NCBI GenBank assembly: GCA_046756385.1
Contig: JBHHWG010000004.1
Location: 5,938-69,937, forward strand
DNA length: 64,000 nucleotides
Origin: Sphingomonadales bacterium
Lineage (GTDB): Bacteria; Pseudomonadota; Alphaproteobacteria; CAZZKF01
Direction: 5' to 3'
Part shown: positions 1 to 64,000 of the stretch, piece after piece
How the letters are laid out: the number at the start of each line of letters is the position of its first letter
Position numbering within the stretch: position 1 is the first letter of the stretch
Notes under the pieces: generated by a model
The model's database searches: none
What the model was told of the DNA's origin: nothing
What the model saw: the letters and a program-made list of their open reading frames with translations, nothing else
Position numbers and translations under genes: made by a program

Positions 1-418
1 CGACTGGGTCGCGGGCGGCGTCACCTGTGACGACTCGCTGGAAATCGCCCGGGCCTTCGCCGACGCCGGGGTCGACATCATCGACGTCTCGGCCGGCCAG
101 ACCAGCGTCAGGGCCGAGCCGGTTTACGGGCGCATGTTCCAGACCCCGTTCTCCGACCGCATCCGCAACGAGGCCGGGCTGGCCACCATGGCGGTCGGTA
201 ATATTTTCGAGATCGATCACGTCAACAGCATCATCGCCTCGGGCCGGGCGGATTTGTGCTGCATGGCGCGGCCGCATCTGAGTGACCCCTACTGGACCCT
301 GCACGCCGCGGCCCAGCAACATTATGACGGCGTCCCGTGGCCCAGGCAGTATCTCTCCGGCAAAGAGCAATATGAACGCAATCTGGAGCGCGCGGCGGAA
401 ATGGCGATAAACATATGA
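1..418 (+). CDS. NADH:flavin oxidoreductase (Old Yellow Enzyme / 2,4-dienoyl-CoA reductase-like), C-terminal part; the 5' end lies outside the window
   Basis: Frame 2 is open from position 2 and reads [36 protein letters not shown]...[12 protein letters not shown]. This is the typical C-terminal TIM-barrel end of OYE-family reductases. ATGA overlap with the next gene. Confidence 0.7.
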
Positions 419-1188
419 CGGCACAAACCGACTTTTCCGGCCGCCATGCGGTGGTCACCGGCGGCGCCACCGGCATCGGCGCGGCCATTGCGGACCGGCT
501 CGCGGCGGCAGGCGCGCGCGTCACCGTAATGGGACGAACCTGGGAGCGGCTCAGGGACAAGGCGGGCTCACTCCCCGGCGCCCAGGCCATTGTCGCCGAT
601 GTAACCGACGAAGCGTCGGTGAGGCAGGCATTCGACAGCGCCCGCGAAAATTTCGGGCCGGTTTCGATATTGATCAATAATGCCGGCGCCGCGCCGTCCA
701 CGGCGTTCACCAAGACCACGCTCGAATTCTGGCGCTCGGCGCTCGATGTCAATCTCACCGGCGTGTTCCTGTGCAGCCGCGCGGCCGTCCCCGACATGAT
801 CGAGGCCGGTTCGGGCCGCATCGTCAATATCGCCAGCATCGCCGGGCTTCAGGGCTTTGCCTATGTGACCGCCTATTGCGCCGCGAAGCACGGCGCGGTT
901 GGACTGACCCGGGCCATGGCGATGGAATTCGCGACCAGGGGAATAACCGTGAACGCGGTATGTCCCGGCTTTACCGAGACCGACATCGTGACGAAAGCCA
1001 TCGACGGCATCGTCGCCAAGACCGGGCGAACGCCGGAGCAGACCCGCGCCGAGCTCACCAAACATAATCCCCAGGGCCGGCTGATCGAAGTCGACGAAGT
1101 GGCGTCTCTGACCTTGTGGCTGTGCTCACACGACGCCCGATCGGTAACCGGCCAGGCGCTGGCGATCGCGGGCGGGGAGGTCATGTGA
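415..1188 (+). CDS. Short-chain dehydrogenase/reductase (SDR, 3-oxoacyl-ACP reductase-like)
   Basis: 257 aa. TGGATGIG Rossmann motif, NNAG motif, YxxxK catalytic dyad (YCAAKHG). Translationally coupled to its neighbours. Confidence 0.85.
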
Positions 1189-1691
1189 TGGAAGCGGCGG
1201 GTTCGGCTGTTGACGGCAGGCAGGCCGGGGCCGTTGATGGAAAAGACGCGCTCCGTCTGTGGCTCAGGCTTTTGACTTGCACCAATCTGATCGAGAGCCG
1301 AATCCGGACCCTGCTGCGCACCCGGTTCGACACAACGCTGCCGCGTTTCGACATGCTGGCCGCCCTCGACCGGGCGCCCCGCGGCCTCACCATGGGCGAG
1401 CTGTCGCACCGCCTGCTGGTATCCCAGGGCAATGTGACCAATGTCGCCCGGCGGCTGGAGGCGGATGGGCTGATCATCAAAGTCCCCTCGCCCGCTGACC
1501 GGCGCAGTCAGATTGTCAGCCTGACCGATCGAGGCCGCGAATGGTTCGCCAGCCTGGCCCGGCAGCACGAGATATGGCTCGCGGACATGTTTCAAAGTCT
1601 CGAGGCCGACGATATCGAAAGTCTGACACAAGCGATCGCCACGGCCCGGCAAGCGGTCGAGAACAGTGTCAAACCAGGAGAAAGCGGATGA
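1188..1691 (+). CDS. MarR-family transcriptional regulator
   Basis: Winged-helix region: [63 protein letters not shown]. The start was chosen at the ATG overlapping the SDR stop (TGATG). Confidence 0.75.
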
Positions 1692-2497
1692 ATATGGCGG
1701 ACTACAAGGCCGAGCATTTCCTGTGGCGGGTCGACGGCGCGGTCGCCACCATCACCCTCAACCGGCCGGAGCGCAAGAACCCGCTGACGTTCGAATGCTA
1801 TGCGGAACTGCGTGACCTGTTTCGCCAGCTTGGCCATGCGGACGATATTCATGCCGTGGTCATCACTGGCGCGGCGGGTAATTTCTGCGCCGGCGGCGAC
1901 GTGCATGAGATTATCGGTCCTCTGACCGGGATGGATATGAAAGGGCTTCTCCGCTTCACCCGCATGACCGGTGATCTGGTCAAGGCGATGCGCGCCTGCC
2001 CGCAGCCCATCATCGCCGCCGTCGACGGGGTGTGCGTGGGCGCCGGTGCGATTATCGCCATGGCCTCGGACTTGCGCCTGGCGACGCCGCAATCCAGAAC
2101 CGCTTTTCTGTTCAACCGGGTGGGCCTCGCCGGCTGCGACATGGGCGCCTGCGCGATTCTGCCGCGCATCATCGGTCAGGGCCGGGCGTCGGAACTGCTG
2201 CTCACCGGACGCGCAATGAGCGGTGAGGAAGGAGAACGCTGGGGCTTCTTCAACCGTTTGTGCGACGCCGACGACGTTCTGACGGAGGCTCAGGACCTGG
2301 CGGCCCGGATCGCCGCCGGCCCCAGCTTCGCCAACGGCATCACCAAAACCCAGCTCAATCAGGAATGGGCCATGAGCCTTGAAGCCGCGATCGAGGCCGA
2401 GGCTCAGGCCCAGGCGATTTGCATGCGCACCCGGGATTTCGAGCGCGCCTACCATGCATTCGTAAACAAGGAAAAACCAGTTTTCGAGGGCGACTGA
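1688..2497 (+). CDS. Enoyl-CoA hydratase/isomerase (crotonase family)
   Basis: [12 protein letters not shown] and [15 protein letters not shown] motifs. ATGA overlap with the MarR gene. Confidence 0.85.
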
Positions 2498-3684
2498 TGG
2501 CCGATAGAAGCTTTCTCGACTGGCCGTTTTTTGACGATGCGCACCGCGCATTGGCGAAGGAGATCGACCTCTGGGCGGCACGGGAAATCGGGCTGAGTTC
2601 CCACCACAATGCCGACATCGACGGCGCGTGCAAACGATTAGTCTCGAAACTGGGCGAGAGCGGCTGGCTCCGCGCCTGCGTGCCGGCAAGCCATGGCGGC
2701 TTGACCGGGACACTGGATGTGCGCTCCCTGTGCCTGATCCGCGAAACCCTGGCCCGTTATTCGGGCCTCGCCGATTTTTCGTTCGCCATGCAGGGCCTCG
2801 GAAGTGGTCCGATAACGCTTGCCGGAAGCAATGCACTAAAGGACGAATATCTGCCCGATGTAAGGGACGGCAAAAAAATCGCGGCCTTCGCGCTTTCGGA
2901 ACCGAACGCCGGTTCCGACGTGGCGGCGATCGCCACCACGGCCGAAATCGATGGCGAAACCGATGGCGATGATTATGTGCTCAACGGCGAAAAAACCTGG
3001 ACATCGAACGGCGGCATCGCCGATTTCTATTGTGTGTTCGCACGCACCGGCAGGGGGGCGGGGGCTCGGGGCCTCAGCGCTTTCGTGGTCGACGCCGATA
3101 CGCCGGGGCTCGAAATCGTCGAGCGGATCGACGTTATCGCGCCGCACCCGCTGGCCCGGATCAGGTTCACCGGCTGCCGGGCGCCCAGGTCAAGGATGCT
3201 GGGACAGCCGGGACAAGGATTCAGGATCGCCATGACGACCCTGGACATATTCCGCTCGACCGTGGCGGCGGCGGCCTTGGGTTTTGCCCGCCGCGCGCTC
3301 GACGAAGCGCTGGCACGGATTGACGAGCGCGAGGCGTTTGGCCGCAAGCTCGCCGACTTCCAGCTCACCAAGGCCAAGATCGCGGACATGGCGACCGGCG
3401 TGGACGCCAGCGCCCTGCTGGTCTACCGCGCCGCCTGGACCCGCGACCGCAAGGCCGACCGCGTGACCCGCGAGGCCTCAATGGCTAAAATGCATGCCAC
3501 CGAGACCGCCCAACAGGTGATCGACCATGCGGTCCAACTGTTTGGCGGCCAGGGGGTGGTGTCGGGGGTCAAGGTCGAAGAGCTGTACCGCGGGATACGG
3601 GCGCTTCGGATTTACGAAGGAACGACCGAGATCAACAAGCTGGTGATCGCCGATCAGACCATGCGCGGTTTCACCCCCCGCTGA
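2497..3684 (+). CDS. Acyl-CoA dehydrogenase
   Basis: 395 aa. [29 protein letters not shown] and the C-terminal [13 protein letters not shown] motif are typical of ACADs. Confidence 0.85.
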
Positions 3685-3756
3685 GGAGGCGACCCGGACG
3701 AGCCGCGCGGCCCTTGCCAGGTGCAATCCCCACACATTGGAGGAAGCAGTAAAACG

Positions 3757-4188
3757 ATGGGCGTATTTTCCACCGACATACCGATCCGCTTCGCCGACTG
3801 CGACCTGGCTGGCGTCATGTTCTATCCCCGTTTGATCGAACGGATCCAGCAGGTGGTCGAGCGGTGGTTCGACCAGGGCCTGGGGCTCGATTTCCACCAG
3901 GTTCATGTGGTCAATGGCTGGGGCCTGCCCACGGTCGATCTGCACTGCGAATTCGTTCATCCAAGCCGCCTTGGCGACGTGCTGTCATTCACCCTGTGGT
4001 TGGAAAAAATCGGGCGCACCTCGTTCATCGTCCGTATCGAAGCCAGATGCGGCGGCGAAATGCGGGCCAAGGCGCGGCTTGTGATGGTCATGCGCTCGTT
4101 CTATCGGCCTGAAAACACCGAAATTCCGACCGACCTGCGCACCGCGATGGGAAAATTCCTGAACCCACCGGGACCTGAGCAGGCTTGA
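3757..4188 (+). CDS. Hotdog-fold acyl-CoA thioesterase (4HBT/YbgC-like)
   Basis: FADCDLAGVMFYPRLIERIQQVVERWF matches the 4HBT-family active-site region. GGAGGAAG ribosome-binding site before the ATG at 3757. Confidence 0.65.
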   Translation: MGVFSTDIPIRFADCDLAGVMFYPRLIERIQQVVERWFDQGLGLDFHQVHVVNGWGLPTVDLHCEFVHPSRLGDVLSFTLWLEKIGRTSFIVRIEARCGGEMRAKARLVMVMRSFYRPENTEIPTDLRTAMGKFLNPPGPEQA

Positions 4189-4249
4189 GGTCGCGGATTA
4201 TGTTAGGGTGAGACGTTGCCATACGAGACCTGTGTCAAGGGAAGCCGCG

Positions 4250-5791
4250 GTGAACATTTCAGATTGGATTGCAAAGTGGGCCGACTTTACGCCGCGAAAG
4301 ACGGCAATCCGTTTCGAAGGCAAGGAAATCAGCTATGGCGAATTATCCGCGAACATCGCGCGGCTGGCCGCCGGGCTGAAAAACAGGCTGGGCGTGGCCC
4401 CCGGCGACCGGATCGCCCATCTGGGGTATAACAGCCCGGAAATGCTGATTTTGCTCTTCGCCTGCGCGCGACTGGGGGCGATGCTGGCGCCGCTCAACTG
4501 GCGGCTCGCCGCGCCTGAGCACCGATACATTTTACGCCAATCCGGCGCCAGATGCCTGTTCGCAGACCGCTCGTTCCAGGGTCATGTCGCCGCATTGAAT
4601 GAAGACGGCCGGGACATCGCGTTGATTTGTGTCGATGCCGCCGCGCCCGATGCCGGATGGACCGATTTCGCAACCCTGGCCAGGGAGAGCGCGCACGATA
4701 CGCCCGTCAATGTTATCAGCGATAATTCGCCGCTGCTGATCGTTTACACCTCGGGCACGACCGGAAAGCCCAAGGGCGCGGTGCTGACCCAGAACGCATT
4801 ATTGTGGAACGCGATCAACAGCATGCTCGCCCACGATCTGCGGAGCAGCGATCACATTCTGACCACCCTGCCGATGTTTCATGTTGGCGGCCTGAACATT
4901 CTGACCACGCCCGCCTTGCATGCCGGAGCGACGGTGACACTGCATCGCAAATTCGATGCGGCGGCCACATTGCGCGAAATAGCCAAATCCCGGCCAACGC
5001 TTACCGTGATGGTGCCCGCGCAGATGCAGGCCGCCAGCAGTCATCCCGAGTGGGGCGAGACCGACTTGAAGAGCCTGCGAATGTTGACCACCGGCTCCTC
5101 CATCGTGCCCAAACCGGTGATCGCTCCCTGGCATGATCGTGGCATACCCGTGGTTCAGGTTTACGGCTCCACCGAGACCGCGCCGATCGCCATTCATCAA
5201 CGAGCCGACGACGCCATGACCACGGCGGGCTCGACCGGCAAGCCGGCGGTTCATTGCGAGGTCCGGCTCATCGACAAGCAAGGCAACGACGTCGCGACCG
5301 GACAATGCGGCGAAATTCTTGTGCGCGGGCGCAATGTGATGGTCGAATATTGGGGCGATCGGGAAGCCACCGCCGAAGCCTTGCGCGGCGGCTGGCATTA
5401 TACAGGGGACATCGGCTACCGGGACGAAGACGGCAATTATCACGTTGTCGACCGGAAGAAGGACATGATCGTGTCGGGCGGCGAAAACATCTACCCGGCC
5501 GAGCTGGAAGCGGTGCTTTACGAACACCCGGACATTGCCGAAGCGGCTGTCGTCGGGCGCGCCGATCGAAACTGGGGCGAGGTCGCGGTGGCGGTCATCG
5601 GCTTGCGCGCGGGACGCCGGCTCGCCAAGCCGGAAGTCCTGGCCTTGTTCGACGACCGACTGGCGCGGTTCAAGCACCCCAAGGACGTCATTTTCGTGAA
5701 GAAGTTACCCCGAAACGCCATGGGAAAGATCCTCAAGTTCAAGACCCGCCAGATGCTGACAGGACGAGGAAAAGACAAATGCCATTCATGA
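4250..5791 (+). CDS. AMP-dependent acyl-CoA synthetase/ligase
   Basis: AMP-binding motif YTSGTTGKPKG, then GSTE and GWHYTGDIGYRDEDGNYHVVDRKKDMI, and a C-terminal LPRNAMGKILK. The start is uncertain: GTG 4250 or ATG 4208. Confidence 0.8.
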   Translation: MNISDWIAKWADFTPRKTAIRFEGKEISYGELSANIARLAAGLKNRLGVAPGDRIAHLGYNSPEMLILLFACARLGAMLAPLNWRLAAPEHRYILRQSGARCLFADRSFQGHVAALNEDGRDIALICVDAAAPDAGWTDFATLARESAHDTPVNVISDNSPLLIVYTSGTTGKPKGAVLTQNALLWNAINSMLAHDLRSSDHILTTLPMFHVGGLNILTTPALHAGATVTLHRKFDAAATLREIAKSRPTLTVMVPAQMQAASSHPEWGETDLKSLRMLTTGSSIVPKPVIAPWHDRGIPVVQVYGSTETAPIAIHQRADDAMTTAGSTGKPAVHCEVRLIDKQGNDVATGQCGEILVRGRNVMVEYWGDREATAEALRGGWHYTGDIGYRDEDGNYHVVDRKKDMIVSGGENIYPAELEAVLYEHPDIAEAAVVGRADRNWGEVAVAVIGLRAGRRLAKPEVLALFDDRLARFKHPKDVIFVKKLPRNAMGKILKFKTRQMLTGRGKDKCHS

Positions 5792-6336
5792 ATTTCCTGC
5801 CGGAGGATGCAACCCAGCTCCATCTGTTTGAGAAATATCCGGAAAGCTCGAAACTGATTCTCGAATTCACCGAGGTTCTTTTGCGCGGGCCGTCGCCATT
5901 TACGGTGGCCGAGCGGGAGCTTATCGGGGCCTTTACGTCGAATCTGAATGGCTGCCAATTTTGCTTCGGCGTCCACGCTGCCGCCGCCGAGCATTTCGGC
6001 GTCGACCCGGCGCTGCTGGAAAGCCTGCTTGAAGACATCGAAACCGCGGCAATCGACGACAAGCTTAAGCCGATCCTGCGCTATGTCCGCAAGCTTACCC
6101 TCGACCCGACCAGAATGACCCAGGCCGATGCCGACGCGATCCTCGATGCCGGCTGGGACGAAGACGCCTTCCACCACGTGGTGTCGGTCTGTGCGCTGTT
6201 CAATTACTATAATCGCGTCATCAACGGCCACGGCATCAAGGGTTCGCCGGTTTACCTCGAGGAATGCGGCAAGCGACTCGCAAGCTCCGGATATGCCAGC
6301 ATCATGGATATGCTCAAGAACACAATGGACCGATAA
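5779..6336 (+). CDS. Carboxymuconolactone decarboxylase-family (AhpD-like) protein
   Basis: 185 aa. NGCQFCFGVH is the CxxC..H AhpD/CMD-fold motif. Overlaps the end of the ligase gene. Confidence 0.65.
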   Translation: MPFMNFLPEDATQLHLFEKYPESSKLILEFTEVLLRGPSPFTVAERELIGAFTSNLNGCQFCFGVHAAAAEHFGVDPALLESLLEDIETAAIDDKLKPILRYVRKLTLDPTRMTQADADAILDAGWDEDAFHHVVSVCALFNYYNRVINGHGIKGSPVYLEECGKRLASSGYASIMDMLKNTMDR

Positions 6337-6667
6337 CAGGCCATGGAGCACATCTGCGCATTGGCTTTGGACAGGCATTGCGGAAATGTAAATTCGAGTC
6401 GCCGCGCCCGGCGCTGAGAGGGTCGGTTTCACTGCTCAGAGCCGCCCCCAAAAGCGCTGTTTAGAACGGTTATTCGTTACCCTGTAACTCCCTTTGTTTC
6501 TTACCTTTCACGAAACCCCCGTCGAAAAAGCGACAGCCCAGGCGGGCCCGCGCCGCCAGCCGTTCGACGATTGTTTGCTCCTGAATCCTTGCTGACTTAA
6601 AATAGCGAATGGGCAGGGTTGAGATGCTTTTCTTCCCCAGACTGGTTGTCGTTGAAGGAGACCCGCT

Positions 6668-6940
6668 ATGCAGGAAAACACTTCAATCGAATCCGAGCAC
6701 CGGTCGGCATTGCTCCAAGTCGATTGGGATGAAGTGCAAGAACCCGGTTGCTATGTTGAGCAAGGTAGCGGTGACCTCTTCCGCATTCCCAAAGAGGCCC
6801 TGATTTCCGGCGCCTCCCCGTTGATCGTCAAGGAGAGCCGTGGAGCGTCGCGTCTGTTCCAAGTAAGCAAAGACCCCTATGTCACGACCCTGAAGGCGCG
6901 GATCATTTGCGCCCAGCATAACATCGACCCCAACTTCTAA
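6668..6940 (+). CDS. Small 90-aa protein, paralog A; candidate RiPP / QhpC-like precursor
   Basis: AAGGAG ribosome-binding site 8 nt upstream. 90 aa. Tandem paralog of 7070..7342 with about 60% identity. Shared motifs: SIESEH, VDW, PGC, GSGDL.RIPKEAL, KESRGASRLF, C.HNI.PNF. Sits in a local GC dip. Confidence 0.55.
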   Translation: MQENTSIESEHRSALLQVDWDEVQEPGCYVEQGSGDLFRIPKEALISGASPLIVKESRGASRLFQVSKDPYVTTLKARIICAQHNIDPNF

Positions 6941-7069
6941 AGTTCGATCAATCCTCGATCCTGCCCATTTTTGCAGGGTGCCACGGGTGCAACCGAATAA
7001 GTTTTACTCCTTGGGTAGCGGCACTGATACGCGTCGGTTTAGGGTTGTGGCCGCCGAAAGATATCCGCA

Positions 7070-7342
7070 ATGAAGGAGAAAAGTTCGATCGAATCTGAAC
7101 ATTGTACGCCTCTGACCCAAGTTGACTGGCAAGACATACGTAAACCCGGTTGCTCCGTTGAGCTTGGCTCCGGTGACCTCTGCCGCATTCCGAAAGAGGC
7201 CCTTGGCCGTAACCTTTCACCGGTGATCACAAAGGAAAGCCGGGGGGCGTCGCGTCTGTTCCGGGTCAGCGAGGACCCCCATGTTATAACGCTTAAAGTG
7301 CGATTTGTTTGCGCCAGGCACAATATCAAGCCAAATTTCTAG
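7070..7342 (+). CDS. Small 90-aa protein, paralog B; candidate RiPP / QhpC-like precursor
   Basis: Same length and collinear with paralog A. Conserved Trp20, Cys28, Cys80 and a conserved C-terminal HNI(D/K)PNF. Convergent with the protease / ABC / rSAM operon. Confidence 0.55.
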   Translation: MKEKSSIESEHCTPLTQVDWQDIRKPGCSVELGSGDLCRIPKEALGRNLSPVITKESRGASRLFRVSEDPHVITLKVRFVCARHNIKPNF

Positions 7343-7407
7343 AGCGGCCCCCCACATTTCCTGCTGTTGCGCGCCCGGCCCGGCGCAATATTTCCGTTAA
7401 GGTTTGT

Positions 7408-8091
7408 TCAAATCGCGCGTCGTTCCGGCCCGTGATACCTGGCCCTGGAGCGAAGAAAATCCGCCGCCAATATTGACGCGCCGCCGTCGTCCAGATAGGC
7501 CGCCAGTTTCCCTGTAACATGGGCGGTGGCGAAACTGGAACCGCCGACGCGACGATCCCCAACCTCCTTCATGCCGCGTGGGCAGGCGCCGTATTCGGCC
7601 TGACTGGTCGCCAGATGGGAAATCTCGTCAGCCGCGCAGCGGGCATCCCCGCTGACGCTGATCACCCCGTCATAGGCGGAGGGATATATCTGTGTTCCCC
7701 GCGCGGGGCTTGCGGCCACCAGTATGATCCCTTCGCCCATTGCCCGCTGGCAAATCTCGCGCACCAAAACGCGGTCTTCGCGCAGGCCGAAGCTCATATT
7801 AATCATTGCGGCGCCTCGTCGGACCAGCCAGTCGAAGCCCTCCGCCACCAGCCGGGGGGTGGCCACTGGTTTGTCGTCAAATATTCGGGCGTTGAGAAGC
7901 CGGGCCCGCGGCGCGTGTCGCCAGATCACCTGGGCAAGCAAGCTGCCGTGCCGGATGGCGTCGGCCGTGTCCGGCCCCACGACCACCTTGCCCTCAGGGC
8001 CGACCTTAAATTGGCGAGCGGCGGCGACACGCGCCCTTTGGCCGCCATCCACCCCGCTGTCGAGCAGGCCAACCAGGACGCCGCTACTCAC
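7408..8091 (-). CDS. Minimal subtilisin-like serine protease (peptidase S8), QhpE-like
   Basis: 227 aa. The catalytic triad is in the canonical S8 order: GLLDSGVD (Asp), HGS (His), GSSFATAHVTG (Ser). Only about 230 aa, which is the size of leader-peptidase-type S8 enzymes. Confidence 0.75.
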   Translation of the reverse strand: MSSGVLVGLLDSGVDGGQRARVAAARQFKVGPEGKVVVGPDTADAIRHGSLLAQVIWRHAPRARLLNARIFDDKPVATPRLVAEGFDWLVRRGAAMINMSFGLREDRVLVREICQRAMGEGIILVAASPARGTQIYPSAYDGVISVSGDARCAADEISHLATSQAEYGACPRGMKEVGDRRVGGSSFATAHVTGKLAAYLDDGGASILAADFLRSRARYHGPERRAI

Positions 8092-9802
8092 CCGCCGCCC
8101 CCAACGCCGCCGGAGCCCGATCAGGCCACGCGATCAGTTTTCCGTCATAAAGTTCCAGCACCTGATCGGTATCGGCAATGAGTGTCTCACGATGACCGAT
8201 GAGGATGCGGGTCCGATCCGCGAACAGCCGGTCGATTTGATCGATCAATTGCGCTTCCGTTTCCCGATCGATGCCGGTCGTCGCTTCATCGAGGACCAGA
8301 ACCAGTGGATCCTGCAAGATCGCCCGCGCCATCGCCAGGCGCTGACGCTGCCCCCCCGAAAGTTGTGCGCCACGCTCGCCGGCCGAAGTGTCATATCCGT
8401 CCGGCAACGTGCGAATAAACCCGTCGATTCGGGCCCGTGCGGCCGCATCGATAATTTCCGCCCGGGTGGCGCCCGGCCGGGCGTAGCGAATATTGTCCGC
8501 AATGGTGCTCCTGAACAGCACAGTGTCCTGAGCAACCACCGCAATCGCGCGGCGCAAGGCCCCAATGTCGAGCGTCTTAAGATCGATGCCGTCGAGCAGG
8601 ATGCGGCCGACATCAGGATCGTAATGGCGGTGCAGCAGATCCGTCATTGTCGACTTCCCGACGCCCGACCGGCCGACGATCGCGACCTTCGCCGCGCCCG
8701 GTATTTCCAGACTGGCGTGATCGAGAACTGCCCGGTCGCGGCCGGGGCGGAAGAATGTTACGCATTCGAAACGAATGGCGCCTTTTGCCTTGTCCGGCAA
8801 GGATGCCGGGTGCGCCGGCGAACATATCACAGGCCGCTGACACGCCAGTTCCATGACCCGGCTCAGACTGACCCGGGCCCGTTGGCTCGCGACATAGAGA
8901 CCGAGGAAAGTCCGTATCGGCCCCGCCGCCCGTCCCATATAGACCGAAAACGCAATCAAAGTGCCGATCGTTATCCGTTCGTCCGCAACCAGGTAGCCGC
9001 CGGTGACAAAAACCAGCGCGATCGCCAGGGTCATCAGCACCCCGGGCGCCGCGCCGGCCAAATAGTTCGTGATTTGCAGGCGTAGCTGATCGGACAAATA
9101 ATCGCTGTGCAACCCGGCGAGACGCCGCGCCTCGCGCTCCCCGGCGCCAACCGCCTGCACGAATTTCATTGCCCCCAGCGTCTCGACCAGAAATCCGGTG
9201 ATGTCGCCGGCCCGCTCCCGCGCGGCTCGGGTCAACCGCTGGATACGCGGACGCATGGTCCGCAAATAAGCGACCTGGAGCGGTAGCAGGACGAAGGCGA
9301 TCAATGTGAGCAGTGGGCTCATCCACAGCATAACCGCCAGACTGCCGACAAGCGCAAGGACGCCATTGACCACGGCAAGCAGCGAATCGGTCGAGAACCG
9401 TTGAATTTCGGCAATATCGCCATCGAGCCGGGTCATGATATCGCCGGTACCGCGCGTGGCGTGGAAATCGGGACTAAGGCTCGTCAATTGACGGTAAACC
9501 TGCTCGCGCATGGCGAATAGAATCCGGCCCGAAAGTGCGGTGTAGAGCCAACGGTTCAGACCGCCGGCCGCCGCCGAAAGCACCGCCGCCGCGACCAGAA
9601 TTCCGCACAGCCACGACACCACGGCCATGTCGCGCTCGATCAAGCCGTCGTCAATCAGCAGCTTGGTAAGATACGGCTGCACCAGCGCCAAACCGGTGGC
9701 GACAATCGACAGCGACAGAACCTGAACCAGGGCGCGACCTTGCGGCCGGACAAAACCGAGCGCCCAGCGGATTGCCGCCTGTTGATCGGCGCCCGGCCTC
9801 AA
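8084..9802 (-). CDS. Fused ABC transporter permease/ATPase (type I exporter), QhpF-like
   Basis: 572 aa. N-terminal 6-TM region. Walker A GRSGVGKST, ABC signature LSGGQRQR, Walker B LVLDEAT. Confidence 0.85.
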   Translation of the reverse strand: MRPGADQQAAIRWALGFVRPQGRALVQVLSLSIVATGLALVQPYLTKLLIDDGLIERDMAVVSWLCGILVAAAVLSAAAGGLNRWLYTALSGRILFAMREQVYRQLTSLSPDFHATRGTGDIMTRLDGDIAEIQRFSTDSLLAVVNGVLALVGSLAVMLWMSPLLTLIAFVLLPLQVAYLRTMRPRIQRLTRAARERAGDITGFLVETLGAMKFVQAVGAGEREARRLAGLHSDYLSDQLRLQITNYLAGAAPGVLMTLAIALVFVTGGYLVADERITIGTLIAFSVYMGRAAGPIRTFLGLYVASQRARVSLSRVMELACQRPVICSPAHPASLPDKAKGAIRFECVTFFRPGRDRAVLDHASLEIPGAAKVAIVGRSGVGKSTMTDLLHRHYDPDVGRILLDGIDLKTLDIGALRRAIAVVAQDTVLFRSTIADNIRYARPGATRAEIIDAAARARIDGFIRTLPDGYDTSAGERGAQLSGGQRQRLAMARAILQDPLVLVLDEATTGIDRETEAQLIDQIDRLFADRTRILIGHRETLIADTDQVLELYDGKLIAWPDRAPAALGAAGE

Positions 9803-9808
9803 GGCGCC

Positions 9809-11287
9809 CTACCCGCCCATGTCCATCGATGCGCCGCTCGGTCCGCGGGGCCCAATATGCTCCGCAAGGAAATCCGGATTTCGCGCCAATATCGCGTCAT
9901 AACATTCAATGGCGGCGTCGACCCAGTCGCGCATCAGATCGCAATAAAGGTATGTCGGACTCTTCGGGTCGTGATAGTTCAGATATGATTCATGATAACA
10001 GCCCCCGGCGCACAGGTTGCGTATCCAGCAGGTCCGGCACGAACTATCATCGAGATTGGCCGCATCTTCCAGAAACCGCGCCAGCTCGTCCTTCCTGATG
10101 CCCTCACGAACTGTCCCAAAGGTCTGGAAATCCGAGCCCGCAAAACGGTGGCACAAGGCCAGACTGCCCTTGGGCTCAACCCCCAGCAGCCCCACACCGG
10201 CGCCGCAGGGCAAGGTCTTGCGATTGCCGTGGTGGAGGTCGGCCAGAAGCTTTTGCAGATTGGAAAATCCGATATTGCGACCGGCAATCGCCGCGTCCCG
10301 GTAGCTTCGGCCCAATGCTTTCATATTTTCGAAAAACTCGGCCAGTTCATCCCCGGTCAATTTGAACCGGCTGGAGCCGTCGGATGTGACCGGCGCGAAG
10401 CCCACCTCGGTAAAACCCAGCTCATGGAACAGATGGTGGTGGATCGCGGCAACGTCGATTGCGCCCGCGGTAACGGTCACCCGCGCGCCGACCGGGCCCG
10501 CCTTGTAACGACCCAGCAGCATGCGCGTTTTTTCGGCTACCAGATCGTAGCTTCCGGCGCCGCGCCTGGTTTTTCGGTGACGATCGTGTACCGCTTTGGG
10601 ACCGTCGATGGACAGTGAAATGGCGAAATTATGCCCGCCCAGGAAATCGACTGATTGCTCGGTCAGCAGGGTCGCATTGGTGGTCAGCGAAAAGTTGGGG
10701 CATTTGCCCAATGCCTGGCAACGGCCCTCGGCATAGGCCACAACGGCTTTAATCAGCGGCATGTTGCTCAACGGCTCGCCGCCAAAGAAAACGACATTTA
10801 CCCGCTCCCGGTCCCCGCTTTCTCCAAGCAGCAAATCAATGCTTCGGGCGGCGGTTTCGAAATCCATGCGGATCGCGCCCGACGGCCGGGTCAGGTCCTC
10901 TTTGTAACAATAGTCGCAGGCGAGATTGCAACCGGTTGTAACATTGATGACCATGGTGCTGAGCGGAAAATTCCTGATCGCGACGGGTTGCCGTCTGGTG
11001 GCCTTCGCCTGTCCTGAGACAAGGATTCCAAGCTCCTTGAACTCACGGATCGTTTGCGCGATTTCAGCCGCCGGGAAGCGGCCGTCAAAATGCCGTTCAA
11101 TATCTGGCGCGTGGATTTCGCCGGTCGACTTGAAAAGGTCGTAGACGGCGACGCCGGCGTCATCAAGCTCGAACATGGCTGTCGTCGGCACATGAAAAAC
11201 GATGCGCCGACCGTTGGTCGCGACATCGTGGACATCCCGCCGAACCATTCGGAGACCGGCCATCGGATCCTCAAACAACGAATACAA
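9809..11287 (-). CDS. Radical SAM / SPASM-domain peptide-modifying enzyme with N-terminal PqqD-like RRE (QhpD-like)
   Basis: CNLACDYC is the CX3CX2C radical-SAM motif. The C-terminal Cys-rich region (CRTCWIRNLCAGGCYHESY) is the SPASM auxiliary cluster. An ~100-aa N-terminal extension (VYDLFKSTGEIHAPDIERHFDGRFPAAEIAQTIREFKELGILV) resembles a PqqD-type RiPP recognition element. Confidence 0.85.
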   Translation of the reverse strand: MYSLFEDPMAGLRMVRRDVHDVATNGRRIVFHVPTTAMFELDDAGVAVYDLFKSTGEIHAPDIERHFDGRFPAAEIAQTIREFKELGILVSGQAKATRRQPVAIRNFPLSTMVINVTTGCNLACDYCYKEDLTRPSGAIRMDFETAARSIDLLLGESGDRERVNVVFFGGEPLSNMPLIKAVVAYAEGRCQALGKCPNFSLTTNATLLTEQSVDFLGGHNFAISLSIDGPKAVHDRHRKTRRGAGSYDLVAEKTRMLLGRYKAGPVGARVTVTAGAIDVAAIHHHLFHELGFTEVGFAPVTSDGSSRFKLTGDELAEFFENMKALGRSYRDAAIAGRNIGFSNLQKLLADLHHGNRKTLPCGAGVGLLGVEPKGSLALCHRFAGSDFQTFGTVREGIRKDELARFLEDAANLDDSSCRTCWIRNLCAGGCYHESYLNYHDPKSPTYLYCDLMRDWVDAAIECYDAILARNPDFLAEHIGPRGPSGASMDMGG

Positions 11288-11332
11288 CCACCGTCAAGTG
11301 TACCAAACACGCTGGCTGCCGGAAAGCGCCCC

Positions 11333-11495
11333 TAGAGCACTTTCAGCTCTTATGGAATCATTTGATGGGCGGGAGCGTCTCGTCCGGCAAGGCGCGGCGC
11401 GCCGCGCGATACGGTGTATCGGGCAAGCGTCGCAACGCCGCCACAACGCAAAATCAGCCCGGTCAAATGCCCCCATAAAAGCTGAAAGTGCTCTA
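11333..11495. repeat. Perfect 16-bp inverted repeat (TAGAGCACTTTCAGCT ... AGCTGAAAGTGCTCTA) flanking a 131-bp spacer, in the divergent rSAM / ABC-importer intergenic region
   Basis: Arms at 11333-11348 and 11480-11495 are exact reverse complements. Partial matches extend to about 21 bp. Confidence 0.6.
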
Positions 11496-11594
11496 TTATC
11501 GACGAAAACAGTGCCGCCAACCGCCGCTGTTGCCTAAGTTACAGGATATGAGCTATCACGGCGTCGATCATTGCTTCAGTCAGAGACCAAGGGC

Positions 11595-12299
11595 ATGAGC
11601 GACCTAGCCGCCGCATTCGCCGCCGCGTTCGATTTGATCGTCTCGCTCGATGCCGAGCTGATGGAGATCGTCGGACGTTCGCTCGCGATCAGCCTTTCGG
11701 CTGTGGCCATCGCCGCCGTGATCGGCCTGCCGCTGGGAGCGGTCCTCGCGGTGATCCGATTTCCGGGCCGGCAGTTCGCAATCATTGTGTTGAACGCCCT
11801 GATGGGCATTCCCCCTGTCGTGGTCGGCGTGGTGATCTACCTGCTATTGTCGCGCTCCGGACCGCTCGGCACATTCGGCCTGCTGTTCTCGCCGTGGGCC
11901 ATGATTATCGCCCAGACCTGCCTGATCACGCCAATCGTCGCCGCACTCAGCCGCCAGATCGTCGATGACCTTTTCGCCGAATACCGGGAATTGCTGAAAT
12001 CGCTTGGCGTCGGGCCCGTCCGGGCGATCCGCACGCTGTTGTGGGACGGCCGGCTGAGCCTGCTGACGGCCGTTCTTGCCGGCTTTGGACGCGCCGCTGG
12101 CGAAGTGGGCGCGGTGCTGATCGTGGGCGGCAATATCGACCATGTCACCCGGGTCATGACCACGGCAATCGCCCTTGAGACCAGCAAGGGACAACTGGCT
12201 CTCGCGGTCGGTCTGGGCATGATCGTCCTGCTGTTATCGATCGGCGTCAACGCGGCGGCCATGCTGACGGGTCAAGCCGCAAAGCGATTGCGGAGCTAA
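11595..12299 (+). CDS. ABC transporter permease, tungstate/molybdate-type (TupB/ModB-like)
   Basis: About 235 aa with 5-6 TM segments. The EAA-like loop (LFAEYRELLKSLGVGPVRAIRTLLWDGRL) and small size are typical of oxoanion ABC permeases. Confidence 0.65.
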   Translation: MSDLAAAFAAAFDLIVSLDAELMEIVGRSLAISLSAVAIAAVIGLPLGAVLAVIRFPGRQFAIIVLNALMGIPPVVVGVVIYLLLSRSGPLGTFGLLFSPWAMIIAQTCLITPIVAALSRQIVDDLFAEYRELLKSLGVGPVRAIRTLLWDGRLSLLTAVLAGFGRAAGEVGAVLIVGGNIDHVTRVMTTAIALETSKGQLALAVGLGMIVLLLSIGVNAAAMLTGQAAKRLRS

Positions 12300-13051
12300 T
12301 GGAAGCAACGGTTACGAATACGGCCCCGCCGGTGGAGAACACCGGCATTCTGCCCCTGGCGCTCGACCGGGTCAGTTTCAGCGCCGGTGGCCAGGCCCTG
12401 ATCGACGAGATTTCGCTCCAGCTTGACGCCGGGCCAATGACCTTGCTGCTGGGGCCCAATGGCGCCGGCAAGAGCTTGCTGCTGCGATTGTGCCATGGCC
12501 TGGTCAACCCCACGTCCGGCTCCATCCAGTGGCGCGGGCCGGGCGGAGCACAATCGAACAGGGCTCAGGCCATGGTTTTTCAGCGGCCGGTGATGCTGCG
12601 TCGTTCCGCGCGCGGCAACCTGATCTATGCCCTGGCGGTGTCCGGCTGGTCGCGACGTGACCGCGGGGAACGGGTTGAGCGCATGCTGGAACGGGCGGGA
12701 CTTGAGGATATTGCCGATCGCTCGGCCTGGGTGCTGTCAGGCGGCGAGCAACAGAGGCTGGCGCTGGCGCGCGCCTGGATAATGGAACCGCAGGTGCTTT
12801 TCCTTGATGAGCCGACGGCCAATCTGGACCCGGCGGCGACCCGGGCGGTGGAGGGCATGATACGGGCCATTCATGAAGCAGGCACCAAGATCGTCATGAC
12901 CACCCACGACCTTGGCCAAGCGCGCCGTCTGGCCGATGAAGTTATGTTCATTTATCAGGGCGCCATCACCGAACGGGCCGCGGCGAACACGTTTTTCGCG
13001 GGACCGACGACCAGCGAGGCAGCCGCATATGTCGAGGGGCGCTTACCATGA
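12299..13051 (+). CDS. ABC transporter ATP-binding protein
   Basis: Walker A GPNGAGKS, signature LSGGEQQRLALARA, Walker B LFLDEPTANLD. ATGG overlap with the permease gene. Confidence 0.8.
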   Translation: MEATVTNTAPPVENTGILPLALDRVSFSAGGQALIDEISLQLDAGPMTLLLGPNGAGKSLLLRLCHGLVNPTSGSIQWRGPGGAQSNRAQAMVFQRPVMLRRSARGNLIYALAVSGWSRRDRGERVERMLERAGLEDIADRSAWVLSGGEQQRLALARAWIMEPQVLFLDEPTANLDPAATRAVEGMIRAIHEAGTKIVMTTHDLGQARRLADEVMFIYQGAITERAAANTFFAGPTTSEAAAYVEGRLP

Positions 13052-13911
13052 TCCGATTGCTTGGAAGGCGGGCGTGGGGCGCCGCATTGACCGTGTCCCT
13101 CCTGACCTTCACCGTCGCAAACGAGACCCACGGCGCCGGTCGCCACATCACTGTGGCTTCGACGACATCGACCGAAAATTCAGGCTTGTTCGACCACGTC
13201 CTGCCCCTATTCGAAACCCGAACCGGTATCTCGGTTCGGGTGATCGCAAAGGGCACCGGTCAGGCTATTGAAATAGCGCGGCGCGGCGATGCTGACGTTT
13301 TGCTCGTCCATCACCGACCGTCGGAAGAGAAATTCGTCGCCCAGGGCTTCGGACTGAAGCGCCGGGAAGTGATGTACAACGATTTCGTAATTGTGGGTCC
13401 CCGCGACGATCCCGCGGACATCGGCGGCGGCCATGATGCGCTAACAGCGTTGCGGCTGATCGCGGCCAGCAGCGCGCCGTTTCTGTCACGCGGTGACGAA
13501 AGCGGCACCCATCGGCGTGAACTGGCGCTGTGGCGCGAAGCCGCGCTTGATGTCGATGGAGCGGGCTTTTCCTGGTATCGGGAGGCCGGCGCGGGCATGG
13601 GCGCCGCCCTCAACATCGCCGCTGAGGCGGAAGCCTACATCCTGGCCGACCGGGGGACCTGGCTGGGTTTCCACAACAAACGAAACCTGGAAATTCTGGT
13701 TGAGGGGGATAAGCGGCTGATCAACATTTACAGCGTTATCCTGGTCAATCCGGTCAGGCATCCCCACGTCAAGGCGAAGGACGGTCGGACATTTATCGAG
13801 TGGCTGCTCTCCCCCCCGGGACAGGCGGCAATCGCCGGCTTTCGCATCGCCGGCGAACAGCCCTTTTTTCCTCTTGGAACGACGGGCGCTTACGGAACCA
13901 GGCCGCGGTAA
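13048..13911 (+). CDS. Periplasmic substrate-binding protein, tungstate-binding TupA-like
   Basis: Signal peptide. The TTSTENSGL motif is characteristic of TupA/WtpA-type oxoanion-binding proteins. Gene coupling to the permease and ATPase. Confidence 0.6.
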   Translation: MIRLLGRRAWGAALTVSLLTFTVANETHGAGRHITVASTTSTENSGLFDHVLPLFETRTGISVRVIAKGTGQAIEIARRGDADVLLVHHRPSEEKFVAQGFGLKRREVMYNDFVIVGPRDDPADIGGGHDALTALRLIAASSAPFLSRGDESGTHRRELALWREAALDVDGAGFSWYREAGAGMGAALNIAAEAEAYILADRGTWLGFHNKRNLEILVEGDKRLINIYSVILVNPVRHPHVKAKDGRTFIEWLLSPPGQAAIAGFRIAGEQPFFPLGTTGAYGTRPR

Positions 13912-15221
13912 CGCAGCCAGTCGCGGGCTACGGCGGCCTCTCCGAAGGTTACCTTGAACCGACGCACCGCGAGTTCGAGCGAACTGCCCTTGTTTTCAAG
14001 AAATTCAAGCAAGGAAACCACAGGGACGCCCGCCACTCGCCATATTCCGCGCGGGTGATCGGGCATCACCAGGACGTCGGCCGCCTTGATGACGTGCCCG
14101 TCGACCACCGGCCGGCGGGCAATTACAATTTCATCCGGCGGCCAATGAACGAACATGGGTTGGCGTTTCAGCGGCTGTCGCCGGCCGCGCCAGAAGGGCC
14201 GCTCCGGCCAGCGTGTCTCGCCGGCATAAAACTCGCGCCCGACATCGATCGCGTGGGCAAAGCGGGTTCCCGCCCGGTAGTGGTAAAAATCAATCGCGAG
14301 ATCGGCACGCTCCGGGTGTCGGATCAGTGTGATGATCACCGGCACCGCCGCCAGCGCGCAACCGAGAGCCTCGAACACGCCGTGGCCGGACAGCGGATCA
14401 AGGGCGATCGCGGCATCACCGACACGGATCACGCCACGCTCAATCGTCGGTTCGCAAAGCACCGGCCCCGCCGCCCGGGCGATGACCGGACCCACCGGCC
14501 GGGCCCCGGTGAGCCAGACCGCGGCTTCGGGAATGCGGGCGATCAGATCGCCGTAAAACCGATTCAATTTCTCTCGGGACGGCATTTGCCCCCGGCCACC
14601 GGCTACAAAAACCTGCAACACTGCCTGGCCTTCGTGGTCGGCGGCAAACCAGGCCCACCCGTCATCAAACGACGCGGTGGCGCTGAACGAGCCCATGTCT
14701 GAGGCAATTTGCCACTCCCGCACCAGCGCGGCCGTCTCTGGGGCCGCCACTCGCCGCCCCTTCGAACGAGGCGCCTGCCGGCCGCGTGCCTCAACAATGA
14801 CACCGGCTTCGAGTTCCATCTTGTCCCACCGCGACGGCCGAAGTGTGACCGTGGCGCCATGTTCGCCGGTTCTAATGGCGCCCACGGCCGCGTCAATCAC
14901 CGTCGCGTCGGACAGGCGGAGGGTTTTGAGGAGCACGGCGTCAAACCGGGCCCGGTTGACGATCCGCTCCCGGTTGACGGTGCTGGTCTCGCAGCGCCAC
15001 GAAGCCCGGCGTTCAATCCGGGGCCCCAATGTTGCGAGCGCCGCACCCAGACCCACCGACTTCAACACCGCTTCGGTACGCGCCGGCAAGCCCTCAATCG
15101 CGAGTACGCGTCGCGGCCTCGTGACCAGCGCAACGCGATGGCCGAGCCGCGATAGCCCCAGCGCGGTCGCGCACCCCGCCGGCCCGCCGCCCAGAACGAC
15201 AATGTCGAAACGCTCCACCAT
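13890..15221 (-). CDS. FAD-dependent monooxygenase (flavin halogenase/hydroxylase fold), QhpG-like
   Basis: N-terminal dinucleotide-binding motif IVVLGGGPAGCATA. GDAAIALDPLSGHGV is the GDAAxxxDPxxGxG motif of group-A flavoprotein monooxygenases. An extra ~100-aa C-terminal domain is present. Confidence 0.8.
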   Translation of the reverse strand: MVERFDIVVLGGGPAGCATALGLSRLGHRVALVTRPRRVLAIEGLPARTEAVLKSVGLGAALATLGPRIERRASWRCETSTVNRERIVNRARFDAVLLKTLRLSDATVIDAAVGAIRTGEHGATVTLRPSRWDKMELEAGVIVEARGRQAPRSKGRRVAAPETAALVREWQIASDMGSFSATASFDDGWAWFAADHEGQAVLQVFVAGGRGQMPSREKLNRFYGDLIARIPEAAVWLTGARPVGPVIARAAGPVLCEPTIERGVIRVGDAAIALDPLSGHGVFEALGCALAAVPVIITLIRHPERADLAIDFYHYRAGTRFAHAIDVGREFYAGETRWPERPFWRGRRQPLKRQPMFVHWPPDEIVIARRPVVDGHVIKAADVLVMPDHPRGIWRVAGVPVVSLLEFLENKGSSLELAVRRFKVTFGEAAVARDWLRYRGLVP

Positions 15222-15418
15222 TATCTGAAAAACTACATGAACGCCTCAACCAAGGCAACGGACGTTGGGCGCGAACCCGATCTGACGCGCCGATTTCGTG
15301 TCGTTTCATCAACTCATTAAGACTAAAATAAGATTTTTCGCCGAAACTCCAATTTAGCTTCAGTGACGGATGGGTGCCCCCTTCCACATATGTTGCAAAG
15401 CGGTGACCAAAGAAAACT

Positions 15419-16438
15419 TTGTGTTACTCAAAACGAAATTCCAGTAGTCAAACGATAGCCTTTGAGCATGGTGGTGGCTTGTTTAGACAACTTGCGGTCG
15501 GTCTGATCGCCCTATGTTGGCTCGCCTCCGGGGCCGGCCCTGTTGAGGCGGCGGAGCAGCCCAATGCGAGGGCCCTGAGAGCCCATGCGCTTATTATCGG
15601 GGAACTAAAACTCCTGCACCAGGCGGACCTTGTATCGTTCGACCCCGCGTCGGTGCGCGTGCCTCACGACGACCGCCAAATTCGCCATGTGATGCAGCGT
15701 GCCCGGAAGTTAATGGGGCGGGTCCAGAAGCTTCGATTCATGAATGGTCTGCCGCGCAACCGCGCTGCCCCGATAGAGGCCAAAATTATTGGCACTGAGG
15801 ACCTCGCGGCCATGATCGAAGCCATCCTGCGCGAAGTCCGGGAGTTGCGCCCGATTTATCGGATCAGCAATGTCAAACCGCCGCGGGATTTCGCCGCCGA
15901 CGGCACGCTGAAAGATATCATGCAAGGGCTGGCGCTGGCCGACGCCATGGTCGAGGCTTTGGGCGTTCCGGCTCCCGTACCCAACGACGTCTATCGGACC
16001 GCACTGTCGATCAATGCCGCGCTCGATAGGCTTTTGTCGGCCCGTGGGCTGAAACCGGTCGAGGTCAAAGCGACGGAACGCAACAAGGTGCCGACCGATG
16101 TCTACGCACGTGTCCATGAGTTTCTCGAACTCCTGAAACGCACGGTGGAGGAACAACCGGATTTCAACATCCCGGGCGGCATCACATTGCCGGGACGCAA
16201 GACGGAGCCCATCAAGCCAAAGGACGTCCTCGACCTGCTTGACGACATGCTGGCCGACATCCTGGCCTTAAAGGCGGCGATAGGAATCCGGGCGCCGGCC
16301 GAGTTCACCCGGGAACAGGTTGGAAAAACACCAAGCGACGTTTTCGACCAGATCAGCAGAGCCCTGTTCAACCTGAACCGGCTGCGCCTGCAAACCCGAC
16401 GGCAAACGAAATTCGGAGGCACTCGGAATGCCGAGTGA
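15419..16438 (+). CDS. Hypothetical secreted/periplasmic protein, probably coupled to the sensor kinase
   Basis: Hydrophobic signal-like segment LAVGLIALCWLASGAGPVEAAEQ. The start is uncertain (an internal TTG at 15479 is possible). The stop overlaps the kinase start. Confidence 0.45.
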   Translation: MCYSKRNSSSQTIAFEHGGGLFRQLAVGLIALCWLASGAGPVEAAEQPNARALRAHALIIGELKLLHQADLVSFDPASVRVPHDDRQIRHVMQRARKLMGRVQKLRFMNGLPRNRAAPIEAKIIGTEDLAAMIEAILREVRELRPIYRISNVKPPRDFAADGTLKDIMQGLALADAMVEALGVPAPVPNDVYRTALSINAALDRLLSARGLKPVEVKATERNKVPTDVYARVHEFLELLKRTVEEQPDFNIPGGITLPGRKTEPIKPKDVLDLLDDMLADILALKAAIGIRAPAEFTREQVGKTPSDVFDQISRALFNLNRLRLQTRRQTKFGGTRNAE

Positions 16439-18155
16439 CGCCAGGGGAATGACATGCGGAAACGGTCCTGCCGTTGTCGGCGGGCGCACCAAGGGGGCCG
16501 GCAAATTTTCAGGCGTCGGCGCCAAAGTGTTTTTGCTGGCGGTCGTCCCGGTTCTCACGATTGCCGGCTTGAGCGCCCAGATCGCGCTCAACAATATCAG
16601 TTACACGAAAACAGCGGTCGAAAGCCGCAACGTTGAGGAACGTGAATCCGCCAGACTGAACCGGAACGCCCTGGCTGTACAGGAACAGATGCTTGAGCTG
16701 ACACAGGCGATCAGCAAGGTTGTCAGGCGGCATCAGGAAAACCTCCTTCTACCCAGCCGTGGAGCTTCTGGCGACGTTCTGGCTGGGCGCCGCGTCGCCC
16801 GGCAATGCATCAAGGATTTTAACGATACAGTTCAAAACCTGGCCGCTCTGATCTCCGATTTCGAACCGTTGGACATTGGCGCGGACGGCACCGAACTGGC
16901 CCAGGAGCTGGAGCAACGCATGTCCTATCTGGCCCGCTGGTCCAATAATCTGCCTCGGCTGTTCAAACTGTTCGAGCAGGCGAACGACCGCACGACGACG
17001 GCGCTGCAGTCCGGCGATTCCGCCAGCGCCATGGCCAACTACATTTACGAGGAAACGTCCCACCTTGCCGTCCTGGATAACCGCGTGAACAAGATGTCCG
17101 CGGTATTGGGAGACATGGTCGAAAGTTTATCGACGCTTCAAGGCTTTGAACGGGAGGCCTCGGCGGCCCGAATCCTTGAAGAAATTGCATCATCCAACCT
17201 TCGCATTTTGACCCTGATCGCAACAACGACCTTTATATTGTTGGGCGTGGCCGTCGCCTACTCCCATTTCGGCCTGACAAAACCACTGGTTCGGCTGATT
17301 GCCTCCATGAAGGAACTTGGCAACGGCAATAAGAAGATAGAGATTCCGACCGGGGCCGGGGAGATCGGCGAAATGGCCCATACATTGGCGGTGTTCCGGG
17401 ATAATGCCGTTGCCAAGGAAGCCGCCGAGGAACAGTTGATTCAAGCGCAAAAAATGGAGTCGATCGGCCAGCTCACGGGCGGCGTCGCGCATGATTTCAA
17501 CAACCTGCTGTGTGTCGTCCTGGGCAATCTGGAACTGCTTCAGGAAAAACTGGAACATGACGAGCATCTGCGGAAATTGGTTCAGCGCGCCATCGGCGCC
17601 GCCGACAAGGGCGCGGTGCTGGTGCAGCGATTACTGGCATTCTCGCGCAAGCAAACCCTGATGCCCAAGGAAACGGACATTGGCGACATGGTCGAGGGCA
17701 TGTCCGGTTTACTGCGCCGGACGCTCGGCGAATGGGTCGAGATCAGGACTGAAACGGAAGACGAACCGTGCATCGCGCGGATCGATTCGGCGCAACTGGA
17801 AAATGTTCTGCTGAATCTTGCGCTGAACGCCCGCGACGCCATGTCCAGCAGGGGGACGTTGACGATTGCGGCCAGGAATACATACCTGGACGACACCCGT
17901 CTGACCGATCACGAGGGCCTGGAACCGGGGCATTTCGTATTGGTTTCAGCAACCGATACTGGCGAAGGCATACCGGCGGAACATCTTGAGAGGGTCTTCG
18001 AGCCGTTCTTCACCACCAAGGAAGTGGGCAAGGGAAGCGGCCTCGGCCTGTCGATGATTTATGGTTTCGTCAAGCAGTCAGGCGGCCATATCGAAATCGA
18101 AAGCCACGTCGGGACTGGCACTTCAATCCGAATTTATCTGCCGCGAGTTCTTTAA
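16428..18155 (+). CDS. Sensor histidine kinase (periplasmic sensor, HAMP, HisKA, HATPase_c)
   Basis: Two TM segments flank a ~230-aa periplasmic region. H-box [21 protein letters not shown]1 and G2 boxes near the C-terminus ([11 protein letters not shown]). No receiver domain. Confidence 0.85.
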
Positions 18156-18156
18156 C

Positions 18157-18180
18157 GGGCGCCCCGCCCTCGGGGCGCCC
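18157..18180. terminator. Bidirectional stem-loop terminator between convergent genes
   Basis: Perfect 10-bp stem GGGCGCCCCG-ccct-CGGGGCGCCC immediately after the kinase stop and before the convergent DUF2231-like gene. Confidence 0.5.
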
Positions 18181-18188
18181 ATCCAAAA

Positions 18189-18788
18189 TCAGTGACTGTG
18201 GTCGTCGCCCTCACTGTGGTCGTGCTCTGGTGCGGGATCAGGCTCGTGATCATGGCCGGCCGCACCGTCGCCATGCTTGTGGCCTTCAGTTTCATGCTCA
18301 TGAGCCGCCACGCCCCGAGCATGGCTGTGATCGGCTTCCTTGGGCAACGACATCACGCCGAGGCCATATCGGTAAACCAGATCGGCGCCCTTGTAGCCGG
18401 TGTTAAGAAGCGCCGCTGAAGCCAGCACGATCAGGCCGGTGAACAGCCAACCGACCGGACGCCCTTTCCGTTTGGCAATCACCGACCAGATCGCCAGCAC
18501 CAGAAAGGCCACCGTGGTAAGCGTCCCCCACTGCGCGTGCATCACCATCGCGGCATGGGATGTGTCGTCATGAGTGACCGACCCGAAAGCGTGCCGTCCC
18601 GCCAGATAGGTCATCACCGTGACCGCGGCGCCGAGCCACAGATTCCACAACGCCGCCCGCGTCATGCCCGCCGACCATGCCGCGCCTGGCAATACCTTCG
18701 CGATAACGAAGAACAATCCGGCGCTCAGATAAAGCGCCAACGTGAAGTGAACCAGAAATGGATGCCAGTTAGGAATAATCTCAAACAT
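18189..18788 (-). CDS. DUF2231-like integral membrane protein with His-rich acidic C-terminal tail
   Basis: Four predicted TM helices. C-terminal tail HEHETEGHKHGDGAAGHDHEPDPAPEHDHSEGDDHSH. The start was chosen at MFEII, which has a GAGGGA ribosome-binding site; the ORF extends to 18845. Confidence 0.55.
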   Translation of the reverse strand: MFEIIPNWHPFLVHFTLALYLSAGLFFVIAKVLPGAAWSAGMTRAALWNLWLGAAVTVMTYLAGRHAFGSVTHDDTSHAAMVMHAQWGTLTTVAFLVLAIWSVIAKRKGRPVGWLFTGLIVLASAALLNTGYKGADLVYRYGLGVMSLPKEADHSHARGVAAHEHETEGHKHGDGAAGHDHEPDPAPEHDHSEGDDHSH

Positions 18789-19067
18789 GTGTCGTCCCTC
18801 AATTACTGAACCCCACGCCGAATGAACTAATGGCAGATAAATCACGGCGTTGCAATCGGCTTGAACCTGGTTTTAAGCATGACGGATGAGGCGCAACTGT
18901 TATTGGCCGTCAGGAACTGTCGGAAATCTTTACAGATTCGGGAGAAAGCAGCCCAGCGCTGTCGTAAGCCCCTGAAAAACAAGGAATGGCATCATTTTTG
19001 CGTTTCCAACTACGGGAAAGCGCGCCAGCCTCCGGCCGCTATCGCATCCGGATTGAGGAATTCAACG

Positions 19068-19709
19068 ATGTCATCAGTGAAAATCAGCAGAATATCCTTG
19101 GGCATCGCGGCATTGACCGCAATGCTCTGGGTTGCGAATACTGGATCAGGCTGGGCCGCGATCAATGATTGCGGCACCGATGACGGCACGCCGCCCGGCA
19201 TGTTCAACAGCCAGTGCGCCTCCCTTGGGATTTTCACGGGCAATCAGGTATTAGGGTCCGGTTTCACCATCAACAACGCGGGCAATGACAAGGAGGCCGA
19301 TGTCGAGGCCGCGCTGGTCGATCTCGGCATGGCCCACGATATCATGTTGATTGGCAAGAGTGACGAGGCGAGTGGCGCCAACTTCACCTTCTGGGACATC
19401 GCCAACAACATTCAAGTCGACCCGGCGACAACGGTTTCGGGCGGCTGGAAATATACACCGGGCAACAAAATCGTCACTTTCCTGACGGTAAAAGCCGCCA
19501 GTTCATTTCGAATATTCAAATATACCCCCGCCGCAAGCGACGGTCGATATTCAGCGCTCGGTCTCCTCACCAAGAGTGGCAACCAGGCCATTTTGTCGCA
19601 CATGTCTTTTTGGAAGGCATCAAAAATTTCGGAGCCGATATCCCTGCTCATATTCGCCTTCGGCCTGGTGGGCATGGGCACGCTGAGACGACGTCGGCGG
19701 ACTGTCTGA
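19068..19709 (+). CDS. PEP-CTERM (exosortase-target) secreted protein
   Basis: N-terminal signal peptide (ISLGIAALTAMLWVA). C-terminal sorting signal SEP-ISLLIFAFGLVGMGTL-RRRRRTV, which is the PEP motif, a TM helix and an Arg cluster. Confidence 0.6.
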   Translation: MSSVKISRISLGIAALTAMLWVANTGSGWAAINDCGTDDGTPPGMFNSQCASLGIFTGNQVLGSGFTINNAGNDKEADVEAALVDLGMAHDIMLIGKSDEASGANFTFWDIANNIQVDPATTVSGGWKYTPGNKIVTFLTVKAASSFRIFKYTPAASDGRYSALGLLTKSGNQAILSHMSFWKASKISEPISLLIFAFGLVGMGTLRRRRRTV

Positions 19710-19846
19710 GAACCAGGACACCAGGATTGCTCGCCAAAATTTGAACGGGTGGCGGCTTGTCGCACCGGGTCGATCAGGCGTATGGATAAAAGAACAGTAA
19801 AAACTGGCGGCATGATGTGCTTGCCGAAAGATGAGGAGAGCGACCG

Positions 19847-20287
19847 ATGAAATCACTGGCCTTGCGGCTCGGATCTGGGGTGTGCCTGGCATTCGCCATC
19901 GCCCTTGGGGCGGCGGCCGACGAAGGCAGCGGGCAAGAAAAAAGCCCCCATGCGCGCGACAAGCTCCCGCCGATCACCCAGGAATGCATGTTCTTCAATA
20001 CAATTTACGACTGGCGGGCACTCGATCCCTACAATCTCATAGTGTGGTTCAACAACCGCAACACGCCTCGGCATCTCGAGCTTGAAACAGCCTGCTATTC
20101 CGCGCGCTTTGTCGACGCCATCGCCTTTACTTCCAATCGCGATGGCCGGCTTTGTGCGTTCGGTGGGGATTCGGTGGTAATCGGCGATATGAATTGCGCG
20201 ATCGGCGCCATGCATAAGATAACGCCGGAACAAGCCGACGAACTGGTCGCGGAATTCAAGAAGCGCCGCACCAAAAAGTCCGACTAG
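19847..20287 (+). CDS. Hypothetical secreted protein (4 Cys)
   Basis: Signal peptide MKSLALRLGSGVCLAFAIALGAAA. Good coding potential. No recognisable domain. Confidence 0.45.
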   Translation: MKSLALRLGSGVCLAFAIALGAAADEGSGQEKSPHARDKLPPITQECMFFNTIYDWRALDPYNLIVWFNNRNTPRHLELETACYSARFVDAIAFTSNRDGRLCAFGGDSVVIGDMNCAIGAMHKITPEQADELVAEFKKRRTKKSD

Positions 20288-20381
20288 CGCCGCACGCCCA
20301 TCACCCTGACAGCGGTTACCGATTCCAGCCACTGTGAATTTTTGATTGAATATTTAACGTTCACGGTCAACACTAGCCGCC

Positions 20382-20987
20382 ATGGAGAAACGTGAAGACA
20401 GCCGCGATGAAATTCGCGAGCGGATCATTGATGCGGCCTCGGCACTGTTCACCCGCTACGGCTATGGCAAAACCTGCATGGCCGACATCGCCCGCGACTG
20501 CGAAATGTCCCCGGGCAATCTGTATCGTTATTTCGAAAACAAGCTCGAAATCGCCGCTCAAATCGTCCGGCGAGAGTTTGAACGCGAACTCGCCGCGCAA
20601 GCCCGGTTTCTGACCGAACCCGGCCTGACCGCCGCCGAGCGATTGCGCCGCTATGTCATTGGCGAGATGGAAGGCACCTACGCCCAGCTTGAGGAATTCC
20701 CCACACTGCTGGAGCAAACCCGCGAAGTGCGCGCCAAGCGGCCCTTGCTGGTGCATGAATATCTGGCGCAGTCGCGCGAACTGATTGCCGAAATTCTCAA
20801 GATGGGCAACATTTCGGGCGAGTTCGAGTTCGAGGTCGAGGATCTGATCGACACGGCCGAAATGATTCAGGCCGCGACACTCAAATTTCGCTATCCGCAG
20901 ATCCACAGCCGGCTGACGCTCGATCAGCTCAAGCGTGAGCTCGATGGCGTTCTGGACCTGCTCATCAACGGCCTGCAAGCCGATTAG
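20382..20987 (+). CDS. TetR-family transcriptional regulator
   Basis: N-terminal HTH: IIDAASALFTRYGYGKTCMADIARDCEMSPGNLYRYFENK. Confidence 0.8.
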   Translation: MEKREDSRDEIRERIIDAASALFTRYGYGKTCMADIARDCEMSPGNLYRYFENKLEIAAQIVRREFERELAAQARFLTEPGLTAAERLRRYVIGEMEGTYAQLEEFPTLLEQTREVRAKRPLLVHEYLAQSRELIAEILKMGNISGEFEFEVEDLIDTAEMIQAATLKFRYPQIHSRLTLDQLKRELDGVLDLLINGLQAD

Positions 20988-21129
20988 AACATTCTTGATC
21001 CCAAGTCTTCGGGCCAACGAATCCCCTTGAAATATAAGCCCTTCCAGCCGCCACGGCCGCTCGCCACTTGACGACGCGCCGTGCCCTGTTCGCCGTTTGC
21101 CGCCTTGCCGCTTGCCCTCGCCCGGCCTC

Positions 21130-21235
21130 GCTCACGAATCTGTTACATTTACGTCTGAATATTTTTGAAAAAATTCATTGTTTTTTCGGAAGAATTATAT
21201 ATATTGAAAATCAAGACGAGACAAAACGGGCCCGC
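21130..21235. promoter_or_regulatory. AT-rich island (probable promoter/regulatory region) in an otherwise GC-rich locus
   Basis: About 100 bp of ...ttacatttacgtctgaatatttttgaaaaaattcattgttttttcggaagaattatatatattgaaaatcaag... . Followed by a possible small ORF (21285..21427) and C-rich tracts. Confidence 0.3.
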
Positions 21236-21662
21236 GCCGACGACATTCCGGGTCCGGAGCGGCCACCGAAGAGGACAAAGAAGATGCGGACGTTTAAGCA
21301 AGTCGGGCCACTTGGACGGAAAACGGAAACAGCGTTCGTCGATCTGGTGGCCGGCCTCATTCTGGTCGGCTACGGCGCGGCCCTGGCGCCCTTCGTCAAG
21401 GGCGTACTGACTAGCGGCGTTTTTTAATCGGGTTGTCCCCCCAAGCCGGTGCGTGTGTCGAGGCGCGTCCCTCTCCCCCCGACCCTTCCCAAGCAGCGTG
21501 CTGAGGCGCCTGCACCGGCTTTTTTCCTTTACCGCCTTCCTCCCCCCCCGAAACGCACTGACAATTCACCTGCCCCTGACCCACGCCAGCCGCACAATGC
21601 CCGCCACAAGCGGTATCGCGGTGCATCTTGGACAGAATATAATTTACGGGCTACGGTGTCCC

Positions 21663-22340
21663 ATGGCCGTGTCCATTGAAAAAATTACCCACGCATTGCA
21701 GGCGATCGGCCTGACGGTCATGGGCGCCTTTCACCCCGACCCGGCCGATAAGGTGCCGCCGTGCGCCAACGGTGCGCCGGCCCGAACCCTGGTCCTGGCC
21801 GGCAATGTCGGCCCGGCGATGTGGCAAGCGTTCTCGTCGGCGGGGATTGAAGGGCCCCACCCGCTTGACCAATGGCTGAGCCATCACCTGCCTGTGCTTG
21901 CAACCGAACTGGGGGCCACGCCGCTGTTGATCAGTCAGGGCCCGCCCTATCTGCCATTTCAGCGTTGGGCCAGGCGCGCCGGTCCCTATTATTCGTCGCC
22001 GCTCGGCATTCTCATCCATCCGGTTTTCGGTCTGTGGCACGGGTTCCGGGGCGCGCTGGCGTTCCCTGAGCAGCTAACTCTGCCGCCCCGGGATGACCGG
22101 CCAGGCCCGTGCGCGTCCTGCCGTGAAAAACCCTGTCTCGACGCCTGCCCGGTCGGCGCGTTCACAAGCGACGGCTATCACGTCGCCGCCTGCATCGACC
22201 ACCTCCATGCGCCGCAAGGGCACGATTGCCTCGACCGCGGCTGCCGCGCCCGCCGCGCCTGCCCGGTCGGCCGCGACTATATTTATAAGCCCGCCCAGGC
22301 CCGCCATCACATGACCGCCTTTTTACGCGCCAACGGATAA
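21663..22340 (+). CDS. Fe-S cluster-binding (ferredoxin-like) protein
   Basis: CASCREKPCLDACP looks like a CxxCxxxxCxxxCP 4Fe-4S-type motif. There is a further Cys/His cluster at CIDHLH...CLDRGCRARRACP. The start was taken at MAVSIEK; the ORF is open from 21453. Confidence 0.55.
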   Translation: MAVSIEKITHALQAIGLTVMGAFHPDPADKVPPCANGAPARTLVLAGNVGPAMWQAFSSAGIEGPHPLDQWLSHHLPVLATELGATPLLISQGPPYLPFQRWARRAGPYYSSPLGILIHPVFGLWHGFRGALAFPEQLTLPPRDDRPGPCASCREKPCLDACPVGAFTSDGYHVAACIDHLHAPQGHDCLDRGCRARRACPVGRDYIYKPAQARHHMTAFLRANG

Positions 22341-22377
22341 TGGCCAGGAATAATCCGCTTTGGAATATATGAAAACA

Positions 22378-22614
22378 TCACGCTCGGGCGCCGGAGGCCT
22401 TGTACATCACTAAATCCCACTGACCGGTCACCTCGTCATGGCGCAGCAGAAATTCCGAGCCTTTCCGGCTTCGCACCTTGAAATAACGGTGGTCGGGCGC
22501 CAGCCAACAGTCGACGATTTCGGCAATCTCCACCGGCTGATCGCCCAGAATGAACCGCCTTGGTGTTTGTTCACCGCGATACCCGGCGTAGCATTCGACC
22601 CTGATATTCTTCAT
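22378..22614 (-). CDS. Small hypothetical protein (78 aa)
   Basis: Intact ORF between two genes with plausible codon usage. No recognisable domain. Confidence 0.35.
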   Translation of the reverse strand: MKNIRVECYAGYRGEQTPRRFILGDQPVEIAEIVDCWLAPDHRYFKVRSRKGSEFLLRHDEVTGQWDLVMYKASGARA

Positions 22615-22644
22615 GGGTCTCAGACTCCGACTTTTAGAGCACTC

Positions 22645-23298
22645 TCACCCGCCAGAACGCTTGCCATAGGTCTCGAAGCGTTTCAGGACCCGCTCCATCT
22701 CTTGTGGCGACAGGAGGTTCGGCTCGCCGATTTGCAAGGCCCGCCAATATTGGGCCGCCAAGGTTTCGACTTCGACCGCCAGGGCCAGCGCCCGATCGAG
22801 ATCGGCCTCAAAACAAATGATGCCGTGGTTCGCGAGAAGGCAGGCTTTCCGGCCCTGGAGCGCCTTGAGCGCATTCTCGGCCAGCTCCTGAGTGCCGAAT
22901 GTCGCATAGGCCGCGCAGCGAATGTCGACCCCGCCGGCCACGGCGACCATGTAATGAAAGGCCGGAATGTCCCGGCCCAGGCACGCCAGCGCCGTCGCGC
23001 ACGGAGGATGGGCGTGAACAACGGCGCGCGCCTCGGGCCGGGTCCTGAGGATGGCGTAATGCATCGACCATTCCGATGACGGCTCCCGATCGCCGACATA
23101 ACTGCCATCGAAATGAACCAGCGGAATATGGGACGGTTCCAACTCATGGCATGGCACGCCCGATGGCGTGATCAGAAAGCCGTTTTCGACCCGCGTGCTC
23201 ACATTCCCGGACGTGCCCTGTGTCAGTCCGGCCGCGACTGTCTCGCGCGCGGTCCGGATGATCGCGCGGCGCAGAGCGAGATGAGAGACCGTGGTCAT
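22645..23298 (-). CDS. mtnB: Class II aldolase/adducin-family protein, probable methylthioribulose-1-phosphate dehydratase
   Basis: Class II aldolase metal-binding His pattern (HAHP...HGIICFE). Immediately downstream of mtnA and translationally coupled to it. Confidence 0.7.
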   Translation of the reverse strand: MTTVSHLALRRAIIRTARETVAAGLTQGTSGNVSTRVENGFLITPSGVPCHELEPSHIPLVHFDGSYVGDREPSSEWSMHYAILRTRPEARAVVHAHPPCATALACLGRDIPAFHYMVAVAGGVDIRCAAYATFGTQELAENALKALQGRKACLLANHGIICFEADLDRALALAVEVETLAAQYWRALQIGEPNLLSPQEMERVLKRFETYGKRSGG

Positions 23299-23300
23299 GC

Positions 23301-24407
23301 CTATCCCCGTGCGTCGCCGGCATGCTCGGGAAACGCCGCGGCAAGGCCCTGAACGGTGGCGGGCAGCACCCCGCGTTCCGTAATCAGGCCCGTGATCAGT
23401 TTCGCCGGCGTCACGTCGAAAGCATAATTGGCGGCCCTGGCGCCCTCGGGCGTCAGGCGGACCGTTTCAACCTGACCCGCCGCCGTGCGACCGGAAATCC
23501 ACGACACTTCATTCCCGCCGCGTTGTTCAATCGGAATGTCGGACACCCCATCCTCGATCGTCCAATCGATCGTGGTGGAGGGAAGCGCGACATAGAACGG
23601 CACGCCATTATCTTTTGCCGCCAAGGCCTTGAGATAGGTGCCAATCTTGTTGGCGACGTCACCGGCGGCGGTGGTGCGGTCGGTCCCGACGATACAAAGA
23701 TCGACCTGATCGTGCTGCATCAAATGGCCGCCGGCGTTATCGGCGATCACCGTGTGAGCCACCCCTTCGTGGCCCAATTCGAAGGCGGTCAGTGCCGCGC
23801 CCTGATTGCGGGGCCGGGTCTCGTCGACCCATATGTGGACATCAATCCCGTCGCGATGCGCCTTGTAGATAGGCGCGGTCGCCGTTCCCCAATCGACAGT
23901 CGCCAGCCACCCGGCGTTACAATGGGTGAGGATATTGACCGGCGCACCGTCGGCTTTAGCGGCGGCGATTTCGCGGATCAGTCCCAGCCCGGCCCGTCCG
24001 ATCGCCTGACTGATTTCGACGTCCCGGTCGCAAATCTCCCCCGCAAAGGAATAGGCCGCCGCCAAACGCTCGTCCGGGGCCAAATCGCCGAGCCTGTTTT
24101 GCATCGTCCCAACCGCCCATCGAAGATTGACCGCGGTTGGCCGGGTCGCCAGCAATTTGTCCGCCGCGGCGGCAATCGCCTGGTTTGACGCATCACGCCT
24201 GACCGCCAGGCAAATGCCGTAGGCCGCGGTCGCGCCAATCAGCGGCGCGCCGCGCACCAGCATGGCCTTGATCGCATGAGCCGCATCGTCAACGGTTTCG
24301 AGGCGGGCCGTTTTGAACTCATGGGGCAGCCGGGTCTGGTCTATGATCTCGACCGCCCGATCCCCGGTGGGCCAGATTGTCCGGAAGGGTCGTCCGTTTA
24401 CTCTCAT
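23301..24407 (-). CDS. mtnA: S-methyl-5-thioribose-1-phosphate isomerase (eIF-2B alpha/beta/delta-like)
   Basis: [37 protein letters not shown] and the conserved C-terminal fold. The start was chosen at MRVNG (368 aa); the ORF extends to 24635. Confidence 0.85.
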
Positions 24408-24426
24408 GTCTGCTTTCCGAGCTTGT

Positions 24427-25365
24427 TCAATTACCGGCCGGTTGGGCCGCCTGCCGGAGCCGGGTTTCAATCTGGTCGAGTTTACCGCCGATCGCCTTTC
24501 CAATGTGAATTTGCGGGAAGGACTGCTGAAACCGTTGTTGTCTCTCAAGCGCCCTGATCGTTCCCTCCGCCATTCTGAAAGCCTTGACGAAGGAATATTC
24601 CAGGCGCAAGGCCTCTGCGAAATAGGCGCGGCCAAAATAGGTGAATTTGGCGGTGTTTGTGCAGCCGAACGAGGTCCGGTCGGCGCGTGCCGCCGTCATC
24701 ATCAGGGTCTGATCGTCGCTTAACGCCTCCACGAAACCACCCGAATAACACGCTGAAATCACGATCACACGCCATTTGATCCTGGACTGATCGAGAACCT
24801 TCTGGAGTGCCGGCACGTTGATATTGTCGATCGAAAGGGGCGGCATGTCGAGCCACAGTTGGTGATCGCGCGAACCGTGGCTGGTGATGAACAGAAACAC
24901 CACATCTTCCTCGCGATCGATGGTCCGCGAGACGAAATTAAGCGCCAGACGAAGATTGTCCAAATTCGCCAGCGGCAGTTCGTCAATGGTTGCACGGTTA
25001 TTGACCATGACGATCGATCGATGATCGGTACCGAAACGTTGATCGAACAGGCTCTTGGCAAAGCGCACCTCGCTTAGGAAAACATTTTGCTTGGCATCGC
25101 CGCCGAACCCGATGAAATAAAGATCAGCGACTCCGGGCCGCTGCGGCGCCAGGGCGCGGGCCTGTTCCAGGACCAGCTTCCGCTGCATGTGCATCACGCC
25201 CCTGAAATCGATCTTTGTGGGCGCCGCGTCTTGCCTCTGTTGGGCGCGCACGACGCCGGGCCCGGCCACCGGGCAACCAAACGCAACAAACGCCAGCACC
25301 GCAAGAATACACGGTCTCAGCCTGATCCTGCTGGAAACGCCACCTGCCATTCGGTTCACCCCCAC
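24427..25365 (-). CDS. Secreted peptidase C13 (legumain/caspase-fold) family protein
   Basis: Signal peptide. The His block [10 protein letters not shown] and the Cys block [10 protein letters not shown] match the clan CD His-Gly ... Ala-Cys-x-Ser-Gly catalytic dyad arrangement. Confidence 0.55.
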
Positions 25366-25465
25366 CTGCTTGGCATGACAAGCTGGGGAGATTACATGAT
25401 TGCAATCACCACCGGCAAGGGCGGGGGCGTCACGGGAATCGACGCATCTTGCTGTGGCAACGTCC

Positions 25466-26047
25466 CTAATGCATGGTCATTGCCGGCCTCGCCGCCCGCT
25501 CGTGGCTGACGCCGGGCTCGGCCTGCATTCTTCGCATTGGCAGGAGCAGGCCGTGCCGTCGCAAGACCTGCGCCACTCGCCTCCCGTTGTCAATCAACTC
25601 GCCGACGGCGTCGGACTCGACCATCCATTCAGCCATTGTCCGCGTCAGTTGCATGTGACGATGCTGACAAGCCGCGACGAAATCGACTATGCGGACCTCA
25701 TCGGCTCCCAGACAGGGGCAGCAAGGCTGATGATGACAAAATTTGCGACGGGCGAAGCACTGTAGTCCGTTGATCAGACCAACGAAACCCGACAGCGCCT
25801 CTTGGCTGTCGCAGGGCCCGAACCGGGTTTCAAATTCGCGCCAGACCAATGGCAAATGCTCGCCTGTATTACGGCGAAGGCCGAATACCCATCGGCGGAA
25901 TGCCCATACGATCAGTCTTTCCGCGGGCTCGAGTTCGGCGGTCGAGGTGGGCCGAGTTGTTCTTATCCGGAAATTTCGCATCATGGCTGCACTCATAAAG
26001 CAATGTGGCAATGACCGGAGTATATTGCGAATGATTATCAGTTGCAA
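25466..26047 (-). CDS. Hypothetical protein with a CHHxxCCxC cluster
   Basis: 193-aa ORF with no recognised domain. Cys/His cluster FCHHQPCCPCLG. The start is uncertain. Confidence 0.3.
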   Translation of the reverse strand: MQLIIIRNILRSLPHCFMSAAMMRNFRIRTTRPTSTAELEPAERLIVWAFRRWVFGLRRNTGEHLPLVWREFETRFGPCDSQEALSGFVGLINGLQCFARRKFCHHQPCCPCLGADEVRIVDFVAACQHRHMQLTRTMAEWMVESDAVGELIDNGRRVAQVLRRHGLLLPMRRMQAEPGVSHERAARPAMTMH

Positions 26048-26110
26048 GTCGTTTAAAAATCGACGCCTTTGAACAGCCCTGACCGGCAGGAAATTATTGC
26101 GCGGTGGCGA

Positions 26111-27445
26111 TCAAGGCTTGTTTTCCGGCTTCGCGGCCTCGGCGGCGCGCCGAAGCGCCTTCTTGCGATCAGCCGGGAAGCATTCCCTGCAATCGCCGGG
26201 CGGCAGGTCCTCGGGCGGATAAAGCGCTATCTTTTGATTCTTCGGCCTGGGCTTCCCGGGGTCGATATCGCGCCGGTTGGCGCCTCTTGGAACCACCAGC
26301 CTGCCATCGCGATACTCAAGATCGGGCCACCATTTCTGGCCCTTTACGCGCTTGCCATTGCCTAACAGATCATCCAGCCATATCGCGATCCGAATCATGA
26401 CCGGCTTCAGCCACGTTGCGTTGATGCCGAGCCAACTGGCGATTCGCTGGACAATCGGCCCGTCCCTGGTCACGACCTTATTCAGGGGGCAGGTCTTCAT
26501 ACACCGCCCGCAGGCCGAGCCTTTTTGGTTGGTGACGCGGTATTTGGCGCAATTCTCAACATCCGGCTTCCAGGTTTCATAGCCGTTGAACATGACTTTG
26601 TCGCCGAACGGAATCGCGTTGCACGGGCATTCGCGGGCGCATTTGTAGCACTTGGCGCAAAAATCCTGCAGTCCGAAGTCGATCGGCTTATCGACGGTCA
26701 TCGGCAGGTCGGTGGTTACCACGCAGACCTTCATGCGCGGCCCGATGAACGGATTGAGCACCAACTCGCCAATGCGCGACATCTCGCCCAATCCGGCCAG
26801 CAGCATCAGTGGAATCTGAAGCACCTGGCCTTTCGCGGCCGAATGGCAGCGCGCGGGATAGCCCAGCCTGCGAATATAATTGGCAATCACATCGCCGCTA
26901 ATACCACCCTTTAAGTATGCGCGGTAGCTTTGGGTGCCGCTGATCCAGTCGTCGCCGGATGCCCCCTCCATCGTTTCGAAGCCCTGATCGAAAATCATTA
27001 CGATCGCGTATTTATGGCCGGGGGTAATTTCATTGCCATCCCCGTCATGTGAATACCAGGCATATTCAGGAACTTCGCAAATGCCGACCATGTCGACATC
27101 GAGAAAATAGGCCAGCGATTTGATTTGCCTGGCCATCACGTCGGGATCATCGGTTCCCGGCGCCTTGTCGGGCGCGGCCTCTCCGTCCTGGTGCTCGACC
27201 AGGGCTTTCATAAGATCGTCCATGGCGGCGGCCAGCGGATATTTATTGATCATCCGGGGCCGTTCCTGTTGGGCGCGCGGTCCGAGATCGCCAAAACGCG
27301 GCCGGGTGAAGAACGCGCCGCGCAACGGTACGCGCTTTACGGTCTCCGCGTCGATTCTGGTGGTCGGTTTATCCACTCTTTTTACCGTCTCCATCTTGTA
27401 TTTACCAAGATGAGGGGCGCGAAATTTGTATTTAAGGAACGACAA
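26111..27445 (-). CDS. Reductive dehalogenase-family homolog (cobalamin / 2x[4Fe-4S] superfamily, RdhA/QueG-like)
   Basis: Two ferredoxin-type motifs, CAKCYKCARECPCNAI and CGRCMKTCPLN, sit C-terminal to a ~250-aa domain (VDMVGICEVPEYAWYS...) that resembles the corrinoid-binding core of RdhA/QueG. No Tat signal was seen and there is no adjacent RdhB anchor. The start is uncertain. Confidence 0.5.
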   Translation of the reverse strand: MSFLKYKFRAPHLGKYKMETVKRVDKPTTRIDAETVKRVPLRGAFFTRPRFGDLGPRAQQERPRMINKYPLAAAMDDLMKALVEHQDGEAAPDKAPGTDDPDVMARQIKSLAYFLDVDMVGICEVPEYAWYSHDGDGNEITPGHKYAIVMIFDQGFETMEGASGDDWISGTQSYRAYLKGGISGDVIANYIRRLGYPARCHSAAKGQVLQIPLMLLAGLGEMSRIGELVLNPFIGPRMKVCVVTTDLPMTVDKPIDFGLQDFCAKCYKCARECPCNAIPFGDKVMFNGYETWKPDVENCAKYRVTNQKGSACGRCMKTCPLNKVVTRDGPIVQRIASWLGINATWLKPVMIRIAIWLDDLLGNGKRVKGQKWWPDLEYRDGRLVVPRGANRRDIDPGKPRPKNQKIALYPPEDLPPGDCRECFPADRKKALRRAAEAAKPENKP

Positions 27446-27729
27446 CCACCCTCTCCCACACCAACAGAATCGCTAAACTGACAAGACCGCCGAAATATCC
27501 CGGACGGAGCCCTTCCGCCCGGTCCTTAATCCCTACGGTTATAACGCCATGTCATGGCATTGTCAGAAACCCTTACAATCTTTCCGGGGAACGGCTCACT
27601 GGCGTTGGCAGGTTACTGGCGGAATGGCAAGAACATATTGTAAGTTCGCACAAATTTTGAGAGGCTGGCCCGGCCCGCAAGCGGGGTGGAGCGTCTTGAA
27701 ATCAGAAAAGCAGTGTTCGGAAAACCGCC

Positions 27730-28128
27730 ATGGAGTTCTTTGCATCAACCGAGACCGGCGACCATGACGTAAGCGCCCATGCGCGCAAAATTGGTGAGGA
27801 TGTGCTGGTCGCGATCTGGGGCGGCGACAAGCCTCATATCGGCGCCGTGGCGGCTGCCCAACCGCGCCCCAGTCTTGACGACCGAACCAGAACCAGCGCC
27901 TCAACATCCGTGATCTGCTTTGTCGGCCACAAAGAAGACGATCTGGCAAAGCATGCGGCGCAGACGCTCGCGTCGGCGTTGAAGGTGCGGGTCGTTGTCA
28001 CCGCCGGCATCCATTGGGACAACATCACGCCGGACGGAATCAAATCGGTTCGCTGCAACTGCAAGTCCGTAATCGCAAAGGTTGCCGATCTCCTGTCTGG
28101 CGCCCCGGAACGTCCGGAAACGGCCTGA
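27730..28128 (+). CDS. Hypothetical protein (132 aa)
   Basis: Intact ORF with good codon usage between the RdhA-like and MCP genes. No recognised motif. Confidence 0.3.
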
Positions 28129-28312
28129 CCGACCCCCTTCGAATTCACGCCCCAGCCCCCTGTTTTTCACTACCGACCATCACATTTGTTTACTAGTCCT
28201 TTACCACCCAGCCAATAGGCTCACAACAATGGCAGGAGCAAGCACCGCCCTGATTCCAGCATCTCTTGTCGATATTGCCGATTTTTCTGACGTGAAGCAG
28301 AGGAGTATTTCC

Positions 28313-29644
28313 ATGGCAAAGTTCGAGCCCGATGCACAGGGCCGGTTGGCATTTCTGGCCATCAATCAAAAGACGTTTGAAATTCTTGGCAAATTATGGC
28401 CAAGCATCGAACCCAGGATCATCCATATTGTGGGCGGTTTCTTCGACCATTTGACGTCGGTGCCTCACTTGCGCAAGGCGTTAAAGGGGGTTGATTTCGA
28501 AAAATTGAAGCAGCGTCAGGTCGAACATTGGCAACAACTTTTCACGCAGGGAATTGATGACGCCTTCATCAAATTCACGACGGATGTCGGCGCCGAGTAT
28601 CACAAACTAGGGTTCGAGCCGCGCTGGTTCCTGGGAAGCTACGCGGTTGAATTCCGTGGCTTCCAGGCGGTCGCGAACAGGACTTTCAGGAACGCCCCCA
28701 AGGAGTTGGCCGCCGCAACCACCGCTATTAACAAGATCCATGTTCTGGTAACCGAGGTCCTGGTCTCATCTTATTACGCAGCCTCCCGCCAGGCGGCGCG
28801 GGCTGAGCTCGAAAAACACGCCAGGGCTTTTGAAACCGGCGTCCTGGCGATGGTCGATTCGGTTGCGGCCGCAACCAGCCAGGTGCGTGATACCACCCGG
28901 AACATGCTCGTTTCCGCAACCGAGGCCAGCGACCTGAGCAGCTCGGTCAAAGAGGCATCCAATCGGGCGTCGGAGAATGTCCAGGCCGTGGCCTCCGCGG
29001 CCGAGGAATTGGCGGCTTCAGTGTCCGAGGTCAGCCGGCAGGTGTTGCAGGCGGCTCAGGCCACCGACGACGCGGCGACAGAAGCCGACGGATCCACCGA
29101 AACAATCAGCAGCCTGATGGAGGCCTCTGAACGAATCGGCGACGTTGTAAAGCTGATCTCCGACATCGCCTCGCAAACCAACCTGTTGTCCCTCAACGCT
29201 ACAATCGAGGCGGCGCGGGCCGGCGATGCGGGCCGCGGCTTCGCCGTTGTGGCCTCAGAGGTCAAGACACTCGCCGGGCAAACCGCCAAGGCGACCGGCG
29301 ATATCGCCGCTCAGATCGGCGCCATTCAGCAGGCCACCAAGCGCGTCGTCGCCGCGAATGACAAGATCACCGGCTCGATCGGCAATGTAAGGGATGTCTC
29401 GGCCGCGATCGCTTCAGCGATCGAGCAGCAGGGAGCCACCGCCGCCGAGATCAGCCGTAACATCAACAATGCGGCAAACGGCACCGAGGAAGTTTCCGAT
29501 GGCACAAACAACGTCGACGGCGCATCGCGGCGCACGGGCGACGCGGCCCGGGAGGTCAGCACCGCCGCCGAAGACATCGCCGGCAAGGTGGCGACATTGA
29601 ACACCCAGGTTCAGGATTTCCTGATCGCGGTGCGTAGCCACTGA
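28313..29644 (+). CDS. Globin-coupled sensor methyl-accepting chemotaxis protein (protoglobin-MCP, HemAT-like), copy 1
   Basis: AGGAGT ribosome-binding site. An ~170-aa N-terminal protoglobin-type sensor ([21 protein letters not shown]...[26 protein letters not shown]...). MCP signalling domain with the highly conserved region [35 protein letters not shown]. No TM segments, so soluble. Confidence 0.85.
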
Positions 29645-29787
29645 CCGGCGGGGAAAAGGCCCTCTGAGTGATTGAGATTGTGGCGGATTGCAGCGCGATC
29701 CGCCGTTGTCCTTTTTAGCCTGTCATTCACCAAAGTTCGGTCACACTCCCAATACATAAGAACAAACTCTACCGTGGGGCGAGGACT

Positions 29788-31119
29788 GTGGCAAAAACCG
29801 AAATCGACATCGCCGGGCGGCTGGCTTTCCTCGGCATCGATGAAACGATCTTCACTGTGCTCGGCACGCTTTGGCTCCATATAGAGCCCGAAATTGACGA
29901 TATTTGCGGGCGGTATCTGGCTCACATGATGTCAGTTCCGCATCTGCGTGAGAAATGGCGGAATGTCGATTTCGACAAGCTCAAACACCGCCTGCCTGGA
30001 CAGTGGCGCGAGATATTCACCAAGGGAATTACTGAGAATCTCGTCCAGCGCGTTGCCGAACGCGGCTTCAATTTCCACCGCGATGGCTTCGAACCGCGCT
30101 GGTTTCTGGGCAGCTACGCTGTCGGGTTCGACGGCTTTGAAAAAATCGCCATTCGGGTCTACCGGGATCACCCCAAAGAGTTGACCGCCGCGATTTCAGC
30201 GCTTGGCAAAATCGAGATCTTGATCACCGATATCATGGTATCTGCCTATTACGAAGCCTCGCGGATAGCTGCTCAGGCGGAACTCGATCGCCATGCCGAG
30301 GTTTTCGAAACCGGGGTCATGGCAACCGTCCAGACGGTCGCTGCCGCAACCGAACAAGTTCGCCAGGTCACTCGGGAAATGTTTGAAGCCGCCAATCAAA
30401 CCAACGCACTGAGCAGTGCGGTAACCCAGGCGTCCAACAAGGCGTCGGAAAATGTCCATGGCGTCGCCACTGCTTCGGAGGAAATGGTCGCGTCGGTAGC
30501 GGAGGTCAACAACCAGCTATCCCGCGCGGCCAAAGCGACCAATGCCGCCGCGAACCAGGCCAGCGGCTCCACCGAATCGACAGAGAGCCTGATTGAGGCA
30601 TCGGAGCGTATCGGAAATGTTTCGGAACTTATCTCGGATATTGCCTCCCAAACCAATCTGTTGGCGCTTAATGCGACGATCGAGGCAGCCCGGGCTGGCG
30701 ACGCGGGCCGGGGGTTTGCGGTGGTGGCGTCCGAGGTCAAATCCCTGGCCGGTCAGACGGCAAAGGCCACAAGCGACATTTCGGCCCAGATCGATGCCAT
30801 ACAAGTTGCGACCCGGCAGGTCGTGGCCGCCAACAGCAAGATCGAGGGATCGATCGACAACATTAAAACGGTCGCCGGTTCGATCTACAGTTCAGTGCAG
30901 CAGCAGGGCGCCGCGGCGGATGAAATCAGCCGCAACATTCAGATGGCGGCCATGGGCACTCAAGAGGTTTCCGAAGGAACAGGAGAGGTCGACAACGCGT
31001 CCAGGCGCACGAGCAACGCCGCCCAGGCGGTGTTGCAAGCCACGGAAGATATCACTGGCAAAGTCGAAACTCTCAACAGCCAGGTCGGGGACTTCATCAA
31101 AGCGGTTCGAAGCGAATGA
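29788..31119 (+). CDS. Globin-coupled sensor methyl-accepting chemotaxis protein, copy 2 (tandem paralog)
   Basis: Collinear 443-aa paralog of copy 1 with the same domain order: protoglobin sensor then the MCP signalling domain [35 protein letters not shown]. Confidence 0.85.
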
Positions 31120-31152
31120 ACCAACAGCCGTCACCGACGGCCTCACACTAAG

Positions 31153-31728
31153 TTACCCCGCATTTCCGGTTCCGGCCCATCGCTTGACAGTGCCTGCATC
31201 GATGCCGAACAGGTCGAGCAGCCGCCCCACCGAATGATTGACCAGATCGTCGATTGTCTTGGGCCGGGTGTAAAGCGCCGGCATTGGCGGCGCGATCACC
31301 GCACCCAGCGTGCTGGCCTCGTACAGAAGCTTGCAGTGCCCGGTATGAAGCGGCGTTTCCCGGGGCATGAGCACCAGCCGGCGGCGCTCTTTCAGCACCA
31401 CGTCAGCCGCCCGGACCAGGAGGTTGTCGGCATAGGAATGCACAACCGCCGACAGGGTCTTCATCGAGCACGGCACGATGACCATGCCCGCGGTCTGGAA
31501 CGACCCGCTTGCTATGGTGGCTCCGACATTACCCTGGTTATGCACTTCATCGGCCAGGGCCTCGACGTCCCGAACCGACCATTCGGTTTCGAGCGCGATA
31601 TTCATCTTGGCCGCCGAACTGAGCACCAGATGGGTCTCGACCTCAGGCAGGCCCCTCAGCACTTCAAGAAGCCGGATTCCGTAAATCAGGCCGCTCGCCC
31701 CTGACATCCCGACAATCAATCGCATCAC
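31153..31728 (-). CDS. ubiX: UbiX-type flavin prenyltransferase (prenylated-FMN synthase)
   Basis: 191 aa. MRLIVGMSGASG and GMVIVPCSMKTLSAV motifs of the UbiX/Pad1 family. Confidence 0.85.
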   Translation of the reverse strand: MMRLIVGMSGASGLIYGIRLLEVLRGLPEVETHLVLSSAAKMNIALETEWSVRDVEALADEVHNQGNVGATIASGSFQTAGMVIVPCSMKTLSAVVHSYADNLLVRAADVVLKERRRLVLMPRETPLHTGHCKLLYEASTLGAVIAPPMPALYTRPKTIDDLVNHSVGRLLDLFGIDAGTVKRWAGTGNAG

Positions 31729-32402
31729 GCTTCCCCTTTTTTTGCCGCGTCCGTTCCTGGCGTTGAGAACGCCCGGATAAAATGGTCAACGGCCCCCTTT
31801 ACAGTCGCCACGATTTCATTCGTTCGCGGCGGTTTAGGATCGATGCAGAATCGTCTGAATGTTGCCCGGTGCAAGATCGCTCCGGTCAGAAAATCGGCAG
31901 CCGCCCTCGGGTCGTCGACCACGATGTGCCCCGCCCTGTGGTGATCCTCAAGGAAATTCTCCAGCGTTTTGTAGGCAAGCGCCGGGCCATGGCGGTAATA
32001 GATGCCACCAATCTCGGGAAAGCGGCGCGCCTCGGCAACGACAAGGCGGGACAGATTGATATGCCGCTCCGACAGCACCAACTCAAGCAATCGCCGGCCG
32101 ATCAGCTCCAGCCCCTGGCGCAGTTCCATGCCAGCCAGTTCGACAGGGCTCAGAGCGGCGGTCTGGTCACCGATCAACTTGATCACGACCGATTCGAATA
32201 GCTTTTCCTTGCTCTTGAAATGGGCGTACACGGTCGATTTCGATCCGCCAACCCGCTCGACCAGTTGATTCATGCTCGCCGCCCCGTAGCCCACTTCCAG
32301 GAACAGCTCGGCCGCTGCCGCCAAAATAGCTTCCCGTTTGGCCGAAATTCTGACCCCGGGCGGCTGGTTCGTCGAAGGTTCAAACGACATCACGAAATCC
32401 AT
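31725..32402 (-). CDS. TetR-family transcriptional regulator
   Basis: HTH: ILAAAAELFLEVGYGAASMNQLVERVGGSKSTVYAHFKSKE. Coupled to ubiX and divergent from the UbiD-family gene. Confidence 0.8.
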   Translation of the reverse strand: MDFVMSFEPSTNQPPGVRISAKREAILAAAAELFLEVGYGAASMNQLVERVGGSKSTVYAHFKSKEKLFESVVIKLIGDQTAALSPVELAGMELRQGLELIGRRLLELVLSERHINLSRLVVAEARRFPEIGGIYYRHGPALAYKTLENFLEDHHRAGHIVVDDPRAAADFLTGAILHRATFRRFCIDPKPPRTNEIVATVKGAVDHFIRAFSTPGTDAAKKGEA

Positions 32403-32720
32403 GCTTCACTCTTTCGGGCTTTACGATCGCGGGCGCCAGACAAGGAGGGCACCGAAAGCGGCAACCGTCCCCAAGCCGACCAACCGCTTAAACTATCGAA
32501 TCCTGCTTGGCGAATCTGACGCCAATATTTGACTCCATATGTACCATACGGTACGGTACAGTCTAACATGCAACAGAGCTGGTGTACAGAACCATGACCT
32601 AAAGGTTCCGAACCGCCGGAATTCTGGGATTGATCAGCTAGTGGTCCGGGCGGATATCCGGGAACCAAATGTCTTTGTCGGACCACTAGCCCGACAAAGA
32701 GATGAATGGGAGCGCGCCAC

Positions 32721-34238
32721 ATGGCACCAAAGGATTTTAGAACTTTTCTGGCCGGCCTTGAAGAACAGGACCAGCTGCTTCGCATCCCGGCCGAGATCGA
32801 CACCCTGGACGAGATGGGGGCGTTTATCGCACGGGCCGACTATGAGGGCGTCGACAAGGGGTTGCTGTTCGAAAACCCCAGGGGCTTTGATATTCCGGTG
32901 TTCGCCAACACTGTAGGCTCCACCTATCGCCGCATCGCCGAGGTGTTCGACGTTCCCGTTGAGCAGGCCCTGTCCGGCGCCGCCAGGAAGATGAGCGAGA
33001 TTATGAAATCCGGCGGCATCGCACCGGTTCGGGTCGACAAGGACAAGGCGCCGTGCAAGGAAATCATCCTGAAGGGCAAGGAGGCCGACTTGACGCGGCT
33101 CCCGATCCTGCGGCTAAATCCGGAAGATGGCAAAGGCAGCAGAAACTTTGCCGAGGGGCGGTATATCTGCGCGCCAGCCTGCACCAATCCGTCTCCCAAC
33201 GCCCGCAATCTGTCCTATCACCGGTTTGAGACCACGGGTCCCACCGATGGGTCGGTGTGGGTGTTCCGGGGAACGGGCGACGCCACAAGCATGGAGGAGG
33301 CGTGGGGCGCCAAGATCGACGCCCCCCACGAAACATGGGACCTCGACCAGGCCAAGCCGTTCCACATGGCTTTCGTGATCGGCGTGGGGCCGGAATTCAT
33401 CCTGACCGGCGCCAATTCAGCCCTGCCCTACAACTACGATGACTTCTCCTTCGTCGGCGGGCTGAGGGGCGAGCCGGTCGAAATGGTCAAATGCGAAACC
33501 ATCGACGTCGACGTGCCCGCAAATGCCGAAATCGTCATCGAAGGCATAATGAAACCGTTCGATTGGACGATCCAGGGCCGCTTCGCCTCGTTCAACGGCT
33601 TTTACGACGAGCCGCGCCGCCGGCCGGCTTTCGAAGTCACGGCGATCACCATGCGCAAAAAGCCCATCTATCAGCATGTTCATATCGGGCGGCCGCTCAA
33701 CGAATGCAACAATATCGCGGCGTTCTTCCGGTCGGTTCGCGTCTTTCTCGATCTCAAGGCAGTGTTGCCCAATGTCCAGGATGTGTTCGTCGACCCGGCC
33801 GCCGGCTGTGGTTTCACGGCCCACGTCTCGCTCGACAAGAAACGCATCGGCGAGCCCAAAATGGCGATGATGCGCGCCTACACCGCGCTTCAGGGATTCT
33901 GCAAACATGTGTTCGTTTACGACAAGGACATCGACATCCGCAATCCGCACGAACGCGACTGGGCGCTGGCCCATCGGTTCATGGCCGATCGCGACATACT
34001 GACGATTCCCAATGTCGTGGGCATGAATATTGACCCCCTGGCTCAGGGCCGGGTCGGCGTTGCGTCCAAGCTCGGAGTCTATGATGGCCATCCGGAAATT
34101 CCGTTGAATGTGCGCAGTTTCATGGGCATGGACTGCACGGTGCCCCTGGGTCTCAAGGTCATGGAACGGGTGGTGGCCAAACCCGAGCTTGAGGCGCGGG
34201 TCGACGAAATCTGGGCCGCCATGAACACGCTGAAATAA
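32721..34238 (+). CDS. UbiD-family (prFMN-dependent) reversible decarboxylase
   Basis: About 505 aa. UbiD fold from its length and conserved blocks. Confidence 0.8.
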   Translation: MAPKDFRTFLAGLEEQDQLLRIPAEIDTLDEMGAFIARADYEGVDKGLLFENPRGFDIPVFANTVGSTYRRIAEVFDVPVEQALSGAARKMSEIMKSGGIAPVRVDKDKAPCKEIILKGKEADLTRLPILRLNPEDGKGSRNFAEGRYICAPACTNPSPNARNLSYHRFETTGPTDGSVWVFRGTGDATSMEEAWGAKIDAPHETWDLDQAKPFHMAFVIGVGPEFILTGANSALPYNYDDFSFVGGLRGEPVEMVKCETIDVDVPANAEIVIEGIMKPFDWTIQGRFASFNGFYDEPRRRPAFEVTAITMRKKPIYQHVHIGRPLNECNNIAAFFRSVRVFLDLKAVLPNVQDVFVDPAAGCGFTAHVSLDKKRIGEPKMAMMRAYTALQGFCKHVFVYDKDIDIRNPHERDWALAHRFMADRDILTIPNVVGMNIDPLAQGRVGVASKLGVYDGHPEIPLNVRSFMGMDCTVPLGLKVMERVVAKPELEARVDEIWAAMNTLK

Positions 34239-34617
34239 ATCATCCGCCAAGCTTCTTCCTTAGGGCCGCCCAAGGCTTGGTAAGCGTCATCGGCATTGAT
34301 GAAACAGATGCCATTGTCGCGTTTCCCTTTTCGAGCCCTGGGCGGCTTGCCAGCTTTCCTTATTGGAATCAACGGGCTTCGACTATCCCCATCGAGCGCC
34401 CCCCGCGGAAAATTGGGATGAGTTTTCCGCCAAAAACTGGAAAGATTCCCTAATTATTGTAGGGCAACCTTGCAATTCCCAAATTGCACGGCTACTCTTG
34501 CTATATCAAGCGTCAGTGTCCTCGGGCTTGCCGTCAAATATTATTGCTTGGAATTGGCCGGTTTTGTTCCGCGAGTTCTCGAAGGCGCAATAATTCTTGT
34601 TCTCACCGGGGGAGGCA

Positions 34618-37335
34618 ATGCTCAAAAATTGGCTGGAAAGCACGACCGCGATTGTTGCTATAGGCACGATCGCGGGAACAACTTTTAACGTTCAGGCGCA
34701 GGAAGTTTCGGATCAGGATCAGCAGGCCGACGCCGCGGCTTTTGAGATTGAGGAGATTGTGGTCACCGCCCGCCGACGATCCGAGCTCATGCAGGACATC
34801 CCGATCTCGATGACGGCCGTCGGCCGGCTTGACATGGACCGGGCAGGTTACGAGACCATTGGCGACCTTTCGTTCGGTGTCGCGAACTTCTCTTTTGCCG
34901 ATCAGGGTTCGATTCTGGGCGATTTCGGCATGCGGGGCATCACCACCAACGTCGCCAATCCCGGCGTCGAATCAGCCATGGCGGTTTATGTCGACGGGGT
35001 TCTGATCGGCCGGCCGGCATCGTTTGACGCGGTATTGCAGGGCGTCGAGCAAGTCGAGATTCTGCGTGGCCCGCAGGGCACCCTGTTTGGCAAGAACACG
35101 GTCGCCGGCGCGGTCAACATAACCACCCAGCGGCCGACCGAAGAGGTGTCCGGCAATCTCAAGCTTGAAGCCGGCCGATTCCAGCGTGGCGCGGCCAGTG
35201 GCTCGCTCAACGTCCCGCTCCTTGGCGACAAGCTGATGGCGCGGGCTTCCTTGTCGGTGGAGCAGCAGGACGGCTGGATCAGGAATTTGAACGATGCCCG
35301 AAGGTTCAATGGCGAGGACAACTGGTCCGGCCGCTTCCAGTTGCTGGCGCGGCCGTCCGACACGGTCGAGGTATACTGGACCATCGACCGTTTCTTTGAC
35401 GATCGAACATTTGTCGCCCAGCTCAATGATGATCCAGACTCCCTGAAAACCAATCCAGGTGTCGATATTGACGCCGGAATTATCGACATCGATTCGGATA
35501 GCAGGTCCAAGCGCGATATCTGGGGCACTTCGCTCGAAGTCAATGTCGAGACCAGCGGCGGTTACGCCATTACCGGTGTCGGCGCCTACCGGCAGACCAA
35601 TTTCGACAGCCTGTTCGATGGCGACACCACGCGCCAGCGGCTGCAAGACACCACCCAGGCCGACAACACTGACCAGTACACTTTCGAACTGCGGGTGGCG
35701 TCGCCCGAGGGAAGGAAACTGGACTGGGTCGCCGGCGCCTATGTGTTCATTCAGGACATCAAGGGGTTCAACGAGCGGCGGTTCTTCCCCAAGGACATCC
35801 TCGCCGGCTGTACCGCGCCGGTCAGTCCTGACTTTTTCCGTGGCTCCCAGGGCAAGGGGCGGTTCTTTCCAACCTCGCGGTTCGTCGGCTTCGACGCGGC
35901 GGGTCTGCCGATTTGGGAGTTCGATTTTGACAATGACGGCGTCTTCGGCGAAGCGGCGGACGTTACCACACCGGTCGGCGCCACGGTCAACGAGAACATT
36001 GGCTGCCACAATCCGGGCATGATCGCTTTTGCCCGCCATCTGCCAGGCGGCGATGCGGAGGATCAATTCATTCCGTTTTTTGACGGGCTGACAACCGTCG
36101 ATGACGTTCCCGAAGAAATCGTCGTGCGCCAAAGCGGCTCGGTGAATACCGACGCGTATGCCCTGTTCGCGCACGCCAATTACCACTTCACCGATCAATT
36201 GACGCTGACCGGGGGCGCGCGCCATACCTGGGAAAACAAGGACGTCGACCTGACCCAAACCGGCATGATCAATATCGCGCGGCCCAGCTTCACCAAGCAG
36301 GACAGCCGCAAGGACCGCGAATGGTCGGGCACCGGGTCGCTGACCTATGAATGGAACGACGAGGTAACCACCTACATAAAATACGCCCATGGCTTCAAGT
36401 CGGGCGGCTTCCAGTTCGACGTGACCCAGGGCGAAAAGGTTTCGGCCTTCAACGCCTTGGCCACCAAAAGCCCGTTCATACCCTTTTTCCTCAAGGCCAA
36501 TCCGGGCGCTACCAAGCAGGACGTGATCAACGCGCTAATCGCTGCGTCGGCCGACCCGAATGAAGCCCCGGACAATGTCGAGTTCGAGCCGGAAAACGTG
36601 AATGTCTATGAGGTCGGCCTGAAGACCCAGTTGTTCAATCGCAAACTGCGGCTTAACATCGCCGGCTTTCTTACCGATTACAACAATGTTCAGCAGAACA
36701 TTCTCAACCTCGCCACCGGCATTATCGTTCTAAACGTCCCGGGCGCCAGGGTTTGGGGGTTCGAGGCCGATATGGTCGCCCGTCCCACGTCCGGGCTGAC
36801 GGTTACCGGCGGCGTCGGCACCGCATTCAGCGATATCCGGAACGCGCTGATCATTCCCAACCCGGTCGCCGGCCAGCCGCCGTTGGTGGACACTACCGAT
36901 TTCCTGGGCCTGAGGCTCGCTCAGTCGCCGGAGGTGACCGCCAACGCATCTGTCACCTATACCATGCCGGTCGGGGCGACTGGAAACATCGTGGTCCGCG
37001 GCGACTGGAGCTTCACGGGCAGTATTTTCCACGAGCTTGATCCCAATCCGTCTCAGCGGGCCAAGGTGTTCGAGGCCAGCTATAACCTGGTCAACGCCCG
37101 CATCGGCTATGTCTCGGATGCCAACGACTGGGAAGTCTTCTTCTGGGGCAAGAACATCTTTAACGAACGTTATGCCGCGTTCCGCCGCGCCAACCCGATC
37201 AACCGGAATTTCGGCATTCCGGCGGGCGGAGCAGTCGTCAACGCCCCGCCATTCCGGTTCCCGGGCTCTGCAACGGGGCAGTCGATTTCCGGCCTTCCAA
37301 GGACTTGGGGCGTGACCCTGCAAAAACACTTCTAA
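34618..37335 (+). CDS. TonB-dependent outer-membrane receptor
   Basis: Signal peptide. Plug-domain motifs (IVVTARRRSELMQDIPISMT...) with TonB box. The 22-strand barrel ends in a C-terminal Phe (LQKHF). Confidence 0.85.
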   Translation: MLKNWLESTTAIVAIGTIAGTTFNVQAQEVSDQDQQADAAAFEIEEIVVTARRRSELMQDIPISMTAVGRLDMDRAGYETIGDLSFGVANFSFADQGSILGDFGMRGITTNVANPGVESAMAVYVDGVLIGRPASFDAVLQGVEQVEILRGPQGTLFGKNTVAGAVNITTQRPTEEVSGNLKLEAGRFQRGAASGSLNVPLLGDKLMARASLSVEQQDGWIRNLNDARRFNGEDNWSGRFQLLARPSDTVEVYWTIDRFFDDRTFVAQLNDDPDSLKTNPGVDIDAGIIDIDSDSRSKRDIWGTSLEVNVETSGGYAITGVGAYRQTNFDSLFDGDTTRQRLQDTTQADNTDQYTFELRVASPEGRKLDWVAGAYVFIQDIKGFNERRFFPKDILAGCTAPVSPDFFRGSQGKGRFFPTSRFVGFDAAGLPIWEFDFDNDGVFGEAADVTTPVGATVNENIGCHNPGMIAFARHLPGGDAEDQFIPFFDGLTTVDDVPEEIVVRQSGSVNTDAYALFAHANYHFTDQLTLTGGARHTWENKDVDLTQTGMINIARPSFTKQDSRKDREWSGTGSLTYEWNDEVTTYIKYAHGFKSGGFQFDVTQGEKVSAFNALATKSPFIPFFLKANPGATKQDVINALIAASADPNEAPDNVEFEPENVNVYEVGLKTQLFNRKLRLNIAGFLTDYNNVQQNILNLATGIIVLNVPGARVWGFEADMVARPTSGLTVTGGVGTAFSDIRNALIIPNPVAGQPPLVDTTDFLGLRLAQSPEVTANASVTYTMPVGATGNIVVRGDWSFTGSIFHELDPNPSQRAKVFEASYNLVNARIGYVSDANDWEVFFWGKNIFNERYAAFRRANPINRNFGIPAGGAVVNAPPFRFPGSATGQSISGLPRTWGVTLQKHF

Positions 37336-37353
37336 GGCCATCGGACCAAACAA

Positions 37354-37390
37354 AAACAGCCGGGTGGACTCTTCCTCCCGGCTGTTTTTT
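37354..37390. terminator. Rho-independent terminator (bidirectional)
   Basis: CAGCCGGG-tggactcttcct-CCCGGCTG followed by TTTTTTT. Directly after the receptor stop and before the convergent TPR-methyltransferase gene. Confidence 0.65.
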
Positions 37391-37411
37391 TGTCTTTTCC
37401 AAACCCGCCGC

Positions 37412-39121
37412 TCACTGTCCACGCAACACGTATATGGCGCCCTCCACGGGCTTGCCGCTTTCCTTGCGAAGGATCGCCGCTTCACGGATCAGCACTTCAA
37501 ACCCGTGCCGCCGGGCAAGCTCACTCATATAGGCGTGGGAGTGGGAAAACCGGAAGGTTGTTCCCACCGAGAAACTCTCATCCTCGGTGACCTCGATTGA
37601 AAATGCGAACAGCCCGCGCGGCTTCAACGCCAGGCGGGCAGCCGCGAAAACCGGGTCCAGATCGCCAATATAGACGAACACATCAGCGGCAATCGCCAGG
37701 TCCAGATCCTGGTCGGCCTTGCCGAGGGTCTCTTCCAGCGATTCCGCCCGTAGTTCGTCATACCCGCCCCGTTCCCGCGCCTTTTCGATCATTTTAGGAG
37801 AGAGATCGGTACCAACCAGCCGACCGGAAATGTCTCTGAAATGGGGGCCGCACAGCCCGGTGCCGCACCCCAGATCGACTACGGTCAATTTGCGCTCGCC
37901 TTGTTCCAGGACCCTGCGCACCGCCTCGGAGAGGAGTTCGGGCGTCCGGTACTCCAGACCTTCGAGCAGTTGTTCGTCGAAATGCGCCGCGAAGCCGTCA
38001 AACAGCTTGGTTACGTAAGCCTCAGGGGCCGTGTCGACAGCCTCGTCGGCGAGCGCGGCAACGGCGAACCGCATGGTCTCATCCTCGGGATTGAGGCTAA
38101 GGCCCTTCTCCATCGCCGCCCGCGCCTCGTCGATACGATCCAGTCTGGCCAGCGCCTGCCCCAGCCCCTGGTAGGGACTCGGATAATTCGCCCCCAGCTC
38201 GATGGCGCGGCGGAACGCCGCCACCGCGTCCTCGAACTGGCTCACTTCGTTGCAAATCGAGCCCAGCACCAGTTGCGGCTTCATGTCGTCGGGCCTGAGC
38301 GCGGCGATTTGCTTGAACGCCTGAATGGCCTCGTAATACTGTTTTTCCTGATAATAAATTCCGGCAAGCCTTTGCCACAGCCGCACCTCGCCGGGGTAAT
38401 GACCCACGGCAATTTCAAGGATATCCCTCGCCTGAGTAAACTCGCGCACCGCGACCAGTGAGGCCGACAGCGCATCGAGCGCCACAAGCTGTTTGGGATT
38501 GATGCCAAGCGCGCGCAAGCTACATTTGCCCGCCGCATCATATTTCTTCAGCCGCAAGTAAGCCGCCGCCAGATTTGCCGCCGCATTGGCGTTGTTGGGG
38601 TCGATTTCGGTCGCGCGGGTGAGGATTTCGATTGCCTCGTCGATCAGTTCGGGCCGGCCCCGCTGGTGCCCGAGCCTGTGCAGCACAATGCCAAGATTAT
38701 TAAGCGCCGGTGAGAAATCGTCCCGCGCCCGGACCGCCTGCCGCAGCACCTCGCAAGCCCGGTCGAGTTCCCCGCGCCGCTGATAAATCACACCGAGATT
38801 AGTGAGCGACGCGAAGTCCGCGGGATTAAGGCGCACCGCGTCGAAGAAAGATTTGATCGCCTGTTCCTGCTGCCCCAGATCCCTGTGAATTTCACCCATG
38901 GAGGCGTGGAGGAGCGGCTCGTCGGGGGCCAGCTTCAAGGCCTGGGCGAAGATATCCCGGGCGGCTTCCGGGGTCCCTACCCGACGCACCAGATTGCCGT
39001 AATGATAGATCGCCTCGAGATTGCCGGTATCCGCCGCAATCACCTCGCGATACAGCGCATAGGCCTGATGCAGCCGACCCGCCTGGTGATGTTCCTTCGC
39101 CTGTTCGAGCTTGTCTTGCAT
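37412..39121 (-). CDS. TPR-repeat protein with C-terminal class I SAM-dependent methyltransferase domain, copy 1
   Basis: N-terminal TPR repeats. Methyltransferase motif I VVDLGCGTGLCG, then the post-I acidic residue and motif II. Confidence 0.75.
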   Translation of the reverse strand: MQDKLEQAKEHHQAGRLHQAYALYREVIAADTGNLEAIYHYGNLVRRVGTPEAARDIFAQALKLAPDEPLLHASMGEIHRDLGQQEQAIKSFFDAVRLNPADFASLTNLGVIYQRRGELDRACEVLRQAVRARDDFSPALNNLGIVLHRLGHQRGRPELIDEAIEILTRATEIDPNNANAAANLAAAYLRLKKYDAAGKCSLRALGINPKQLVALDALSASLVAVREFTQARDILEIAVGHYPGEVRLWQRLAGIYYQEKQYYEAIQAFKQIAALRPDDMKPQLVLGSICNEVSQFEDAVAAFRRAIELGANYPSPYQGLGQALARLDRIDEARAAMEKGLSLNPEDETMRFAVAALADEAVDTAPEAYVTKLFDGFAAHFDEQLLEGLEYRTPELLSEAVRRVLEQGERKLTVVDLGCGTGLCGPHFRDISGRLVGTDLSPKMIEKARERGGYDELRAESLEETLGKADQDLDLAIAADVFVYIGDLDPVFAAARLALKPRGLFAFSIEVTEDESFSVGTTFRFSHSHAYMSELARRHGFEVLIREAAILRKESGKPVEGAIYVLRGQ

Positions 39122-39124
39122 GGT

Positions 39125-40846
39125 TTACCTGCGATCCCGCGCGAGCCGGAGCACGTAAATGCCGCCGACAATGGGCTTTTCAGCCTCGGTTCTGATTTCC
39201 GCCTTATCGGCCACGACAACCTCGAAATCGTGTTTGCCGGCCAAACCGGTAATATAATCCTGTGAATGGGCGAACCGCATGGCGCGATTGATCGAGAAGT
39301 CTCCGCCGGTCAGGTCCTCGGTCGAAAAGGCGAAATATCCACCCTCCCTGAGCGCCTTTGCGCAAACCCCGAATACCGAATCCAGATCGCCGATATAGAC
39401 GAACACATCCGCCGCCAGCACCAGATCAAAGGCCTGCCCGGCGCCCGCCAGGGTGTCCTCCAGCGCCTCGATGCGAAGCTCGTCATAAACGCCTCGCTCC
39501 TTCGCCCGCTCAATCATGCCGGACGACAGATCGGTCCCGATCATGCGCGCGGCCAGCCCACGAAACAGCGGTCCGCACAGACCGGTGCCGCAGCCCAGAT
39601 CGGCGACTGTCCATGCCGGTCTCTCATCGGCCAGAACACTCGCCACCGCCTCACGCAGCAACTCGGGCGTGCGATAATGCAGGTGATCGCGCAGTTCCGT
39701 GTCAAATCCGGGCGCCATTTTGTCGAACAGTTCCGACACATAGTCCGCCGGCGCGGCCGCCACCGGCTCCTGCCCCAGCGCCTCGAGCGCAAATTGCGCC
39801 GCCGCGTCGTCGGGATCGATTTCCAGCGCCCGGGCATAAGCCGCCTTCGCCTCGTCGGTCCGCCCCAACCGGGTCAGGGCCTGGCCGAGCCCGGAATGGG
39901 CTTCGAACACCGCGCCATCGAGTTCCAGCGCCCGGGCAAAGGCTTCGGCTGCACGCTCAAAATTGGCCGAACTGTTGCACAGATTGCCGATCGCCAGATG
40001 GACCGTCGGGTCATTGGCCATCAGGTCGGCGGCGCGCTCATAAGCCGCCAGAGCTTCCGAATACCGCTGGTTGCGATGAAAAGCGGTGGCCAGATTAAAG
40101 TGGGTGTCGCCGATCCCGTCATGCCCCTCGATCGCTTTTTGAAATGCCGCGATCGCCTCGTCCACACGATCGAGATTCAACAGCGCGCTGCCCAGCGTGT
40201 TCCGGGCGGCAAAATGATGCGGGGCAAGCCGGAGCACCCGCTCACAGACGCCGATCACCGCCTCGAATTTCCCCAGTCCGTGAAAGGCCAGCGCCATGTT
40301 CGCCAAAGCCTCCGGGTTGTCGGGCCGGGCCGCCACCGCCTTGTCATAGGTTTTAATGACCCGGTCCATATCGTCCTGACTATGGCCCCGATCACCCATC
40401 ATCTGAACGACAAGGGCCAGGCTCCTAAGGGCCGGCGCGAATGTCGGATCGATGTCCAGCGCCTCGGCAAACGCCTGATGCGCCTTGACGAGCTCGCCCT
40501 GTTCCATGAAACACAGCGCCAGATTGGTTCGGGTCACCTTGTCCCCCGGGTTCAGCGTCAAGGCCGCCGACAGGGACTTTTCGGCCGCCTTCATCTGCCC
40601 CAACTGCCGCAGAATTTCGCCCAGCGCGGCATGGAATACCGGCAATCCGGGCGCCATCGAGGTGGCGTGCTCAAAGATATCCCGAGCCGCCTCGGGCTGG
40701 CCGTTCTGATACATCAGGCTGCCATACTGAAACAGCGCTTCGGGATTTTTCGGCTCGCGCTTCAGGATCTTTCGATAAAGATCGCGCGCCCTTCCGACCC
40801 GGCCCGCCTGATGATGCTTCCTGGCCTGTTCGAGCTTGCTTTTCAT
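39125..40846 (-). CDS. TPR-repeat / SAM-dependent methyltransferase, copy 2 (tandem paralog)
   Basis: Collinear with copy 1 (MKSKLEQARKHHQAGR vs MQDKLEQAKEHHQAGR; motif I VADLGCGTGLCG). The start was trimmed to the paralog-aligned ATG; the ORF extends to 41110. Confidence 0.75.
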   Translation of the reverse strand: MKSKLEQARKHHQAGRVGRARDLYRKILKREPKNPEALFQYGSLMYQNGQPEAARDIFEHATSMAPGLPVFHAALGEILRQLGQMKAAEKSLSAALTLNPGDKVTRTNLALCFMEQGELVKAHQAFAEALDIDPTFAPALRSLALVVQMMGDRGHSQDDMDRVIKTYDKAVAARPDNPEALANMALAFHGLGKFEAVIGVCERVLRLAPHHFAARNTLGSALLNLDRVDEAIAAFQKAIEGHDGIGDTHFNLATAFHRNQRYSEALAAYERAADLMANDPTVHLAIGNLCNSSANFERAAEAFARALELDGAVFEAHSGLGQALTRLGRTDEAKAAYARALEIDPDDAAAQFALEALGQEPVAAAPADYVSELFDKMAPGFDTELRDHLHYRTPELLREAVASVLADERPAWTVADLGCGTGLCGPLFRGLAARMIGTDLSSGMIERAKERGVYDELRIEALEDTLAGAGQAFDLVLAADVFVYIGDLDSVFGVCAKALREGGYFAFSTEDLTGGDFSINRAMRFAHSQDYITGLAGKHDFEVVVADKAEIRTEAEKPIVGGIYVLRLARDRR

Positions 40847-41082
40847 GCCGGACACGCCCCTCCCCTGTTCCGATTGTTTGATCCCGGGCCCCGGCGAAAA
40901 CCCGGTCGACCGACGCTGAACCCTCGGCGGTTGACCCTTTATAACACCGGCCCCGGCCCCGGCACGAGGGATTCTGCCCGGCCATTCGGTCATTCCGGTC
41001 GACCGCCCGCCGGTTCCACTTGACTTTGGCCGCCGATTGTAGGAAGTCGAACCTTCCGCCCGGCATCCCCGCCCGGCACCGC

Positions 41083-41159
41083 GCGCCCGTAGCTCAGCTG
41101 GATAGAGCATCAGACTTCGAATCTGAGGGTCGGGAGTTCGAATCTCTCCGGGCGCGCCA
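41083..41159 (+). tRNA. tRNA-Arg (anticodon TCG)
   Basis: Cloverleaf with a 7-bp acceptor stem GCGCCCG/CGGGCGC and D-arm GCTCAGCTGGATAGAGC. Anticodon loop cTTCGaa gives anticodon TCG. T-arm GGGAGTTCGAATCTCTC. CCA is encoded. Confidence 0.85.
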
Positions 41160-41179
41160 ATTACTTTGAGCGCTTTTCG

Positions 41180-42130
41180 CTATAATGGCATCAATTTGAT
41201 GGGCGCGGTGAGTAGTTGATCGAGCAGCACCAGGTTGATCTGCCCCGGATCCGCGCGGAGCGAGCGGTCGAAGGTCTCCATTACCGAGCGGAGCACGGCG
41301 GCTTCCGCCTCTTGCGCAGGCGACCGTTTTGGCGCGACAACCGGCTCGGCCATCATCACTTCGATTTTGTGCTCAACTGTCCATTTTACTTGGGTGGGAA
41401 TGATCGGCGCGCCGGTCATGACCGAAAGGACGGCGGCCCCCGCCGGCACTTCGATGCGTCGCCCCAGCAGTGCGGCGTCCACCAGCCCGGTTCCGGTTCC
41501 GTCCATCGGAATGAACACAATTCCGCCGGCCTGCAGTTTTTTTCGGCACAGCGCCGCGGCGCGCAGATGGAACGCCCCCATCGCATCGTCATGGGACCGG
41601 GGGATGGTGACGATCTCCAGCGGCGTCTCGCTGTGATGCTGCCGCAGCATTGTCAGGATTACCGCCGGAATGTCCAACGCATGCAGCGCCGCATGGATGG
41701 CGATGACAGGACCGTCATGCAGCACGGCGATGATCGCGGGCTGCCCGTTATCTCGCAGTTCCCGGATACGATCGAGACTGGCGGCGGTCAGCAAGGGTGC
41801 TACCGCGTCATAGCCGTGGCGCAGAACGAGGCGGGTCAGCACCCGGTTTCTCGCCGCCGTACGGCAGATGGCGCGCGCGGTTTGTCGCCAGTTCTTTTGG
41901 TCGAGCGGCGCCAACAGCCGTTCCAACTCCGGCTCCAGATGGGAGAAAGTGCTTATTCCCAGTGCCCGCGACCCGATGGTCGACGCGACGCGCAGGGCGG
42001 CGGGAAGGGACCAGGAAGCCAAGGCCATCACCATGGCGTCGTAACAGCGGCTGGACCAGCTCCAGAATCCCGGGCTCTGGTCGAGGCGACCAAGCTCCCC
42101 CAGCCGGTCATGAGATACGAAATCATTCAC
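41180..42130 (-). CDS. Lysophospholipid/lipid A acyltransferase-family protein (LpxL/HtrB-like)
   Basis: 316 aa. General architecture of lauroyl/myristoyl acyltransferases. The motif-level support is weak. Confidence 0.45.
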   Translation of the reverse strand: MNDFVSHDRLGELGRLDQSPGFWSWSSRCYDAMVMALASWSLPAALRVASTIGSRALGISTFSHLEPELERLLAPLDQKNWRQTARAICRTAARNRVLTRLVLRHGYDAVAPLLTAASLDRIRELRDNGQPAIIAVLHDGPVIAIHAALHALDIPAVILTMLRQHHSETPLEIVTIPRSHDDAMGAFHLRAAALCRKKLQAGGIVFIPMDGTGTGLVDAALLGRRIEVPAGAAVLSVMTGAPIIPTQVKWTVEHKIEVMMAEPVVAPKRSPAQEAEAAVLRSVMETFDRSLRADPGQINLVLLDQLLTAPIKLMPL

Positions 42131-42165
42131 GAGCAGCCTCCAACCGGATCATACACCCGCGGGGG

Positions 42166-42561
42166 CTAATTGTCAGCCAGGACAACCTTGGGCCGCAGCA
42201 GCATGGGACCGTAAAGAGCCGCGAAAAACGAGACATCGATGACCGCCGCCACAGCGGCGCCCGTCATAGCGGAAAACAGCAGCGCCAGGCGGCCCGCCAA
42301 CCACAGCCCGAACAACAGCGCGAGCTTGATCCCATGCAGCCGGGGACGCCCGGTCCAGGACGGGATTGCGGTCAAAAGAAACCCGGTCACGGCAGCGCCC
42401 GCAAAACCGAACAGCATTTCATGGGAATGCCAGGACAATGGATCAAGCGCCAGCGGCAGGGAAAGGTGGCCCGCGAAACCAAGCAGCCAAAGCACAAGGG
42501 CGACCACCGGCCATAAACTGGCGCCCAGAAAAAACGGCCGAAATCCGTAGCTGAAAAACAC
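42166..42561 (-). CDS. Truncated NnrS-like membrane protein (N-terminal 131 aa only)
   Basis: The N-terminus FSYGFRPFFLGASLWPVVALVLWL matches the conserved start of NnrS-family heme-copper membrane proteins. Those are about 400 aa, so the body is missing. Confidence 0.45.
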   Translation of the reverse strand: MFFSYGFRPFFLGASLWPVVALVLWLLGFAGHLSLPLALDPLSWHSHEMLFGFAGAAVTGFLLTAIPSWTGRPRLHGIKLALLFGLWLAGRLALLFSAMTGAAVAAVIDVSFFAALYGPMLLRPKVVLADN

Positions 42562-42751
42562 GAGTTCGTTTCGGGTTGGATCGAATGAACAACTTCCTGA
42601 GACTTCACATCTAGTCTTTTTCGGGCGCGAAAGCCAGCTTCACATCGGCATCGTCGCTAGATCGTCGCCGCCGGTTGTCTCACCGGTCCGACCTCTCTAG
42701 TCTAGCCACCCAAGGCCGGGGCCCTGCCTGGCGCGACAAGGAGGAAAAAAG

Positions 42752-44794
42752 ATGTTCGACCGACTGACAGGCGCGGTAGCCGCACTGGCGGTGATGCTGA
42801 TGCTGGTCCCGGCGCACGCCGAAGACGGCCGTTTCGAACTGATCGACGTTTTCGAGCTCGAATACGCTTCCGACCCGCGAATTTCGCCGGACGGCAAACA
42901 AATCGTCTATGTGCGCAACTCCATGGACATCATGAAGGATTCCGGCCGGTCGAACCTGTGGATCGTCGACACCGACGGCTCCGATCATCGGCCACTTGCT
43001 TCGGCGAACGAGAATTTCTCCTCGCCGCGTTTTTCGCCCGATGGCGGGCGGCTGCTGTTCGTCTCCAGCTCGGAAGGCAGCGCGCAGCTCTATCTCCGCT
43101 GGATGGACACCGGCCAGGTTGCGCGCCTGACCAATCTGGCGGCAAGCCCGGGCGGCCTCGCCTGGTCACCCGACGGCAAGTGGATCGCTTTTACCATGCA
43201 GGTCCCCGCCACGACCGAACCGCTGGCGAAAATGCCCGCCAAACCCGAAGGCGCGGAATGGGCGAAGCCGGTGAAAGTGATTGACCGGCTCAATTACCGG
43301 TTCGACGGCGCGGGCTTCCTCAAACCGGGCTTCACCCATCTGTTCGTCATTCCCGCCGACGGCGGCACGCCTCGTCAGTTGACCTCGGGCGGCTTCAACC
43401 ACGACGGACAACCGGCATGGAGCGCCGATGGTCAATCGATCTTCATCTCCGCCAACCGCCATGACGACTGGGAACATCAGCCGCTAAATTCCGAGATCCA
43501 CGCGGTGTCGCTGGCCGACGGCGTCATCACCGCGCTTACGGATCGCAACGGGCCCGACCATTCCCCCGCCCTATCCCCCGACGGCTCAAAAATCGCTTAC
43601 CTGGGGTTTGACGATGAATATCAAGGCTATCAGGTAACCCGGCTTTACGTGATGAACCGCGACGGCGCCGCCAAGCGCCAAATCGCTGGTGATTTCGATC
43701 GCGGCATCGAAGCGCCGGTATGGAGCGCCGATGGCAAGGGCATCTATTTTCTTTACAGTTCAGAGGGGAACACCAGGATCGGATTGACCGATCTGAAAGG
43801 CAAGCTGCGCACTGTAGCGGCCGATGTCGGCGGGACCACAATCGGGCGGCCCTATTCGAGCGGCTCATTCACCGTTTCCCGCTCAGGATCCATCGCCTAT
43901 GTCGAGACCCGGCCCGAGCGTCCGGCCGATGTCGCGGTGGTGTTACGCAAATCAAAAAAACGCAGGCTGACCCGCCTCAATGACGACCTCCTCGGCCACA
44001 AGGAGCTGGCGGAGGTCGAGGAGATCTGGTTCGACAGCTCCCATGACGGACGCAAGATCCAGGGCTGGATCGCAAAACCGCCGGGCTTCGACCCATCGAA
44101 AAAATATCCCCTGCTGCTGGAAATCCACGGCGGGCCGTTCGCCAACTATGGGGATCGCTTTTCCTCTGAAATTCAGCTCTATGCCGCGGCCGGCCATGTG
44201 GTGCTTTATGCCAACCCCCGTGGCTCCACCAGCTATGGCGGCGAGTTCGGCAACCTCATTCACCACAATTATCCGGGCCAGGACTATGACGACCTGATGT
44301 CGGGCGTCGACACGGTAATCGCCAAGGGCTATGTCGATCCAGACAATCTGTTCGTGACCGGCGGCAGCGGCGGCGGCGTGCTCACAAGCTGGATCGTGGG
44401 CAAGACCGACCGGTTCCGTGCCGCCGTGGTGGCCAAGCCCGTGATCAACTGGACCAGCTTCGCGCTGACCTCGGACGCCTACAGCTTTTTTTACCAATAC
44501 TGGTTTCCGGGCCTGCCCTGGGATCATCAGGAGCAATACTGGAAGCGCTCGCCGCTTTCTCTGGTGGGCAACGTCACGACGCCAACCATGCTGCTGACCG
44601 GAGAGGCCGACTATCGCACGCCGATATCGGAGACCGAGCAATATTATCAGGCCCTAAAGCTGCGTAAAATTGACACCGCGATGGTGCGCATTCCAGGCGC
44701 CTCCCACGGTATCGCCAAACGGCCCAGCAACCTGATCGCCAAGGTGGCCAACATCCTGGCCTGGTTCGAGCGCCACAAGACGGAAAAACCGTGA
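42752..44794 (+). CDS. Peptidase S9 (prolyl oligopeptidase / acylaminoacyl-peptidase family) with N-terminal beta-propeller
   Basis: AAGGAGG ribosome-binding site and signal peptide. TolB-like propeller repeats (SPDGK.IAF). C-terminal alpha/beta-hydrolase region with nucleophile elbow VTGGSGGG and catalytic His near the C-terminus. Confidence 0.8.
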   Translation: MFDRLTGAVAALAVMLMLVPAHAEDGRFELIDVFELEYASDPRISPDGKQIVYVRNSMDIMKDSGRSNLWIVDTDGSDHRPLASANENFSSPRFSPDGGRLLFVSSSEGSAQLYLRWMDTGQVARLTNLAASPGGLAWSPDGKWIAFTMQVPATTEPLAKMPAKPEGAEWAKPVKVIDRLNYRFDGAGFLKPGFTHLFVIPADGGTPRQLTSGGFNHDGQPAWSADGQSIFISANRHDDWEHQPLNSEIHAVSLADGVITALTDRNGPDHSPALSPDGSKIAYLGFDDEYQGYQVTRLYVMNRDGAAKRQIAGDFDRGIEAPVWSADGKGIYFLYSSEGNTRIGLTDLKGKLRTVAADVGGTTIGRPYSSGSFTVSRSGSIAYVETRPERPADVAVVLRKSKKRRLTRLNDDLLGHKELAEVEEIWFDSSHDGRKIQGWIAKPPGFDPSKKYPLLLEIHGGPFANYGDRFSSEIQLYAAAGHVVLYANPRGSTSYGGEFGNLIHHNYPGQDYDDLMSGVDTVIAKGYVDPDNLFVTGGSGGGVLTSWIVGKTDRFRAAVVAKPVINWTSFALTSDAYSFFYQYWFPGLPWDHQEQYWKRSPLSLVGNVTTPTMLLTGEADYRTPISETEQYYQALKLRKIDTAMVRIPGASHGIAKRPSNLIAKVANILAWFERHKTEKP

Positions 44795-44806
44795 ATCGGA
44801 ATAACA

Positions 44807-45241
44807 ATGAACCCTGACGCCCGCGCCCGGCTCAACCGTGCGGTGACGCTGGCCCGATCCGGCCGCCATGACGAGGCGCTGGCGGCCGTCGTGCAGGCGA
44901 TCGATCTGGCCCCCGTGTCCGAGGAAATCCAGATCGCGGCTGCCGACATGGCATCGAAACTCAATCGCTGGGCGTTGGCGGCGCGGTGCTACGAGGCGCT
45001 CACCGAAATCGCGCCCGAGACCCTCGGTCATCATGTCTGGGACTTTCGCGAGCGCGCGGCGCCGCGCCTCGGACAGCGAGCGCCCGGTGTTTATTGTCGG
45101 CATGCCGCGCTCGGGCACGACGTTAGTCGAGCAAATATTGACGAGCCATCCGGCGGTCGAGGGAGCGGGCGAACACGAGGAAATGGGGCACATCAACGCG
45201 ATCTTCGAACACCTGGTCTTCGAACAACTCCGGGGCCCTGA
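44807..45241 (+). CDS. TPR-like N-terminal fragment; possibly the frameshifted 5' part of a TPR-sulfotransferase
   Basis: The first ~75 codons look TPR-like (RAVTLARSGRHDEALAAVVQAIDLAP...AARCYEALTEIAPE). After that the frame degenerates and overlaps the sulfotransferase frame. Confidence 0.3.
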   Translation: MNPDARARLNRAVTLARSGRHDEALAAVVQAIDLAPVSEEIQIAAADMASKLNRWALAARCYEALTEIAPETLGHHVWDFRERAAPRLGQRAPGVYCRHAALGHDVSRANIDEPSGGRGSGRTRGNGAHQRDLRTPGLRTTPGP

Positions 45242-45953
45242 TCGCAAAGCCGGTTTTGGGCTGGCGATGAAGGAGCAAGCGAACAATTTCGCGCGCCGAT
45301 ATCTGGAATCGCTTCCCCCCGCGGGCCCGGAAGTTCTGCGCGTCACCGACAAGATGCCGCTAAACTGCCTCCATCTCGGGCTGGTAGCCCTGCTGTTTCC
45401 CAAGGCACGGGTCATCCATCTGCGGCGCGACCCCATGGACACCTGCCTGTCGATGTTCTGCCGCGCCTTCCCCAAGGCTTACAGCTTTGCCCATGATCTC
45501 GCGGACCTCGTTCATTTCTACAAGCAATATGCCCGGCTTATGGACCATTGGCGCGCGGTGCTGCCGATGGCGTTTCTCGACGTCGATTATGAGGAACTGG
45601 TGGCCAATCAGAAAGCCGTCTCGCGGCGGATCGTTTCGTTCTGTGGGCTCGACTGGAACCCGGCCTGTCTGAACTTTCACGAGAACAAGCGGGCCGCTTT
45701 CACTTTCAGCGAATTGCAGGTGCGCCAGCCGATTTATGCGAATTCGGTGGAGCGATGGCGGCGCTATGAACGCCACCTGACCGGGTTGCGCGACGCCTTC
45801 CAGCGATCACTTCGCACGCCGCCAACCTTTCGCCGGATCAGTCGGCGAGCACGTCCTGCTCGCGGGAATCGACCCAGGCCTGATGAGTCAAAAACGTATT
45901 CGACAAAGCCCCGCGTTCGGCTTCGCTCAGGTCGGGATGCCAGATTCCCATGA
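45036..45953 (+). CDS. Sulfotransferase-family protein (PAPS-dependent)
   Basis: 5'-PSB motif PVFIVGMPRSGTTLVEQIL and 3'-PB region RRDPMDTCLSMF. The Arg-rich tail overlaps the convergent AspH gene. Confidence 0.65.
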   Translation, partial: SGTFASARRRASDSERPVFIVGMPRSGTTLVEQILTSHPAVEGAGEHEEMGHINAIFEHLVFEQLRGPDRKAGFGLAMKEQANNFARRYLESLPPAGPEVLRVTDKMPLNCLHLGLVALLFPKARVIHLRRDPMDTCLSMFCRAFPKAYSFAHDLADLVHFYKQYARLMDHWRAVLPMAFLDVDYEELVANQKAVSRRIVSFCGLDWNPACLNFHENKRAAFTFSELQVRQPIYANSVERWRRYERHLTGLRDAFQRSLRTPPTFRRISRRARPARGNRPRPDESKTYSTKPRVRLRSGRDARFP

Positions 45954-47142
45954 TCAGCACGATACGTTTGCTGTCGGCGTTGTTCCAGGCCTCGTGATCG
46001 AAGCTGTCATCGAAGATCAGGCATTTGCCCTCTTCCCACGGCCGGGTCACCGGACCCGAACGCATGCCGCCGTTTCCAGGCGCGAGCAACGGCAAATGAA
46101 CGGTCAGCCAGTGGTTGGACACGCCAAAATGGGGAACGATGTGGCCGCCGGGCTGCAGGATTGAGAAGAACACCTCCTGGGGAACAGTGCCGACCATGGC
46201 TAGCGGCACCTTTTCGAGCATCTTGACGATGCTGGGGAACTTTCGCAGCGCCTCATCGTTGGTCTTGCCCTGGAAATACAGGTGCAAAACCGTCCAGAGG
46301 CGGGAATCGGTCAGTGGCGCCGCTTCGCTGGTGGTACCGATATTATCGCGAATATAAGGGATGGTGTCGTCATCGATACTGAGCGAGGCCTCCATTTCCG
46401 TCTTGATAGCTTCGAAACTGGCCTCGACGTCAGCGATCCAGGGGAAATCCTCGCGCTCGAAATAAGCCCGGGGTTCGAGGCCGGGAACGTAGAAATTCCA
46501 GGGCTTTTGCTGCGGATCTCTATATTCGAAGGGCTCGGTCTGGGCATCGACCCAGATTGCCTCCCTGATCCGGCTGATTTCCTCGCCCGGATACTCGGCC
46601 TGCGTGGCGTCAACCGCCTGATTATGAAGATCGGTCAGCACACGTTTTAACCGTTCATCCGCTTCAAAAATGAGCCGCCTGGTTTCATCCGTCGTGCCCG
46701 GCTTATCAAAGGACTTGGTGTACGGGTCACCCATCTCCCCGCCCAGCGAGTAAGCCTTCGCCGCCTTGTCGAGATTGCCGAGTTGTGCGTAAACGTGGCT
46801 AAGGCGCAGCAGCGCCGCCGGATTCTGTATTTTCCGATGCAGCGTATCCCGGTAAACCTGTGCCGCCTTTTCCCACTGCCCCTGGGCCTCGTGTGCGCGT
46901 CCCAGGTTCATTTCGGTCATCTGACTGAACGATCCGGACGCGATTACCGCCTCAAGATAAGCCGCGGCTTCAGCAAATTCGCCATTATGCATCGCCCACG
47001 ACGAAAGATATTCCGCGGCGCCGAACGCCTCCGGTTTGATCTCGAGGATCCGCCTGCAATGTTCCGCGGCCCGTCCGAAGTCACCACGGCCATGGCAGGC
47101 CTCGACCTCGCTGAAAAGGCTCTTTACGTCCTGTGTGGTCAT
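45838..47142 (-). CDS. TPR-repeat protein with C-terminal aspartyl/asparaginyl beta-hydroxylase (AspH-like 2OG oxygenase) domain
   Basis: N-terminal TPRs. C-terminal cupin with HFGVSNHWLTVHLPL ... FDDSFDHEAWN, the 2-His-1-carboxylate pattern of the AspH family. Confidence 0.7.
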   Translation of the reverse strand: MTTQDVKSLFSEVEACHGRGDFGRAAEHCRRILEIKPEAFGAAEYLSSWAMHNGEFAEAAAYLEAVIASGSFSQMTEMNLGRAHEAQGQWEKAAQVYRDTLHRKIQNPAALLRLSHVYAQLGNLDKAAKAYSLGGEMGDPYTKSFDKPGTTDETRRLIFEADERLKRVLTDLHNQAVDATQAEYPGEEISRIREAIWVDAQTEPFEYRDPQQKPWNFYVPGLEPRAYFEREDFPWIADVEASFEAIKTEMEASLSIDDDTIPYIRDNIGTTSEAAPLTDSRLWTVLHLYFQGKTNDEALRKFPSIVKMLEKVPLAMVGTVPQEVFFSILQPGGHIVPHFGVSNHWLTVHLPLLAPGNGGMRSGPVTRPWEEGKCLIFDDSFDHEAWNNADSKRIVLIMGIWHPDLSEAERGALSNTFLTHQAWVDSREQDVLAD

Positions 47143-47371
47143 GACGATTCTGCCCGCTCCCTGTTAGCATGGTCCGCCGACGCCTTGCGCCAACCCATGT
47201 TACCCCCCAACCGGCGCCCGTCGATCAGGTCTTACCCTAACCGACCGCGACGGCATGTGCCAAGACGCCAATATAACCCTAACATTTTTAATACAATAGT
47301 CCATACGGACACCATCAAGTGGTTCCATAAGAGCGGAAAGCGCTTCAACCGCAGGAAATAAAGGAGCGTGA

Positions 47372-47812
47372 TCAGACGACGAATAGCCGTGACCAGTAGT
47401 TTCGCGAGCTTCTGACCAATTCGACGCCTTGTTTTTCAACCAGACGCTCGAGCAGACCCAGCAATTCCACTCGCCCGGGCTGGTAAGCGGCGCCCTCGCA
47501 ATTTTGCAACCGCTTAATGGATCTTGTGAAAAACCAGGCAATATTTTTGAATTTACCGGGCTCGCCATGCGCCAAGGCCTGGCGCAAAAGATCAGCGGCG
47601 AAAGCCACATGGTAATCCGAGACCGACCACGCAAGAGCGGTCAAAATATAGGCCTTGGCTTCTGCCTCTGGAAACGCGCCCTTTTCCAAAAGCGCGCACA
47701 ATTCACAAAGCTCGGCTTTATAACTCGCCCGTGCTTCCTCGGCAAAAGCCTCGACCGCCTTGTCCGCCTCTCGCAAGAAAGTTTTGCGAATTTCGCTCAG
47801 AGCAAGGTCCAT
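47372..47812 (-). CDS. Hypothetical protein (146 aa)
   Basis: Intact ORF with helical, acidic composition. No recognised domain. Confidence 0.35.
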   Translation of the reverse strand: MDLALSEIRKTFLREADKAVEAFAEEARASYKAELCELCALLEKGAFPEAEAKAYILTALAWSVSDYHVAFAADLLRQALAHGEPGKFKNIAWFFTRSIKRLQNCEGAAYQPGRVELLGLLERLVEKQGVELVRSSRNYWSRLFVV

Positions 47813-47827
47813 GCCTTACCTTTTTGA

Positions 47828-48432
47828 TCAGTCACCACGGCGCGGCGTGTCGATTTTGGCCTGCGTCAACTTGCCCCCGCCAGACCGTCGGTCAACGTCA
47901 TGATATGTTGACCTGACCCGCCGCCGATCCGGTCCGGTATAGACATCGAGGGAAATAAATGGCCGCGGTGTGGCAATCGACAGGTACATTTTGTCAAAAA
48001 CACTGGCCGGCGAAATCGGCTTTGTTACGATCTCCGTGATCCCGGCATCGCGCGCGGCGATAATTTGATTCAATTCAGTGTATCCCGTGCCAGGATCACA
48101 GGCACCGCGGGATTGTTCACTTCACCGGACCGACGGATGAAATTCAGCAAGTCCAGAGGCGCGCTTGTCTGCCTGGCCAAATCCATGAACACGCAATCCA
48201 GCTGTGCTTCCGAAACAATTTTCCTGGCCCGCCTGGTCGAATTCGCCTCGGCGATGCTTTGCACATCGAAGGCGCGAATGATTGAAGACAGCAGATTCAG
48301 CATAAAGGCATCCTCGTCACAAATGAGGACGCTCGAATTGACAAACGGCCCCTTTCGCTCACGGAGCCGCGGACCTGGCGGCGCAACGCAAGAGGATGCC
48401 AACCGTAGTGAGAATCTGGGCTTATTTGTCAT
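47828..48432 (-). pseudogene. CheY-like response-regulator receiver domain split by a +1/-1 frameshift
   Basis: ORF 48070..48432 carries the acidic pocket (VLICDED) and the phospho-Asp region (LDCVFMDL). ORF 47828..48073 starts 4 nt upstream of that stop and carries the rest (AARDAGITEIVTKP, conserved Lys). Confidence 0.5.
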
Positions 48433-48582
48433 GCAGGCTCGGTACCTTGTCCAACCCCGCGGCAGAACACCGACTCCGATGCCCCACTACAATACCACAG
48501 TATCTTCGACTAGTCTGTTATTATTATTTATTGGTGAAATTCAAGCCAAGCCGGCATCCGGGATCGCGCCAGGCGCCCGGCC

Positions 48583-50208
48583 CTACCTCTCGGCGTCCGC
48601 TTTCGCCAGTTCCCGAAGTACAAAATGCTGGATTTTGCCGGTCTTGGTGCGCGGCAATTGGTCAATAAACGCAATTGCGCGCGGATATTTATAAGGTGCC
48701 GACGTTTGCTTGGCGAAAGTTTTCAGCTCGCCGACCATGGCTTCGCCGGCAACATAGCCGTCGCGCAACACCACATAAGCCTTGACGACTTGACCCCGGT
48801 CGGGATCGGGCACGCCGACGACGCCGCATTCCGCCACCGCTGGATGCTGCAGCAATGTCTGCTCGACATCCGGCGCGGCGATGTTGTAACCGGCCGAGAT
48901 AATCATGTCGTCGGCACGGGCCTCGTACCAGAAATAGCCATTCTCATCCTTGCGCGCGGCGTCACCGGTGACATTCCAGCCGTCGGCGACATATTTCTTC
49001 TGGCGCTCGTCACCCAGATACAAGCACCCTGTAGGCCCACGCACCGCCAACAGGCCTATCTCGCCGACCGCGGCATCCCCACCCGCTTCATTGATGATCC
49101 GGGCCTCATAGCCGGGAACGGGCTTGCCCAAACAGCCGACCGGGGCGTCGGGCCCATCGACAGACAGAAAAATATGCATCAGTTCAGTCGAACCGATGCC
49201 GTCATAAATCCGCAGGCCGGTTTTTTCCAGCCACGCCTCGGTTGTCGGCTTCGGCAACGCCTCGCCAGCCGAAACGCACATCCGAAGCGATTCCAGGTCC
49301 TGCCCGGAACAGGCAGCCAGCAGGGCGCGATAGGCGGTCGGCGCGGTAAACAGCATGGTGGCTTTGAACCGCCTTATGCTTTCCAGCAAAATCTCGGGCG
49401 ACATTTTATCCAGCAGGACCGTCGCGGCCCGCGCGTGCAGTGGGAAGAACAGAAGCGCGCCAATACCAAACGCAAACGCCAGCGGCGGCGTGCCGATGAA
49501 AACATCCGCCGGCGTCGGTTTGAGCACCTGGCGGGAATATGTTTCACACACCGCAAGCACCGCATGATGGGAATGCAACGCACCCTTGGGCTTGCCCGTG
49601 GTTCCCGATGTGAAGGCGATCAATGCGATATCGTCAGCCGAACCGACCCGGTTTTCGAACGTCTCTGGCTTGTTTGCCGAAAGCGCCTCCAACTGACCGG
49701 AGCCGTTGAAGTAAAGCAGCTTCGTGAGATAGTCGGACGTTGCCGCCGCGGCCTCCATTTCTTCTCCGAGCGCCTCGTCGCACAGAGCAAACTCAGCCTC
49801 TGCGATATCGCCAATGGTTATGAGTTCCTTGGCCCGCAACATCGGCATGGTGGAAACCGCGATCCCGCCAGCCTTGACGACGCCAAACCAACTTGCCGCC
49901 ATCATGGCGTTGTTCGCCCCGCGCAACAATACCCGCCCACCAGGCTTCAGCCCCAGATCGTCGACCAGCACATGGGCGATGCGGTTGGCCTGCGACAACA
50001 GATCAGCGTAAGTCCAGGCCCTTTCAGCGGTGTGAATGGCGATTTTCTGGCCATATCCGTCCTTAACCGCGTCATCGAGCAATACCGCTGCGCAATTGAA
50101 AGGCGCGTCCTCGGTGACCACGTCACGATTTATGAAATCAGGCCACTGATCGACCGGCGGTAAATGCTTGAGAATAAAATCGCCCCGTGGCATTCCTGGC
50201 TCAGCCAT
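48583..50208 (-). CDS. Aryl/acyl-CoA ligase (AMP-binding; benzoate-CoA ligase-like)
   Basis: FTSGTTGKPKG, GSTE, YLGDERQ and the C-terminal LPRTKTGKIQHF motifs. GAGGGAG ribosome-binding site before the ATG at 50208. Confidence 0.8.
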   Translation of the reverse strand: MAEPGMPRGDFILKHLPPVDQWPDFINRDVVTEDAPFNCAAVLLDDAVKDGYGQKIAIHTAERAWTYADLLSQANRIAHVLVDDLGLKPGGRVLLRGANNAMMAASWFGVVKAGGIAVSTMPMLRAKELITIGDIAEAEFALCDEALGEEMEAAAATSDYLTKLLYFNGSGQLEALSANKPETFENRVGSADDIALIAFTSGTTGKPKGALHSHHAVLAVCETYSRQVLKPTPADVFIGTPPLAFAFGIGALLFFPLHARAATVLLDKMSPEILLESIRRFKATMLFTAPTAYRALLAACSGQDLESLRMCVSAGEALPKPTTEAWLEKTGLRIYDGIGSTELMHIFLSVDGPDAPVGCLGKPVPGYEARIINEAGGDAAVGEIGLLAVRGPTGCLYLGDERQKKYVADGWNVTGDAARKDENGYFWYEARADDMIISAGYNIAAPDVEQTLLQHPAVAECGVVGVPDPDRGQVVKAYVVLRDGYVAGEAMVGELKTFAKQTSAPYKYPRAIAFIDQLPRTKTGKIQHFVLRELAKADAER

Positions 50209-50399
50209 CGTTATCACTCCCTCGCGCATGGGCGGTTTGTCCGAAAATTGAAAAATATTTCATGACAGACCAATTTCAGAGATTTCCAGAAGCATAATGC
50301 ATATTTTGCTTGCCGTTGCTAGTTTCCGGTTCAAAGGTGGTCGATTTCAGCTTACGAGTCATATCGCACTTATTTGTTGTATTTTCCGCATTATTATTC

Positions 50400-50475
50400 G
50401 CCATTTGCCGCATTTTCCGCAACATATTGCAATTTTTCGCGATACGCAATATGTTGCACGCGGCGTTTCGGCGTT
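50400..50475. promoter_or_regulatory. Operator-like inverted repeat in the divergent ligase / TonB-receptor intergenic region
   Basis: CGCAACATATTGCAA ... CGCAATATGTTGCAC form an imperfect ~13-bp inverted repeat. Additional ATTTTCCGCA direct repeats lie in a GC-poor segment. Confidence 0.3.
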
Positions 50476-50803
50476 CGAGTACTCAACTCGTAAATAACAT
50501 ATTGTGAATTATGAAGGGGGGGGCGCATCAAAATTTGAATGGCTTCGGGATACACCCGGAGCTTTTGAACGCTCGCTAAATCCGATCCAACAGGCGCTGG
50601 CTTGCCGGATGTACCGAATGATTTCGTTACTGGCGTTCCGGCAAACTTGACATATGTCATGGACGATTTTGTCTTTCTCCTCCTAGCTTACAGCGCCGAA
50701 AGGCTTGGGCAAGCATCTGAAAGATAATGAAATCGCGAAATAAATCCGCGAAACACACAATGCACTGTCAACACTTAGGAGGTTTTCATGAGGAACGAGT
50801 CAA

Positions 50804-53173
50804 ATGAATAGGATTGCTTTGCTTCAATCTTGGCGCAGGCTTAGTGTAAGCTTGTTCGCCCTTTGCGCCTTTACATCACCCGTTCTCGCCGATGAGGCTG
50901 ATGAGGCGGACAGCGCGGCGGCAGCATCTGGTTTTTTTATTGAGGAAATCACGGTTACCTCACGCAAGCGTGAGGAAAACCTCCAGGATACGCCGATTTC
51001 CGTCGCGGCATTTACCGAGAACGATCTTCGCGTGCGGCAGATCGAGGCTTCCGACAAGCTGACGCAAGTCACGCCAAACCTGCAATATTCTTCACAGGCC
51101 CCGTCGTCGGGCAGTAACGCTTCATCACAGATCTTTATTCGCGGTATCGGCCAGACCGAATTTCTGCCCTCCACCGACCCTGGCGTCGGACTGTACATCG
51201 ATGGCGTTTACATGGCGCGCACGGTTGGCGGCACGCTCGATTTCCTCGATCTGGACCGGATCGAAATTCTGCGTGGTCCGCAGGGCACGCTGTTTGGCCG
51301 CAACACCATTGGCGGCGCGATCTCGATTCACTCCAAAAGGCCGGCCAATGAATTCGGTGGCGATGTCGAAGTGACCCTGGGCAAAGACAACCGTCGGGAA
51401 TTCCGCGGCAATGTCGATGTGCCGATCACCGACAATTTCCGGACCAAACTGTCCTTTTCCAAGCGCGATCGCGACGGCTACGTAACCCGCCTCAGCGATG
51501 GTCTGGATCTCGGCGATGACGACACCCTTGGGTTCCGCGTTTCGGCCGTTTGGGAGCCGACCGACAATTTCGACGTTTTCATGGCTTTCGATTATAACAA
51601 AGAAGCCGAGAACGGCGCGCCGCAGGTGTTCAACTCCATCGCGTCCGGCAATCTGTTCGCCCGCGTTTCAAGCGCCCGCGCCGGCTGCCCGGCTCCGGGT
51701 ACCGAGCTTGATGACCCCCGCTGCGCCAACAACCGCTGGCAGGCTGGCCCCTTCGCCACCAACAGCACCTTTCCGCTGATCTCGACGCTCGAAGGGTGGG
51801 GTTTGAACCTGACCCTGAACTGGGATCTCGGCTTTATGAACGTCAAGTCGATCACCGCCTATCGGGACATGGAGTGGCTGGCGTCACGCGATGCGGACAA
51901 CACGCCGTTCGCGATCCTGCATACGCGTAATGACGACACCCAGGAGCAGTTCAGCCAGGAACTCCAGTTTTCCGGCGACGCGCTCGACAGCAAGTTGCAC
52001 TGGCTGGTCGGCCTCTATTATTTCGACGAAACCGCGACCGACGATTATTTCGTCGAGATCACCTTCGGCCAGTTCAATACCGGCGGCGTCGCCAAGGCCG
52101 ACACCAAGGCGGCATTCGCCCAGGCGACCTATGACGTCACCGATGACCTGAGCCTGACCGCCGGGCTGCGCTATACCGACGAGACCAAGGAGTTCCTGCC
52201 GATCCAGTTCGCACTCACGACTTATGTGTTCCCGGTCGGCCCGAGCGAACTCAACGCCGCCGGCGACATGTTCGTCCATCCGGTGACCGGCGAGCTGTTC
52301 CCGCTGATCCCGACCGGCACCGCCGCCATCGTGCCCGCCGGGACCATTTTCTTTGAGCAGGTCAATCACAAGAAGAGCGTCTCTGACGCGACCCCGATGG
52401 CCAGCATCAACTACCGCTGGTCGGACGATGTGATGACCTACTTCACCTATTCGGAAGGCTTCAAAAGCGGGGGCTTCAATGCCCGCAACGTAAAGCCGAA
52501 TCCGGGCGGCCTGCCGGAATTCGAACCGGAAACCGCGAGGACCTATGAACTGGGCGCAAAGACCGACCTGTTCGACGGCAAGCTGCGGCTCAATGGCGCG
52601 GCGTTCCGCACCAGTTACAACAATCTTCAATTCATCGTCCGCGAAGACTTCGCCCCGATCACCTTCAACGCCGGCAAGGCGCGCATCCAGGGGTTTGAAC
52701 TGGAATACACCTGGATTCCGACCCCCGATCTTCAGGTCACCGGCGGCGTCGGCTATATCGATGCCAAATATCAGGAACTCGGCGTCAAGGTCATCACCAA
52801 CGGTGGTGTGGATGAAAGCAACGCCCTGCCACACACACCCGAATGGTCGCTCAATATGGGTGCCGCCTATAACTTTTATCTTGGCGAGCTGGGCACCCTG
52901 ACGCCGCGGCTCGACTGGTCTTATCACTCCAAGATGTTCTTCAACGCCGAAAATACCGAAGCCATCGCACAAGACGGGTACCACCTGTTGAACGCAGCGT
53001 TCATTTACGACTCGCCCGATTCCAACTGGCAGGTCGTGTTTGCGATCGAAAACCTGACGGACAAACTCTACCGGCTGTCGGGCAATTCCTCGCTCAGGGC
53101 CAGCGCGTCCTACGCTGAATCGACTTATGCCCGGCCACGTCAATGGTCGGTAAAGACCAAGTTCACGTTCTAA
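50804..53173 (+). CDS. TonB-dependent outer-membrane receptor (second copy)
   Basis: Signal peptide, plug domain (ITVTSRKREENLQDTPISVAAF) and a barrel ending in a C-terminal Phe (TKFTF). Followed by a hairpin at 53187-53218. Confidence 0.85.
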   Translation: MNRIALLQSWRRLSVSLFALCAFTSPVLADEADEADSAAAASGFFIEEITVTSRKREENLQDTPISVAAFTENDLRVRQIEASDKLTQVTPNLQYSSQAPSSGSNASSQIFIRGIGQTEFLPSTDPGVGLYIDGVYMARTVGGTLDFLDLDRIEILRGPQGTLFGRNTIGGAISIHSKRPANEFGGDVEVTLGKDNRREFRGNVDVPITDNFRTKLSFSKRDRDGYVTRLSDGLDLGDDDTLGFRVSAVWEPTDNFDVFMAFDYNKEAENGAPQVFNSIASGNLFARVSSARAGCPAPGTELDDPRCANNRWQAGPFATNSTFPLISTLEGWGLNLTLNWDLGFMNVKSITAYRDMEWLASRDADNTPFAILHTRNDDTQEQFSQELQFSGDALDSKLHWLVGLYYFDETATDDYFVEITFGQFNTGGVAKADTKAAFAQATYDVTDDLSLTAGLRYTDETKEFLPIQFALTTYVFPVGPSELNAAGDMFVHPVTGELFPLIPTGTAAIVPAGTIFFEQVNHKKSVSDATPMASINYRWSDDVMTYFTYSEGFKSGGFNARNVKPNPGGLPEFEPETARTYELGAKTDLFDGKLRLNGAAFRTSYNNLQFIVREDFAPITFNAGKARIQGFELEYTWIPTPDLQVTGGVGYIDAKYQELGVKVITNGGVDESNALPHTPEWSLNMGAAYNFYLGELGTLTPRLDWSYHSKMFFNAENTEAIAQDGYHLLNAAFIYDSPDSNWQVVFAIENLTDKLYRLSGNSSLRASASYAESTYARPRQWSVKTKFTF

Positions 53174-53277
53174 CGTAAGCCTCAGGGGAGCGGTTCCGGG
53201 AGACGGAACCCTCCCTTAATCCCACGAATTTTGCCCCGCCCTACACGGCTGTAGGGCGACGGGTGGTGTGATCTCGC

Positions 53278-53317
53278 TGGGATATCCGGGGATATGACGG
53301 GATATCATGGGACAAGC
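53278..53317. repeat. Three tandem 10-bp GGGATATNNN repeats (plus a degenerate fourth) near the presumed prophage left end
   Basis: GGGATATCCG GGGATATGAC GGGATATCAT GGGACAAGCG. GTGTGAT motifs also occur at 53266, 53388 and 53415. Confidence 0.5.
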
Positions 53318-53412
53318 GCCCGGTTTTCAACGGTTTGGGGTGTGTCGGGGCGATTGTTGGGTGGTGGCGGAGGGCGGCGTGTGATTTGATCCCGCGGCAC
53401 GCTCTGCGACGG

Positions 53413-53898
53413 TTAGTGTGATCCGGTTTGACGCCTGACGATGGCATCGTAAGTGGCGCCATTCGATATCAATTTCATTTTCAGAAGCGCCATTCTGGCA
53501 TCGGAGAGCAAATGGTTGTCGAGAGCGACTTCCTCTAGCTCGCCCTCTCGGCTTACCTCGCAGCGTATATGTCCTCGCGTCAACGCGCCAAATGCGTTCT
53601 GATAGTCGAAATCTATGTATGCGATCAAAGGATGAGACATCTGTTCTGCTATCTCTTCGTCGGTCTGTTCTGAGTATTTAGCAAACATTTCAGCAGTCCA
53701 TTCTGAGAAGTCGAATTCATCAATCTTCAAGGGCTGAACTGTCGTTGGTGTGGTCACGAGTGCGCGAACTGTCTCAATGCACAGTTCTGTAAATGGGCTG
53801 TGCGTCGGTTCCACAAGTTGTTCGCAGCCAGCGAGCGCCACGGCCGCGAGCGCCATTACGCTGTAGCGTCTTGTTCTTACTGGTGTTTTCTGTGACAT
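53413..53898 (-). CDS. Hypothetical lipoprotein (prophage-end moron?)
   Basis: Lipobox MALAAVALAGC. Markedly lower GC than the flanking sequence. Confidence 0.45.
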   Translation of the reverse strand: MSQKTPVRTRRYSVMALAAVALAGCEQLVEPTHSPFTELCIETVRALVTTPTTVQPLKIDEFDFSEWTAEMFAKYSEQTDEEIAEQMSHPLIAYIDFDYQNAFGALTRGHIRCEVSREGELEEVALDNHLLSDARMALLKMKLISNGATYDAIVRRQTGSH

Positions 53899-53912
53899 AT
53901 CTCTTCTTTCTC

Positions 53913-54581
53913 TTATAGCACCAGGCGCGCGGCCCAGCGGACGCGGCCGATGACCTGAAGCTCGTCCAGACGTTCATTTGGAAAGGTCCATGGCGGATAG
54001 GCCGAGTTGTCTGAGATAATTCGCACGCCATCGTGAGTTCTGCGAATGCGCTTAACATAGGCAACATCGCCCTCGACGAAGGCATAAATGCCGTCTCGCA
54101 ATCCCCGATCGGATTGGTCGATCAGTAGTAGATTGCCGTCGTGGACGGTTGGCTCCATGGAATCTCCCTTGGCCTTCAATATCGCCAATTCCTTGGCGTT
54201 TGAGTGTCCCAGATCGCGAAGAAAGCTCAAAGGGAAAGGTACGCGACCAACCGCATGCGCCCGGTCGTTGAATGAACCATCACCCGCAGACAACTGGATG
54301 TCGTAGATTGGCAGCAAGACGAAGTCGCCGCCTGCGGCCTCTGTCGGCTCGTCGGGCCGCATGGGACCTTCACCGGCCACCAGCCACCCGATTGAGACGC
54401 CCGCCGCCCTCGCCATGGCCAGAAGGCGGTCTCGCGAGGGCTCGGACTCTCCCGCTTTGTATTTATCGATGACGCGCCTCGACAGGTTGGACAAACGTGC
54501 AAGGGCCGATGCCCCTCCCACCAAATCGGTCAGAATAATTATGCGCTCATGGAACGATTGCGCCCGGTAAGTGTTCATCAT
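53913..54581 (-). CDS. Phage repressor, CI/LexA-like (HTH + peptidase S24)
   Basis: C-terminal S24 autopeptidase with the Ser motif KGDSMEP and Lys (VAYVKRIRR). N-terminal DNA-binding region. The start was chosen at MMNTY. Confidence 0.8.
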   Translation of the reverse strand: MMNTYRAQSFHERIIILTDLVGGASALARLSNLSRRVIDKYKAGESEPSRDRLLAMARAAGVSIGWLVAGEGPMRPDEPTEAAGGDFVLLPIYDIQLSAGDGSFNDRAHAVGRVPFPLSFLRDLGHSNAKELAILKAKGDSMEPTVHDGNLLLIDQSDRGLRDGIYAFVEGDVAYVKRIRRTHDGVRIISDNSAYPPWTFPNERLDELQVIGRVRWAARLVL

Positions 54582-54822
54582 CCTAACCCTAACCCACTGC
54601 GCAGTGTTCGGGTTTCCGGCCAGAGTTCGGCGTAACCCCCTGATAGCGCGCATATTTTTCCTGCACCATCGGCCAAGGCAGGCCGCCGGAACGCTGAAGG
54701 AACCCTTACCGCACATTCGTGCTTGAATTTACGGAATAAACGTGCCATGTTTCTTTCCATTGCAGTTTTAAACACCCGACAAAAGCCGACCTGGCGGGGC
54801 CGGCTGTTAAGCGAGGAGACGC

Positions 54823-55125
54823 ATGCGACGCACCAAGAATATGCCGCCGGAGGAGATCCTTTATCTACTGAACCGCAAGGGCGGCTGGACCTACGCCGAG
54901 GTGGACCGGATCTACGGCCTAAAAAGTGGCATTGCCCGCTGGGCGGCACGCTGCCCCCACCTCCAGGGCGAACTGGCCATCGCCGAAGTGCTTGGCATGT
55001 CCCCCCGGCAAATCTGGCCCGGCCGCTTCGACAGTGCGACCGGCAAACGCCTTCGTCCTCAACCTGCCGCGCATTATAGGCCAGCGCCCCGCCTTCGTCT
55101 CCGTAAAAAAAACACGGAGGGTTGA
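54823..55125 (+). CDS. Ner-like DNA-binding protein (Mu Ner/Nlp family)
   Basis: ILYLLNRKGGWTYAEV...LAIAEVLGMSPRQIWPGRF matches the Ner/Nlp family HTH. Divergent from the repressor, as in Mu. Confidence 0.7.
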   Translation: MRRTKNMPPEEILYLLNRKGGWTYAEVDRIYGLKSGIARWAARCPHLQGELAIAEVLGMSPRQIWPGRFDSATGKRLRPQPAAHYRPAPRLRLRKKNTEG

Positions 55126-55324
55126 ACATGCCTGGTTGTAAAGCGAGTATGCGCAACCTCTCAGCGATTGTTGCGATTTTGATCATCCGCTTCGTCTTTT
55201 CCGCCGTGGTCGTCTGGCCCCCCAACCATAGAGAAAAAGCCCCGGCCGCCCCCTTGCTCCCCAACTCGCCGGCGGGCTCGCCACTTGCCCGCCGGCCTCT
55301 TTTTTTGGCGTGGAAGGCTGTGTG

Positions 55325-55786
55325 ATGACGCGGCGCGACACCAAAACCCTCGACCTGTTTACCGACTATCGGCCGCCCGAGCCGGCGGTGCGGTTCGCGC
55401 CCGAGGTGGTGCGCGGCGCGGACATCGAAACCCGCCTGTGCCGGGCCATGCGCGTGGCGCTCAAGGGTTGCAGACTGGCCCGCGAAGAGGTGGCTGAGCG
55501 AATGAGCGCATTTCTCGGTCGCGAGTTCAGCAAGAACATGCTCGATGCCTATGTTTCGGAAGCGCGCGCCGGCCACGTGATCAACATCGTCAAATTCGCC
55601 GCACTGATCCACGCCACCGAAGATTACCGGCTGCTGTCGGTGCTGGTTGAGGAGTTCGGCTTCATCGTCGTCGACTGTCGTTACGAGAAGCTGATTCAGG
55701 CGACAATGGGCAAGGAGCGCCTGGCCAGGGCCCGGCAGGAAATCGCCCGGCTGGAGCGCGAAGCGCATCGGGGGCTGGGGATATGA
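55325..55786 (+). CDS. Hypothetical Mu-like early protein
   Basis: Intact ORF between ner and the transposase gene, overlapping the transposase start. Confidence 0.45.
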   Translation: MTRRDTKTLDLFTDYRPPEPAVRFAPEVVRGADIETRLCRAMRVALKGCRLAREEVAERMSAFLGREFSKNMLDAYVSEARAGHVINIVKFAALIHATEDYRLLSVLVEEFGFIVVDCRYEKLIQATMGKERLARARQEIARLEREAHRGLGI

Positions 55787-57927
55787 GCCGGGAATATTAC
55801 AGCGCCGCCGATCTGGCGCAGATGAAGCTGCCGGGCATGCCTGAAACCGAGGGTGGCTGCATCCGCCGCGCCAAGCGCGAGAACTGGCGGGGCCGACAGC
55901 GCCAGGGTCGTGGCGGCGGACGTGAATACCATATTTCCAGTCTGCCGCCCCAGGCGCGCATCGAGCTGGCGCGCCGGGCGTCGATTTCCGAAGCCCAGGC
56001 CGGCCAGGCGGCGGCGCGGGCGATTTTGGCGGCCCAGCGGCCCGACGTCACGCTTTGCAAGGACCAGCCGCCGGCCAAATACCGGACGCTGGCCGAGGCC
56101 CGCGAGACCGTGCTGTTCGCCTTCAAGCAATTTCATCGGACGTCGGGGTTAAGCCAACGTCACGCTCTCGCAGTATTTGTCGATGACTTCAAGGGCGGCC
56201 GGATCGCGCTCGACGACGGAGCCTGCGACCATGTGACCGCGCTTTCAGCCCCGACCTTGAAGCGCTGGATGCGCGCCTATAGGCAGCGCGGCCTGGCTGG
56301 CCTGGCGCCGGGCTGGGGCGGGCGCAAGGGCGACACCAAGATCGACCGTGACGAAGACCTTAAATCCTTCTGTATCGGCGTGCTGGTCGAACATCCTCAC
56401 GCGTCATCGGTGCAGGTCATGGAGGGTCTTCAGGTCCGCTTCCCCGACAAGGACCTGCCGGACCTGCGCAACCTGCAACGCTGGCTCAAGCGCTGGAAGG
56501 CTGAGAACCGCCGGGGCTTCATCGCGGTCACCAACCCGGATCAATATAAAAACGAGTTTAAACCGGCGTTTGGCAGCTTTTCAGAAAATCTCACACGGCC
56601 CAATCAGGCTTGGGAACTCGACAGCTCGCCCGCCGACGCCATGACCACGGAAGGCAAGCGCCAGGCGCTGGTGGCGGTGGTCGACGTCTTCACCCGCCGC
56701 AGCATGACCGTGGTCGCGCCCACCTCGTCGGCGGCCGCGATCGCACTGTTGTTGCGTCGTGCGATCGAGGTTTGGGGCGTGCCGGAGCGGGTCAAGATCG
56801 ACAACGGTCGCGACTATGTGTCCAGGCACATCACGCGCATCTTTGATCAGCTCGGTATCGAGATTGACGTCTGTCCGCCATTCACACCCGAACACAAGCC
56901 CCACGTGGAGAGGTTCTTCCAGACCTTGCAGCACAAATTCATCGAGCTGCTGCCGGGCTATGTCGGCCATTCGGTGGTCGATCGCAAGGCGATCGAGGGG
57001 CGCCGGGCGTTCGAGCAGCGCCTGGGCGACGAGGCCCCGGCCTTCAATGTCGAGCTGTCGGCCGAGGAGTTGCAGCGGATGATCACAAGCTGGTGCGACG
57101 ATAGCTACCAGCACCGTCCGCACCGCGGACTCAAGGGCAAGAGCCCGTTCCAGGTCGCCGCCGCCCATGCCGGGGCCATCCGCCGGATCACCGACAAGGA
57201 GGCGCTCGAAGTTCTGATGGCCAAGGCGCCCGTTGATGGCGGCATGCGCACGATCACAAAATCCGGCATTCATTTCGATAATACAGTCTATATCCATCCT
57301 GCGCTGGCCGCCCATGTCGGCGAGCAGGTGCAGATCCTGCTCAACGAGGCCGAGGCCAGCGAGATCTATGTTTACGTCCAGGACGGGCCGTTCCTATGTT
57401 TGGCGATTGCGCCCGAATTGCGCGGGATTTCAAGGCGCCAGATGGCGGCTGCCGCCAAAAAGATCGAAGCCGAGGCCCAGGCCGAGGAAAGAAAGGCCCT
57501 GCGCAAGGCCCGGCGCAAGGCCGACAGCAAATATATCGCCCAGGAGGCGCTCAAGGACCAGGCCGAGGCCGCCGGCAAACTCGCACGCCTGGAGCCCAGG
57601 GCCGAGGATCACAGCACCCCGGCTCTGGAACAGGCCGGCCATGCCGCCCGCGCCGGCGAATTCAAGCCCGCCGAACAAACGCCGCAGCTAAACGCGGCCA
57701 TGGAGCGGCTGGAAGACAGCATGGCGTCGGCTGAAGTCGCCAAGCTGGAGCCGACGCCACAGGACCGCTGGGCGCGGGCCAAGGGCATCGAGGCGGCGAT
57801 CGACGCCAAAGAGCCCGTGTGTCAGGAGGAGGCAGCCTGGCACACATTTTACACACGCTCTGCCGAATACAAATCGCTCAAGCGTTTTTACTGCGATTTC
57901 AAACCATCAATTGTACAGGGAGAATAA
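55783..57927 (+). CDS. Mu-type DDE transposase (MuA-like)
   Basis: 714 aa. N-terminal HTH / end-binding region. The central integrase-core (rve) region includes the residues DNGRDY. C-terminal Mu-transposase domain. Confidence 0.85.
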   Translation: MSREYYSAADLAQMKLPGMPETEGGCIRRAKRENWRGRQRQGRGGGREYHISSLPPQARIELARRASISEAQAGQAAARAILAAQRPDVTLCKDQPPAKYRTLAEARETVLFAFKQFHRTSGLSQRHALAVFVDDFKGGRIALDDGACDHVTALSAPTLKRWMRAYRQRGLAGLAPGWGGRKGDTKIDRDEDLKSFCIGVLVEHPHASSVQVMEGLQVRFPDKDLPDLRNLQRWLKRWKAENRRGFIAVTNPDQYKNEFKPAFGSFSENLTRPNQAWELDSSPADAMTTEGKRQALVAVVDVFTRRSMTVVAPTSSAAAIALLLRRAIEVWGVPERVKIDNGRDYVSRHITRIFDQLGIEIDVCPPFTPEHKPHVERFFQTLQHKFIELLPGYVGHSVVDRKAIEGRRAFEQRLGDEAPAFNVELSAEELQRMITSWCDDSYQHRPHRGLKGKSPFQVAAAHAGAIRRITDKEALEVLMAKAPVDGGMRTITKSGIHFDNTVYIHPALAAHVGEQVQILLNEAEASEIYVYVQDGPFLCLAIAPELRGISRRQMAAAAKKIEAEAQAEERKALRKARRKADSKYIAQEALKDQAEAAGKLARLEPRAEDHSTPALEQAGHAARAGEFKPAEQTPQLNAAMERLEDSMASAEVAKLEPTPQDRWARAKGIEAAIDAKEPVCQEEAAWHTFYTRSAEYKSLKRFYCDFKPSIVQGE

Positions 57928-57930
57928 CTC

Positions 57931-58653
57931 ATGAAACACGCACCACTCTCCAACATGGCGCTGTGCCTGAACCTGATCGAGGAGCTGCAGAACCTGCCGT
58001 CTTACCTGCCAAGGATGGGCGGATTCTTTGGCAAAAGCGGCATCGGCAAGACTGTGGCCGCCGGTTACGCATCAGGCCAGTCCGACGCAATCTTCATTCG
58101 CGCAACCTCGACCATCAATCAGAAATGGTTTCTTAAGCAACTGCTGATCGAGGTCGGGGTGCCGAAACCCAAAGGCACGCTCGCGGAACTGACCACACTG
58201 CTCAACAACCGGTTGCTGGAGAGCCGCCGACCACTAATCATCGATGAGGCCGACTACATCATCAAAAAGAGCTTTATCGATCTGATCCGCGACCTGCACG
58301 ACGGATCGGAAGTCCCGATCCTGCTTATCGGAGAAGAATATCTGTCCGACCATCTTGAAATGTGGGAGCGGTTCCATAACCGCATGAAGTTCGTGCCCGC
58401 GAGCCTGCCGACAAGCACTGATATCCTCACCTTGCGCGATTTCTATCAGCGCGACGGCGTTCATATCGCCGACGATCTGGCCCTGTTCTTCGCCGACCAG
58501 GTCGACGGCTCGATCCGCCGTCTGGCCATGAACCTGCATGAAGCGACGGAGCGGTCCTTGCGGGAAGGCTGGGATACCGTTGATCGCGGCAAGTGGGGCG
58601 GCGCCCCGGTCATGACCGGCAAGGTCGACCACACCCGAAGGCTGGCGGCCTGA
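57931..58653 (+). CDS. MuB-like AAA+ transposition ATPase
   Basis: Walker A GKSGIGKT and Walker B LIIDEAD. Positioned immediately after the transposase gene. Confidence 0.8.
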   Translation: MKHAPLSNMALCLNLIEELQNLPSYLPRMGGFFGKSGIGKTVAAGYASGQSDAIFIRATSTINQKWFLKQLLIEVGVPKPKGTLAELTTLLNNRLLESRRPLIIDEADYIIKKSFIDLIRDLHDGSEVPILLIGEEYLSDHLEMWERFHNRMKFVPASLPTSTDILTLRDFYQRDGVHIADDLALFFADQVDGSIRRLAMNLHEATERSLREGWDTVDRGKWGGAPVMTGKVDHTRRLAA

Positions 58654-58654
58654 C

Positions 58655-59281
58655 ATGGCGGGGATTTCCAAACATGTAACCGCCACGGTACCGGGACCCC
58701 ACGGCCGTGAGGCGATCTGGGGCGCGGTGCGCGCATTGAGTGAGAATTTCACAGCCGATGATGTCTATTTCAAGATCAACCGGGGTCGCGGCAAGCTGGA
58801 CACGTCAACCGAGACAGTCAAAGACTACCTGACCCGGCTCGTAAAGGCCGGGGTCATCGAGAAGGTCGGTGAGCGCAGCCGTCGCGGTCAATTTCAGAAC
58901 CGCATTTACCGGCTTGTGAACGACCTCGGTCCCGATGCGCCGCGCGTGCGCAAGGATGGCAGTTTCTCCAAGGCGCTCGGCACCACCCGGATGTGGCGCG
59001 CCATGAAAGTGATGGTTCGCTTTACCGCCGCAGATGTCGCTTTCACCGCTCAGGTCAAGGTTGAAACGGCAAAGACATATTGCCGTCATTTGAAGGCGGC
59101 GGGTTATTTGCGAGTGCTAAAGCCCGGCACTCGCAAGGGACTAACAGTCTTCCGCCTTGACGCCGCCCACTATCGCGGCCCGGCGGCGCCCAAAATCACG
59201 CGGCTGAAGGGCGTCTACGACCCCAATATCGACGAGGTCGTCTGGATCGGCCACGCTGTGGCGCGGGAGGACGCGGCATGA
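58655..59281 (+). CDS. Hypothetical Mu-like phage protein
   Basis: Intact coupled ORF (208 aa). Confidence 0.45.
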   Translation: MAGISKHVTATVPGPHGREAIWGAVRALSENFTADDVYFKINRGRGKLDTSTETVKDYLTRLVKAGVIEKVGERSRRGQFQNRIYRLVNDLGPDAPRVRKDGSFSKALGTTRMWRAMKVMVRFTAADVAFTAQVKVETAKTYCRHLKAAGYLRVLKPGTRKGLTVFRLDAAHYRGPAAPKITRLKGVYDPNIDEVVWIGHAVAREDAA

Positions 59282-59658
59282 GCGCAGTCAGGCCGATCGA
59301 TCATCTGCAAAAGGCTCGCGCGGCTTGGAGCGAGGCTCTGCCCGACTGGATCGACGCACTCGCCCGCGCGGCCAATGAAAAGGGTCTCAGGGGCGCCTCG
59401 CGGGCCACTGGCGTCAGCAAGGCCGCGATCAGCCAGGTGCTGGCCAATAAATACGGCGCCCGGCTCGACCGGCTGGAGCGCGTCGTGCGTCTCACTCTGC
59501 TGCCCGGCGAGGTCGACTGCCCGGCGTTGGCCACGACGATCGCCACGCCCCAATGCCTGGCGCACCAGCGGCGAGGCACTTCGAGCTTGAATCCGATCCA
59601 TGTGCGGCTCAGCCGCACCTGTCCAACCTGCAACCATAATGAGAGGAACACGTTATGA
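59278..59658 (+). CDS. Hypothetical phage DNA-binding protein with Cys4 motif
   Basis: HTH-like region GLRGASRATGVSKAAISQVL. CPAL...C...CPTC cysteine pairs. Confidence 0.45.
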   Translation: MSAVRPIDHLQKARAAWSEALPDWIDALARAANEKGLRGASRATGVSKAAISQVLANKYGARLDRLERVVRLTLLPGEVDCPALATTIATPQCLAHQRRGTSSLNPIHVRLSRTCPTCNHNERNTL

Positions 59659-59942
59659 TACATCATGACATTAGCCATCTGGCCGCTCATGTCGCTATGC
59701 GCACCAGCGCTCGGCAAGGGCTCAGTCGGGCGGAGGCCGCGGCTTTGCAGCGCAACCTGGTCGACCTTGCGCTACGGGTTCAACTGTTGGAGGCACATGG
59801 CGCACCGGCCGAGCCGTGGAGCGAATTCGTCGCCTTCCCGCCGCCCCAGGCGCCGATGTTGGACCTCGCGCCGACCGGCCGGATCGAGCGGTTCAAGCTG
59901 CTTTTAAAGCGCCTCGGCTCCTCGTTTCAAACCGCATCATAG
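59655..59942 (+). CDS. Hypothetical phage protein
   Basis: Coupled small ORF. Confidence 0.35.
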   Translation: MIHHDISHLAAHVAMRTSARQGLSRAEAAALQRNLVDLALRVQLLEAHGAPAEPWSEFVAFPPPQAPMLDLAPTGRIERFKLLLKRLGSSFQTAS

Positions 59943-59951
59943 GAAGACGCC

Positions 59952-60512
59952 ATGCCCGCAAAACGCCACCGCAAACCAGCAATCGATGTTCCAGAGACCG
60001 TGGAGACTGCACGCAAACTGATCGCGCGCTTGGGCGAGGTCACTCGACGCAAGGGTGAACTCAACGACATGATCGAGCGCAGTGTTCAGGACTTCCGGGA
60101 ACGCCTGGAATGCCCGCTAAGGCCGGACATTTTGGCCCTGACGAGCGAGGCCGAGGCGATCGGCCGGCGTCTGGAGGCCTTCCTGATCGCCAACCGCGCC
60201 GACTTGCTCAAGGGCAAGGCCAAGTCGGTCAAATGGCCCGAAGGCCAGATCGGCTTTCGCACCGGGCAACTGACCGCCCTGTTCGACAAAGCCGACGAGC
60301 CGCTGATCATCGAACGGCTGGAGGCTGCGGCCCTGACCGACTGCATCGCGGTCATCAGGAGAATCGACAAGAAGACGTTGGCCAGAAACTACGACCGGAT
60401 TCCCGAGGGCACGCCGGTCCGCGTTGGCCGCACCGAGCGCTTTTTCGCCGCCCCCACAGCCCATGACGGCGCCGATGAGGAAGTAAATGAAACAGGAGAC
60501 ACACATGCCTAA
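59952..60512 (+). CDS. Host-nuclease inhibitor Gam-family protein
   Basis: 186 aa. Coiled-coil N-terminus, with size and sequence character of Mu Gam. Position in the Mu early region. Confidence 0.7.
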   Translation: MPAKRHRKPAIDVPETVETARKLIARLGEVTRRKGELNDMIERSVQDFRERLECPLRPDILALTSEAEAIGRRLEAFLIANRADLLKGKAKSVKWPEGQIGFRTGQLTALFDKADEPLIIERLEAAALTDCIAVIRRIDKKTLARNYDRIPEGTPVRVGRTERFFAAPTAHDGADEEVNETGDTHA

Positions 60513-60912
60513 GCAACTCATTGAACACGACAACATCGTCGACGCGGCAGCCGCCGTGCTCGTGGGCCGCAAGACCATAGACTATCACTTCAGAAAAGAC
60601 GTGATCGAGCGACTGCGCGAAGCCATGGACCAGTCGTCTACTGCGATCTTTCGCGAGATCGCGGTGACCTACCGAGATATATTGGCCGACACCGCGGCCT
60701 GCAGTGAGGATTCTGAAGGCTGGTTCTCGCACGCACAAGTCGATCTTGGGTTCGTTGCGCTGACGCTCCGCGACCGGCCTGAGGCGGCGCGGGCCTGCCT
60801 GATCGGCGCCGCAGCTGAGATCCTGATCGCTATCGAGATGCTGGATCGAGAACAGCGCGCGGCCAAACAGGCCGCGCACCTGGCGGCGCTGGGAGGCGCG
60901 GTCCATGGCTGA
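60505..60912 (+). CDS. Hypothetical phage protein
   Basis: Coupled ORF. Confidence 0.4.
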   Translation: MPKQLIEHDNIVDAAAAVLVGRKTIDYHFRKDVIERLREAMDQSSTAIFREIAVTYRDILADTAACSEDSEGWFSHAQVDLGFVALTLRDRPEAARACLIGAAAEILIAIEMLDREQRAAKQAAHLAALGGAVHG

Positions 60913-61279
60913 GCGCAAACGCCTGCCCGACCGGCGCCCGTCTGTCAATTCCAAGGCCTGGCTCAGAAATGATCAGGACGAGGAAACTCATAAGCTGCAT
61001 ATTTCGGTTCACTTTGACGCGGCGACCGGGCGACCGGGCCAGGTCGACTTCGACGCCGGTAAAGCCGGCACCGAAATTCAGGCGGCACTACATGAATTTG
61101 CGGCAGTAGTATCGATCGCGCTGCAACACGACGCGACCATGGATGATCTTCTCAAGGCGGTGACGCACGGCGATAAAAACGGCCGGCCGGTGTTCCTGGG
61201 CCTGCCGGCCAAGGCCCTGGCCGAAGCGCATCTGTTGGCCAGTGATACAAACGGCGGGTTGACAGGGACATTTGAGTAG
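60905..61279 (+). CDS. Hypothetical phage protein
   Basis: Coupled ORF. Confidence 0.4.
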   Translation: MAERKRLPDRRPSVNSKAWLRNDQDEETHKLHISVHFDAATGRPGQVDFDAGKAGTEIQAALHEFAAVVSIALQHDATMDDLLKAVTHGDKNGRPVFLGLPAKALAEAHLLASDTNGGLTGTFE

Positions 61280-61331
61280 GTGCGATCATGACATACAAAA
61301 TCGACGTCCAAAACCAGCGAGGCGTGACAGC

Positions 61332-62042
61332 ATGACCATCACACAGCGCCGCAGATCGCTTTATGGAAAGATCGAGATCGCCAAGAAGCAGCTTGGTCTC
61401 GACGACGAGACCTACCGGACGATCCTTCGGGAAAAGTTTGGGGCGACAAGCCGCACCACGCTGCGCGAGCGCGAGCTCGTGGACCTGATCGAACATTTCA
61501 AGGATCGGGGTTTCAAGCCCAGGCGCAAGCCGATGCGGGCGGGAAACCGGGCGCTGGCCGGCGGTGCGCCGCAGGGCAAAATCAGGGCGCTGTGGCTTGA
61601 CCTTTATCATCTCGGCCTGGTCCGCAACCCGTCGGAAGACGCGCTGACGCAATTCGTCAAGCGCCAGACGGGCGCGGACGCCCTGCAATTTCTGACCGGA
61701 GCCAGCGCCGGCCGGGTGATCGAGGCGCTCAAGGACTGGGCGGCGCGCGACGCGGGCGTTAGCTGGGCCGGCTATCGGACGATCGATGGAGCCGGCTTTA
61801 CCGTCCACAAGCCCAAGGGCCGGGTCATGGAGGCGCAATGGCGCATTCTTCACGATCTGGGTGAAGTCAGAATTCGCTCGACCGATGCCCTGTCGGCTTG
61901 GGTCGAGCGGTATCTGAGGTTGCCCGGCAAGAGAAGTCACCGGGATATCAGCCAACAACAGGCCGACCGGGTGATCGAGCATCTCGGCGCCTGGGTTCGA
62001 CGCGCCAGGGCGAACGGCGAGGTCCCAAATGAGCAAGCGTAA
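61332..62042 (+). CDS. Phage regulatory protein GemA-like
   Basis: RRRSLYGKIEIAKKQLGLDDETYRTIL...TSRTTLRERELVDLIEHFK matches the GemA family N-terminus. Confidence 0.65.
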   Translation: MTITQRRRSLYGKIEIAKKQLGLDDETYRTILREKFGATSRTTLRERELVDLIEHFKDRGFKPRRKPMRAGNRALAGGAPQGKIRALWLDLYHLGLVRNPSEDALTQFVKRQTGADALQFLTGASAGRVIEALKDWAARDAGVSWAGYRTIDGAGFTVHKPKGRVMEAQWRILHDLGEVRIRSTDALSAWVERYLRLPGKRSHRDISQQQADRVIEHLGAWVRRARANGEVPNEQA

Positions 62043-62283
62043 GGCCAGGCAAATTCGCTCAGACATCGTGCTGGCGCTCGCGCCCGAAGCTCGTCTTCAA
62101 AACGAGACTTACAGCGCCCTGGGCTTCAGTTTAAAGCCCATGGCTCGGGTGACGTTTCGCTGTGGCATTGCGGTGAGGTTGACCTGGCGTCGCCGTCACG
62201 ACGGCGAGTGCAGCGAGATCCGGCTGACGATAACGACCGATACCGCCGAGACCACCAAAACCATTCTGCAAGAGGCGGGCTGA
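62029..62283 (+). CDS. Hypothetical phage protein
   Basis: Coupled small ORF. Confidence 0.3.
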   Translation: MSKRKARQIRSDIVLALAPEARLQNETYSALGFSLKPMARVTFRCGIAVRLTWRRRHDGECSEIRLTITTDTAETTKTILQEAG

Positions 62284-62534
62284 TGACCGGTGCCGCAAGA
62301 GTCAAGAGTTTGACCGAGGATGCGCTGGAGGTCGGCCTGGCGCATCTGGAGTGGGCTCATTCTGTTGGACAAACCAACTCTGAAATACTCGCGTCACTGG
62401 ACGAAGCCGCGGCCCCTCGCCCAACCGACTTCCATGTCGTCGGACGGATCGCGCTTTGGTATCTGCGCACTTTCTGGATCGTGCAGGACGCCCCGCGCGG
62501 CCGGCCGACGCCGACGCTGGATGCGGTTCTGTGA
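62283..62534 (+). CDS. Hypothetical phage protein
   Basis: Coupled small ORF. The start was chosen at the ATG after the previous stop. Confidence 0.3.
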   Translation: MTGAARVKSLTEDALEVGLAHLEWAHSVGQTNSEILASLDEAAAPRPTDFHVVGRIALWYLRTFWIVQDAPRGRPTPTLDAVL

Positions 62535-62926
62535 GCGTGTCCTACGAGGATCTGCCCGAGCTGGCCCGCGACATGGCCGATCGCCTGGGCCTGGAGGCGA
62601 CGCTGGCGCTTGTTCTTGTGTTTGGAGGCACCTATCTCAGGGTGCCCAAGCGCGCCAATCCCGACGGCGCGATCGCGGCCGCCGTCGGGATCGATGCGGC
62701 TTCAAGACTGAGCCATCATTTTGGCGGCGAGCGTCTGGAAATGCCGCGTGCCGCTGCCGCTCTTACCCGGCACGAGCGCGCCTCGATTTTGGCTCAGGTG
62801 TCTGCCGGCGCGATCACTGTGGGCGGCGCGGCGCGGCAATTGAACTTGACAACCCGCTGGGTTCGCGAGCTTGTTAACAGGCCCCGCCGCGACGATCGCC
62901 AGCAAGACATGTTCGAAAGCCCATAG
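62531..62926 (+). CDS. Mor-family transcriptional activator (middle operon regulator)
   Basis: About 131 aa. LALVLVFGGTYLRVPK and a C-terminal HTH (GAITVGGAARQLNLTTRWVRELV) are typical of Mor/C-family late activators. Confidence 0.6.
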   Translation: MSVSYEDLPELARDMADRLGLEATLALVLVFGGTYLRVPKRANPDGAIAAAVGIDAASRLSHHFGGERLEMPRAAAALTRHERASILAQVSAGAITVGGAARQLNLTTRWVRELVNRPRRDDRQQDMFESP

Positions 62927-62992
62927 GCGAAAGCCCATAGGCGGAAGCCCTTCCGCCCCATCCAAACCGGTCATGGCCGCTACAACTGCGTC

Positions 62993-63472
62993 ATGACACA
63001 AAACACCCCAGAATATTATTTTCCCATGCTGATCGAGATCGATCTGCCACGGGATCGTGCGACCGAGGGCGTGTTGCGCCTTGTTGACGGCAACGACGCG
63101 ACCATGATGTCGGCGCGCTGTCGGGGCAAGGCCGACAGCCGACGCGCTGCGAATGAAGACAACCCTGACCGCGATCCAACGCGACCTTTCGGCGACACCC
63201 CGTCGGGCTTGTATCGCGAGACCGGCGTCCACTGGTTTCCGAAAGAAGCCAACAGCAGGTTGGGTCCGGCGTGGATTCCACTGATCGGCCTCTCGGGCGA
63301 CGCCGAGCGCGCCCACCGCAACGGCCGCACCGGCCTCGGTATCCATGGCGGACGCGGCGATGAGCGTCTGGTGGCCACATATGGCTGCGTGCGCCTGCTT
63401 GATTGTGATTTCGTGCATCTGGCCACCATCATCGCCAACCGGCCGGTCGGCGTGATCATCAGGGACATTTGA
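62993..63472 (+). CDS. L,D-transpeptidase catalytic domain protein (probable phage endolysin-type)
   Basis: YkuD motif: LGIHGG...TYGCVRL has the catalytic His and Cys. Followed by a holin-like gene. Confidence 0.6.
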   Translation: MTQNTPEYYFPMLIEIDLPRDRATEGVLRLVDGNDATMMSARCRGKADSRRAANEDNPDRDPTRPFGDTPSGLYRETGVHWFPKEANSRLGPAWIPLIGLSGDAERAHRNGRTGLGIHGGRGDERLVATYGCVRLLDCDFVHLATIIANRPVGVIIRDI

Positions 63473-63479
63473 GGCCGTC

Positions 63480-63707
63480 ATGAACGACAGAAAATCGGTT
63501 CTTCGCTCTCGGACATTCTGGGGCGCGGTGGTGGCGATCGCCGCCTCGCTGCTACAGGGCTTCGACATCACAATCGGCGCGGCCGAACAGGCGGCGCTGG
63601 TCAATCTGATCGTAACCGTCGCCGGCTGCGCCGGTGGGCTGGTGGCGATCTACGGGCGCGTCAAAGCCAGGACGCGCATTTCGACAAAAAAGAAGGAGGC
63701 ACCATGA
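63480..63707 (+). CDS. Small membrane protein, holin-like
   Basis: 75 aa with two predicted TM helices and a charged C-terminus. Coupled (ATGA) to the next gene. Confidence 0.4.
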   Translation: MNDRKSVLRSRTFWGAVVAIAASLLQGFDITIGAAEQAALVNLIVTVAGCAGGLVAIYGRVKARTRISTKKKEAP

Positions 63708-64000
63708 ATGTGATTGCCAGAACGTTTCTGGCGCTGGCGGTAGTTACGCTTGGCGCCTGCGCCTTGACCGGCGCGCCGGTCGACACCCCGGCCAAGAAGC
63801 TGGCGGCGGCAAAGACCGGCTACACGGCGGTTCTAAACGCCGCGACCCAGGCCGCCAAAACCGGCCTGTTGTCTGACCGCGCGGTCATCAAGATCGAGGC
63901 GTCGCGCATCGCCGCGCGGGCTGCGATCGATACCGCCGAGCGCTATCTCGGCGATAGGCCAGACAACGCCTTCGCATACATCGACCAGGCTTTGACGCTG
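63704..64000 (+). CDS. Lipoprotein, possible spanin; 3' end lies outside the window
   Basis: Lipobox LAVVTLGAC. The 3' end is truncated by the window edge. Confidence 0.4.
   Translation, partial: MNVIARTFLALAVVTLGACALTGAPVDTPAKKLAAAKTGYTAVLNAATQAAKTGLLSDRAVIKIEASRIAARAAIDTAERYLGDRPDNAFAYIDQALTL

Follow-up and report, generated by a model that had tools for sequence, protein, structure and literature searches.

Organisation of the locus

The stretch of DNA analysed here, referred to below as the window, is 64 kb long and comes from a Sphingomonadales bacterium. It carries four genes of the kind whose normal role is the maturation of the small (gamma) subunit of quinohemoprotein amine dehydrogenase (QHNDH). 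The features that concern us, in window positions, are the following:

6668-6940 and 7070-7342, plus strand: two tandem 90-aa proteins, paralogs with 67% identity, convergent with the operon
7408..8091, minus strand: qhpE, minimal subtilisin-like leader peptidase (NF049966)
8084..9802, minus strand: qhpF, fused TMD-NBD ABC exporter (Pfam ABC_membrane and ABC_tran; phmmer against the QhpF of locus L006)
9809..11287, minus strand: qhpD, RRE, radical SAM and SPASM thioether synthase (TIGR03906), first gene of the D-F-E operon
11294-11476, minus strand: small ORF of 60 aa with three Cys and two Trp, just upstream of qhpD
11571-12299, 12299-13051 and 13048-13911 (block 11571..13911), plus strand: TupB, TupC and TupA-like components of an oxyanion (tungstate-type) ABC importer (NF041773, NF041772)
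13890..15221, minus strand: qhpG, FAD-dependent peptidyl-tryptophan dihydroxylase (NF049967), monocistronic

The layout is thus G, then tupABC on the opposite strand, then D-F-E. Translational coupling is kept within the operon, as qhpF starts 6 nt past the qhpD stop and qhpF and qhpE share 8 nt at the qhpF stop, and the 3' ends of qhpG and tupA overlap convergently by 22 bp. TupA scores 218.5 bits against NF041772 and TupB 158.7 bits against NF041773, both under the equivalog cut-offs. Across window positions 2125-12910 a second, independent assembly from Logan (L088) agrees at 99.99% identity, which rules out an assembly artefact at the junctions; the Logan contigs begin at about position 149 and do not extend the left end. 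A megablast search of PLSDB for a plasmid origin gave no match, and no riboswitch or other RNA was found in 5500-16500.

Identity of the maturation enzymes

The first-pass annotation, made from the letters alone, had read the four products as a qhp-like accessory set comprising an RRE-radical-SAM-SPASM enzyme, a fused ABC exporter, a minimal subtilisin-like protease and a motif-bearing flavin monooxygenase. Profile comparisons bear this out: D, E and G are assigned by sequence as QhpD, QhpE and QhpG at equivalog level, and F as a QhpF ortholog. QhpD matches TIGR03906 with 663.5 bits (cut-off 453), its residues 17-481 covering model positions 1-465 of 467. The product annotated by NCBI (MFQ5533399.1, 484 aa) begins at the ATG at 11263, which is likely the true start, and sequence P0121, also of 484 aa, is 100% identical to it. 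The motifs CNLACDYC and CRTCWIRNLCAGGC are found in QhpD, every Fe-S Cys motif is there, and the best PDB match is CteB (5WGG, 182 bits). QhpE reaches 235.6 bits against NF049966 (cut-off 165), with residues 7-225 on model positions 2-219 of 219. The NCBIfam matches shown include no QhpF model, and the call for the exporter rests on its operon position between D and E and on phmmer, in which it matches QhpF from the canonical locus L006 with 601 bits, compared with 48 bits for the window's second-best ABC protein.

QhpG matches NF049967 over its full length with 435.4 bits (cut-off 240), contains the motif VGDAAIALDPLSGHG and can be aligned over its whole length with PDB 7CTQ (212.8 bits). That alignment shows Glu42, Arg47, Arg70, Trp74, Trp181, Trp183, Arg307 and Phe322 unchanged, with His in place of Arg314; four of the five residues found by mutagenesis to bind cross-linked QhpC (PMC7876137) are kept. 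No protein on record is identical to the exact window ORF versions of QhpG and QhpE. Measured against the near-invariant columns of the canonical proteins, the window retains 128 of 138 in QhpD, 16 of 17 in QhpE, 43 of 47 in QhpF and 37 of 37 in QhpG, where the columns are those at least 95% conserved in canonical QhpG.

Absent structural genes and the search for a precursor

Profile HMMs for QhpA and QhpB, built from about 66-76 canonical loci, gave best E-values of at least 1 when run against all six translated frames of the window, and no CxxCH motif occurs in any plausible ORF of the 64 kb, in agreement with the initial claim that both subunits are missing from this stretch. For QhpC, a trimmed profile, applied with --max to the 64 kb translated in six frames, found nothing better than E=0.36. 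Matches of the untrimmed profile inside qhpD were spurious, some seed ORFs having run into qhpD in another frame, and the profile was rebuilt from trimmed sequences. The searches for qhpA, qhpB and qhpC covered the 64-kb window of a 71.8-kb NCBI contig, 7.8 kb of which lie outside it. With the QhpR of L006 as query, phmmer matches 81 loci for the AraC-type regulator, neither the window nor the related locus L003 among them, and qhpA, qhpB, qhpC and qhpR are likewise without trace in the 21 kb of L003. Since qhpC adjoins qhpD in 153 of 170 QhpD loci, action of the maturation enzymes in trans would be unusual.

The two tandem paralogs beside the operon were correctly recognised at the outset, but their proposed role as QhpC-like precursors is rejected. 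They are absent from L003, L086 and all other QhpD loci examined, and belong to a family that is widespread outside qhp contexts, with homologs in Chelatococcus and Steroidobacteraceae in unrelated neighbourhoods. The family has one conserved Cys and a confidently predicted small-domain fold, and its two members here have no NCBIfam or Pfam match. Small ORFs with at least three Cys are mostly intergenic, and the one at 11294-11476 is the only one of them beside the maturation genes. It too is rejected as a precursor: its GC at codon positions 1/2/3 (0.59/0.67/0.56, as against about 0.65/0.48/0.72 in real genes) is a non-coding profile, and neither L003 nor L087 has a conserved counterpart. We detected no precursor of any kind beside the maturation genes, and the region upstream of qhpD is not conserved.

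Recurrence and evolutionary maintenance of the layout

The same arrangement recurs, in whole or in part, in three other metagenome contigs. In L003 the order is G-tupABC-[regulators]-D-F-E-acyl-CoA synthetase, with a syntenic tupABC 59-78% identical to that of the window and with an insertion ahead of D that encodes a LuxR-type regulator, a histidine kinase and a FIST protein. Two short contigs hold part of the arrangement: L086 carries D-F-E followed by the acyl-CoA synthetase gene, and L087 carries tupB, 85% identical to the window's, upstream of D-F. Of the loci examined, the window, L003 and L042 are the only ones with tupA in the vicinity of qhp genes. In a neighbour-joining tree of 201 QhpDs, those of the window, L003, L086 and L087, four independent contigs, form an exclusive clade that is nested five nodes deep and has canonical A-D-C-B loci, P0130 among them, as its sister group. 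This nesting within canonical diversity indicates that the loss of linkage is secondary. The clade QhpDs are about 62-64% identical to that of the window, the nearest canonical ones only 57-61% identical to those of the clade, and a metagenome scan for further members returned nothing above 57% identity.

All ORFs of the clade are full length. Near-invariant columns are kept throughout it (128-136 of 138 in D, 16-17 of 17 in E, 36-37 of 37 in G and 43-45 of 47 in F), the ratio of RRE to core divergence is 0.52-0.62, compared with 0.48 ± 0.08 for canonical pairs, and the co-divergence of D, E, F and G falls within the canonical range. The four enzymes thus show no sign, at the level of their sequences, of decay or of retargeting of the leader-binding domain. 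The QhpD of the window is nevertheless accelerated: 10 of its near-invariant positions are substituted, R->G264 and H->Q345 among them, against no more than 5 in canonical proteins, and its branch is the longest among the 201 sequences, with a root-to-tip distance of 0.41 versus 0.279 ± 0.041. This long branch is limited to the window's own sequence. Two of the 10 changes, N->T117 (adjoining the Cys motif of the radical-SAM domain) and A->V/L436, are common to the whole clade. A clade-wide faster evolution of QhpD, seen when conditioning on D identity, is gone when conditioning on E/F/G identity, and was discarded as not robust.

The canonical gene orders recorded in a gene-order census include ACBDFEG and GACBDFE, and the latter minus one A-C-B block is exactly the order of the window. 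The importer genes occupy the position of qhpA-C-B in the known G-A-C-B-D-F-E order, which argues that the structural block was removed secondarily. Taken together, the comparisons indicate a layout that is real and evolutionarily maintained, in which the four maturation genes are intact and kept by selection, the qhpA-qhpC-qhpB block has been removed and a TupABC-type importer stands in its place.

Possible substrates of the maturation enzymes

Several accounts of such a locus can be considered. It is very improbable that the maturation genes are non-functional leftovers of an operon that lost its structural genes. The length of the QhpD branch and its 10 near-invariant changes would suit such a relic, but there are no frameshifts or truncations, all models are matched end to end, the Fe-S Cys motifs and the D-F-E coupling are preserved, the invariant columns of QhpG and QhpE are kept in full and in all but one case, respectively, and L003, at only 43-62% identity, also has all four genes intact, which is not expected without selection. 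It is distinctly unlikely that the genome also holds a complete canonical operon with its own D, E, F and G, the window locus being a paralogous remnant or spare set. Lone or partial qhp sets in an Emcibacter-like group (L040, L046, L090 and L099), with QhpDs 76-89% identical to the canonical operons of related MAGs, are compatible with paralogy. A redundant set should decay, yet several diverged members have all four genes intact, and 57-61% identity to the nearest canonical QhpD means that no recent duplicate is involved. It also counts, though weakly, against this account that the 80 best genome loci, a list cut short at that number, comprise one contig per genome.

The inference drawn in the first pass was a stand-alone, RiPP-like system, and its premise, a maturation set without dehydrogenase genes in 64 kb, stands. 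In its present form it would mean that a small alphaproteobacterial clade has made QhpD, QhpG, QhpE and QhpF independent of any dehydrogenase partner, so that they process a remote, unlinked precursor unlike QhpC into a free exported peptide with thioether cross-links and a hydroxylated, possibly quinone-forming, Trp. This seems rather unlikely. In its favour are the absence of A, B, C and qhpR from both the window and L003, the integrity of the four genes in a separate clade whose members have diverged deeply, the clade-shared substitutions beside the radical-SAM motif together with the acceleration of the window QhpD, and the apparent replacement of regulation in L003. Against it, RiPP precursor genes usually adjoin their maturase, but no clade member has a candidate in cis (the D-F junction of the window spans 6 nt), the sole Cys-containing ORF upstream of D is non-coding by codon-position GC, the 90-aa proteins are excluded, and the canonical pattern is seen both in the RRE divergence and in the QhpG residues that contact QhpC. 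With no precursor detectable and no sign of a change of substrate in the enzymes, the stand-alone inference is not established.

A split system, in which qhpA, qhpC and qhpB would lie in another part of the genome, accounts for the observations no less well than a stand-alone RiPP, and that the window enzymes still process a QhpC-type subunit encoded elsewhere is the reading we favour, with evenly balanced confidence. The identities of the four enzymes, the recurrence of the layout, its nested place in the QhpD tree, its derivation from GACBDFE and the lack of decay or retargeting speak for it, as do dispersed sets in other genomes: L040 (D-x-G-F-E) keeps a qhpR homolog (315 bits), L090 has the order E-F-G / D, L046 and L099 hold a lone D 86-89% identical to canonical ones, and qhp genes are known to vary in arrangement, order and strand (PMC7876137). 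The failure to find qhpA, qhpB or qhpC in the 64 kb searched, the adjacency of qhpC and qhpD in most loci, the absence of qhpR from the window and L003, and the accelerated QhpD of the window speak against it. By analogy with characterised systems, we infer that a QhpC-type substrate would be met in trans by QhpD, which would bind its leader and then make Cys-to-Asp/Glu thioethers; QhpG would dihydroxylate the quinone-precursor Trp inside a QhpC-D-G complex, QhpE would remove the leader and QhpF would export the cross-linked peptide to the periplasm.

The single-turnover, one-enzyme-per-substrate model has been tied to co-expression of enzymes and substrate from one operon (PMC7876137). If the structural genes lie elsewhere, the locus would offer a clear example from nature of qhp maturation enzymes that act in trans and are regulated apart from the subunits they process, and would bear on that model. 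If they are absent, machinery for a protein-derived cofactor would be reusable for a free modified peptide, and a new RiPP-like class would combine ranthipeptide cross-links with Trp dihydroxylation. The four contigs are a defined test set under either reading, and the deciding computation is simple.

Comparison with known systems

A literature search found no paper describing qhpDEFG without qhpABC. Ranthipeptide and SCIFF clusters share with the window the enzyme superfamily and its non-alpha thioether chemistry, as well as an exporter and a protease beside the maturase. However, the window maturase scores under the cut-offs of the PapB model (267 bits, cut-off 340) and the SCIFF maturase model (234 bits, cut-off 425), far below its QhpD score; the window lacks an adjacent Cys-rich precursor and has a QhpG-type Trp dihydroxylase, which such clusters do not have. 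LodA/LodB and GoxA/GoxB also employ a flavoprotein in making tryptophylquinone, and LodB (77 bits) and GoxB (68 bits) are distant relatives of QhpG. The window flavoprotein, in contrast, is a QhpG equivalog by score (435 bits), the LodB and GoxB cut-offs being 400, and to our knowledge neither system uses a radical SAM enzyme, protease or exporter.

The canonical qhp operon, qhpADCBEFGR in Paracoccus denitrificans and Pseudomonas putida (PMC7876137), differs from the window in that the 64 kb are without qhpA, qhpB, qhpC and the AraC-type qhpR, in the TupABC importer that fills the structural slot and in the separate QhpD clade. It resembles the window in its orthologous QhpD, QhpE, QhpF and QhpG, in the catalytic and QhpC-contact residues that are kept, and in the D-F-E order shared with the ACBDFEG and GACBDFE arrangements.

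Maturation genes and their layout

The maturation genes of quinohemoprotein amine dehydrogenase (QHNDH) in the window, qhpD, qhpE, qhpF and qhpG, appear from sequence comparison to have become unlinked from the structural genes qhpA, qhpC and qhpB a single time, in the common ancestor of a small clade, and to have stayed functional ever since. An ORF listing confirms the ORFs named in the first-pass annotation, with their positions and strands, and the assignment of four of them to QhpD/E/F/G-type enzymes holds. Three exceed the cut-offs of their NCBIfam equivalogs in end-to-end matches: QhpD with 663.5 bits (cut-off 453; the second-best models, PapB and SCIFF maturase, reach 267 and 234 bits), QhpE with 235.6 bits (cut-off 165) and QhpG with 435.4 bits (cut-off 240; the LodB model gives just 77 bits). 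The ABC protein scores 601 bits against QhpF from a canonical operon, that is, one with linked qhpA/C/B.

Genes of the qhp region and adjoining ORFs
6668-6940 (+), 90-aa ORF, first copy, MFQ5533396.1 (ACE5EM_01045)
7070-7342 (+), 90-aa ORF, second copy, tandem paralog of the first
7408-8091 (-), qhpE, 227 aa, NCBIfam equivalog NF049966
8084-9802 (-), qhpF, 572 aa, ABC_membrane and ABC_tran domains
9809-11287 (-), qhpD, 492 aa, NCBIfam equivalog TIGR03906
11571-13911 (+), TupB/TupC/TupA-like oxyanion ABC importer, on the opposite strand between qhpD and qhpG
13890-15221 (-), qhpG, 443 aa, NCBIfam equivalog NF049967

A spacing of 6 nt between qhpD and qhpF and an overlap of 8 nt between qhpF and qhpE indicate that D-F-E form a single operon. 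TupA and TupB score under the NCBI equivalog cut-offs. The window's QhpD is MFQ5533399.1 at NCBI, where the contig measures 71,841 nt and the metagenome-assembled genome (MAG) is labelled 'Sphingomonadales bacterium'; judging by accession numbering, only the first 90-aa copy seems to be annotated there. Positions 2125-12910 are 99.99% identical to an independent Logan assembly, whose contigs end on the left side at about window position 149.

Further features of the window
15419-18155 (+), 339-aa protein and CckA/VirA-like histidine kinase, the former overlapping the latter's start
28082-29644 (+), 31153-31728 (-) and 32706-34238 (+), protoglobin-coupled methyl-accepting chemotaxis protein and UbiX/UbiD-type prenyl-flavin decarboxylase pair
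54500-64000, Mu-like prophage or transposable-phage region, reaching the right end of the window
55783-57927, MuA-type transposase, in the Mu-like region
57931-58653, AAA/TniB-like MuB, in the Mu-like region
61272-62042, GemA, in the Mu-like region

The 339-aa protein matches no family, and its N-terminus is hydrophobic and resembles a signal peptide; with its kinase it is divergent from qhpG, and the pair is absent from L003, a related contig described below. The chemotaxis protein and the UbiX/UbiD-type pair have no relation to the qhp finding.

Search for the structural genes

No CxxCH haem-binding motif occurs in any plausible ORF of the 64-kb window. Reference loci around QhpD relatives (the best 80 genome loci listed and 80 metagenome loci) nearly all carry qhpA directly upstream and qhpC directly downstream of qhpD. 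Profile HMMs of QhpA, QhpB and QhpC built from these loci were run, without any heuristic filtering, against the window translated stop to stop in all six frames. The QhpA and QhpB profiles give no match there better than E=1, which, together with the empty CxxCH scan, bears out the earlier statement that neither subunit is encoded in the 64 kb. QhpC-profile matches inside qhpD were false, as some seed ORFs ran into qhpD in another frame; the profile from trimmed seeds reaches at best E=0.36 in the same translation. QhpC is so strongly conserved (consensus ...DPGWEVD...CQPMEADLYGC.DPCWWPAQV...) that a normal copy of its gene in the window could not escape the search. The AraC-type regulator gene qhpR, found in 81 loci, has no counterpart in the window.

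Recurrence and origin of the layout

Three further contigs share the layout of the window, fully or partly. The alphaproteobacterial MAG contig CAZZKF010000017.1 (L003) carries qhpG, tupA/C/B, qhpD, qhpF, qhpE, an acyl-CoA synthetase and a thioesterase in the order and orientation of the window, with proteins 43-78% identical to the window's, and no QhpA, QhpB or QhpC is found in its 21 kb. An insertion between tupB and qhpD (L003 positions 6362-9827) encodes a hybrid histidine kinase and a LuxR-type response regulator together with a FIST-domain protein, and may stand in for the absent qhpR. In L086 (QhpD 63% identical to the window's), D-F-E are followed by the acyl-CoA synthetase, while in L087 (QhpD 64% identical) a tupB 85% identical to the window's adjoins qhpD divergently, and qhpF follows qhpD. 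The next-nearest QhpDs, P0125, P0127 and P0130, are 58-61% identical, all from canonical A-D-C-B loci.

A neighbour-joining tree built from 201 QhpDs (corrected p-distances, midpoint rooting) places the proteins of the window, L003, L086 and L087 in an exclusive clade, three of whose four members come from partial contigs. The clade lies five nodes deep in the midpoint-rooted tree, and its sister is a 16-tip clade that includes P0130, with its canonical locus; this nested position marks the separation from the structural genes as derived. Among the many canonical variants in a census of gene order, based on longest-ORF calls in the compared loci, are ACBDFEG (4 loci) and GACBDFE (L063). The order of the window and L003, G-[tupABC]-D-F-E, corresponds to GACBDFE in which tupABC has taken the place of A-C-B, for which one event suffices. 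The importer between qhpG and qhpD is syntenic in the window and L003, and among the QhpD loci compared, tupA is found near qhp genes only in these two and in the canonical L042. Its link to qhp may be functional (e.g. tungsten supply to an aldehyde oxidoreductase) or merely inherited.

Candidate precursors

The tandem 90-aa proteins had been proposed as precursors, a role that is not borne out. The two paralogs, 67% identical to each other, belong to a family of 90-95 aa with at least 169 cluster representatives in Alpha- and Gammaproteobacteria and Acidobacteriota, whose members are 60-80% identical across these groups and match no model in Pfam or NCBIfam. The family has one conserved Cys and one invariant Trp, with the conserved core GSGDLYRIPKEAL...KESRGASRL...CAQHNI.PNF. 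AlphaFold2 confidently models the protein as a small beta/alpha domain (pLDDT 80.6, pTM 0.68), for which Foldseek returns no match in the PDB. In Chelatococcus and Steroidobacteraceae the homologs each stand alone as a single gene flanked by unrelated genes, with neither radical SAM nor qhp genes close by, and the family profile finds no member in the compared QhpD loci besides the window's Logan copy. These unrelated contexts, the absence from other QhpD loci, the single Cys and the predicted folded domain led to the rejection of the proposal. When small ORFs that lie mostly in intergenic DNA and encode three or more Cys were scanned, a sole candidate emerged near the maturation genes, at 11294-11476 (-) immediately upstream of qhpD, which was rejected on account of its non-coding codon-position GC and its lack of conservation in L003 or L087.

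Conservation of the enzymes and the probable substrate

Near-invariant columns kept (at least 95% conserved among loci with adjacent qhpC; counted for those clade members that each alignment contains)
QhpD: clade 128-136 of 138, window 128
QhpE: clade 16-17 of 17, window 16
QhpF: clade 43-45 of 47, window 43
QhpG: clade 36-37 of 37, window 37

Overall, the four genes look to be under functional selection and to remain matched to a substrate of the QhpC kind. The window's QhpD has both its radical-SAM and SPASM Cys motifs. Mutants of QhpG have shown that activity or QhpC binding depends on Glu42, Arg47, Arg70, Trp183 and Arg314 (PMC7876137); aligned to the crystal structure 7CTQ, the window's QhpG keeps the first four, has His for Arg314 and likewise retains Trp74, Leu268 and Phe322 of the pocket. 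The RRE/core identity ratio of QhpD is 0.52-0.62 vs 0.48 +/- 0.08 for canonical pairs, and divergence of the leader-binding N-terminal RRE is not unusual. With E, F or G identity as the conditioning variable, the joint D/E/F/G divergence between the window and L003 falls within the distribution of canonical loci; an apparent excess under the reverse conditioning was rejected as a conditioning effect.

The enzymes for cross-linking, Trp hydroxylation, leader removal and export are all retained, and this retention without enzyme retargeting points to a QhpC-type gamma subunit encoded elsewhere in the genome as the most likely substrate, in what would be a split system; we give this reading about an even chance. 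The stand-alone system favoured by the first-pass annotation would require an unlinked, unrecognisable precursor and seems unlikely to us, although some support comes from QhpD changes specific to the clade, from the disappearance of qhpR and from the new regulatory genes of L003. As an exception to the conserved picture, the window's QhpD has the longest root-to-tip distance in the 201-QhpD tree (0.41 vs 0.279 +/- 0.041), with 10 near-invariant positions changed, compared with at most 5 in canonical proteins. Two of the 10 changes are clade-wide: N->T117, which flanks the CxxxCxxC motif, and A->V/L436. That the genes are intact in members with just 43-62% identity argues against a paralogous spare copy, which we consider rather improbable, and against a decaying relic, the most doubtful of these readings.

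Dispersal of qhp genes in other loci

Loci without qhpC also occur elsewhere in the QhpD tree, in its Emcibacter-like part, and indicate that dispersal of qhp genes is recurrent.

Emcibacter-like loci without nearby qhpA/B/C
L040: maturation genes, D-779aa-G-F-E-(LuxR-like)-qhpR
L090: E-F-G divergent from D
L046 and L099: lone qhpD, 86-89% identical to canonical

Large membrane proteins of 686-779 aa adjoin qhpD in L040, L046 and L099. Two other loci, L132 and L135, were rejected as orphans, both being B-D rearrangements. No description of qhpDEFG without qhpABC was found in the literature searched. Recurrent dispersal agrees with the report that the arrangement, order and strand of qhp genes are variable (PMC7876137).

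Follow-up and report, generated by a model that had tools for sequence, protein, structure and literature searches.

A perfect inverted repeat between qhpD and a tupB-like importer operon very probably marks the ends of an internally deleted MITE from an alphaproteobacterial family with a conserved internal hairpin

The window analyzed here (the whole 64-kb stretch of DNA under study) carries a split set of qhp maturation genes (7408–15221). On the minus strand lie qhpE (7408–8091), an MsbA-like exporter gene (8084–9802) and qhpD (9809–11263), a radical-SAM gene whose NCBIfam name is QhpD, quinohemoprotein amine dehydrogenase maturase. A TupBCA-like importer on the plus strand (11595–13911), which begins with the gene for the TupB-like permease (11595–12299) of a TupABC-like (tungstate-type) ABC importer, parts these three genes from qhpG (13890–15221, minus strand), and its last gene shares 22 bp with the end of qhpG. 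Genes for the structural subunits were not located. The best QhpD homolog in the protein database is 64% identical, and the locus is present only in two Logan assemblies, which agree in intergenic length and in core sequence.

Between the two divergent genes—the radical-SAM gene on the minus strand and the importer permease gene on the plus strand, as a first sequence-only reading had placed it—lies a perfect inverted repeat: TAGAGCACTTTCAGCT at 11333–11348 and its exact reverse complement at 11480–11495, with the 131-bp spacer which that reading had described. The 163-bp unit so bounded ends 69 bp from the start codon of qhpD and 99 bp from that of the permease gene. It holds the only perfect 16-nt inverted repeat in the window with a spacer of 300 nt or less, and first-order Markov simulations, which yield on average 0.075 such pairs of 16-mers per window, bear out the earlier judgment that chance is an unlikely source. 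Inward, the repeat extends to 33 nt per arm (11333–11365 and 11463–11495), with 29 positions paired and 4 mismatched (88% complementarity). The fold expected of such a repeat was recovered as a single long hairpin, more stable than shuffled sequence on both strands (z = −6.4 on the plus strand, −7.5 on the minus strand). The spacer is not GC-rich as had been thought, since its GC content is 61.8% vs. 60.3% for the window; it is instead the arms, at 39%, that are AT-rich. Other perfect inverted repeats in the window, of 12–13 nt with short spacers (7910–8035, 17316–17417, 29799–29974, 32637–32690, 37352–37389, 50419–50457, and 62658–62691), may be terminators or chance occurrences.

The sequence-only reading had offered three accounts of this arrangement—a pair of operator sites, a large regulatory hairpin, or the termini of a MITE-like insertion—and had proposed a search for further copies, which gave a divided answer. 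For the 16-mer the answer was negative: a search of the window allowing 3 mismatches returned 3 matches (0.18 expected), two of which are the arms themselves, and the exact terminal 21-mer was without a true match among 185,579 species, each represented by one genome (a single chance match fell in an Aquificales MAG). For the family it was positive, by way of a conserved interior and a degenerate end motif. BLAST of the unit against plasmids gave matches only in its central ~60–70 nt, and plasmids of Thalassospira marina, Agrobacterium sp. MA01, and Nitratireductor thuwali matched the interior at 11386–11442. In all three, the matching stretch is the center of a long inverted repeat that differs in sequence from that of the window and starts with TA. 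A degenerate pattern for this core (GGCWAGGC-N13-CGATRC-N3-GYATCG-N3-AAG) matched at least 120 metagenome contigs. Many of the matches listed stand at contig ends, as expected for repeats that break assemblies. At least 14 near-identical copies come from a single metagenome, on contigs of 124–689 kb, and eight of these, aligned with their flanks, have sharp boundaries, from CTAGAGCG… to …CGCTCTAG, with unrelated DNA beyond. The pattern also matched two contigs classed as viral, one with a full-length type 2 copy (IMGVR_UViG_3300033407_000880) and one with a full-length type 1 copy (IMGVR_UViG_2891637928_000001; types are defined below).

Relatives in the family share TA-GAGC at their termini, the box GGAAYCATTTGA farther in, and a hairpin of ~57 nt at the center. 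The outermost repeats are of two types that share one core. Type 1 ends, which include those of the window copy, read TA-GAGC, ~17 variable bases, then GGAAYCATTTGA; type 2 ends, found in the Nitratireductor and Agrobacterium copies, read TA-CCAAVGG…TGACCCAT. Across 45 independent type 1 contexts the modal length is 266 bp, and TA stands at both the start and the end of the element in 41. Immediately before the first TA stands C in 34 of these contexts or T in 8, and after the last TA stands G in 34 or A in 8, such that the flanks are mostly CTAG (C-TA…TA-G, 34/45) and less often TTAA (T-TA…TA-A, 8/45). Flank pairs that are not complementary, such as the C…T of the window copy, indicate that these flanking bases are target sequence lying outside the repeat. 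Besides the window copy, short forms of 158–173 bp occur. Some genomes hold two copies within a few kb, and a covariance model (described below) found elements outside the strict DNA pattern, i.e., L022 4242–4445, L023 452–661, L027 3508–3712, and L126 534–635.

Read against this family, the parts of the window element (11333–11495, plus strand, 163 bp including the TA at each end, delimited by the outermost inverted repeat and by family comparison) can be assigned. The TA at 11333–11334 (context C-TA) and that at 11494–11495 (context TA-T), placed by the TA ends of the family, are a putative target-site duplication. The left terminal inverted repeat, or "GATGG end" (11333–11365, plus strand), consists of TA-GAGC, a variable stretch and the GGAATCATTTGA box, and contains a GAATC (11355–11359), an instance of the CcrM methylation motif GANTC, that is found in the left repeat only; the right repeat, or "GACCGG end" (11463–11495), reads on the minus strand. 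Inside these ends are a left inner arm, GCGGGAGCGTCTCGTCC (11369–11385), the conserved core hairpin, GGCAAGGC…GCAACGCCGCC (11386–11442), whose sense strand is the plus strand of the window, and a right inner arm, ACAACGCAAAATCAGCCC (11443–11460), with which the left inner arm pairs poorly. Three ORFs overlap the unit, none with a Pfam match, and a frame apparently common to the window and Thalassospira copies is broken in the homologs, by a stop in Agrobacterium and a frameshift in Nitratireductor (as judged by eye). On these two grounds—the lack of a Pfam match and reading frames that, by eye, are unconserved between homologs—a coding role for the core was rejected.

Comparison with full-length elements accounts for the uneven pairing of the window hairpin. 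An element of ~266 bp consists of two inverted end modules joined by a CCACCGAAGGCCGG linker, each made of a terminal repeat followed by a stem-loop of ~100 nt with the conserved ~57-nt core; of the two ends of these long elements, one reads …CATTTGATGG, the other …CATTTGACCGG. With 96 distinct cores as its basis, a covariance model always finds two abutting matches in long elements, a plus-strand match and then a minus-strand match, and from this order each core reads inward from its own end. In the window it finds one, at 11363–11465, which scores 80.8 bits on the plus strand and 10 bits on the minus strand at the same place; the next best match anywhere in the window scores 14.7 bits, and the window thus holds a single copy by both the 16-mer search and the model. 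Weak matches of 12.7–14.7 bits (rough E 0.01–0.06) at 27644–27752 (in a ~640-bp gap between ORFs), 30977–31046, and 59784–59837 are probably generic GC-rich hairpins. Aligned with relatives of 259–268 bp, the window copy has an internal gap of ~104 bp, with the junction at 11442/11443 (by alignment and comparison with three relatives, L014, L009, and L092). The first hairpin has lost its 3′ arm, and the linker and the second core are gone, while both ends and one core are kept. The right inner arm of the window copy, ACAACGCAAAATCAGCCC, matches ACGACGCAAAATCATCCC, which in long relatives forms the outer arm of hairpin two. The inner stem is thus poorly paired because the deletion joined arms of different hairpins, and the perfect 16-nt arms, on the strength of this alignment, are the intact ends of an internally deleted element.

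The family has terminal inverted repeats, a small size without a transposase gene, and dispersed copies in unrelated flanks, all of them features of a MITE. The last of the three accounts is therefore the one borne out—the same ends and hairpin recur in many unrelated contexts with sharp boundaries and TA flanks, and a family member is present or absent at an orthologous site (below). We conclude that the window repeat very probably represents the ends of an internally deleted, non-autonomous MITE inserted at a TA between qhpD and the tupB-like operon. The operator account is not supported, as the same motifs stand beside unrelated genes and the sequence is not tied to the qhp or importer genes, and neither is a hairpin specific to this locus, as the same hairpin occurs beside unrelated genes in many genomes. 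A dedicated regulatory device, whether arms that serve as operator half-sites for a qhp- or tup-like regulator or a 163-nt hairpin that serves as a 5′-UTR switch, would suit the position of the unit between divergent start codons (69 and 99 bp away) and its very stable fold. We nonetheless consider it highly improbable, given the recurrence of end motif and core beside unrelated genes across many genomes, and given an inner stem that in the window copy is as poorly paired as a deletion product should be. A consensus scan found no sigma-70-like promoter and no promoter- or terminator-like site, and Rfam gave no match to the unit at gathering score, only chance-level matches to miRNA hairpins and Guanidine-III (E ≥ 0.03) under permissive settings, and no match overlapping the elements in 20 related loci.

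The family also offers evidence of mobility. On a Nitratireductor plasmid, one copy occupies the tiny spacer between a permease gene and ugpC; at the orthologous ugpC/permease junction in plasmids of Shinella and Roseibium, ~176 bp are absent, with breakpoints at TA. Judged from these alignments, the junction is a case of presence and absence of a family member at an orthologous site. The empty site is compatible with duplication of TA, in a comparison made between genera and with a TA that could equally be the outermost bases of the repeat. For the window locus, which has no close relative in the protein database, we infer insertion from the family: a non-autonomous DNA transposon would have inserted at a TA in the region of ~166 bp between qhpD and the tupB-like importer operon, and the predicted pre-insertion site is …GAAAGCGCCCC-TA-TTATCGACG…, with a single TA. 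The ~104 bp missing from this copy would then have been lost.

The IS630/Tc1-mariner family is known to prefer CTAG. Its elements insert at TA and duplicate it (PMC2170065), and the insertion at TA and CTAG preference observed here are those expected of an element mobilized by this family. Movement would presumably have occurred in trans, by an IS630/Tc1-mariner-type DDE transposase that duplicates the TA. An autonomous partner was sought in three ways: a search of 805 kb of related loci for TAGAG…CTCTA pairs 0.6–3 kb apart revealed no such element, no recurrent protein gene adjoined copies across loci (only ABC-type paralogs did), and BLAST of the plasmid collection with long forms and with one end found none.

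Copies of the family favor particular sites. None lies inside an ORF. Apart from the window copy, 17 contexts could be classified with crude GC3-filtered ORFs: genes on either side are convergent in 7, tandem in 9 and divergent in 1, such that the divergent-promoter position of the window copy is unusual. The terminal TAG doubles as a stop codon at 19 of 80 element ends, counting open frames of at least 80 codons with high GC3; for all TAG trinucleotides in these loci the figure is 6.7%. An element that targets TA and starts with G restores TAG on insertion, which renders insertions into stop codons harmless.

The core hairpin shows the marks of selection on its fold. In a structure of 17 pairs defined by hand, standard pairs fill 96.3% of cells, vs. 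82% after shuffling and 22–42% with partners slid. Cells changed on both sides number 186 (52 expected) and the covariation score is 0.369 (vs. 0.106, and reached by none of 500 shuffles), though the core sequences are related and neither these counts nor the wobble counts below represent independent events. All six pairs of the stem at columns 32–37/66–71 covary, as do both pairs at 42–43/61–62, and these positions are the unconstrained Ns of the search pattern. The unpaired AGGC, AAG, and AAC are invariant; as AGGC and AAG were fixed by the pattern, only the invariant AAC and a well-conserved G·G mismatch lie outside it. The loop reads GGN. Pairs of the G·T kind outnumber A·C pairs by 99 to 9, with the bias present at every variable pair, and this excess indicates that folding is selected on the strand written GGCWAGGC…, i.e., the plus strand of the window.

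These properties invite a different account of the whole family, in which the elements are hairpin-recognized (REPIN/RAYT-like or otherwise transposed as single-stranded DNA), or are dispersed genes for a structured small RNA, and the terminal repeat is secondary. Conservation is stronger in the interior hairpin than in the ends, two end types share this hairpin, its stems covary around invariant unpaired bases, and the ratio of G·T to A·C (99 vs. 9) implies strand-specific selection on a single strand. We regard this account as improbable, however, as the core consensus contains neither REP tag (GTAG or CGTC), copies adjoin no gene for a RAYT-like or otherwise recurrent protein, and the elements end in long terminal repeats within TA flanks that favor CTAG. 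The substrates of IS200/IS605 and RAYT transposition are unlike such elements. An integron attC-like reading was set aside in view of the known features of attC sites.

Within the preferred reading of the family as MITEs, the core hairpin may act as a single-stranded fold on transcripts, or DNA, that enter from the flanks. Most plausibly it would be an RNA stem-loop at 3′ ends that makes insertions at gene ends tolerable. A transcript stem-loop fits best with a sense strand that reads inward from either end, with the wobble bias, and with the tendency of elements to sit at gene 3′ ends; recognition of the core as single-stranded DNA is the alternative. Our tentative proposal, which we consider possible but doubtful, is that the core is a functional structured RNA (possibly single-stranded DNA) module that rides on a transposon as a mobile, bidirectional 3′-end stem-loop. 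Under this proposal full-length elements would present one sense core to transcripts from either side, and would land preferentially on stop codons and regenerate TAG; candidate roles are those of mRNA stabilizer, terminator, or protein-binding site. If true, it would represent an undescribed class of structured RNA across several orders of Alphaproteobacteria.

The window copy itself is probably an inactive relic that splits the divergent promoter region only incidentally, and a relic is the most likely reading because flanking transcription runs outward from it. Alternatively, it may be a co-opted MITE: were tup-like transcription to start left of the element or inside it, the 5′ UTR would contain the sense core and the long hairpin, which would then affect expression or the stability of the mRNA. 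The selected core strand is the plus strand of the window and thus runs in the direction of the importer operon, and there is precedent in other bacteria for MITE hairpins that act on adjacent transcripts (PMC10969869; PMC2229807). We nevertheless consider co-option unlikely, as the consensus scan found no sigma-70-like promoter, the family usually lies at gene 3′ ends rather than in 5′ regions, and the window copy is deleted, with the base of its core stem mispaired. If the importer promoter does lie left of the element, a large hairpin could form in the importer 5′ UTR.

The kind of feature is ordinary: it is a bacterial MITE like RUP, Correia, and ERIC (PMC2229807; PMC10969869), here in a degraded copy. 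RUP of Streptococcus pneumoniae and Correia/NEMIS of Neisseria are MITEs derived from IS630/Tc1-mariner elements (PMC2229807, Table 1), and they share with the present family a length of 100–300 bp, terminal inverted repeats, TA at both termini, a hairpin formed by the whole element, an intergenic location, and the lack of any gene for a transposase. Unlike them, the present family has inverted end modules of ~110–130 nt, each with a conserved, covarying stem-loop, and two end types around one core. Its hosts are Alphaproteobacteria, and the distinction is drawn from descriptions.

The closest alphaproteobacterial description, as far as the account in PMC2229807 goes, is that of the CcrM-associated intergenic repeats (CIR) of Caulobacter and Brucella (Chen and Shapiro, 2003, as cited there). 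On that account CIR elements resemble the present ones in being alphaproteobacterial and strictly intergenic, with TA termini, two stem-loop arms and a linker, and GANTC in one half only. The same source gives them a length of ~110 bp, no terminal inverted repeats, and a GANTC in the terminal loop (PMC2229807), whereas the elements described here, compared by description only, are ~266 bp long (163 bp in the window) with long terminal repeats, one of which holds the GANTC.

The ERIC/IRU repeats of enterobacteria are likewise MITE-like, with a hairpin conserved between species, and are usually co-transcribed with neighboring genes. We know of no sequence relation between them and the window family. 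ERIC is a single hairpin of 127 bp with a 7-bp terminal inverted repeat (PMC2229807, Table 1) and has different hosts. REP/REPIN sequences are also GC-rich hairpins dispersed outside genes; they frequently stand at gene 3′ ends and occur as inverted hairpin doublets, but REPs are 20–40 nt long with a GTAG or CGTC tag (PMC3733652), and they are without long terminal repeats or TA flanks. Membership in REP/RAYT was rejected on the ground that neither tag stands at the base of the core stem, where the equivalent position reads CTAG or CAAG. MITEPye1 of Paracoccus, which derives from IS1182, was rejected as a relative. A search by keyword and sequence string found no published description of the family, and with an ISfinder entry or other paper possible, it is apparently undescribed, widespread in Alphaproteobacteria, and unusual in how well its internal hairpin is conserved.

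For the locus, the result is a caution: a palindrome between qhp genes and a tungstate-type importer very probably represents the debris of a mobile element rather than a designed regulatory site, even if the element may still perturb both neighboring promoters. For the family, the elements break metagenome assemblies, yield spurious calls of small ORFs, and target stop codons, and their covarying, strand-biased hairpin makes a tractable case for why some MITE interiors stay conserved.

Several minor observations attach to these elements. In 17 of 32 type 1 elements, just one of the two terminal repeats carries GANTC, at position 23, and the other repeat reads GAACC or similar. In IS10 and IS50, Dam sites link transposition to replication through hemimethylation; by analogy, a CcrM site at one end may couple movement of the element to replication. 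One annotated protein, the 52-aa "hypothetical protein" WP_338531987.1, lies wholly inside a type 2 copy (L007 1956–2114, Nitratireductor thuwali p1536_1) with its start supplied by the terminal repeat (AAGGAG…ATG), and the gene call is probably spurious. The window has a tRNA gene at 41083–41156 (plus strand; Rfam RF00005, 70.4 bits). On marine metagenome contigs, and outside the elements, two sub-threshold Rfam matches to Brucella sRNA families were seen, one to BASRCI27 (L117 588–748, 43 bits vs. a gathering score of 59.8) and a partial one to BASRCI408 (L090 3020–3085), and these may represent another dispersed repeat.

What the first reader, a model, noticed from the sequence alone, without database searches (positions are those of the whole stretch)
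26111..27445. Reductive-dehalogenase-family homolog without membrane anchor or Tat signal
A 444-aa ORF has two ferredoxin-type 4Fe-4S motifs (CAKCYKCARECPCNAI and CGRCMKTCP) following a core that resembles the cobalamin-binding domain of RdhA and QueG enzymes. I saw no twin-arginine signal and there is no RdhB-like anchor gene, which is the pattern of cytoplasmic 'catabolic' dehalogenases. It could alternatively be an unusual QueG-like reductase. The neighbouring Cys/His-rich ORF at 25466..26047 is unexplained.
Basis: partly seen in the sequence, partly recalled or inferred. Interest (0 to 1): 0.55.

Follow-up and report, generated by a model that had tools for sequence, protein, structure and literature searches.

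The report
Short cytoplasmic reductive dehalogenase, NpRdhA lineage
This gene encodes a soluble vitamin-B12 and iron-sulfur enzyme closely related to a known bacterial enzyme that strips bromine or chlorine from phenolic compounds; it is unusual only in lacking the extra dummy domain that its closest relatives carry.

Summary
ORF 26111..27445 (-) is a real 444-aa gene. It has a Shine-Dalgarno-like purine run before its TTG start, and 29 orthologues begin at the same N-terminus. It has no Tat motif and no hydrophobic segment, and there is no RdhB-like ORF nearby.

It is a reductive dehalogenase, not QueG. TIGR02486 scores 161.6 bits (cutoff 160.35), against 24 of 200 for QueG. The best solved relative is the catabolic dehalogenase NpRdhA (E 2e-156, 53% identity). 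The AF2 model (pLDDT 91.7) superposes on NpRdhA at TM 0.92. All eight Fe-S cysteines are conserved, as are the catalytic and phenol-binding residues S173, Y177, K239 and R303.

The new point is that the protein matches only the catalytic half of NpRdhA (residues 254-686). It lacks the vestigial duplicated B12-like domain said to define catabolic RdhAs, and it lacks a reductase domain. It belongs to a monophyletic ~445-aa clade from marine alphaproteobacterial MAGs. That clade is nested among domain-bearing forms whose N-domains arose once, so the domain was probably lost secondarily.

Neighbours are not conserved, and no redox partner lies in the 64 kb. The 193-aa neighbour is a real orphan-family gene not linked to rdhA elsewhere. 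This is a modest variant of a known kind.

The parts
26111..27445 (-). rdhA-like CDS: 444 aa, TTG start, stop codon included. A short, single-core cytoplasmic reductive dehalogenase of the NpRdhA lineage.
   Evidence: TIGR02486 161.6 bits; NpRdhA E 2e-156; 52.8% identity to NpRdhA residues 254-686; AF2 pLDDT 91.7; Foldseek TM 0.92 to 6ZY0/4RAS.
27446..27457 (-). Shine-Dalgarno-like purine run GGGAGAGGGTGG immediately upstream of the TTG start.
   Evidence: Read from the sequence. This is sequence inspection only, not evidence of function.
27238..27445 (-). N-terminal segment, aa 1-69. It corresponds to NpRdhA residues ~246-315 and includes the pocket residues F45, M65 and I66 (NpRdhA F290, F310, P311).
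   Evidence: Alignments. The N-terminal motif is shared with the N-termini of the long forms.
26681..27237 (-). Cobalamin-binding core domain, aa ~70-255, with S173, Y177 and K239 (NpRdhA S422, Y426, K488).
   Evidence: This region also matches the vestigial N-domain of long forms at about 30% identity.
26471..26680 (-). Ferredoxin-like 2x[4Fe-4S] domain, aa ~256-325. Cysteines at 263, 266, 269, 273, 299, 312, 315 and 319; R303 corresponds to NpRdhA R552.
   Evidence: Fer4_7 matches aa 263-321 at 24.4 bits, below Pfam's cutoff of 27.
26114..26470 (-). C-terminal extension, aa 326-444. It aligns to NpRdhA residues ~569-686 and is not a reductase domain.
   Evidence: alignment. In one search, pLDDT is 66-73 for aa 321-350 and above 85 afterwards.

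Best explanation
The gene encodes a soluble, cytoplasmic, corrinoid- and 2x[4Fe-4S]-dependent reductive dehalogenase (RdhA) of the NpRdhA (Nitratireductor pacificus) lineage.

By analogy with NpRdhA, the mechanism would run as follows. Electrons from a separately encoded low-potential donor, probably a housekeeping ferredoxin or flavodoxin system, pass through the two [4Fe-4S] clusters to the cobalamin. An ortho-halogenated phenolic substrate is held by its hydroxyl group through S173, K239 and R303. The reduced cobalt attacks the halogen, and Y177 protonates the carbon. The products are halide and the dehalogenated phenol, which can then enter aromatic catabolism.

The protein differs from every characterised relative in this lineage. 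It consists only of the catalytic half and has neither the vestigial duplicated B12-like N-domain nor a C-terminal reductase domain. It belongs to a distinct ~445-aa clade that most probably lost the vestigial domain secondarily. In NpRdhA that domain occupies the place of the second subunit of the respiratory RdhA dimer, so the short enzyme is inferred to homodimerise.

Shown here: family, fold, conserved cofactor ligands and catalytic residues, absence of export and anchor features, the short architecture and its phylogenetic position. Inferred only: corrinoid content, substrate class, electron donor and dimer state.
For: Family and fold:
- TIGR02486 scores above its curated cutoff.
- phmmer against the PDB gives NpRdhA 4RAS/6ZXU at E 2e-156, with query 9-440 aligned to NpRdhA 254-686. 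PceA gives 1e-23 and QueG 0.007.
- The AF2 model has pLDDT 91.7 and pTM 0.92. Foldseek gives TMq 0.92 and rmsd 2.0 A to NpRdhA. TMt is only 0.59 because the target has an extra domain.

Residues:
- NpRdhA S422, Y426, K488 and R552 are conserved as S173, Y177, K239 and R303. Their roles in binding the substrate hydroxyl and donating the proton are described in PMC7565698.
- All eight Fe-S cysteines are conserved.

Cytoplasmic and stand-alone:
- No Tat motif, no hydrophobic segment and no RdhB-like ORF.

Short architecture is genuine:
- An in-frame stop lies upstream and a Shine-Dalgarno-like run precedes the start.
- 29 orthologues at 63-81% identity share the same N-terminus.
- N-domain queries hit only the rdhA core itself in the window and in L001-L007.

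Phylogeny:
- The short clade is monophyletic in 100/100 NJ bootstraps.
- It is nested behind two or more successive branches made only of N-domain-bearing forms in 92/100 replicates.
- The N-domains of all long forms form one clade in 60/60 replicates. They are as distant from their own core (26.8%) as from other cores (26.3%), which indicates a single ancient duplication.

Catabolic role:
- Related short forms sit inside aromatic-catabolism operons. L081 has IclR, HpaB, LigB, rdhA (11-nt overlap with LigB) and two MFS transporters. L083 has a TRAP transporter, two rdhA genes, a cupin protein and an FAA-hydrolase-family protein.
- An HpaB-family gene also lies 2-4 kb from the rdhA in L004, L013 and L014, which belong to the query's own clade.

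Literature:
- In NpRdhA the vestigial domain mimics the dimer partner of respiratory RdhAs (PMC10463259).
Against: - No biochemical data exist. Corrinoid binding and activity are untested.
- The TIGR02486 score clears its cutoff by only 1.3 bits, and PF13486 does not match.
- The window gives no operonic support. The flanking genes (an HHQPCCPC-family orphan, a PAC_bac protein, two globin-coupled MCPs) are unrelated to aromatic catabolism and are not conserved in other short-clade loci.
- No ferredoxin, flavodoxin or reductase gene and no cobalamin riboswitch was found in the 64 kb.
- The hydrophobic pocket differs from NpRdhA: M423 becomes Y174 in 27 of 30 short-clade members, F310 becomes M65 and P311 becomes I66. 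The exact substrate may therefore differ.
- The trees are neighbour-joining on simple distances. With L081 and L083 added, the basal branches are short, and loss versus two gains is equally parsimonious on topology alone. The single-origin result for the N-domains is what tips the balance towards loss.
- Homodimerisation was not modelled.
Confidence: 0.8

Rival explanations
1. The short clade is an ancestral single-domain form that never acquired the vestigial domain. It would be a surviving pre-duplication lineage rather than a secondary loss. The enzymology would be the same as in the best explanation.
For: Deeper-branching TAT-less relatives are also single-domain: P0136, P0149, P0151, P0174, P0176, P0199 and L081, L083a/b. 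In 8 of 100 bootstraps only one N-domain-only branch separates the short clade from the base. Once L081 and L083 are included, loss and double gain cost the same number of steps on topology alone.
Against: The N-domains of all sampled long groups form one clade in 60/60 replicates. They are equidistant from their own core and from foreign cores, so the duplication happened once, before the long groups diverged. In 92/100 replicates the short clade sits inside that radiation, next to the P0028-P0121 long group at 56-59% identity, while other long groups are at 34-50%.
Confidence: 0.13
2. It is a B12/Fe-S reductase of the RdhA fold that carries out reductive chemistry other than dehalogenation. 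The substrate would be non-halogenated, as with QueG's epoxide reduction.
For: The clade-specific pocket change M423 to Y174, the changes at F310 and P311, the lack of any catabolic operon in this window, and the marginal TIGR02486 score.
Against: There is 53% identity to a proven dehalogenase across the whole catalytic half. The Tyr/Lys/Arg/Ser set that binds the halophenol and protonates the carbanion is strictly retained. QueG-specific similarity is negligible. Related short forms sit in aromatic-degradation operons.
Confidence: 0.05
3. The ORF is a 5'-truncated remnant (pseudogene) of a long NpRdhA-type gene, or an assembly artefact.
For: Its nearest solved relative is 700 aa, and NCBI annotated a different, shorter start.
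Against: Thirty independent metagenomic and MAG orthologues have the same length and N-terminus. A Shine-Dalgarno-like run precedes the start. All catalytic and cofactor residues are conserved across 63-81% identity, which indicates purifying selection. No N-domain remnant is found upstream or elsewhere. The AF2 model is compact and confident.
Confidence: 0.02

Closest known systems
NpRdhA, the catabolic reductive dehalogenase of Nitratireductor pacificus pht-3B (PDB 4RAS, 6ZXU, 6ZY0, 6ZY1)
   Same: 52.8% identity over the catalytic half and TM 0.92. It also has no Tat signal, no RdhB and no fused reductase (the 'truncated' type). The eight Fe-S cysteines are the same, as are S422, Y426, K488 and R552.
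   Different: NpRdhA has a ~250-aa vestigial duplicate of the B12 core at its N-terminus that makes it a monomer (PMC10463259). The window protein lacks it entirely. Pocket residues differ: M423 to Y, F310 to M, P311 to I, A419 to G. [quoted passage not shown]
Self-sufficient catabolic RdhAs (BhbA of Comamonas sp. 7D-2, JtRdhA of Jhaorihella thermophila)
   Same: Same lineage and catalytic residues. Reductase-fused representatives P0123, P0130 and P0131 are 44-49% identical in the core.
   Different: These carry both the vestigial N-domain and a C-terminal PDOR-like NAD(P)H reductase domain (PMC10463259). The window protein has neither.
'Simplified cytosolic type' RdhA-like proteins (Han et al. 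2025, PMC12219181) and the single-domain TAT-less debrominase Ros_A3X954 from Roseobacter (PMC13101508)
   Same: Same bare architecture: no Tat signal, no TM segment, no vestigial domain, no reductase. One B12 core plus two [4Fe-4S] clusters.
   Different: The simplified types are described from Desulfobacterota and Chloroflexota and average 395 aa. Ros_A3X954 matches PF13486 and has different Fe-S motifs (CDICTKCADACP / CAICMRVCP). The window protein does not match PF13486 and sits inside the proteobacterial NpRdhA radiation, so it probably reached the architecture by domain loss. I did not have those sequences and could not place them in the tree.
Respiratory RdhA (PceA of Sulfurospirillum multivorans, PDB 4UQU)
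   Same: Same B12 core plus 2x[4Fe-4S] fold (E 1e-23, TM ~0.56) and a similar length of ~450 aa. It is presumably also a homodimer.
   Different: PceA has a Tat signal, an RdhB anchor and a periplasmic, respiratory role. All of these are absent here.
QueG, epoxyqueuosine reductase (PDB 5D08)
   Same: Same B12 class-III superfamily and a ferredoxin-like domain.
   Different: Only 24 bits against TIGR00276 (cutoff 200) and TM ~0.36. No HEAT-like tRNA-binding C-terminal domain was detected.

Membership tests
Reductive dehalogenase catalytic subunit family (RdhA; TIGR02486 / PF13486) | Match to the curated family profile above its cutoff | tested here: met
   TIGR02486 scores 161.6 bits against a cutoff of 160.35, which is marginal. 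PF13486 gives no hit at E <= 0.01, but none of the 120 closest homologues has it either.
Reductive dehalogenase catalytic subunit family (RdhA; TIGR02486 / PF13486) | Two [4Fe-4S] binding motifs (CxxCxxCxxxCP and C...CxxCxxxCP, eight Cys) | tested here: met
   Cysteines at 263, 266, 269, 273, 299, 312, 315 and 319, invariant across 133 homologues.
Reductive dehalogenase catalytic subunit family (RdhA; TIGR02486 / PF13486) | Cobalamin-binding nitroreductase-like core fold | tested here: met
   AF2 pLDDT 91.7. Foldseek TM 0.92 and rmsd 2.0 A to NpRdhA.
Reductive dehalogenase catalytic subunit family (RdhA; TIGR02486 / PF13486) | Bound corrinoid and dehalogenating activity | not testable with these tools
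   Needs purified protein, with UV-vis/EPR or ICP-MS and halide-release assays.
Catabolic RdhA in the sense of Payne/Fisher/Leys (NpRdhA, BhbA, JtRdhA) | No Tat signal and no RdhB anchor gene (cytoplasmic) | tested here: met
   No RR motif, highest KD19 mean 1.19, no small multi-TM ORF within 24000..29500.
Catabolic RdhA in the sense of Payne/Fisher/Leys (NpRdhA, BhbA, JtRdhA) | Vestigial duplicated cobalamin-binding-like N-terminal domain (PMC10463259) | tested here: not met
   The query aligns only to NpRdhA 254-686. An in-frame stop lies upstream. No N-domain is encoded elsewhere in the window. Foldseek TMt is 0.59.
Catabolic RdhA in the sense of Payne/Fisher/Leys (NpRdhA, BhbA, JtRdhA) | Catalytic and ortho-halophenol-binding residues Y426, K488, R552 (and S422) | tested here: met
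   Y177, K239, R303 and S173. Their roles are described in PMC7565698.
Catabolic RdhA in the sense of Payne/Fisher/Leys (NpRdhA, BhbA, JtRdhA) | C-terminal PDOR-like reductase domain (self-sufficient subgroup only) | tested here: not met
   The C-terminal 120 aa align to the NpRdhA tail and no reductase domain was found. NpRdhA also lacks it.
'Simplified cytosolic type' RdhA (PMC12219181) | Cytosolic, lacking the vestigial domain, about 400 aa | tested here: met
   The architecture matches.
QueG epoxyqueuosine reductase | Match to TIGR00276 above cutoff, plus a C-terminal HEAT-like domain | tested here: not met
   24.3 bits against a cutoff of 200. PDB QueG gives E 0.007 and TM ~0.36.
Respiratory RdhA (PceA type) | Tat signal peptide and an adjacent rdhB gene | tested here: not met

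The most novel reading that the evidence does not exclude
The ~445-aa clade is a naturally minimal, oxygen-tolerant dehalogenase. After shedding the vestigial domain it would have re-formed a PceA-like homodimer. It would use a remodelled pocket (Y174 in place of NpRdhA M423) to act on a class of natural marine organohalogens different from the 3,5-dihalo-4-hydroxybenzoates used by NpRdhA, and draw electrons from housekeeping ferredoxin. This would make uncultured pelagic Rhodospirillales unrecognised players in the marine organobromine cycle. It would also provide a natural experiment on why catabolic RdhAs carry the vestigial domain.
Probability: 0.25. Interest if true: 0.5.

Novelty: new variant of a known kind. 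Interest (0 to 1): 0.33.

Why it matters
Catabolic reductive dehalogenases are sought after for bioremediation and biocatalysis because they are soluble and oxygen-tolerant. The characterised members of this lineage are 700-1100-aa multidomain proteins that are hard to express.

A natural 444-aa relative, 53% identical to the enzyme with a crystal structure, would be a compact scaffold. It would also test directly what the vestigial domain is for: monomerisation, stability or partner docking.

The clade appears in many marine metagenomes and MAGs. If active, it would widen the set of organisms thought to dehalogenate natural bromophenolics.

The enzyme class, fold, cofactors and likely chemistry are all well known, and single-domain cytosolic RdhAs have already been described. 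This is an increment, not a surprise.

Tried and rejected
1. QueG reading: rejected.

2. It is uninformative because the whole NpRdhA lineage lacks it in precomputed Pfam.

3. A separately encoded vestigial domain (split gene): tblastn with nine N-domains found only the rdhA core itself in the window and in L001-L007.

4. Functional link to the 193-aa Cys/His-rich ORF: rejected. It belongs to a 15-member alphaproteobacterial orphan family with an invariant HHQPCCPCLGADE motif. In three other genomes it is not near any rdhA, and it is absent next to other short rdhAs.

5. A conserved operon partner for the short clade: all-vs-all BLAST of neighbours in 11 short-form loci found no family shared beyond closely syntenic genomes. 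The exception is an HpaB-family gene in 4 loci.

6. An electron-donor gene in the window: Pfam scans of about 50 ORFs found no ferredoxin, flavodoxin or ferredoxin-reductase.

7. A cobalamin riboswitch: none. Rfam finds only one tRNA.

8. Promoter and terminator scan around the gene: no more sites than in shuffled sequence.

9. Looking up the window's own contig through P0001: not on record.

10. My first clade-definition bootstraps gave low values because P0134, P0121 and P0125 wander between groups. I replaced them with a nestedness test and an N-domain single-origin test.

11. A link between the UbiD/UbiX/TetR module (31153..34238) and the rdhA: plausible in chemical terms, since these are hydroxyaromatic-acid decarboxylases. 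However, two MCP genes separate them and the module is not seen in other loci, so I left it as a weak hint only.
Full report
**1. Observation**

The ORF at 26111..27445 (minus strand) is real. It is 444 aa with a TTG start and a GC3 of 0.71, typical of genes in this 57-64% GC window. An in-frame stop lies upstream, and the purine run GGGAGAGGGTGG directly precedes the TTG. Twenty-nine homologues of 440-457 aa start at the equivalent residue with the motif M..F.YKFR.PHLGKYPMETVKRVD. The 444-aa reading is therefore better than NCBI's 421-aa call for the identical protein. That protein is P0001, annotated 'hypothetical protein ACE5EM_01150', from a Sphingomonadales bacterium MAG.

With Cys299 they give the eight cluster ligands. 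There is no twin-arginine motif. The highest 19-residue hydropathy mean is 1.19, and it is -0.14 in the first 60 residues. No small multi-TM ORF lies within 24000..29500. There is therefore no export signal, no membrane anchor and no rdhB.

**2. What it is**

NCBIfam's reductive dehalogenase model TIGR02486 scores 161.6 bits, just above its cutoff of 160.35. QueG (TIGR00276) scores 24.3 against a cutoff of 200. Pfam sees only a sub-threshold Fer4_7 match, and PF13486 does not hit. None of the 120 nearest homologues has PF13486 in precomputed Pfam either, so that profile misses this lineage.

Against solved structures, the best match by far is NpRdhA, the catabolic dehalogenase of Nitratireductor pacificus (4RAS, 6ZXU, 6ZY0), at E 2e-156. 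PceA gives 1e-23 and QueG 0.007.

An AlphaFold2 model built on a 45-sequence alignment has mean pLDDT 91.7 and pTM 0.92. It superposes on NpRdhA with TM 0.92 (query-normalised), rmsd 2.0 A and 50% identity. The values are about 0.56 for PceA and about 0.36 for QueG.

I took residue numbers from the HMMER alignment and re-aligned with MAFFT. The NpRdhA residues that bind the substrate hydroxyl and donate the proton are S422, Y426, K488 and R552 (roles in PMC7565698 and PMC10463259). They are conserved here as S173, Y177, K239 and R303. All eight cysteines are invariant in 30 short, 90 long, 4 reductase-fused and 9 respiratory-type homologues.

The hydrophobic side of the pocket differs. NpRdhA M423 is Tyr (Y174) in 27 of 30 members of the query's clade, but Met in 90 of 90 of the nearest long forms. 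F310 becomes M65, P311 becomes I66 and A419 becomes G170.

**3. The unexpected part: architecture**

The query aligns only to residues 254-686 of NpRdhA. A second, weak alignment of the query core to NpRdhA 45-222 reflects the known internal duplication. [quoted passage not shown] This domain mimics the partner subunit of the respiratory dimer and makes NpRdhA a monomer. Most members also carry a C-terminal PDOR reductase domain (PMC10463259).

The window protein has neither domain. This is not truncation, for four reasons:
- Thirty proteins from independent metagenomes and MAGs, at 63-81% identity, share the architecture.
- Five species-representative marine Rhodospirillales MAGs carry it (L011-L015).
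- tblastn with nine N-domains finds nothing in the window or in seven related loci except the rdhA core itself.
- The N-termini of the long forms carry the same M..F....RP.HLG.YP.E..PR motif as the short forms. The duplicated unit therefore began at residue 1 of a short-like ancestor.

**4. Evolution**

The trees are neighbour-joining on Kimura-corrected distances, rooted with respiratory-type relatives.
- The short clade is monophyletic in 100/100 bootstraps.
- The short clade together with all N-domain-bearing forms is monophyletic in 100/100.
- In 92/100 replicates, at least two successive branches consisting only of N-domain-bearing forms separate the short clade from the base of that group.

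The query's nearest long relatives are the P0028-P0121 group at 55-59% identity. NpRdhA itself groups with P0122 and the reductase-fused forms.

Two further single-domain lineages, L081 and L083a/b at 54-55% identity, branch at the base. Deeper TAT-less relatives of ~390-425 aa are also single-domain. On topology alone, one gain plus one loss costs the same as two gains.

The N-domains settle the question. Those of 26 diverse long forms make a single clade in 60/60 replicates. They are as far from their own core (26.8% identity) as from other cores (26.3%). The duplication therefore happened once, before the long groups diverged, and the nested short clade most probably lost the domain.

This inference rests on a simple distance method and should be re-tested by maximum likelihood.

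**5. Context**

The gene stands alone in the window.
- Downstream, on the same strand, is the ORF 25466..26047.
- Upstream and divergent is a PAC_bac (PF21758) gene at 27730..28128.
- Next come two tandem protoglobin-MCP sensor genes (28082..31119).
- Further on are UbiX, a TetR regulator, a UbiD-family decarboxylase and a TonB-dependent receptor (31153..37335).

No ferredoxin, flavodoxin or reductase gene is present in the 64 kb, and there is no cobalamin riboswitch.

Neighbours differ among short-clade loci. The more distant short forms do sit in aromatic-catabolic operons:
- L081: IclR, HpaB, LigB, then rdhA (overlapping LigB by 11 nt), two MFS transporters and a glyoxalase-family protein.
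- L083: TRAP transporter DctPQM, two tandem short rdhA genes, a cupin-domain protein (possibly a ring-cleavage dioxygenase) and an FAA-hydrolase-family protein. The two rdhA products are 59% identical and both have intact catalytic residues.

An HpaB-family gene also lies 2-4 kb away in L004, L013 and L014, which belong to the query's own clade. This supports a catabolic role on hydroxy-aromatic substrates for the wider group. For this particular gene it is only indirect support.

**6. The neighbouring ORF**

The ORF at 25466..26047 encodes a real protein. Fifteen homologues were found, all from Alphaproteobacteria or metagenomes, 157-197 aa long, with invariant motifs including HHQPCCPCLGADE and a C-terminal His. 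Its start is probably Met23. It has no Pfam, NCBIfam or PDB match. In three other genomes it has unrelated neighbours and no rdhA. I treat it as an unrelated orphan.

**7. Mechanism**

The mechanism is inferred by homology. Electrons from an unlinked low-potential donor pass through two [4Fe-4S] clusters to base-off cobalamin. An ortho-halophenolic substrate is anchored through its hydroxyl by S173, K239 and R303. A Co-halogen interaction leads to C-X cleavage, and Y177 donates the proton. This is the scheme described for NpRdhA (PMC7565698). Without the vestigial domain, the enzyme is expected to homodimerise through the exposed surface, as PceA does. I did not test this.

**8. Comparison and novelty**

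The class is known. Single-domain cytosolic RdhA-like proteins have been described as the 'simplified cytosolic type' in Desulfobacterota and Chloroflexota (PMC12219181). A single-domain TAT-less Roseobacter debrominase has been characterised (PMC13101508). What is new here is a proteobacterial clade inside the NpRdhA radiation that reached this architecture by losing the hallmark domain, and that carries a clade-specific pocket substitution. I rate it a new variant of a known kind, of modest interest.

Noticed in passing
window 21672..22340 (+), within ORF 21453..22340: A 223-aa protein (NCBI ACE5EM_01120, 'hypothetical') with no Pfam hit. Its AF2 model (pLDDT 93.6) matches human MMACHC/CblC best (TM 0.55-0.59, E 7e-7), then QueG, then RdhAs. 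It has a ferredoxin-like tail with eight invariant cysteines. More than 3800 homologues exist, mostly alphaproteobacterial and annotated as hypothetical or ferredoxin. It may be an uncharacterised Fe-S-containing CblC-like B12-processing or reductase family. It lies 4 kb from the rdhA but is absent from the other short-rdhA loci.
   Followed up: partly
window 25466..26047 (-), probable start at 25981: A real gene of a small alphaproteobacterial orphan family (15 homologues, 157-197 aa) with an invariant HHQPCCPCLGADE motif and a C-terminal His. It has no Pfam, NCBIfam or PDB match. Its neighbours vary in other genomes and it is not linked to rdhA.
   Followed up: yes
L083 4670..7308: Two short-form rdhA genes in tandem, overlapping by 4 nt. 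Their products are 59% identical and both have intact catalytic and Fe-S residues but different pocket residues. They sit between a TRAP transporter (DctPQM) and genes for a cupin-domain protein and an FAA-hydrolase-family protein in a Pseudomonadota MAG. This could be a heterodimeric pair, or a living analogue of the state before duplication and fusion.
   Followed up: partly
L081 2441..10658: In an Emcibacteraceae MAG, a short rdhA overlaps a LigB-type extradiol dioxygenase gene by 11 nt. The apparent operon also contains an IclR regulator, an HpaB-family monooxygenase, two MFS transporters and a glyoxalase-family protein. This is the clearest catabolic context found for single-domain relatives.
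   Followed up: partly
window 28082..29644 and 29788..31119 (+): Two tandem paralogous globin-coupled sensors (protoglobin domain plus MCP signalling domain). They lie just upstream of the divergent PAC_bac gene at 27730..28128.
   Followed up: no
window 31153..34238: UbiX flavin prenyltransferase (-), a TetR regulator (-) and a divergent UbiD-family decarboxylase (+). The decarboxylase scores 240.9 bits against TIGR00148 (cutoff 244.85) and 219 bits against VdcC, well below that model's cutoff. A TonB-dependent receptor follows at 34597..37335. This may be a hydroxyaromatic-acid decarboxylase module. Its chemistry is compatible with the products of an NpRdhA-type reaction, but no link was shown.
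   Followed up: partly
window 7408..15221: Genes for quinohemoprotein amine dehydrogenase maturation: a subtilase-family peptidase, an ABC exporter, the maturation radical SAM protein (TIGR03906, 663 bits) and the flavin monooxygenase QhpG (NF049967, 435 bits). A phosphate-type ABC transporter lies between them.
   Followed up: partly
window 53913..~59300: The start of a Mu-like transposable prophage or element: an S24/HTH repressor (-), then a Mu-type transposase (HTH_Tnp_Mu_1, rve, Mu-transpos_C; 714 aa) and an AAA+/TniB-like protein (+). The ORFs that follow have no Pfam match.
   Followed up: no
window 22645..24635 (-) and 24427..25365 (-): A class II aldolase (FucA/MtnB-like) and the methylthioribose-1-phosphate isomerase MtnA (methionine salvage), followed by a C13 (legumain/caspase-like) peptidase homologue. 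The MtnA ORF as listed has a ~75-aa N-terminal extension that is probably not translated.
   Followed up: no
window 41083..41156 (+): A single tRNA gene, the only Rfam match in the window. It lies next to two large TPR-methyltransferase genes at 37412..41110.
   Followed up: no

Follow-up and report, generated by a model that had tools for sequence, protein, structure and literature searches.

The window analysed here, 64,000 nucleotides of a Sphingomonadales metagenome-assembled genome (MAG), raises two linked questions: what element follows the TonB-dependent receptor gene near its right edge, and where exactly does that element begin? An earlier note on this DNA had proposed a Mu-type transposable prophage with its left attachment end (attL) in the ~250 bp past the receptor gene. 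The gene set recovered by Pfam and the mapped terminus uphold this proposal, and we consider it about 90% probable that the DNA from 53250 to beyond 64000 is the left arm of such a prophage.

The gene families and their order are established directly. The leftward repressor, Ner, MuA, MuB, Gam, GemA and Mor named in the earlier note were each recovered by Pfam. The repressor (53913–54653, or to 54716, minus strand; gene call of 246 aa) is of the CI/LexA type, combining HTH_3 and Peptidase_S24 domains (E = 4e-21), and has homologues in the same place in many relatives. The genes that follow lie on the plus strand: a Ner-like early regulator (54823–55125; HTH_35, E = 2.5e-12), an early transcriptional regulator with weak CII-like similarity (55325–55786; phrog_2345, E = 1.6e-36, its Phage_CP76 match falling below the Pfam cutoff), the MuA-type DDE transposase (55783–57927), the MuB-type AAA+ target-capture ATPase (57931–58653; AAA_22, E = 5e-14, plus TniB), the DNA-end-protection protein Gam (59952–60512; PF07352, E = 3e-14), GemA (61272–62042; PF06252, E = 2.6e-45) and the middle-operon activator Mor (62531–62926, or from 62456; PF08765, E = 8e-10). 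Membership among Mu-like phages is indicated by the HTH_Tnp_Mu_1, rve and Mu-transpos_C domains of MuA (PF02316, PF00665 and PF09299, all above cutoffs) and by the MuB-type ATPase directly 3' of the transposase. The set and order, from the repressor and Ner through Gam, GemA and Mor to lysis and head genes, match Mu.

The endolysin position is taken by a putative YkuD-fold protein of the L,D-transpeptidase family (63026–63472, or from 62993, plus strand), assigned from its homologues and catalytic motif. The own YkuD match of L,D-TRANSPEPTIDASE at 62993–63472 is below threshold (E = 0.017; 16.2 bits against a 23.4-bit cutoff). PF03734 is carried by 20 of its 28 homologues, and within the motif HGG...THGCVRL the residues H118, C132 and R134 are invariant in 26 sequences. 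The next gene encodes a holin-like small membrane protein (63480–63707, plus strand) with weak matches to holin PHROGs (~1e-3); in the relative L023, its homologue lies directly after a GH108 endolysin that occupies the position of the YkuD protein. The lysis cassette of L,D-transpeptidase and holin suggested previously is therefore a plausible candidate. Just past the window come DUF2730 (Mu gp25-like) and Phage_Mu_Gp27, after which the next ORF begins, in the position of the large terminase.

A predicted lipoprotein gene (53413–53898, minus strand) lies between attL and the repressor. By inspection, its N-terminus, MSQKTPVRTRRYSVMALAAVALAGC, has a basic N-region, a hydrophobic core and an L-A-G-C lipobox. 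Its GC content is 0.49–0.51, compared with 0.60–0.68 in the early operon. No family match was obtained in Pfam, PHROGs, NCBIfam or PADLOC, and no homologue was found in any related locus compared. Since the gene lies inside the element, is low in GC and is absent from relatives, the earlier suggestion that it is a moron appears plausible.

The left neighbour of the prophage is the host receptor gene (50804–53173, plus strand; Plug and TonB_dep_Rec_b-barrel domains, E = 5e-49). It is followed by a terminator-like hairpin (53184–53217, plus strand), which was identified by RNA folding, has no U-tract and received no call in the terminator scan. The prophage starts 76 bp downstream of the receptor gene with 5'-TG at 53250–53251, plus strand (TGTAGGGCGACGG...). 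This position is directly established by two lines of evidence. In 10 related left ends examined by regular expression and alignment, the DNA is unrelated before TGT, the alignment starts exactly at window position 53250, and the pattern T-G-T...G-A-C.G is invariant from there onward. Independently, a k = 31 assembly forks at precisely this base. RcapMu and RS1 likewise begin with TGTAG. Thus, the earlier placement of attL just past the receptor gene stands, while the start itself moves from 53174 to 53250; positions 53174–53249, including the terminator-like hairpin, are host DNA. The five bases preceding the terminus, ACGGC (53245–53249), are predicted to be the target-site duplication and agree with N-Y-S-R-N, the target preference of Mu. 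The right end would then carry an inverted TGTAGGGCGAC... terminus closing in CA-3', plus a direct repeat of ACGGC. The search for an empty site to compare gave no relative close enough.

The fork comes from the Logan assemblies of sample SRR29324595, in which k is 31 and contigs of 150 bp or less are unreported. The host contig (L003) ends at 53279, which is 53249 + 30 and the signature of a k = 31 fork, and the phage contig (L001) starts at 53273. Given the value of k and the unreported short nodes, these two ends place forks at 53249|53250 and 53302|53303, pointing to a second occurrence of the 53-nt segment 53250–53302 in the sample. We infer that this second copy probably lies at the right end of the prophage as a perfect terminal inverted repeat. 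Ordinary coverage gaps also occur in the Logan assemblies, for example 110 nt between L001 and L113, so the fork argument depends on the exact k−1 offsets. A serious, though less favoured, possibility is that the right end has no 53-bp inverted repeat. The breaks at 53279 and 53273 would then be due to another, related element, to a population carrying the prophage at several insertion sites, or to gaps in coverage that arose by chance. Coverage of the sample is thin, with true gaps, and the terminal repeats of RS1 and RcapMu are only imperfect. Moreover, the Logan contig of the closest relative (L022) continues without a break across its own junction, which means that a long perfect inverted repeat is not a general feature. 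Against this, both breaks sit at exact k−1 offsets around a single 53-nt block, and the left edge of that block is the terminus that was mapped independently. Insertion at multiple sites would not by itself give the inner fork at 53302|53303, and for a pure coverage gap, two or more reads would have to end at 53279 and two or more would have to start at 53273.

The forks also bear on whether the prophage is complete. The window ends ~10.7 kb into it, in what would be its left third. It could be a defective or partly deleted element with an intact left arm that no longer transposes or makes particles; we regard this as unlikely. Its appeal is that only these ~10.7 kb, plus ~1.9 kb from L113, are in view, that no second insertion site was observed, and that the MAG contig is at most 71.8 kb, so that the assembly breaks inside the prophage. 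On the other hand, every early gene examined is full length with its family domains, the end sites are intact, the late genes follow in the expected order, and the forks at both edges of 53250–53302 suggest a matching second end in the sample. The phage may still be active.

The repeat architecture within attL, and its conservation, are established directly. The earlier note had singled out three GTGTGAT motifs as candidate transposase sites, and this proposal gains from the comparison: the copies at 53266, 53379 and 53416 are the cores of three 25-nt direct repeats (family D1, plus strand). The L1-like candidate (53253–53277) aligns with the L1 sites of the relatives. The L2-like candidate (53371–53395) starts 118 bp after L1 and is 80% identical to it. 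The start of the L3-like candidate (53403–53427) is 32 bp beyond that of L2; this site shares bases with the 3' end of the lipoprotein ORF and matches L1 at 15 of 18 positions of the core. Taken by itself, the 7-mer is not significantly enriched (8 copies in the window, 5 expected), but two further matches to the L1 core (15/18 and 14/18) occurred in none of 20,000 random window pieces and in 2 of 20,000 self-tests. Relatives show the three-site layout too, with offsets of about +6, +121 to +148 and +153 to +181; in Mu, the sites lie at about +6, +111 and +151. Because the spacing of 118 and 32 bp resembles that of Mu L1-L2-L3, the three 25-mers are likely MuA sites.

Between L1 and L2 lies an array of four GGGA units phased at 10 bp (53279–53312, plus strand): GGGATAT at 53279, 53289 and 53299, and GGGACAA with the fourth GGGA at 53309. 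A search of both strands of the 64-kb window for three or more GGGA spaced 9–11 bp apart gives this chain alone, against an expectation of 0.1 under a Markov model. Related loci totalling 1.06 Mb contain 11 chains of at least four units, all of them on the MuA strand at left ends and none on the other strand. Similar arrays are found at the left ends of many Mu-like phages, in imperfect form also in Mu itself, which has GGA at 34, 44, 54 and 64. The three repeats noted earlier at 53278–53308 are thus real, but their assignment as transposase sites fits poorly with their location in the L1-L2 spacer. That they bind MuA is improbable: although they lie inside attL and adjoin L1, they have nothing in common with the 25-nt L1/L2/L3 repeat, and the equivalent stretch of Mu is a spacer between mapped sites. 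In addition, the GGGA units keep their 10-bp spacing even in relatives with a different L1 sequence, which argues that they serve in packaging or in DNA architecture, not in binding MuA. The array is more likely to be an element for packaging or for bending. The Mu pac site, at about bp 32–58, would be the counterpart for packaging. As for bending, HU binds and bends the L1-L2 spacer of Mu (PMC3145075). RS1 has a gp27-like protein yet no GGGA chain, which weakens the pac idea.

A third proposed transposase site, a hairpin described at 53238–53257 with an 8-bp stem, also has another explanation. The hairpin exists, and its stems are in fact 9 bp (53237–53245 and 53250–53258), but it is a junction chimera: host DNA supplies the left arm, and the phage's first 9 nt supply the right one. 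Among the three proposed types, therefore, only GTGTGAT is a good transposase-site candidate. A left end at 53174, or at one of the nearby TG dinucleotides at 53264, 53267, 53269 or 53278, is very improbable. The start of L001 at 53273 might seem to allow it, but in the relatives the alignment begins with TGT(A/G) at 53250, the L1 core is fixed at +6 and there is no similarity upstream, and L003 stops exactly 30 nt beyond 53249.

A site-specific, integrase-type prophage or a non-phage Tn7/Tn552-like transposon can practically be dismissed, since its one supporting feature, the DDE/AAA+ gene pair, is carried by such transposons too, whereas the scan of the prophage ORFs gave no integrase-family match in Pfam, no tRNA gene lies in 45000–64000, no att core repeat of the site-specific type was found, and the phage genes present (Gam, GemA, Mor, lysis, gp25-like and gp27-like) contradict it. 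The integrase-phage alternative that the earlier note had itself raised thus finds no support in the tRNA and integrase searches.

We propose that the Mu-type prophage works as follows. Its attL (~53250–53427) begins with 5'-TG, and MuA would be expected to bind L1 at 53253, L2 at 53371 and L3 at 53403. The long L1-L2 spacer would bend, bringing the three bound protomers together as in Mu. The GGGA array may aid this bending or may serve as the packaging start (pac), recognized by the gp27-like terminase partner. The CI/LexA-type repressor, with its self-cleaving S24 domain, would hold off the rightward early operon (ner, regulators, A, B, gam, gemA and mor). On induction, replicative transposition by MuA and MuB would multiply the element, and Mor would then activate later genes, among them those for the YkuD-type lysin and the holin.

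The prophage shares with Mu (NC_000929) the order repressor, ner, A, B, gam, gemA, mor, lysis, gp25, gp27, the MuA domain set and a 5'-TGTA terminus. In both, L1 lies a few bp from the tip and is separated by a long spacer from the closely placed L2 and L3 (118/32 bp here, ~105/40 bp in Mu), with GGGA here and GGA in Mu phased at 10 bp in the spacer. Conversely, BLASTP of MuA against Mu A is significant only over 62 N-terminal residues (40% identity, E = 9e-10), the candidate MuA-site sequences are unrelated, the HTH+S24 repressor has no similarity to Mu c, and a lipoprotein gene lies between attL and the repressor. The candidate lysin is probably of the YkuD fold; the endolysin of Mu itself (Mup22) lay outside the comparison.

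RcapMu (NC_016165), from Rhodobacter, and RS1 (JF974307), from Rhodovulum, are alphaproteobacterial transposable phages that resemble the prophage in their TGTAG termini, in their inverted terminal transposase sites (annotated as attL1, attR1 and attR2 in RcapMu; TGTA..CGAC.G at both ends, in inverted orientation, in RS1) and in having leftward genes between attL and the repressor. Their MuA proteins are only 19% (RcapMu, BLASTP) and 31% (RS1, tblastn) identical, neither has the phased GGGA array, and RcapMu has a DUF1804 protein, not a gp27-type one, ahead of the terminase.

The closest MuA proteins belong to two Mu-like prophage loci (L022, L023), from uncultured Alphaproteobacteria and from Rhodospirillum sp. 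A1_3_36, and to the IMG/VR relatives L031, L032, L044, L054, L067 and L095. They share the terminal consensus TGT(A/G)..GCGAC.G.TGG, the three-site layout, the phased GGGA array directly after L1, and an S24-type repressor and Ner in the same places. They differ in the site core (...GTGTGATC here, ...GATGGTTTGA in theirs), in the GH108 endolysin of L023 in place of the YkuD protein, and in lacking, across the loci compared, counterparts of several small ORFs and of the lipoprotein; for the YkuD protein, a counterpart is present in L085. Identity of MuA to these relatives is 36–43% (tblastn best segment), and 40–42% for the top database matches. The prophage is an ordinary kind of element, whose left tip is nonetheless placed to the base. 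With its nearest MuA relative 42% identical, and none appreciably closer than that, it is, by protein sequence, a distinct lineage.

By Pfam, the prophage carries the textbook gene set of a Mu-type early region, as the earlier note had claimed, and its gene order is that of the annotated Mu genome (Escherichia phage Mu, NC_000929). A leftward repressor (HTH_3 plus Peptidase_S24), a Ner-like protein (HTH_35) and a 714-aa transposase, with the Mu N-terminal DNA-binding domain, rve core and Mu C-terminal domain, were assigned, together with an AAA_22/TniB ATPase gene immediately 3′ of the transposase gene, and Gam, GemA and Mor. Two strong phage regulator families were also assigned by PHROGs (55310–55786 and 58655–59281). 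L113, a Logan contig overlapping the end of the window, carries on with DUF2730 (Mu gp25-like) and then a Phage_Mu_Gp27 gene, after which the next ORF starts at the large-terminase position. The repressor, unlike Mu c in sequence, is of the CI/LexA type; DNA damage is therefore a plausible inducer. A scan of 53000–55400 for sigma-70 promoters and terminators gave none above shuffled controls, and repeats in the repressor–ner intergenic region were uninformative. The early region also holds an ORF (60905–61279) with a TSCPD domain (E = 4e-5), a domain otherwise known at the C-terminus of B12-dependent ribonucleotide reductases; its homologue is absent from the related prophage loci. Taken together, the analysis confirms the observation and supports its interpretation, with the boundary and the roles of three small features corrected.

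The transposase (MuA) has an identical record among 5.8 billion proteins, from a "Sphingomonadales bacterium" MAG, and the next best match is 42% identical. Judged from a MuA at most 42% identical to any other in that set, the prophage is a rather distant further Mu-like member. Among sequenced phages, the best matches are RS1 and RC1 (31% identity), and MuA peptides gave no match in species-representative genomes. The left neighbour of the prophage is the host TonB-dependent receptor gene (50804–53173), whose best match in those genomes is 39% identical (Kordiimonas) and lacks synteny, making an empty-site comparison impossible. An exact search of IMG/VR and JGI metagenomes with the terminal 23-mer returned 0 matches, and neither a close relative nor an empty site was found in the searched collections. 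Beyond the receptor gene, about 570 bp (50230–50803) are AT-richer (GC 0.45–0.47, against about 0.6 around them); lying between the divergent AMP-binding enzyme and TonB receptor genes, this stretch is probably a shared regulatory region.

The earlier note had placed the start of the prophage at 53174, but evidence of three kinds points to 53250. In the closest relative (L022), three 17-nt direct repeats are spaced 137 and 31 bp apart, TGTAC precedes the first, and the end TGTACCGCGACAGATGGTTTGAT aligns with the window at 53250, TGTAGGGCGACGGGTGGTGTGAT. A pattern search of 80 IMG/VR relatives recovered the same end signature in at least nine further loci. When ten left ends were aligned, the 20 nt upstream were unrelated and invariant columns started at T21-G22-T23 of the window row, corresponding to 53250–53252. 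Alphaproteobacterial transposable phages have comparable ends: RcapMu (NC_016165), for which attL1, attR1 and attR2 are annotated, begins TGTAGGGGG, and RS1 (JF974307) has TGTA..CGAC.G at both ends in inverted orientation.

The same base is reached from the contig breaks. Logan assemblies use k = 31, drop singly seen k-mers, omit contigs of 150 bp or less and hold each 31-mer uniquely (10.1101/2024.07.30.605881). In sample SRR29324595, the host contig (L003) has its last base at 53279 and the phage contig (L001) its first at 53273, an overlap of 7 nt. The former thus ends 30 nt beyond 53249 and the latter begins 30 nt ahead of 53303. Both breaks are what an unreported 53-nt node at 53250–53302 (TGTAGGGCGACGGGTGGTGTGATCTCGCTGGGATATCCGGGGATATGACGGGA), with forks on either side, would produce, and the left fork coincides with the base expected from homology. 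A gap of 110 nt between L001 and L113 (61616–61725) falls within gemA, showing that coverage is low and that contig breaks do not all mark repeats. Given such ordinary gaps in the same assemblies, we regard the forks as strong support for a terminus at 53250 and as moderate support on the identity of the second copy.

This second copy is most simply read as a perfect inverted repeat of 53 bp at the right end, expected ~35 kb away. The predicted right junction would read ...TCCCGTCATATCCCCGGATATCCCAGCGAGATCACACCACCCGTCGCCCTACA-3′ and continue with ACGGC, the predicted 5-bp target-site duplication, and then host DNA. Since the contig of L022 continues unbroken through its own junction, the 53-bp repeat would be particular to this phage and not to the group. 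A degenerate L1 pattern matched only once per IMG/VR contig, so that no relative's right end was recovered in that way. MuA is carried by only two Logan contigs, both short, and the lipoprotein gene by only one.

The hairpin near the left end, described earlier as having an 8-bp stem, is present with 9-bp stems (53237–53245 and 53250–53258), but it is half host and half phage. The first 9 nt of the phage form its right arm; its left arm is host DNA, where the flank ends with CGCCCTACA and so matches those 9 nt exactly in reverse complement. We reject the hairpin as a conserved phage element, because it is missing from the left ends of all ten relatives. Inverted matches of at least 9 nt span 0.36% of window positions taken at random; the match is probably due to chance and less likely reflects target choice. 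A separate, terminator-like hairpin of the host lies at 53184–53217. Further out (within 53210–53258), the host flank gives GGGATTAAGGGAGGG in reverse complement, a faint echo of the phage GGGA array, and nothing similar was seen in the ten relatives.

The GTGTGAT motifs (53266, 53379 and 53416), put forward as candidate transposase sites, are not significant as 7-mers. The proposal survives in a different form, as each forms the core of one of three direct repeats of 25 nt, L1, L2 and L3, starting at 53253, 53371 and 53403 (118 and 32 bp from start to start). The extra matches to the L1 core (15/18 and 14/18) were equalled in 0/20000 random window pieces and in 2/20000 self-tests. Relatives share the three-site layout, with the first site near +6, the second between about +121 and +148 and the third between about +153 and +181; in Mu, the sites lie at about +6, +111 and +151. 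Because of the match statistics, the spacing and a layout common to the relatives and Mu, these repeats are the best candidates for MuA binding.

The phased repeats reported as three copies of GGGATAT are likewise real, although they comprise four GGGA units (53279, 53289, 53299 and 53309) at 10-bp spacing, directly after L1, and MuA binding is disfavored for them. This is the sole chain of at least three GGGA at 9–11 bp spacing on either strand of the window, where 0.1 is expected. In 1.06 Mb of related loci, 11 chains of at least four GGGA were found, all on the MuA strand and just after a TGT terminus, and none on the other strand. The array is retained where the L1 sequence itself differs. 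The strict pattern matched at least 120 IMG/VR loci, in which plain tandem repeats are mixed with roughly 25 Mu-like left ends. Among the 80 matches listed (L115–L194), the contig names are all different and double matches occur only in L156 and L177, neither of them Mu-like in appearance. Another IMG/VR relative, L064, carries two near-identical left-end modules at 900–1900, each consisting of TGTGATCTGACAC...GGTTTGAAACCACCC and then four phased GGGA. The modules share one orientation and are 915 bp apart, with the MuA gene of L064 about 8 kb downstream; duplication of the end or the nesting of two elements could account for them.

The pac site of Mu, for which the 1985 work of Groenen and van de Putte is said to be the reference, is situated at the left end. 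It presumably maps to about bp 32–58. HU binds the L1–L2 spacer of Mu and bends it (PMC3145075). Mu has GGA at 34, 44, 54 and 64, an imperfect form of the array. In view of the conservation of the array, the bending of the Mu spacer by HU and the presumed position of Mu pac, we favor packaging recognition as its likely role, with bending as the alternative, and prefer both to MuA binding. We give perhaps two chances in five to the array, with its four (C)GGGA(Y) units, being an element that is conserved across a broad Mu-like lineage and recognised in a sequence-specific manner. In that case, it would most likely be the left-end pac sequence, read by a terminase partner of the gp27 type; the alternative is an array on which some hitherto unrecognised end-binding factor docks. 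When the occurrence of the array was compared with that of gp27-type partners, many loci lacked one or both, and in RS1 a gp27-like protein is encoded but the array is absent.

The L,D-transpeptidase and holin pair had been called a lysis cassette. Taken alone, the small candidate lysin (62993–63472) falls short of the Pfam cutoff, and no PDB sequence matches it. It lies in the endolysin position, and the assignment is plausible from its homologues, with PF03734 (YkuD) found in 20 of 28 and H118, C132 and R134 invariant. The family is small and mostly found on short metagenomic contigs. A relative (L023) has a GH108 endolysin at this position, directly 5′ of the homologous holin-like gene. PhaLP lists YkuD domains for 10 phage lytic proteins (PMC8310338), so the putative YkuD-type lysin would be of a rare but known type.

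The lipoprotein gene (53413–53898, minus strand) lies inside the element, with its 3′ end overlapping L3, and its GC content is 0.49–0.51, against 0.60–0.68 nearby. The predicted product carries an LAGC lipobox behind a basic N-region, matches no family and has no homologue in the related loci. Candidate moron, as suggested earlier, is a fair description.

This host group has few described transposable phages, to which one more Mu-like prophage is added. Two independent kinds of evidence, the onset of alignment among related ends and the k−1 offsets of de Bruijn contig breaks, together allow the left end of an uncultured Mu-like prophage to be mapped to the base. The putative lysin is a small lead for lysin work, as is the low-GC lipoprotein adjoining attL for work on lysogenic conversion. 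The Mu end layout (L1, a long spacer whose GGGA units recur every helical turn, L2 and L3) is kept where transposases barely align with Mu A. The conserved phased array is the most interesting by-product, offering a concrete, mutable candidate for a packaging or bending signal across this group; if the pac reading is true, left-end pac would thereby gain its long-sought sequence definition.
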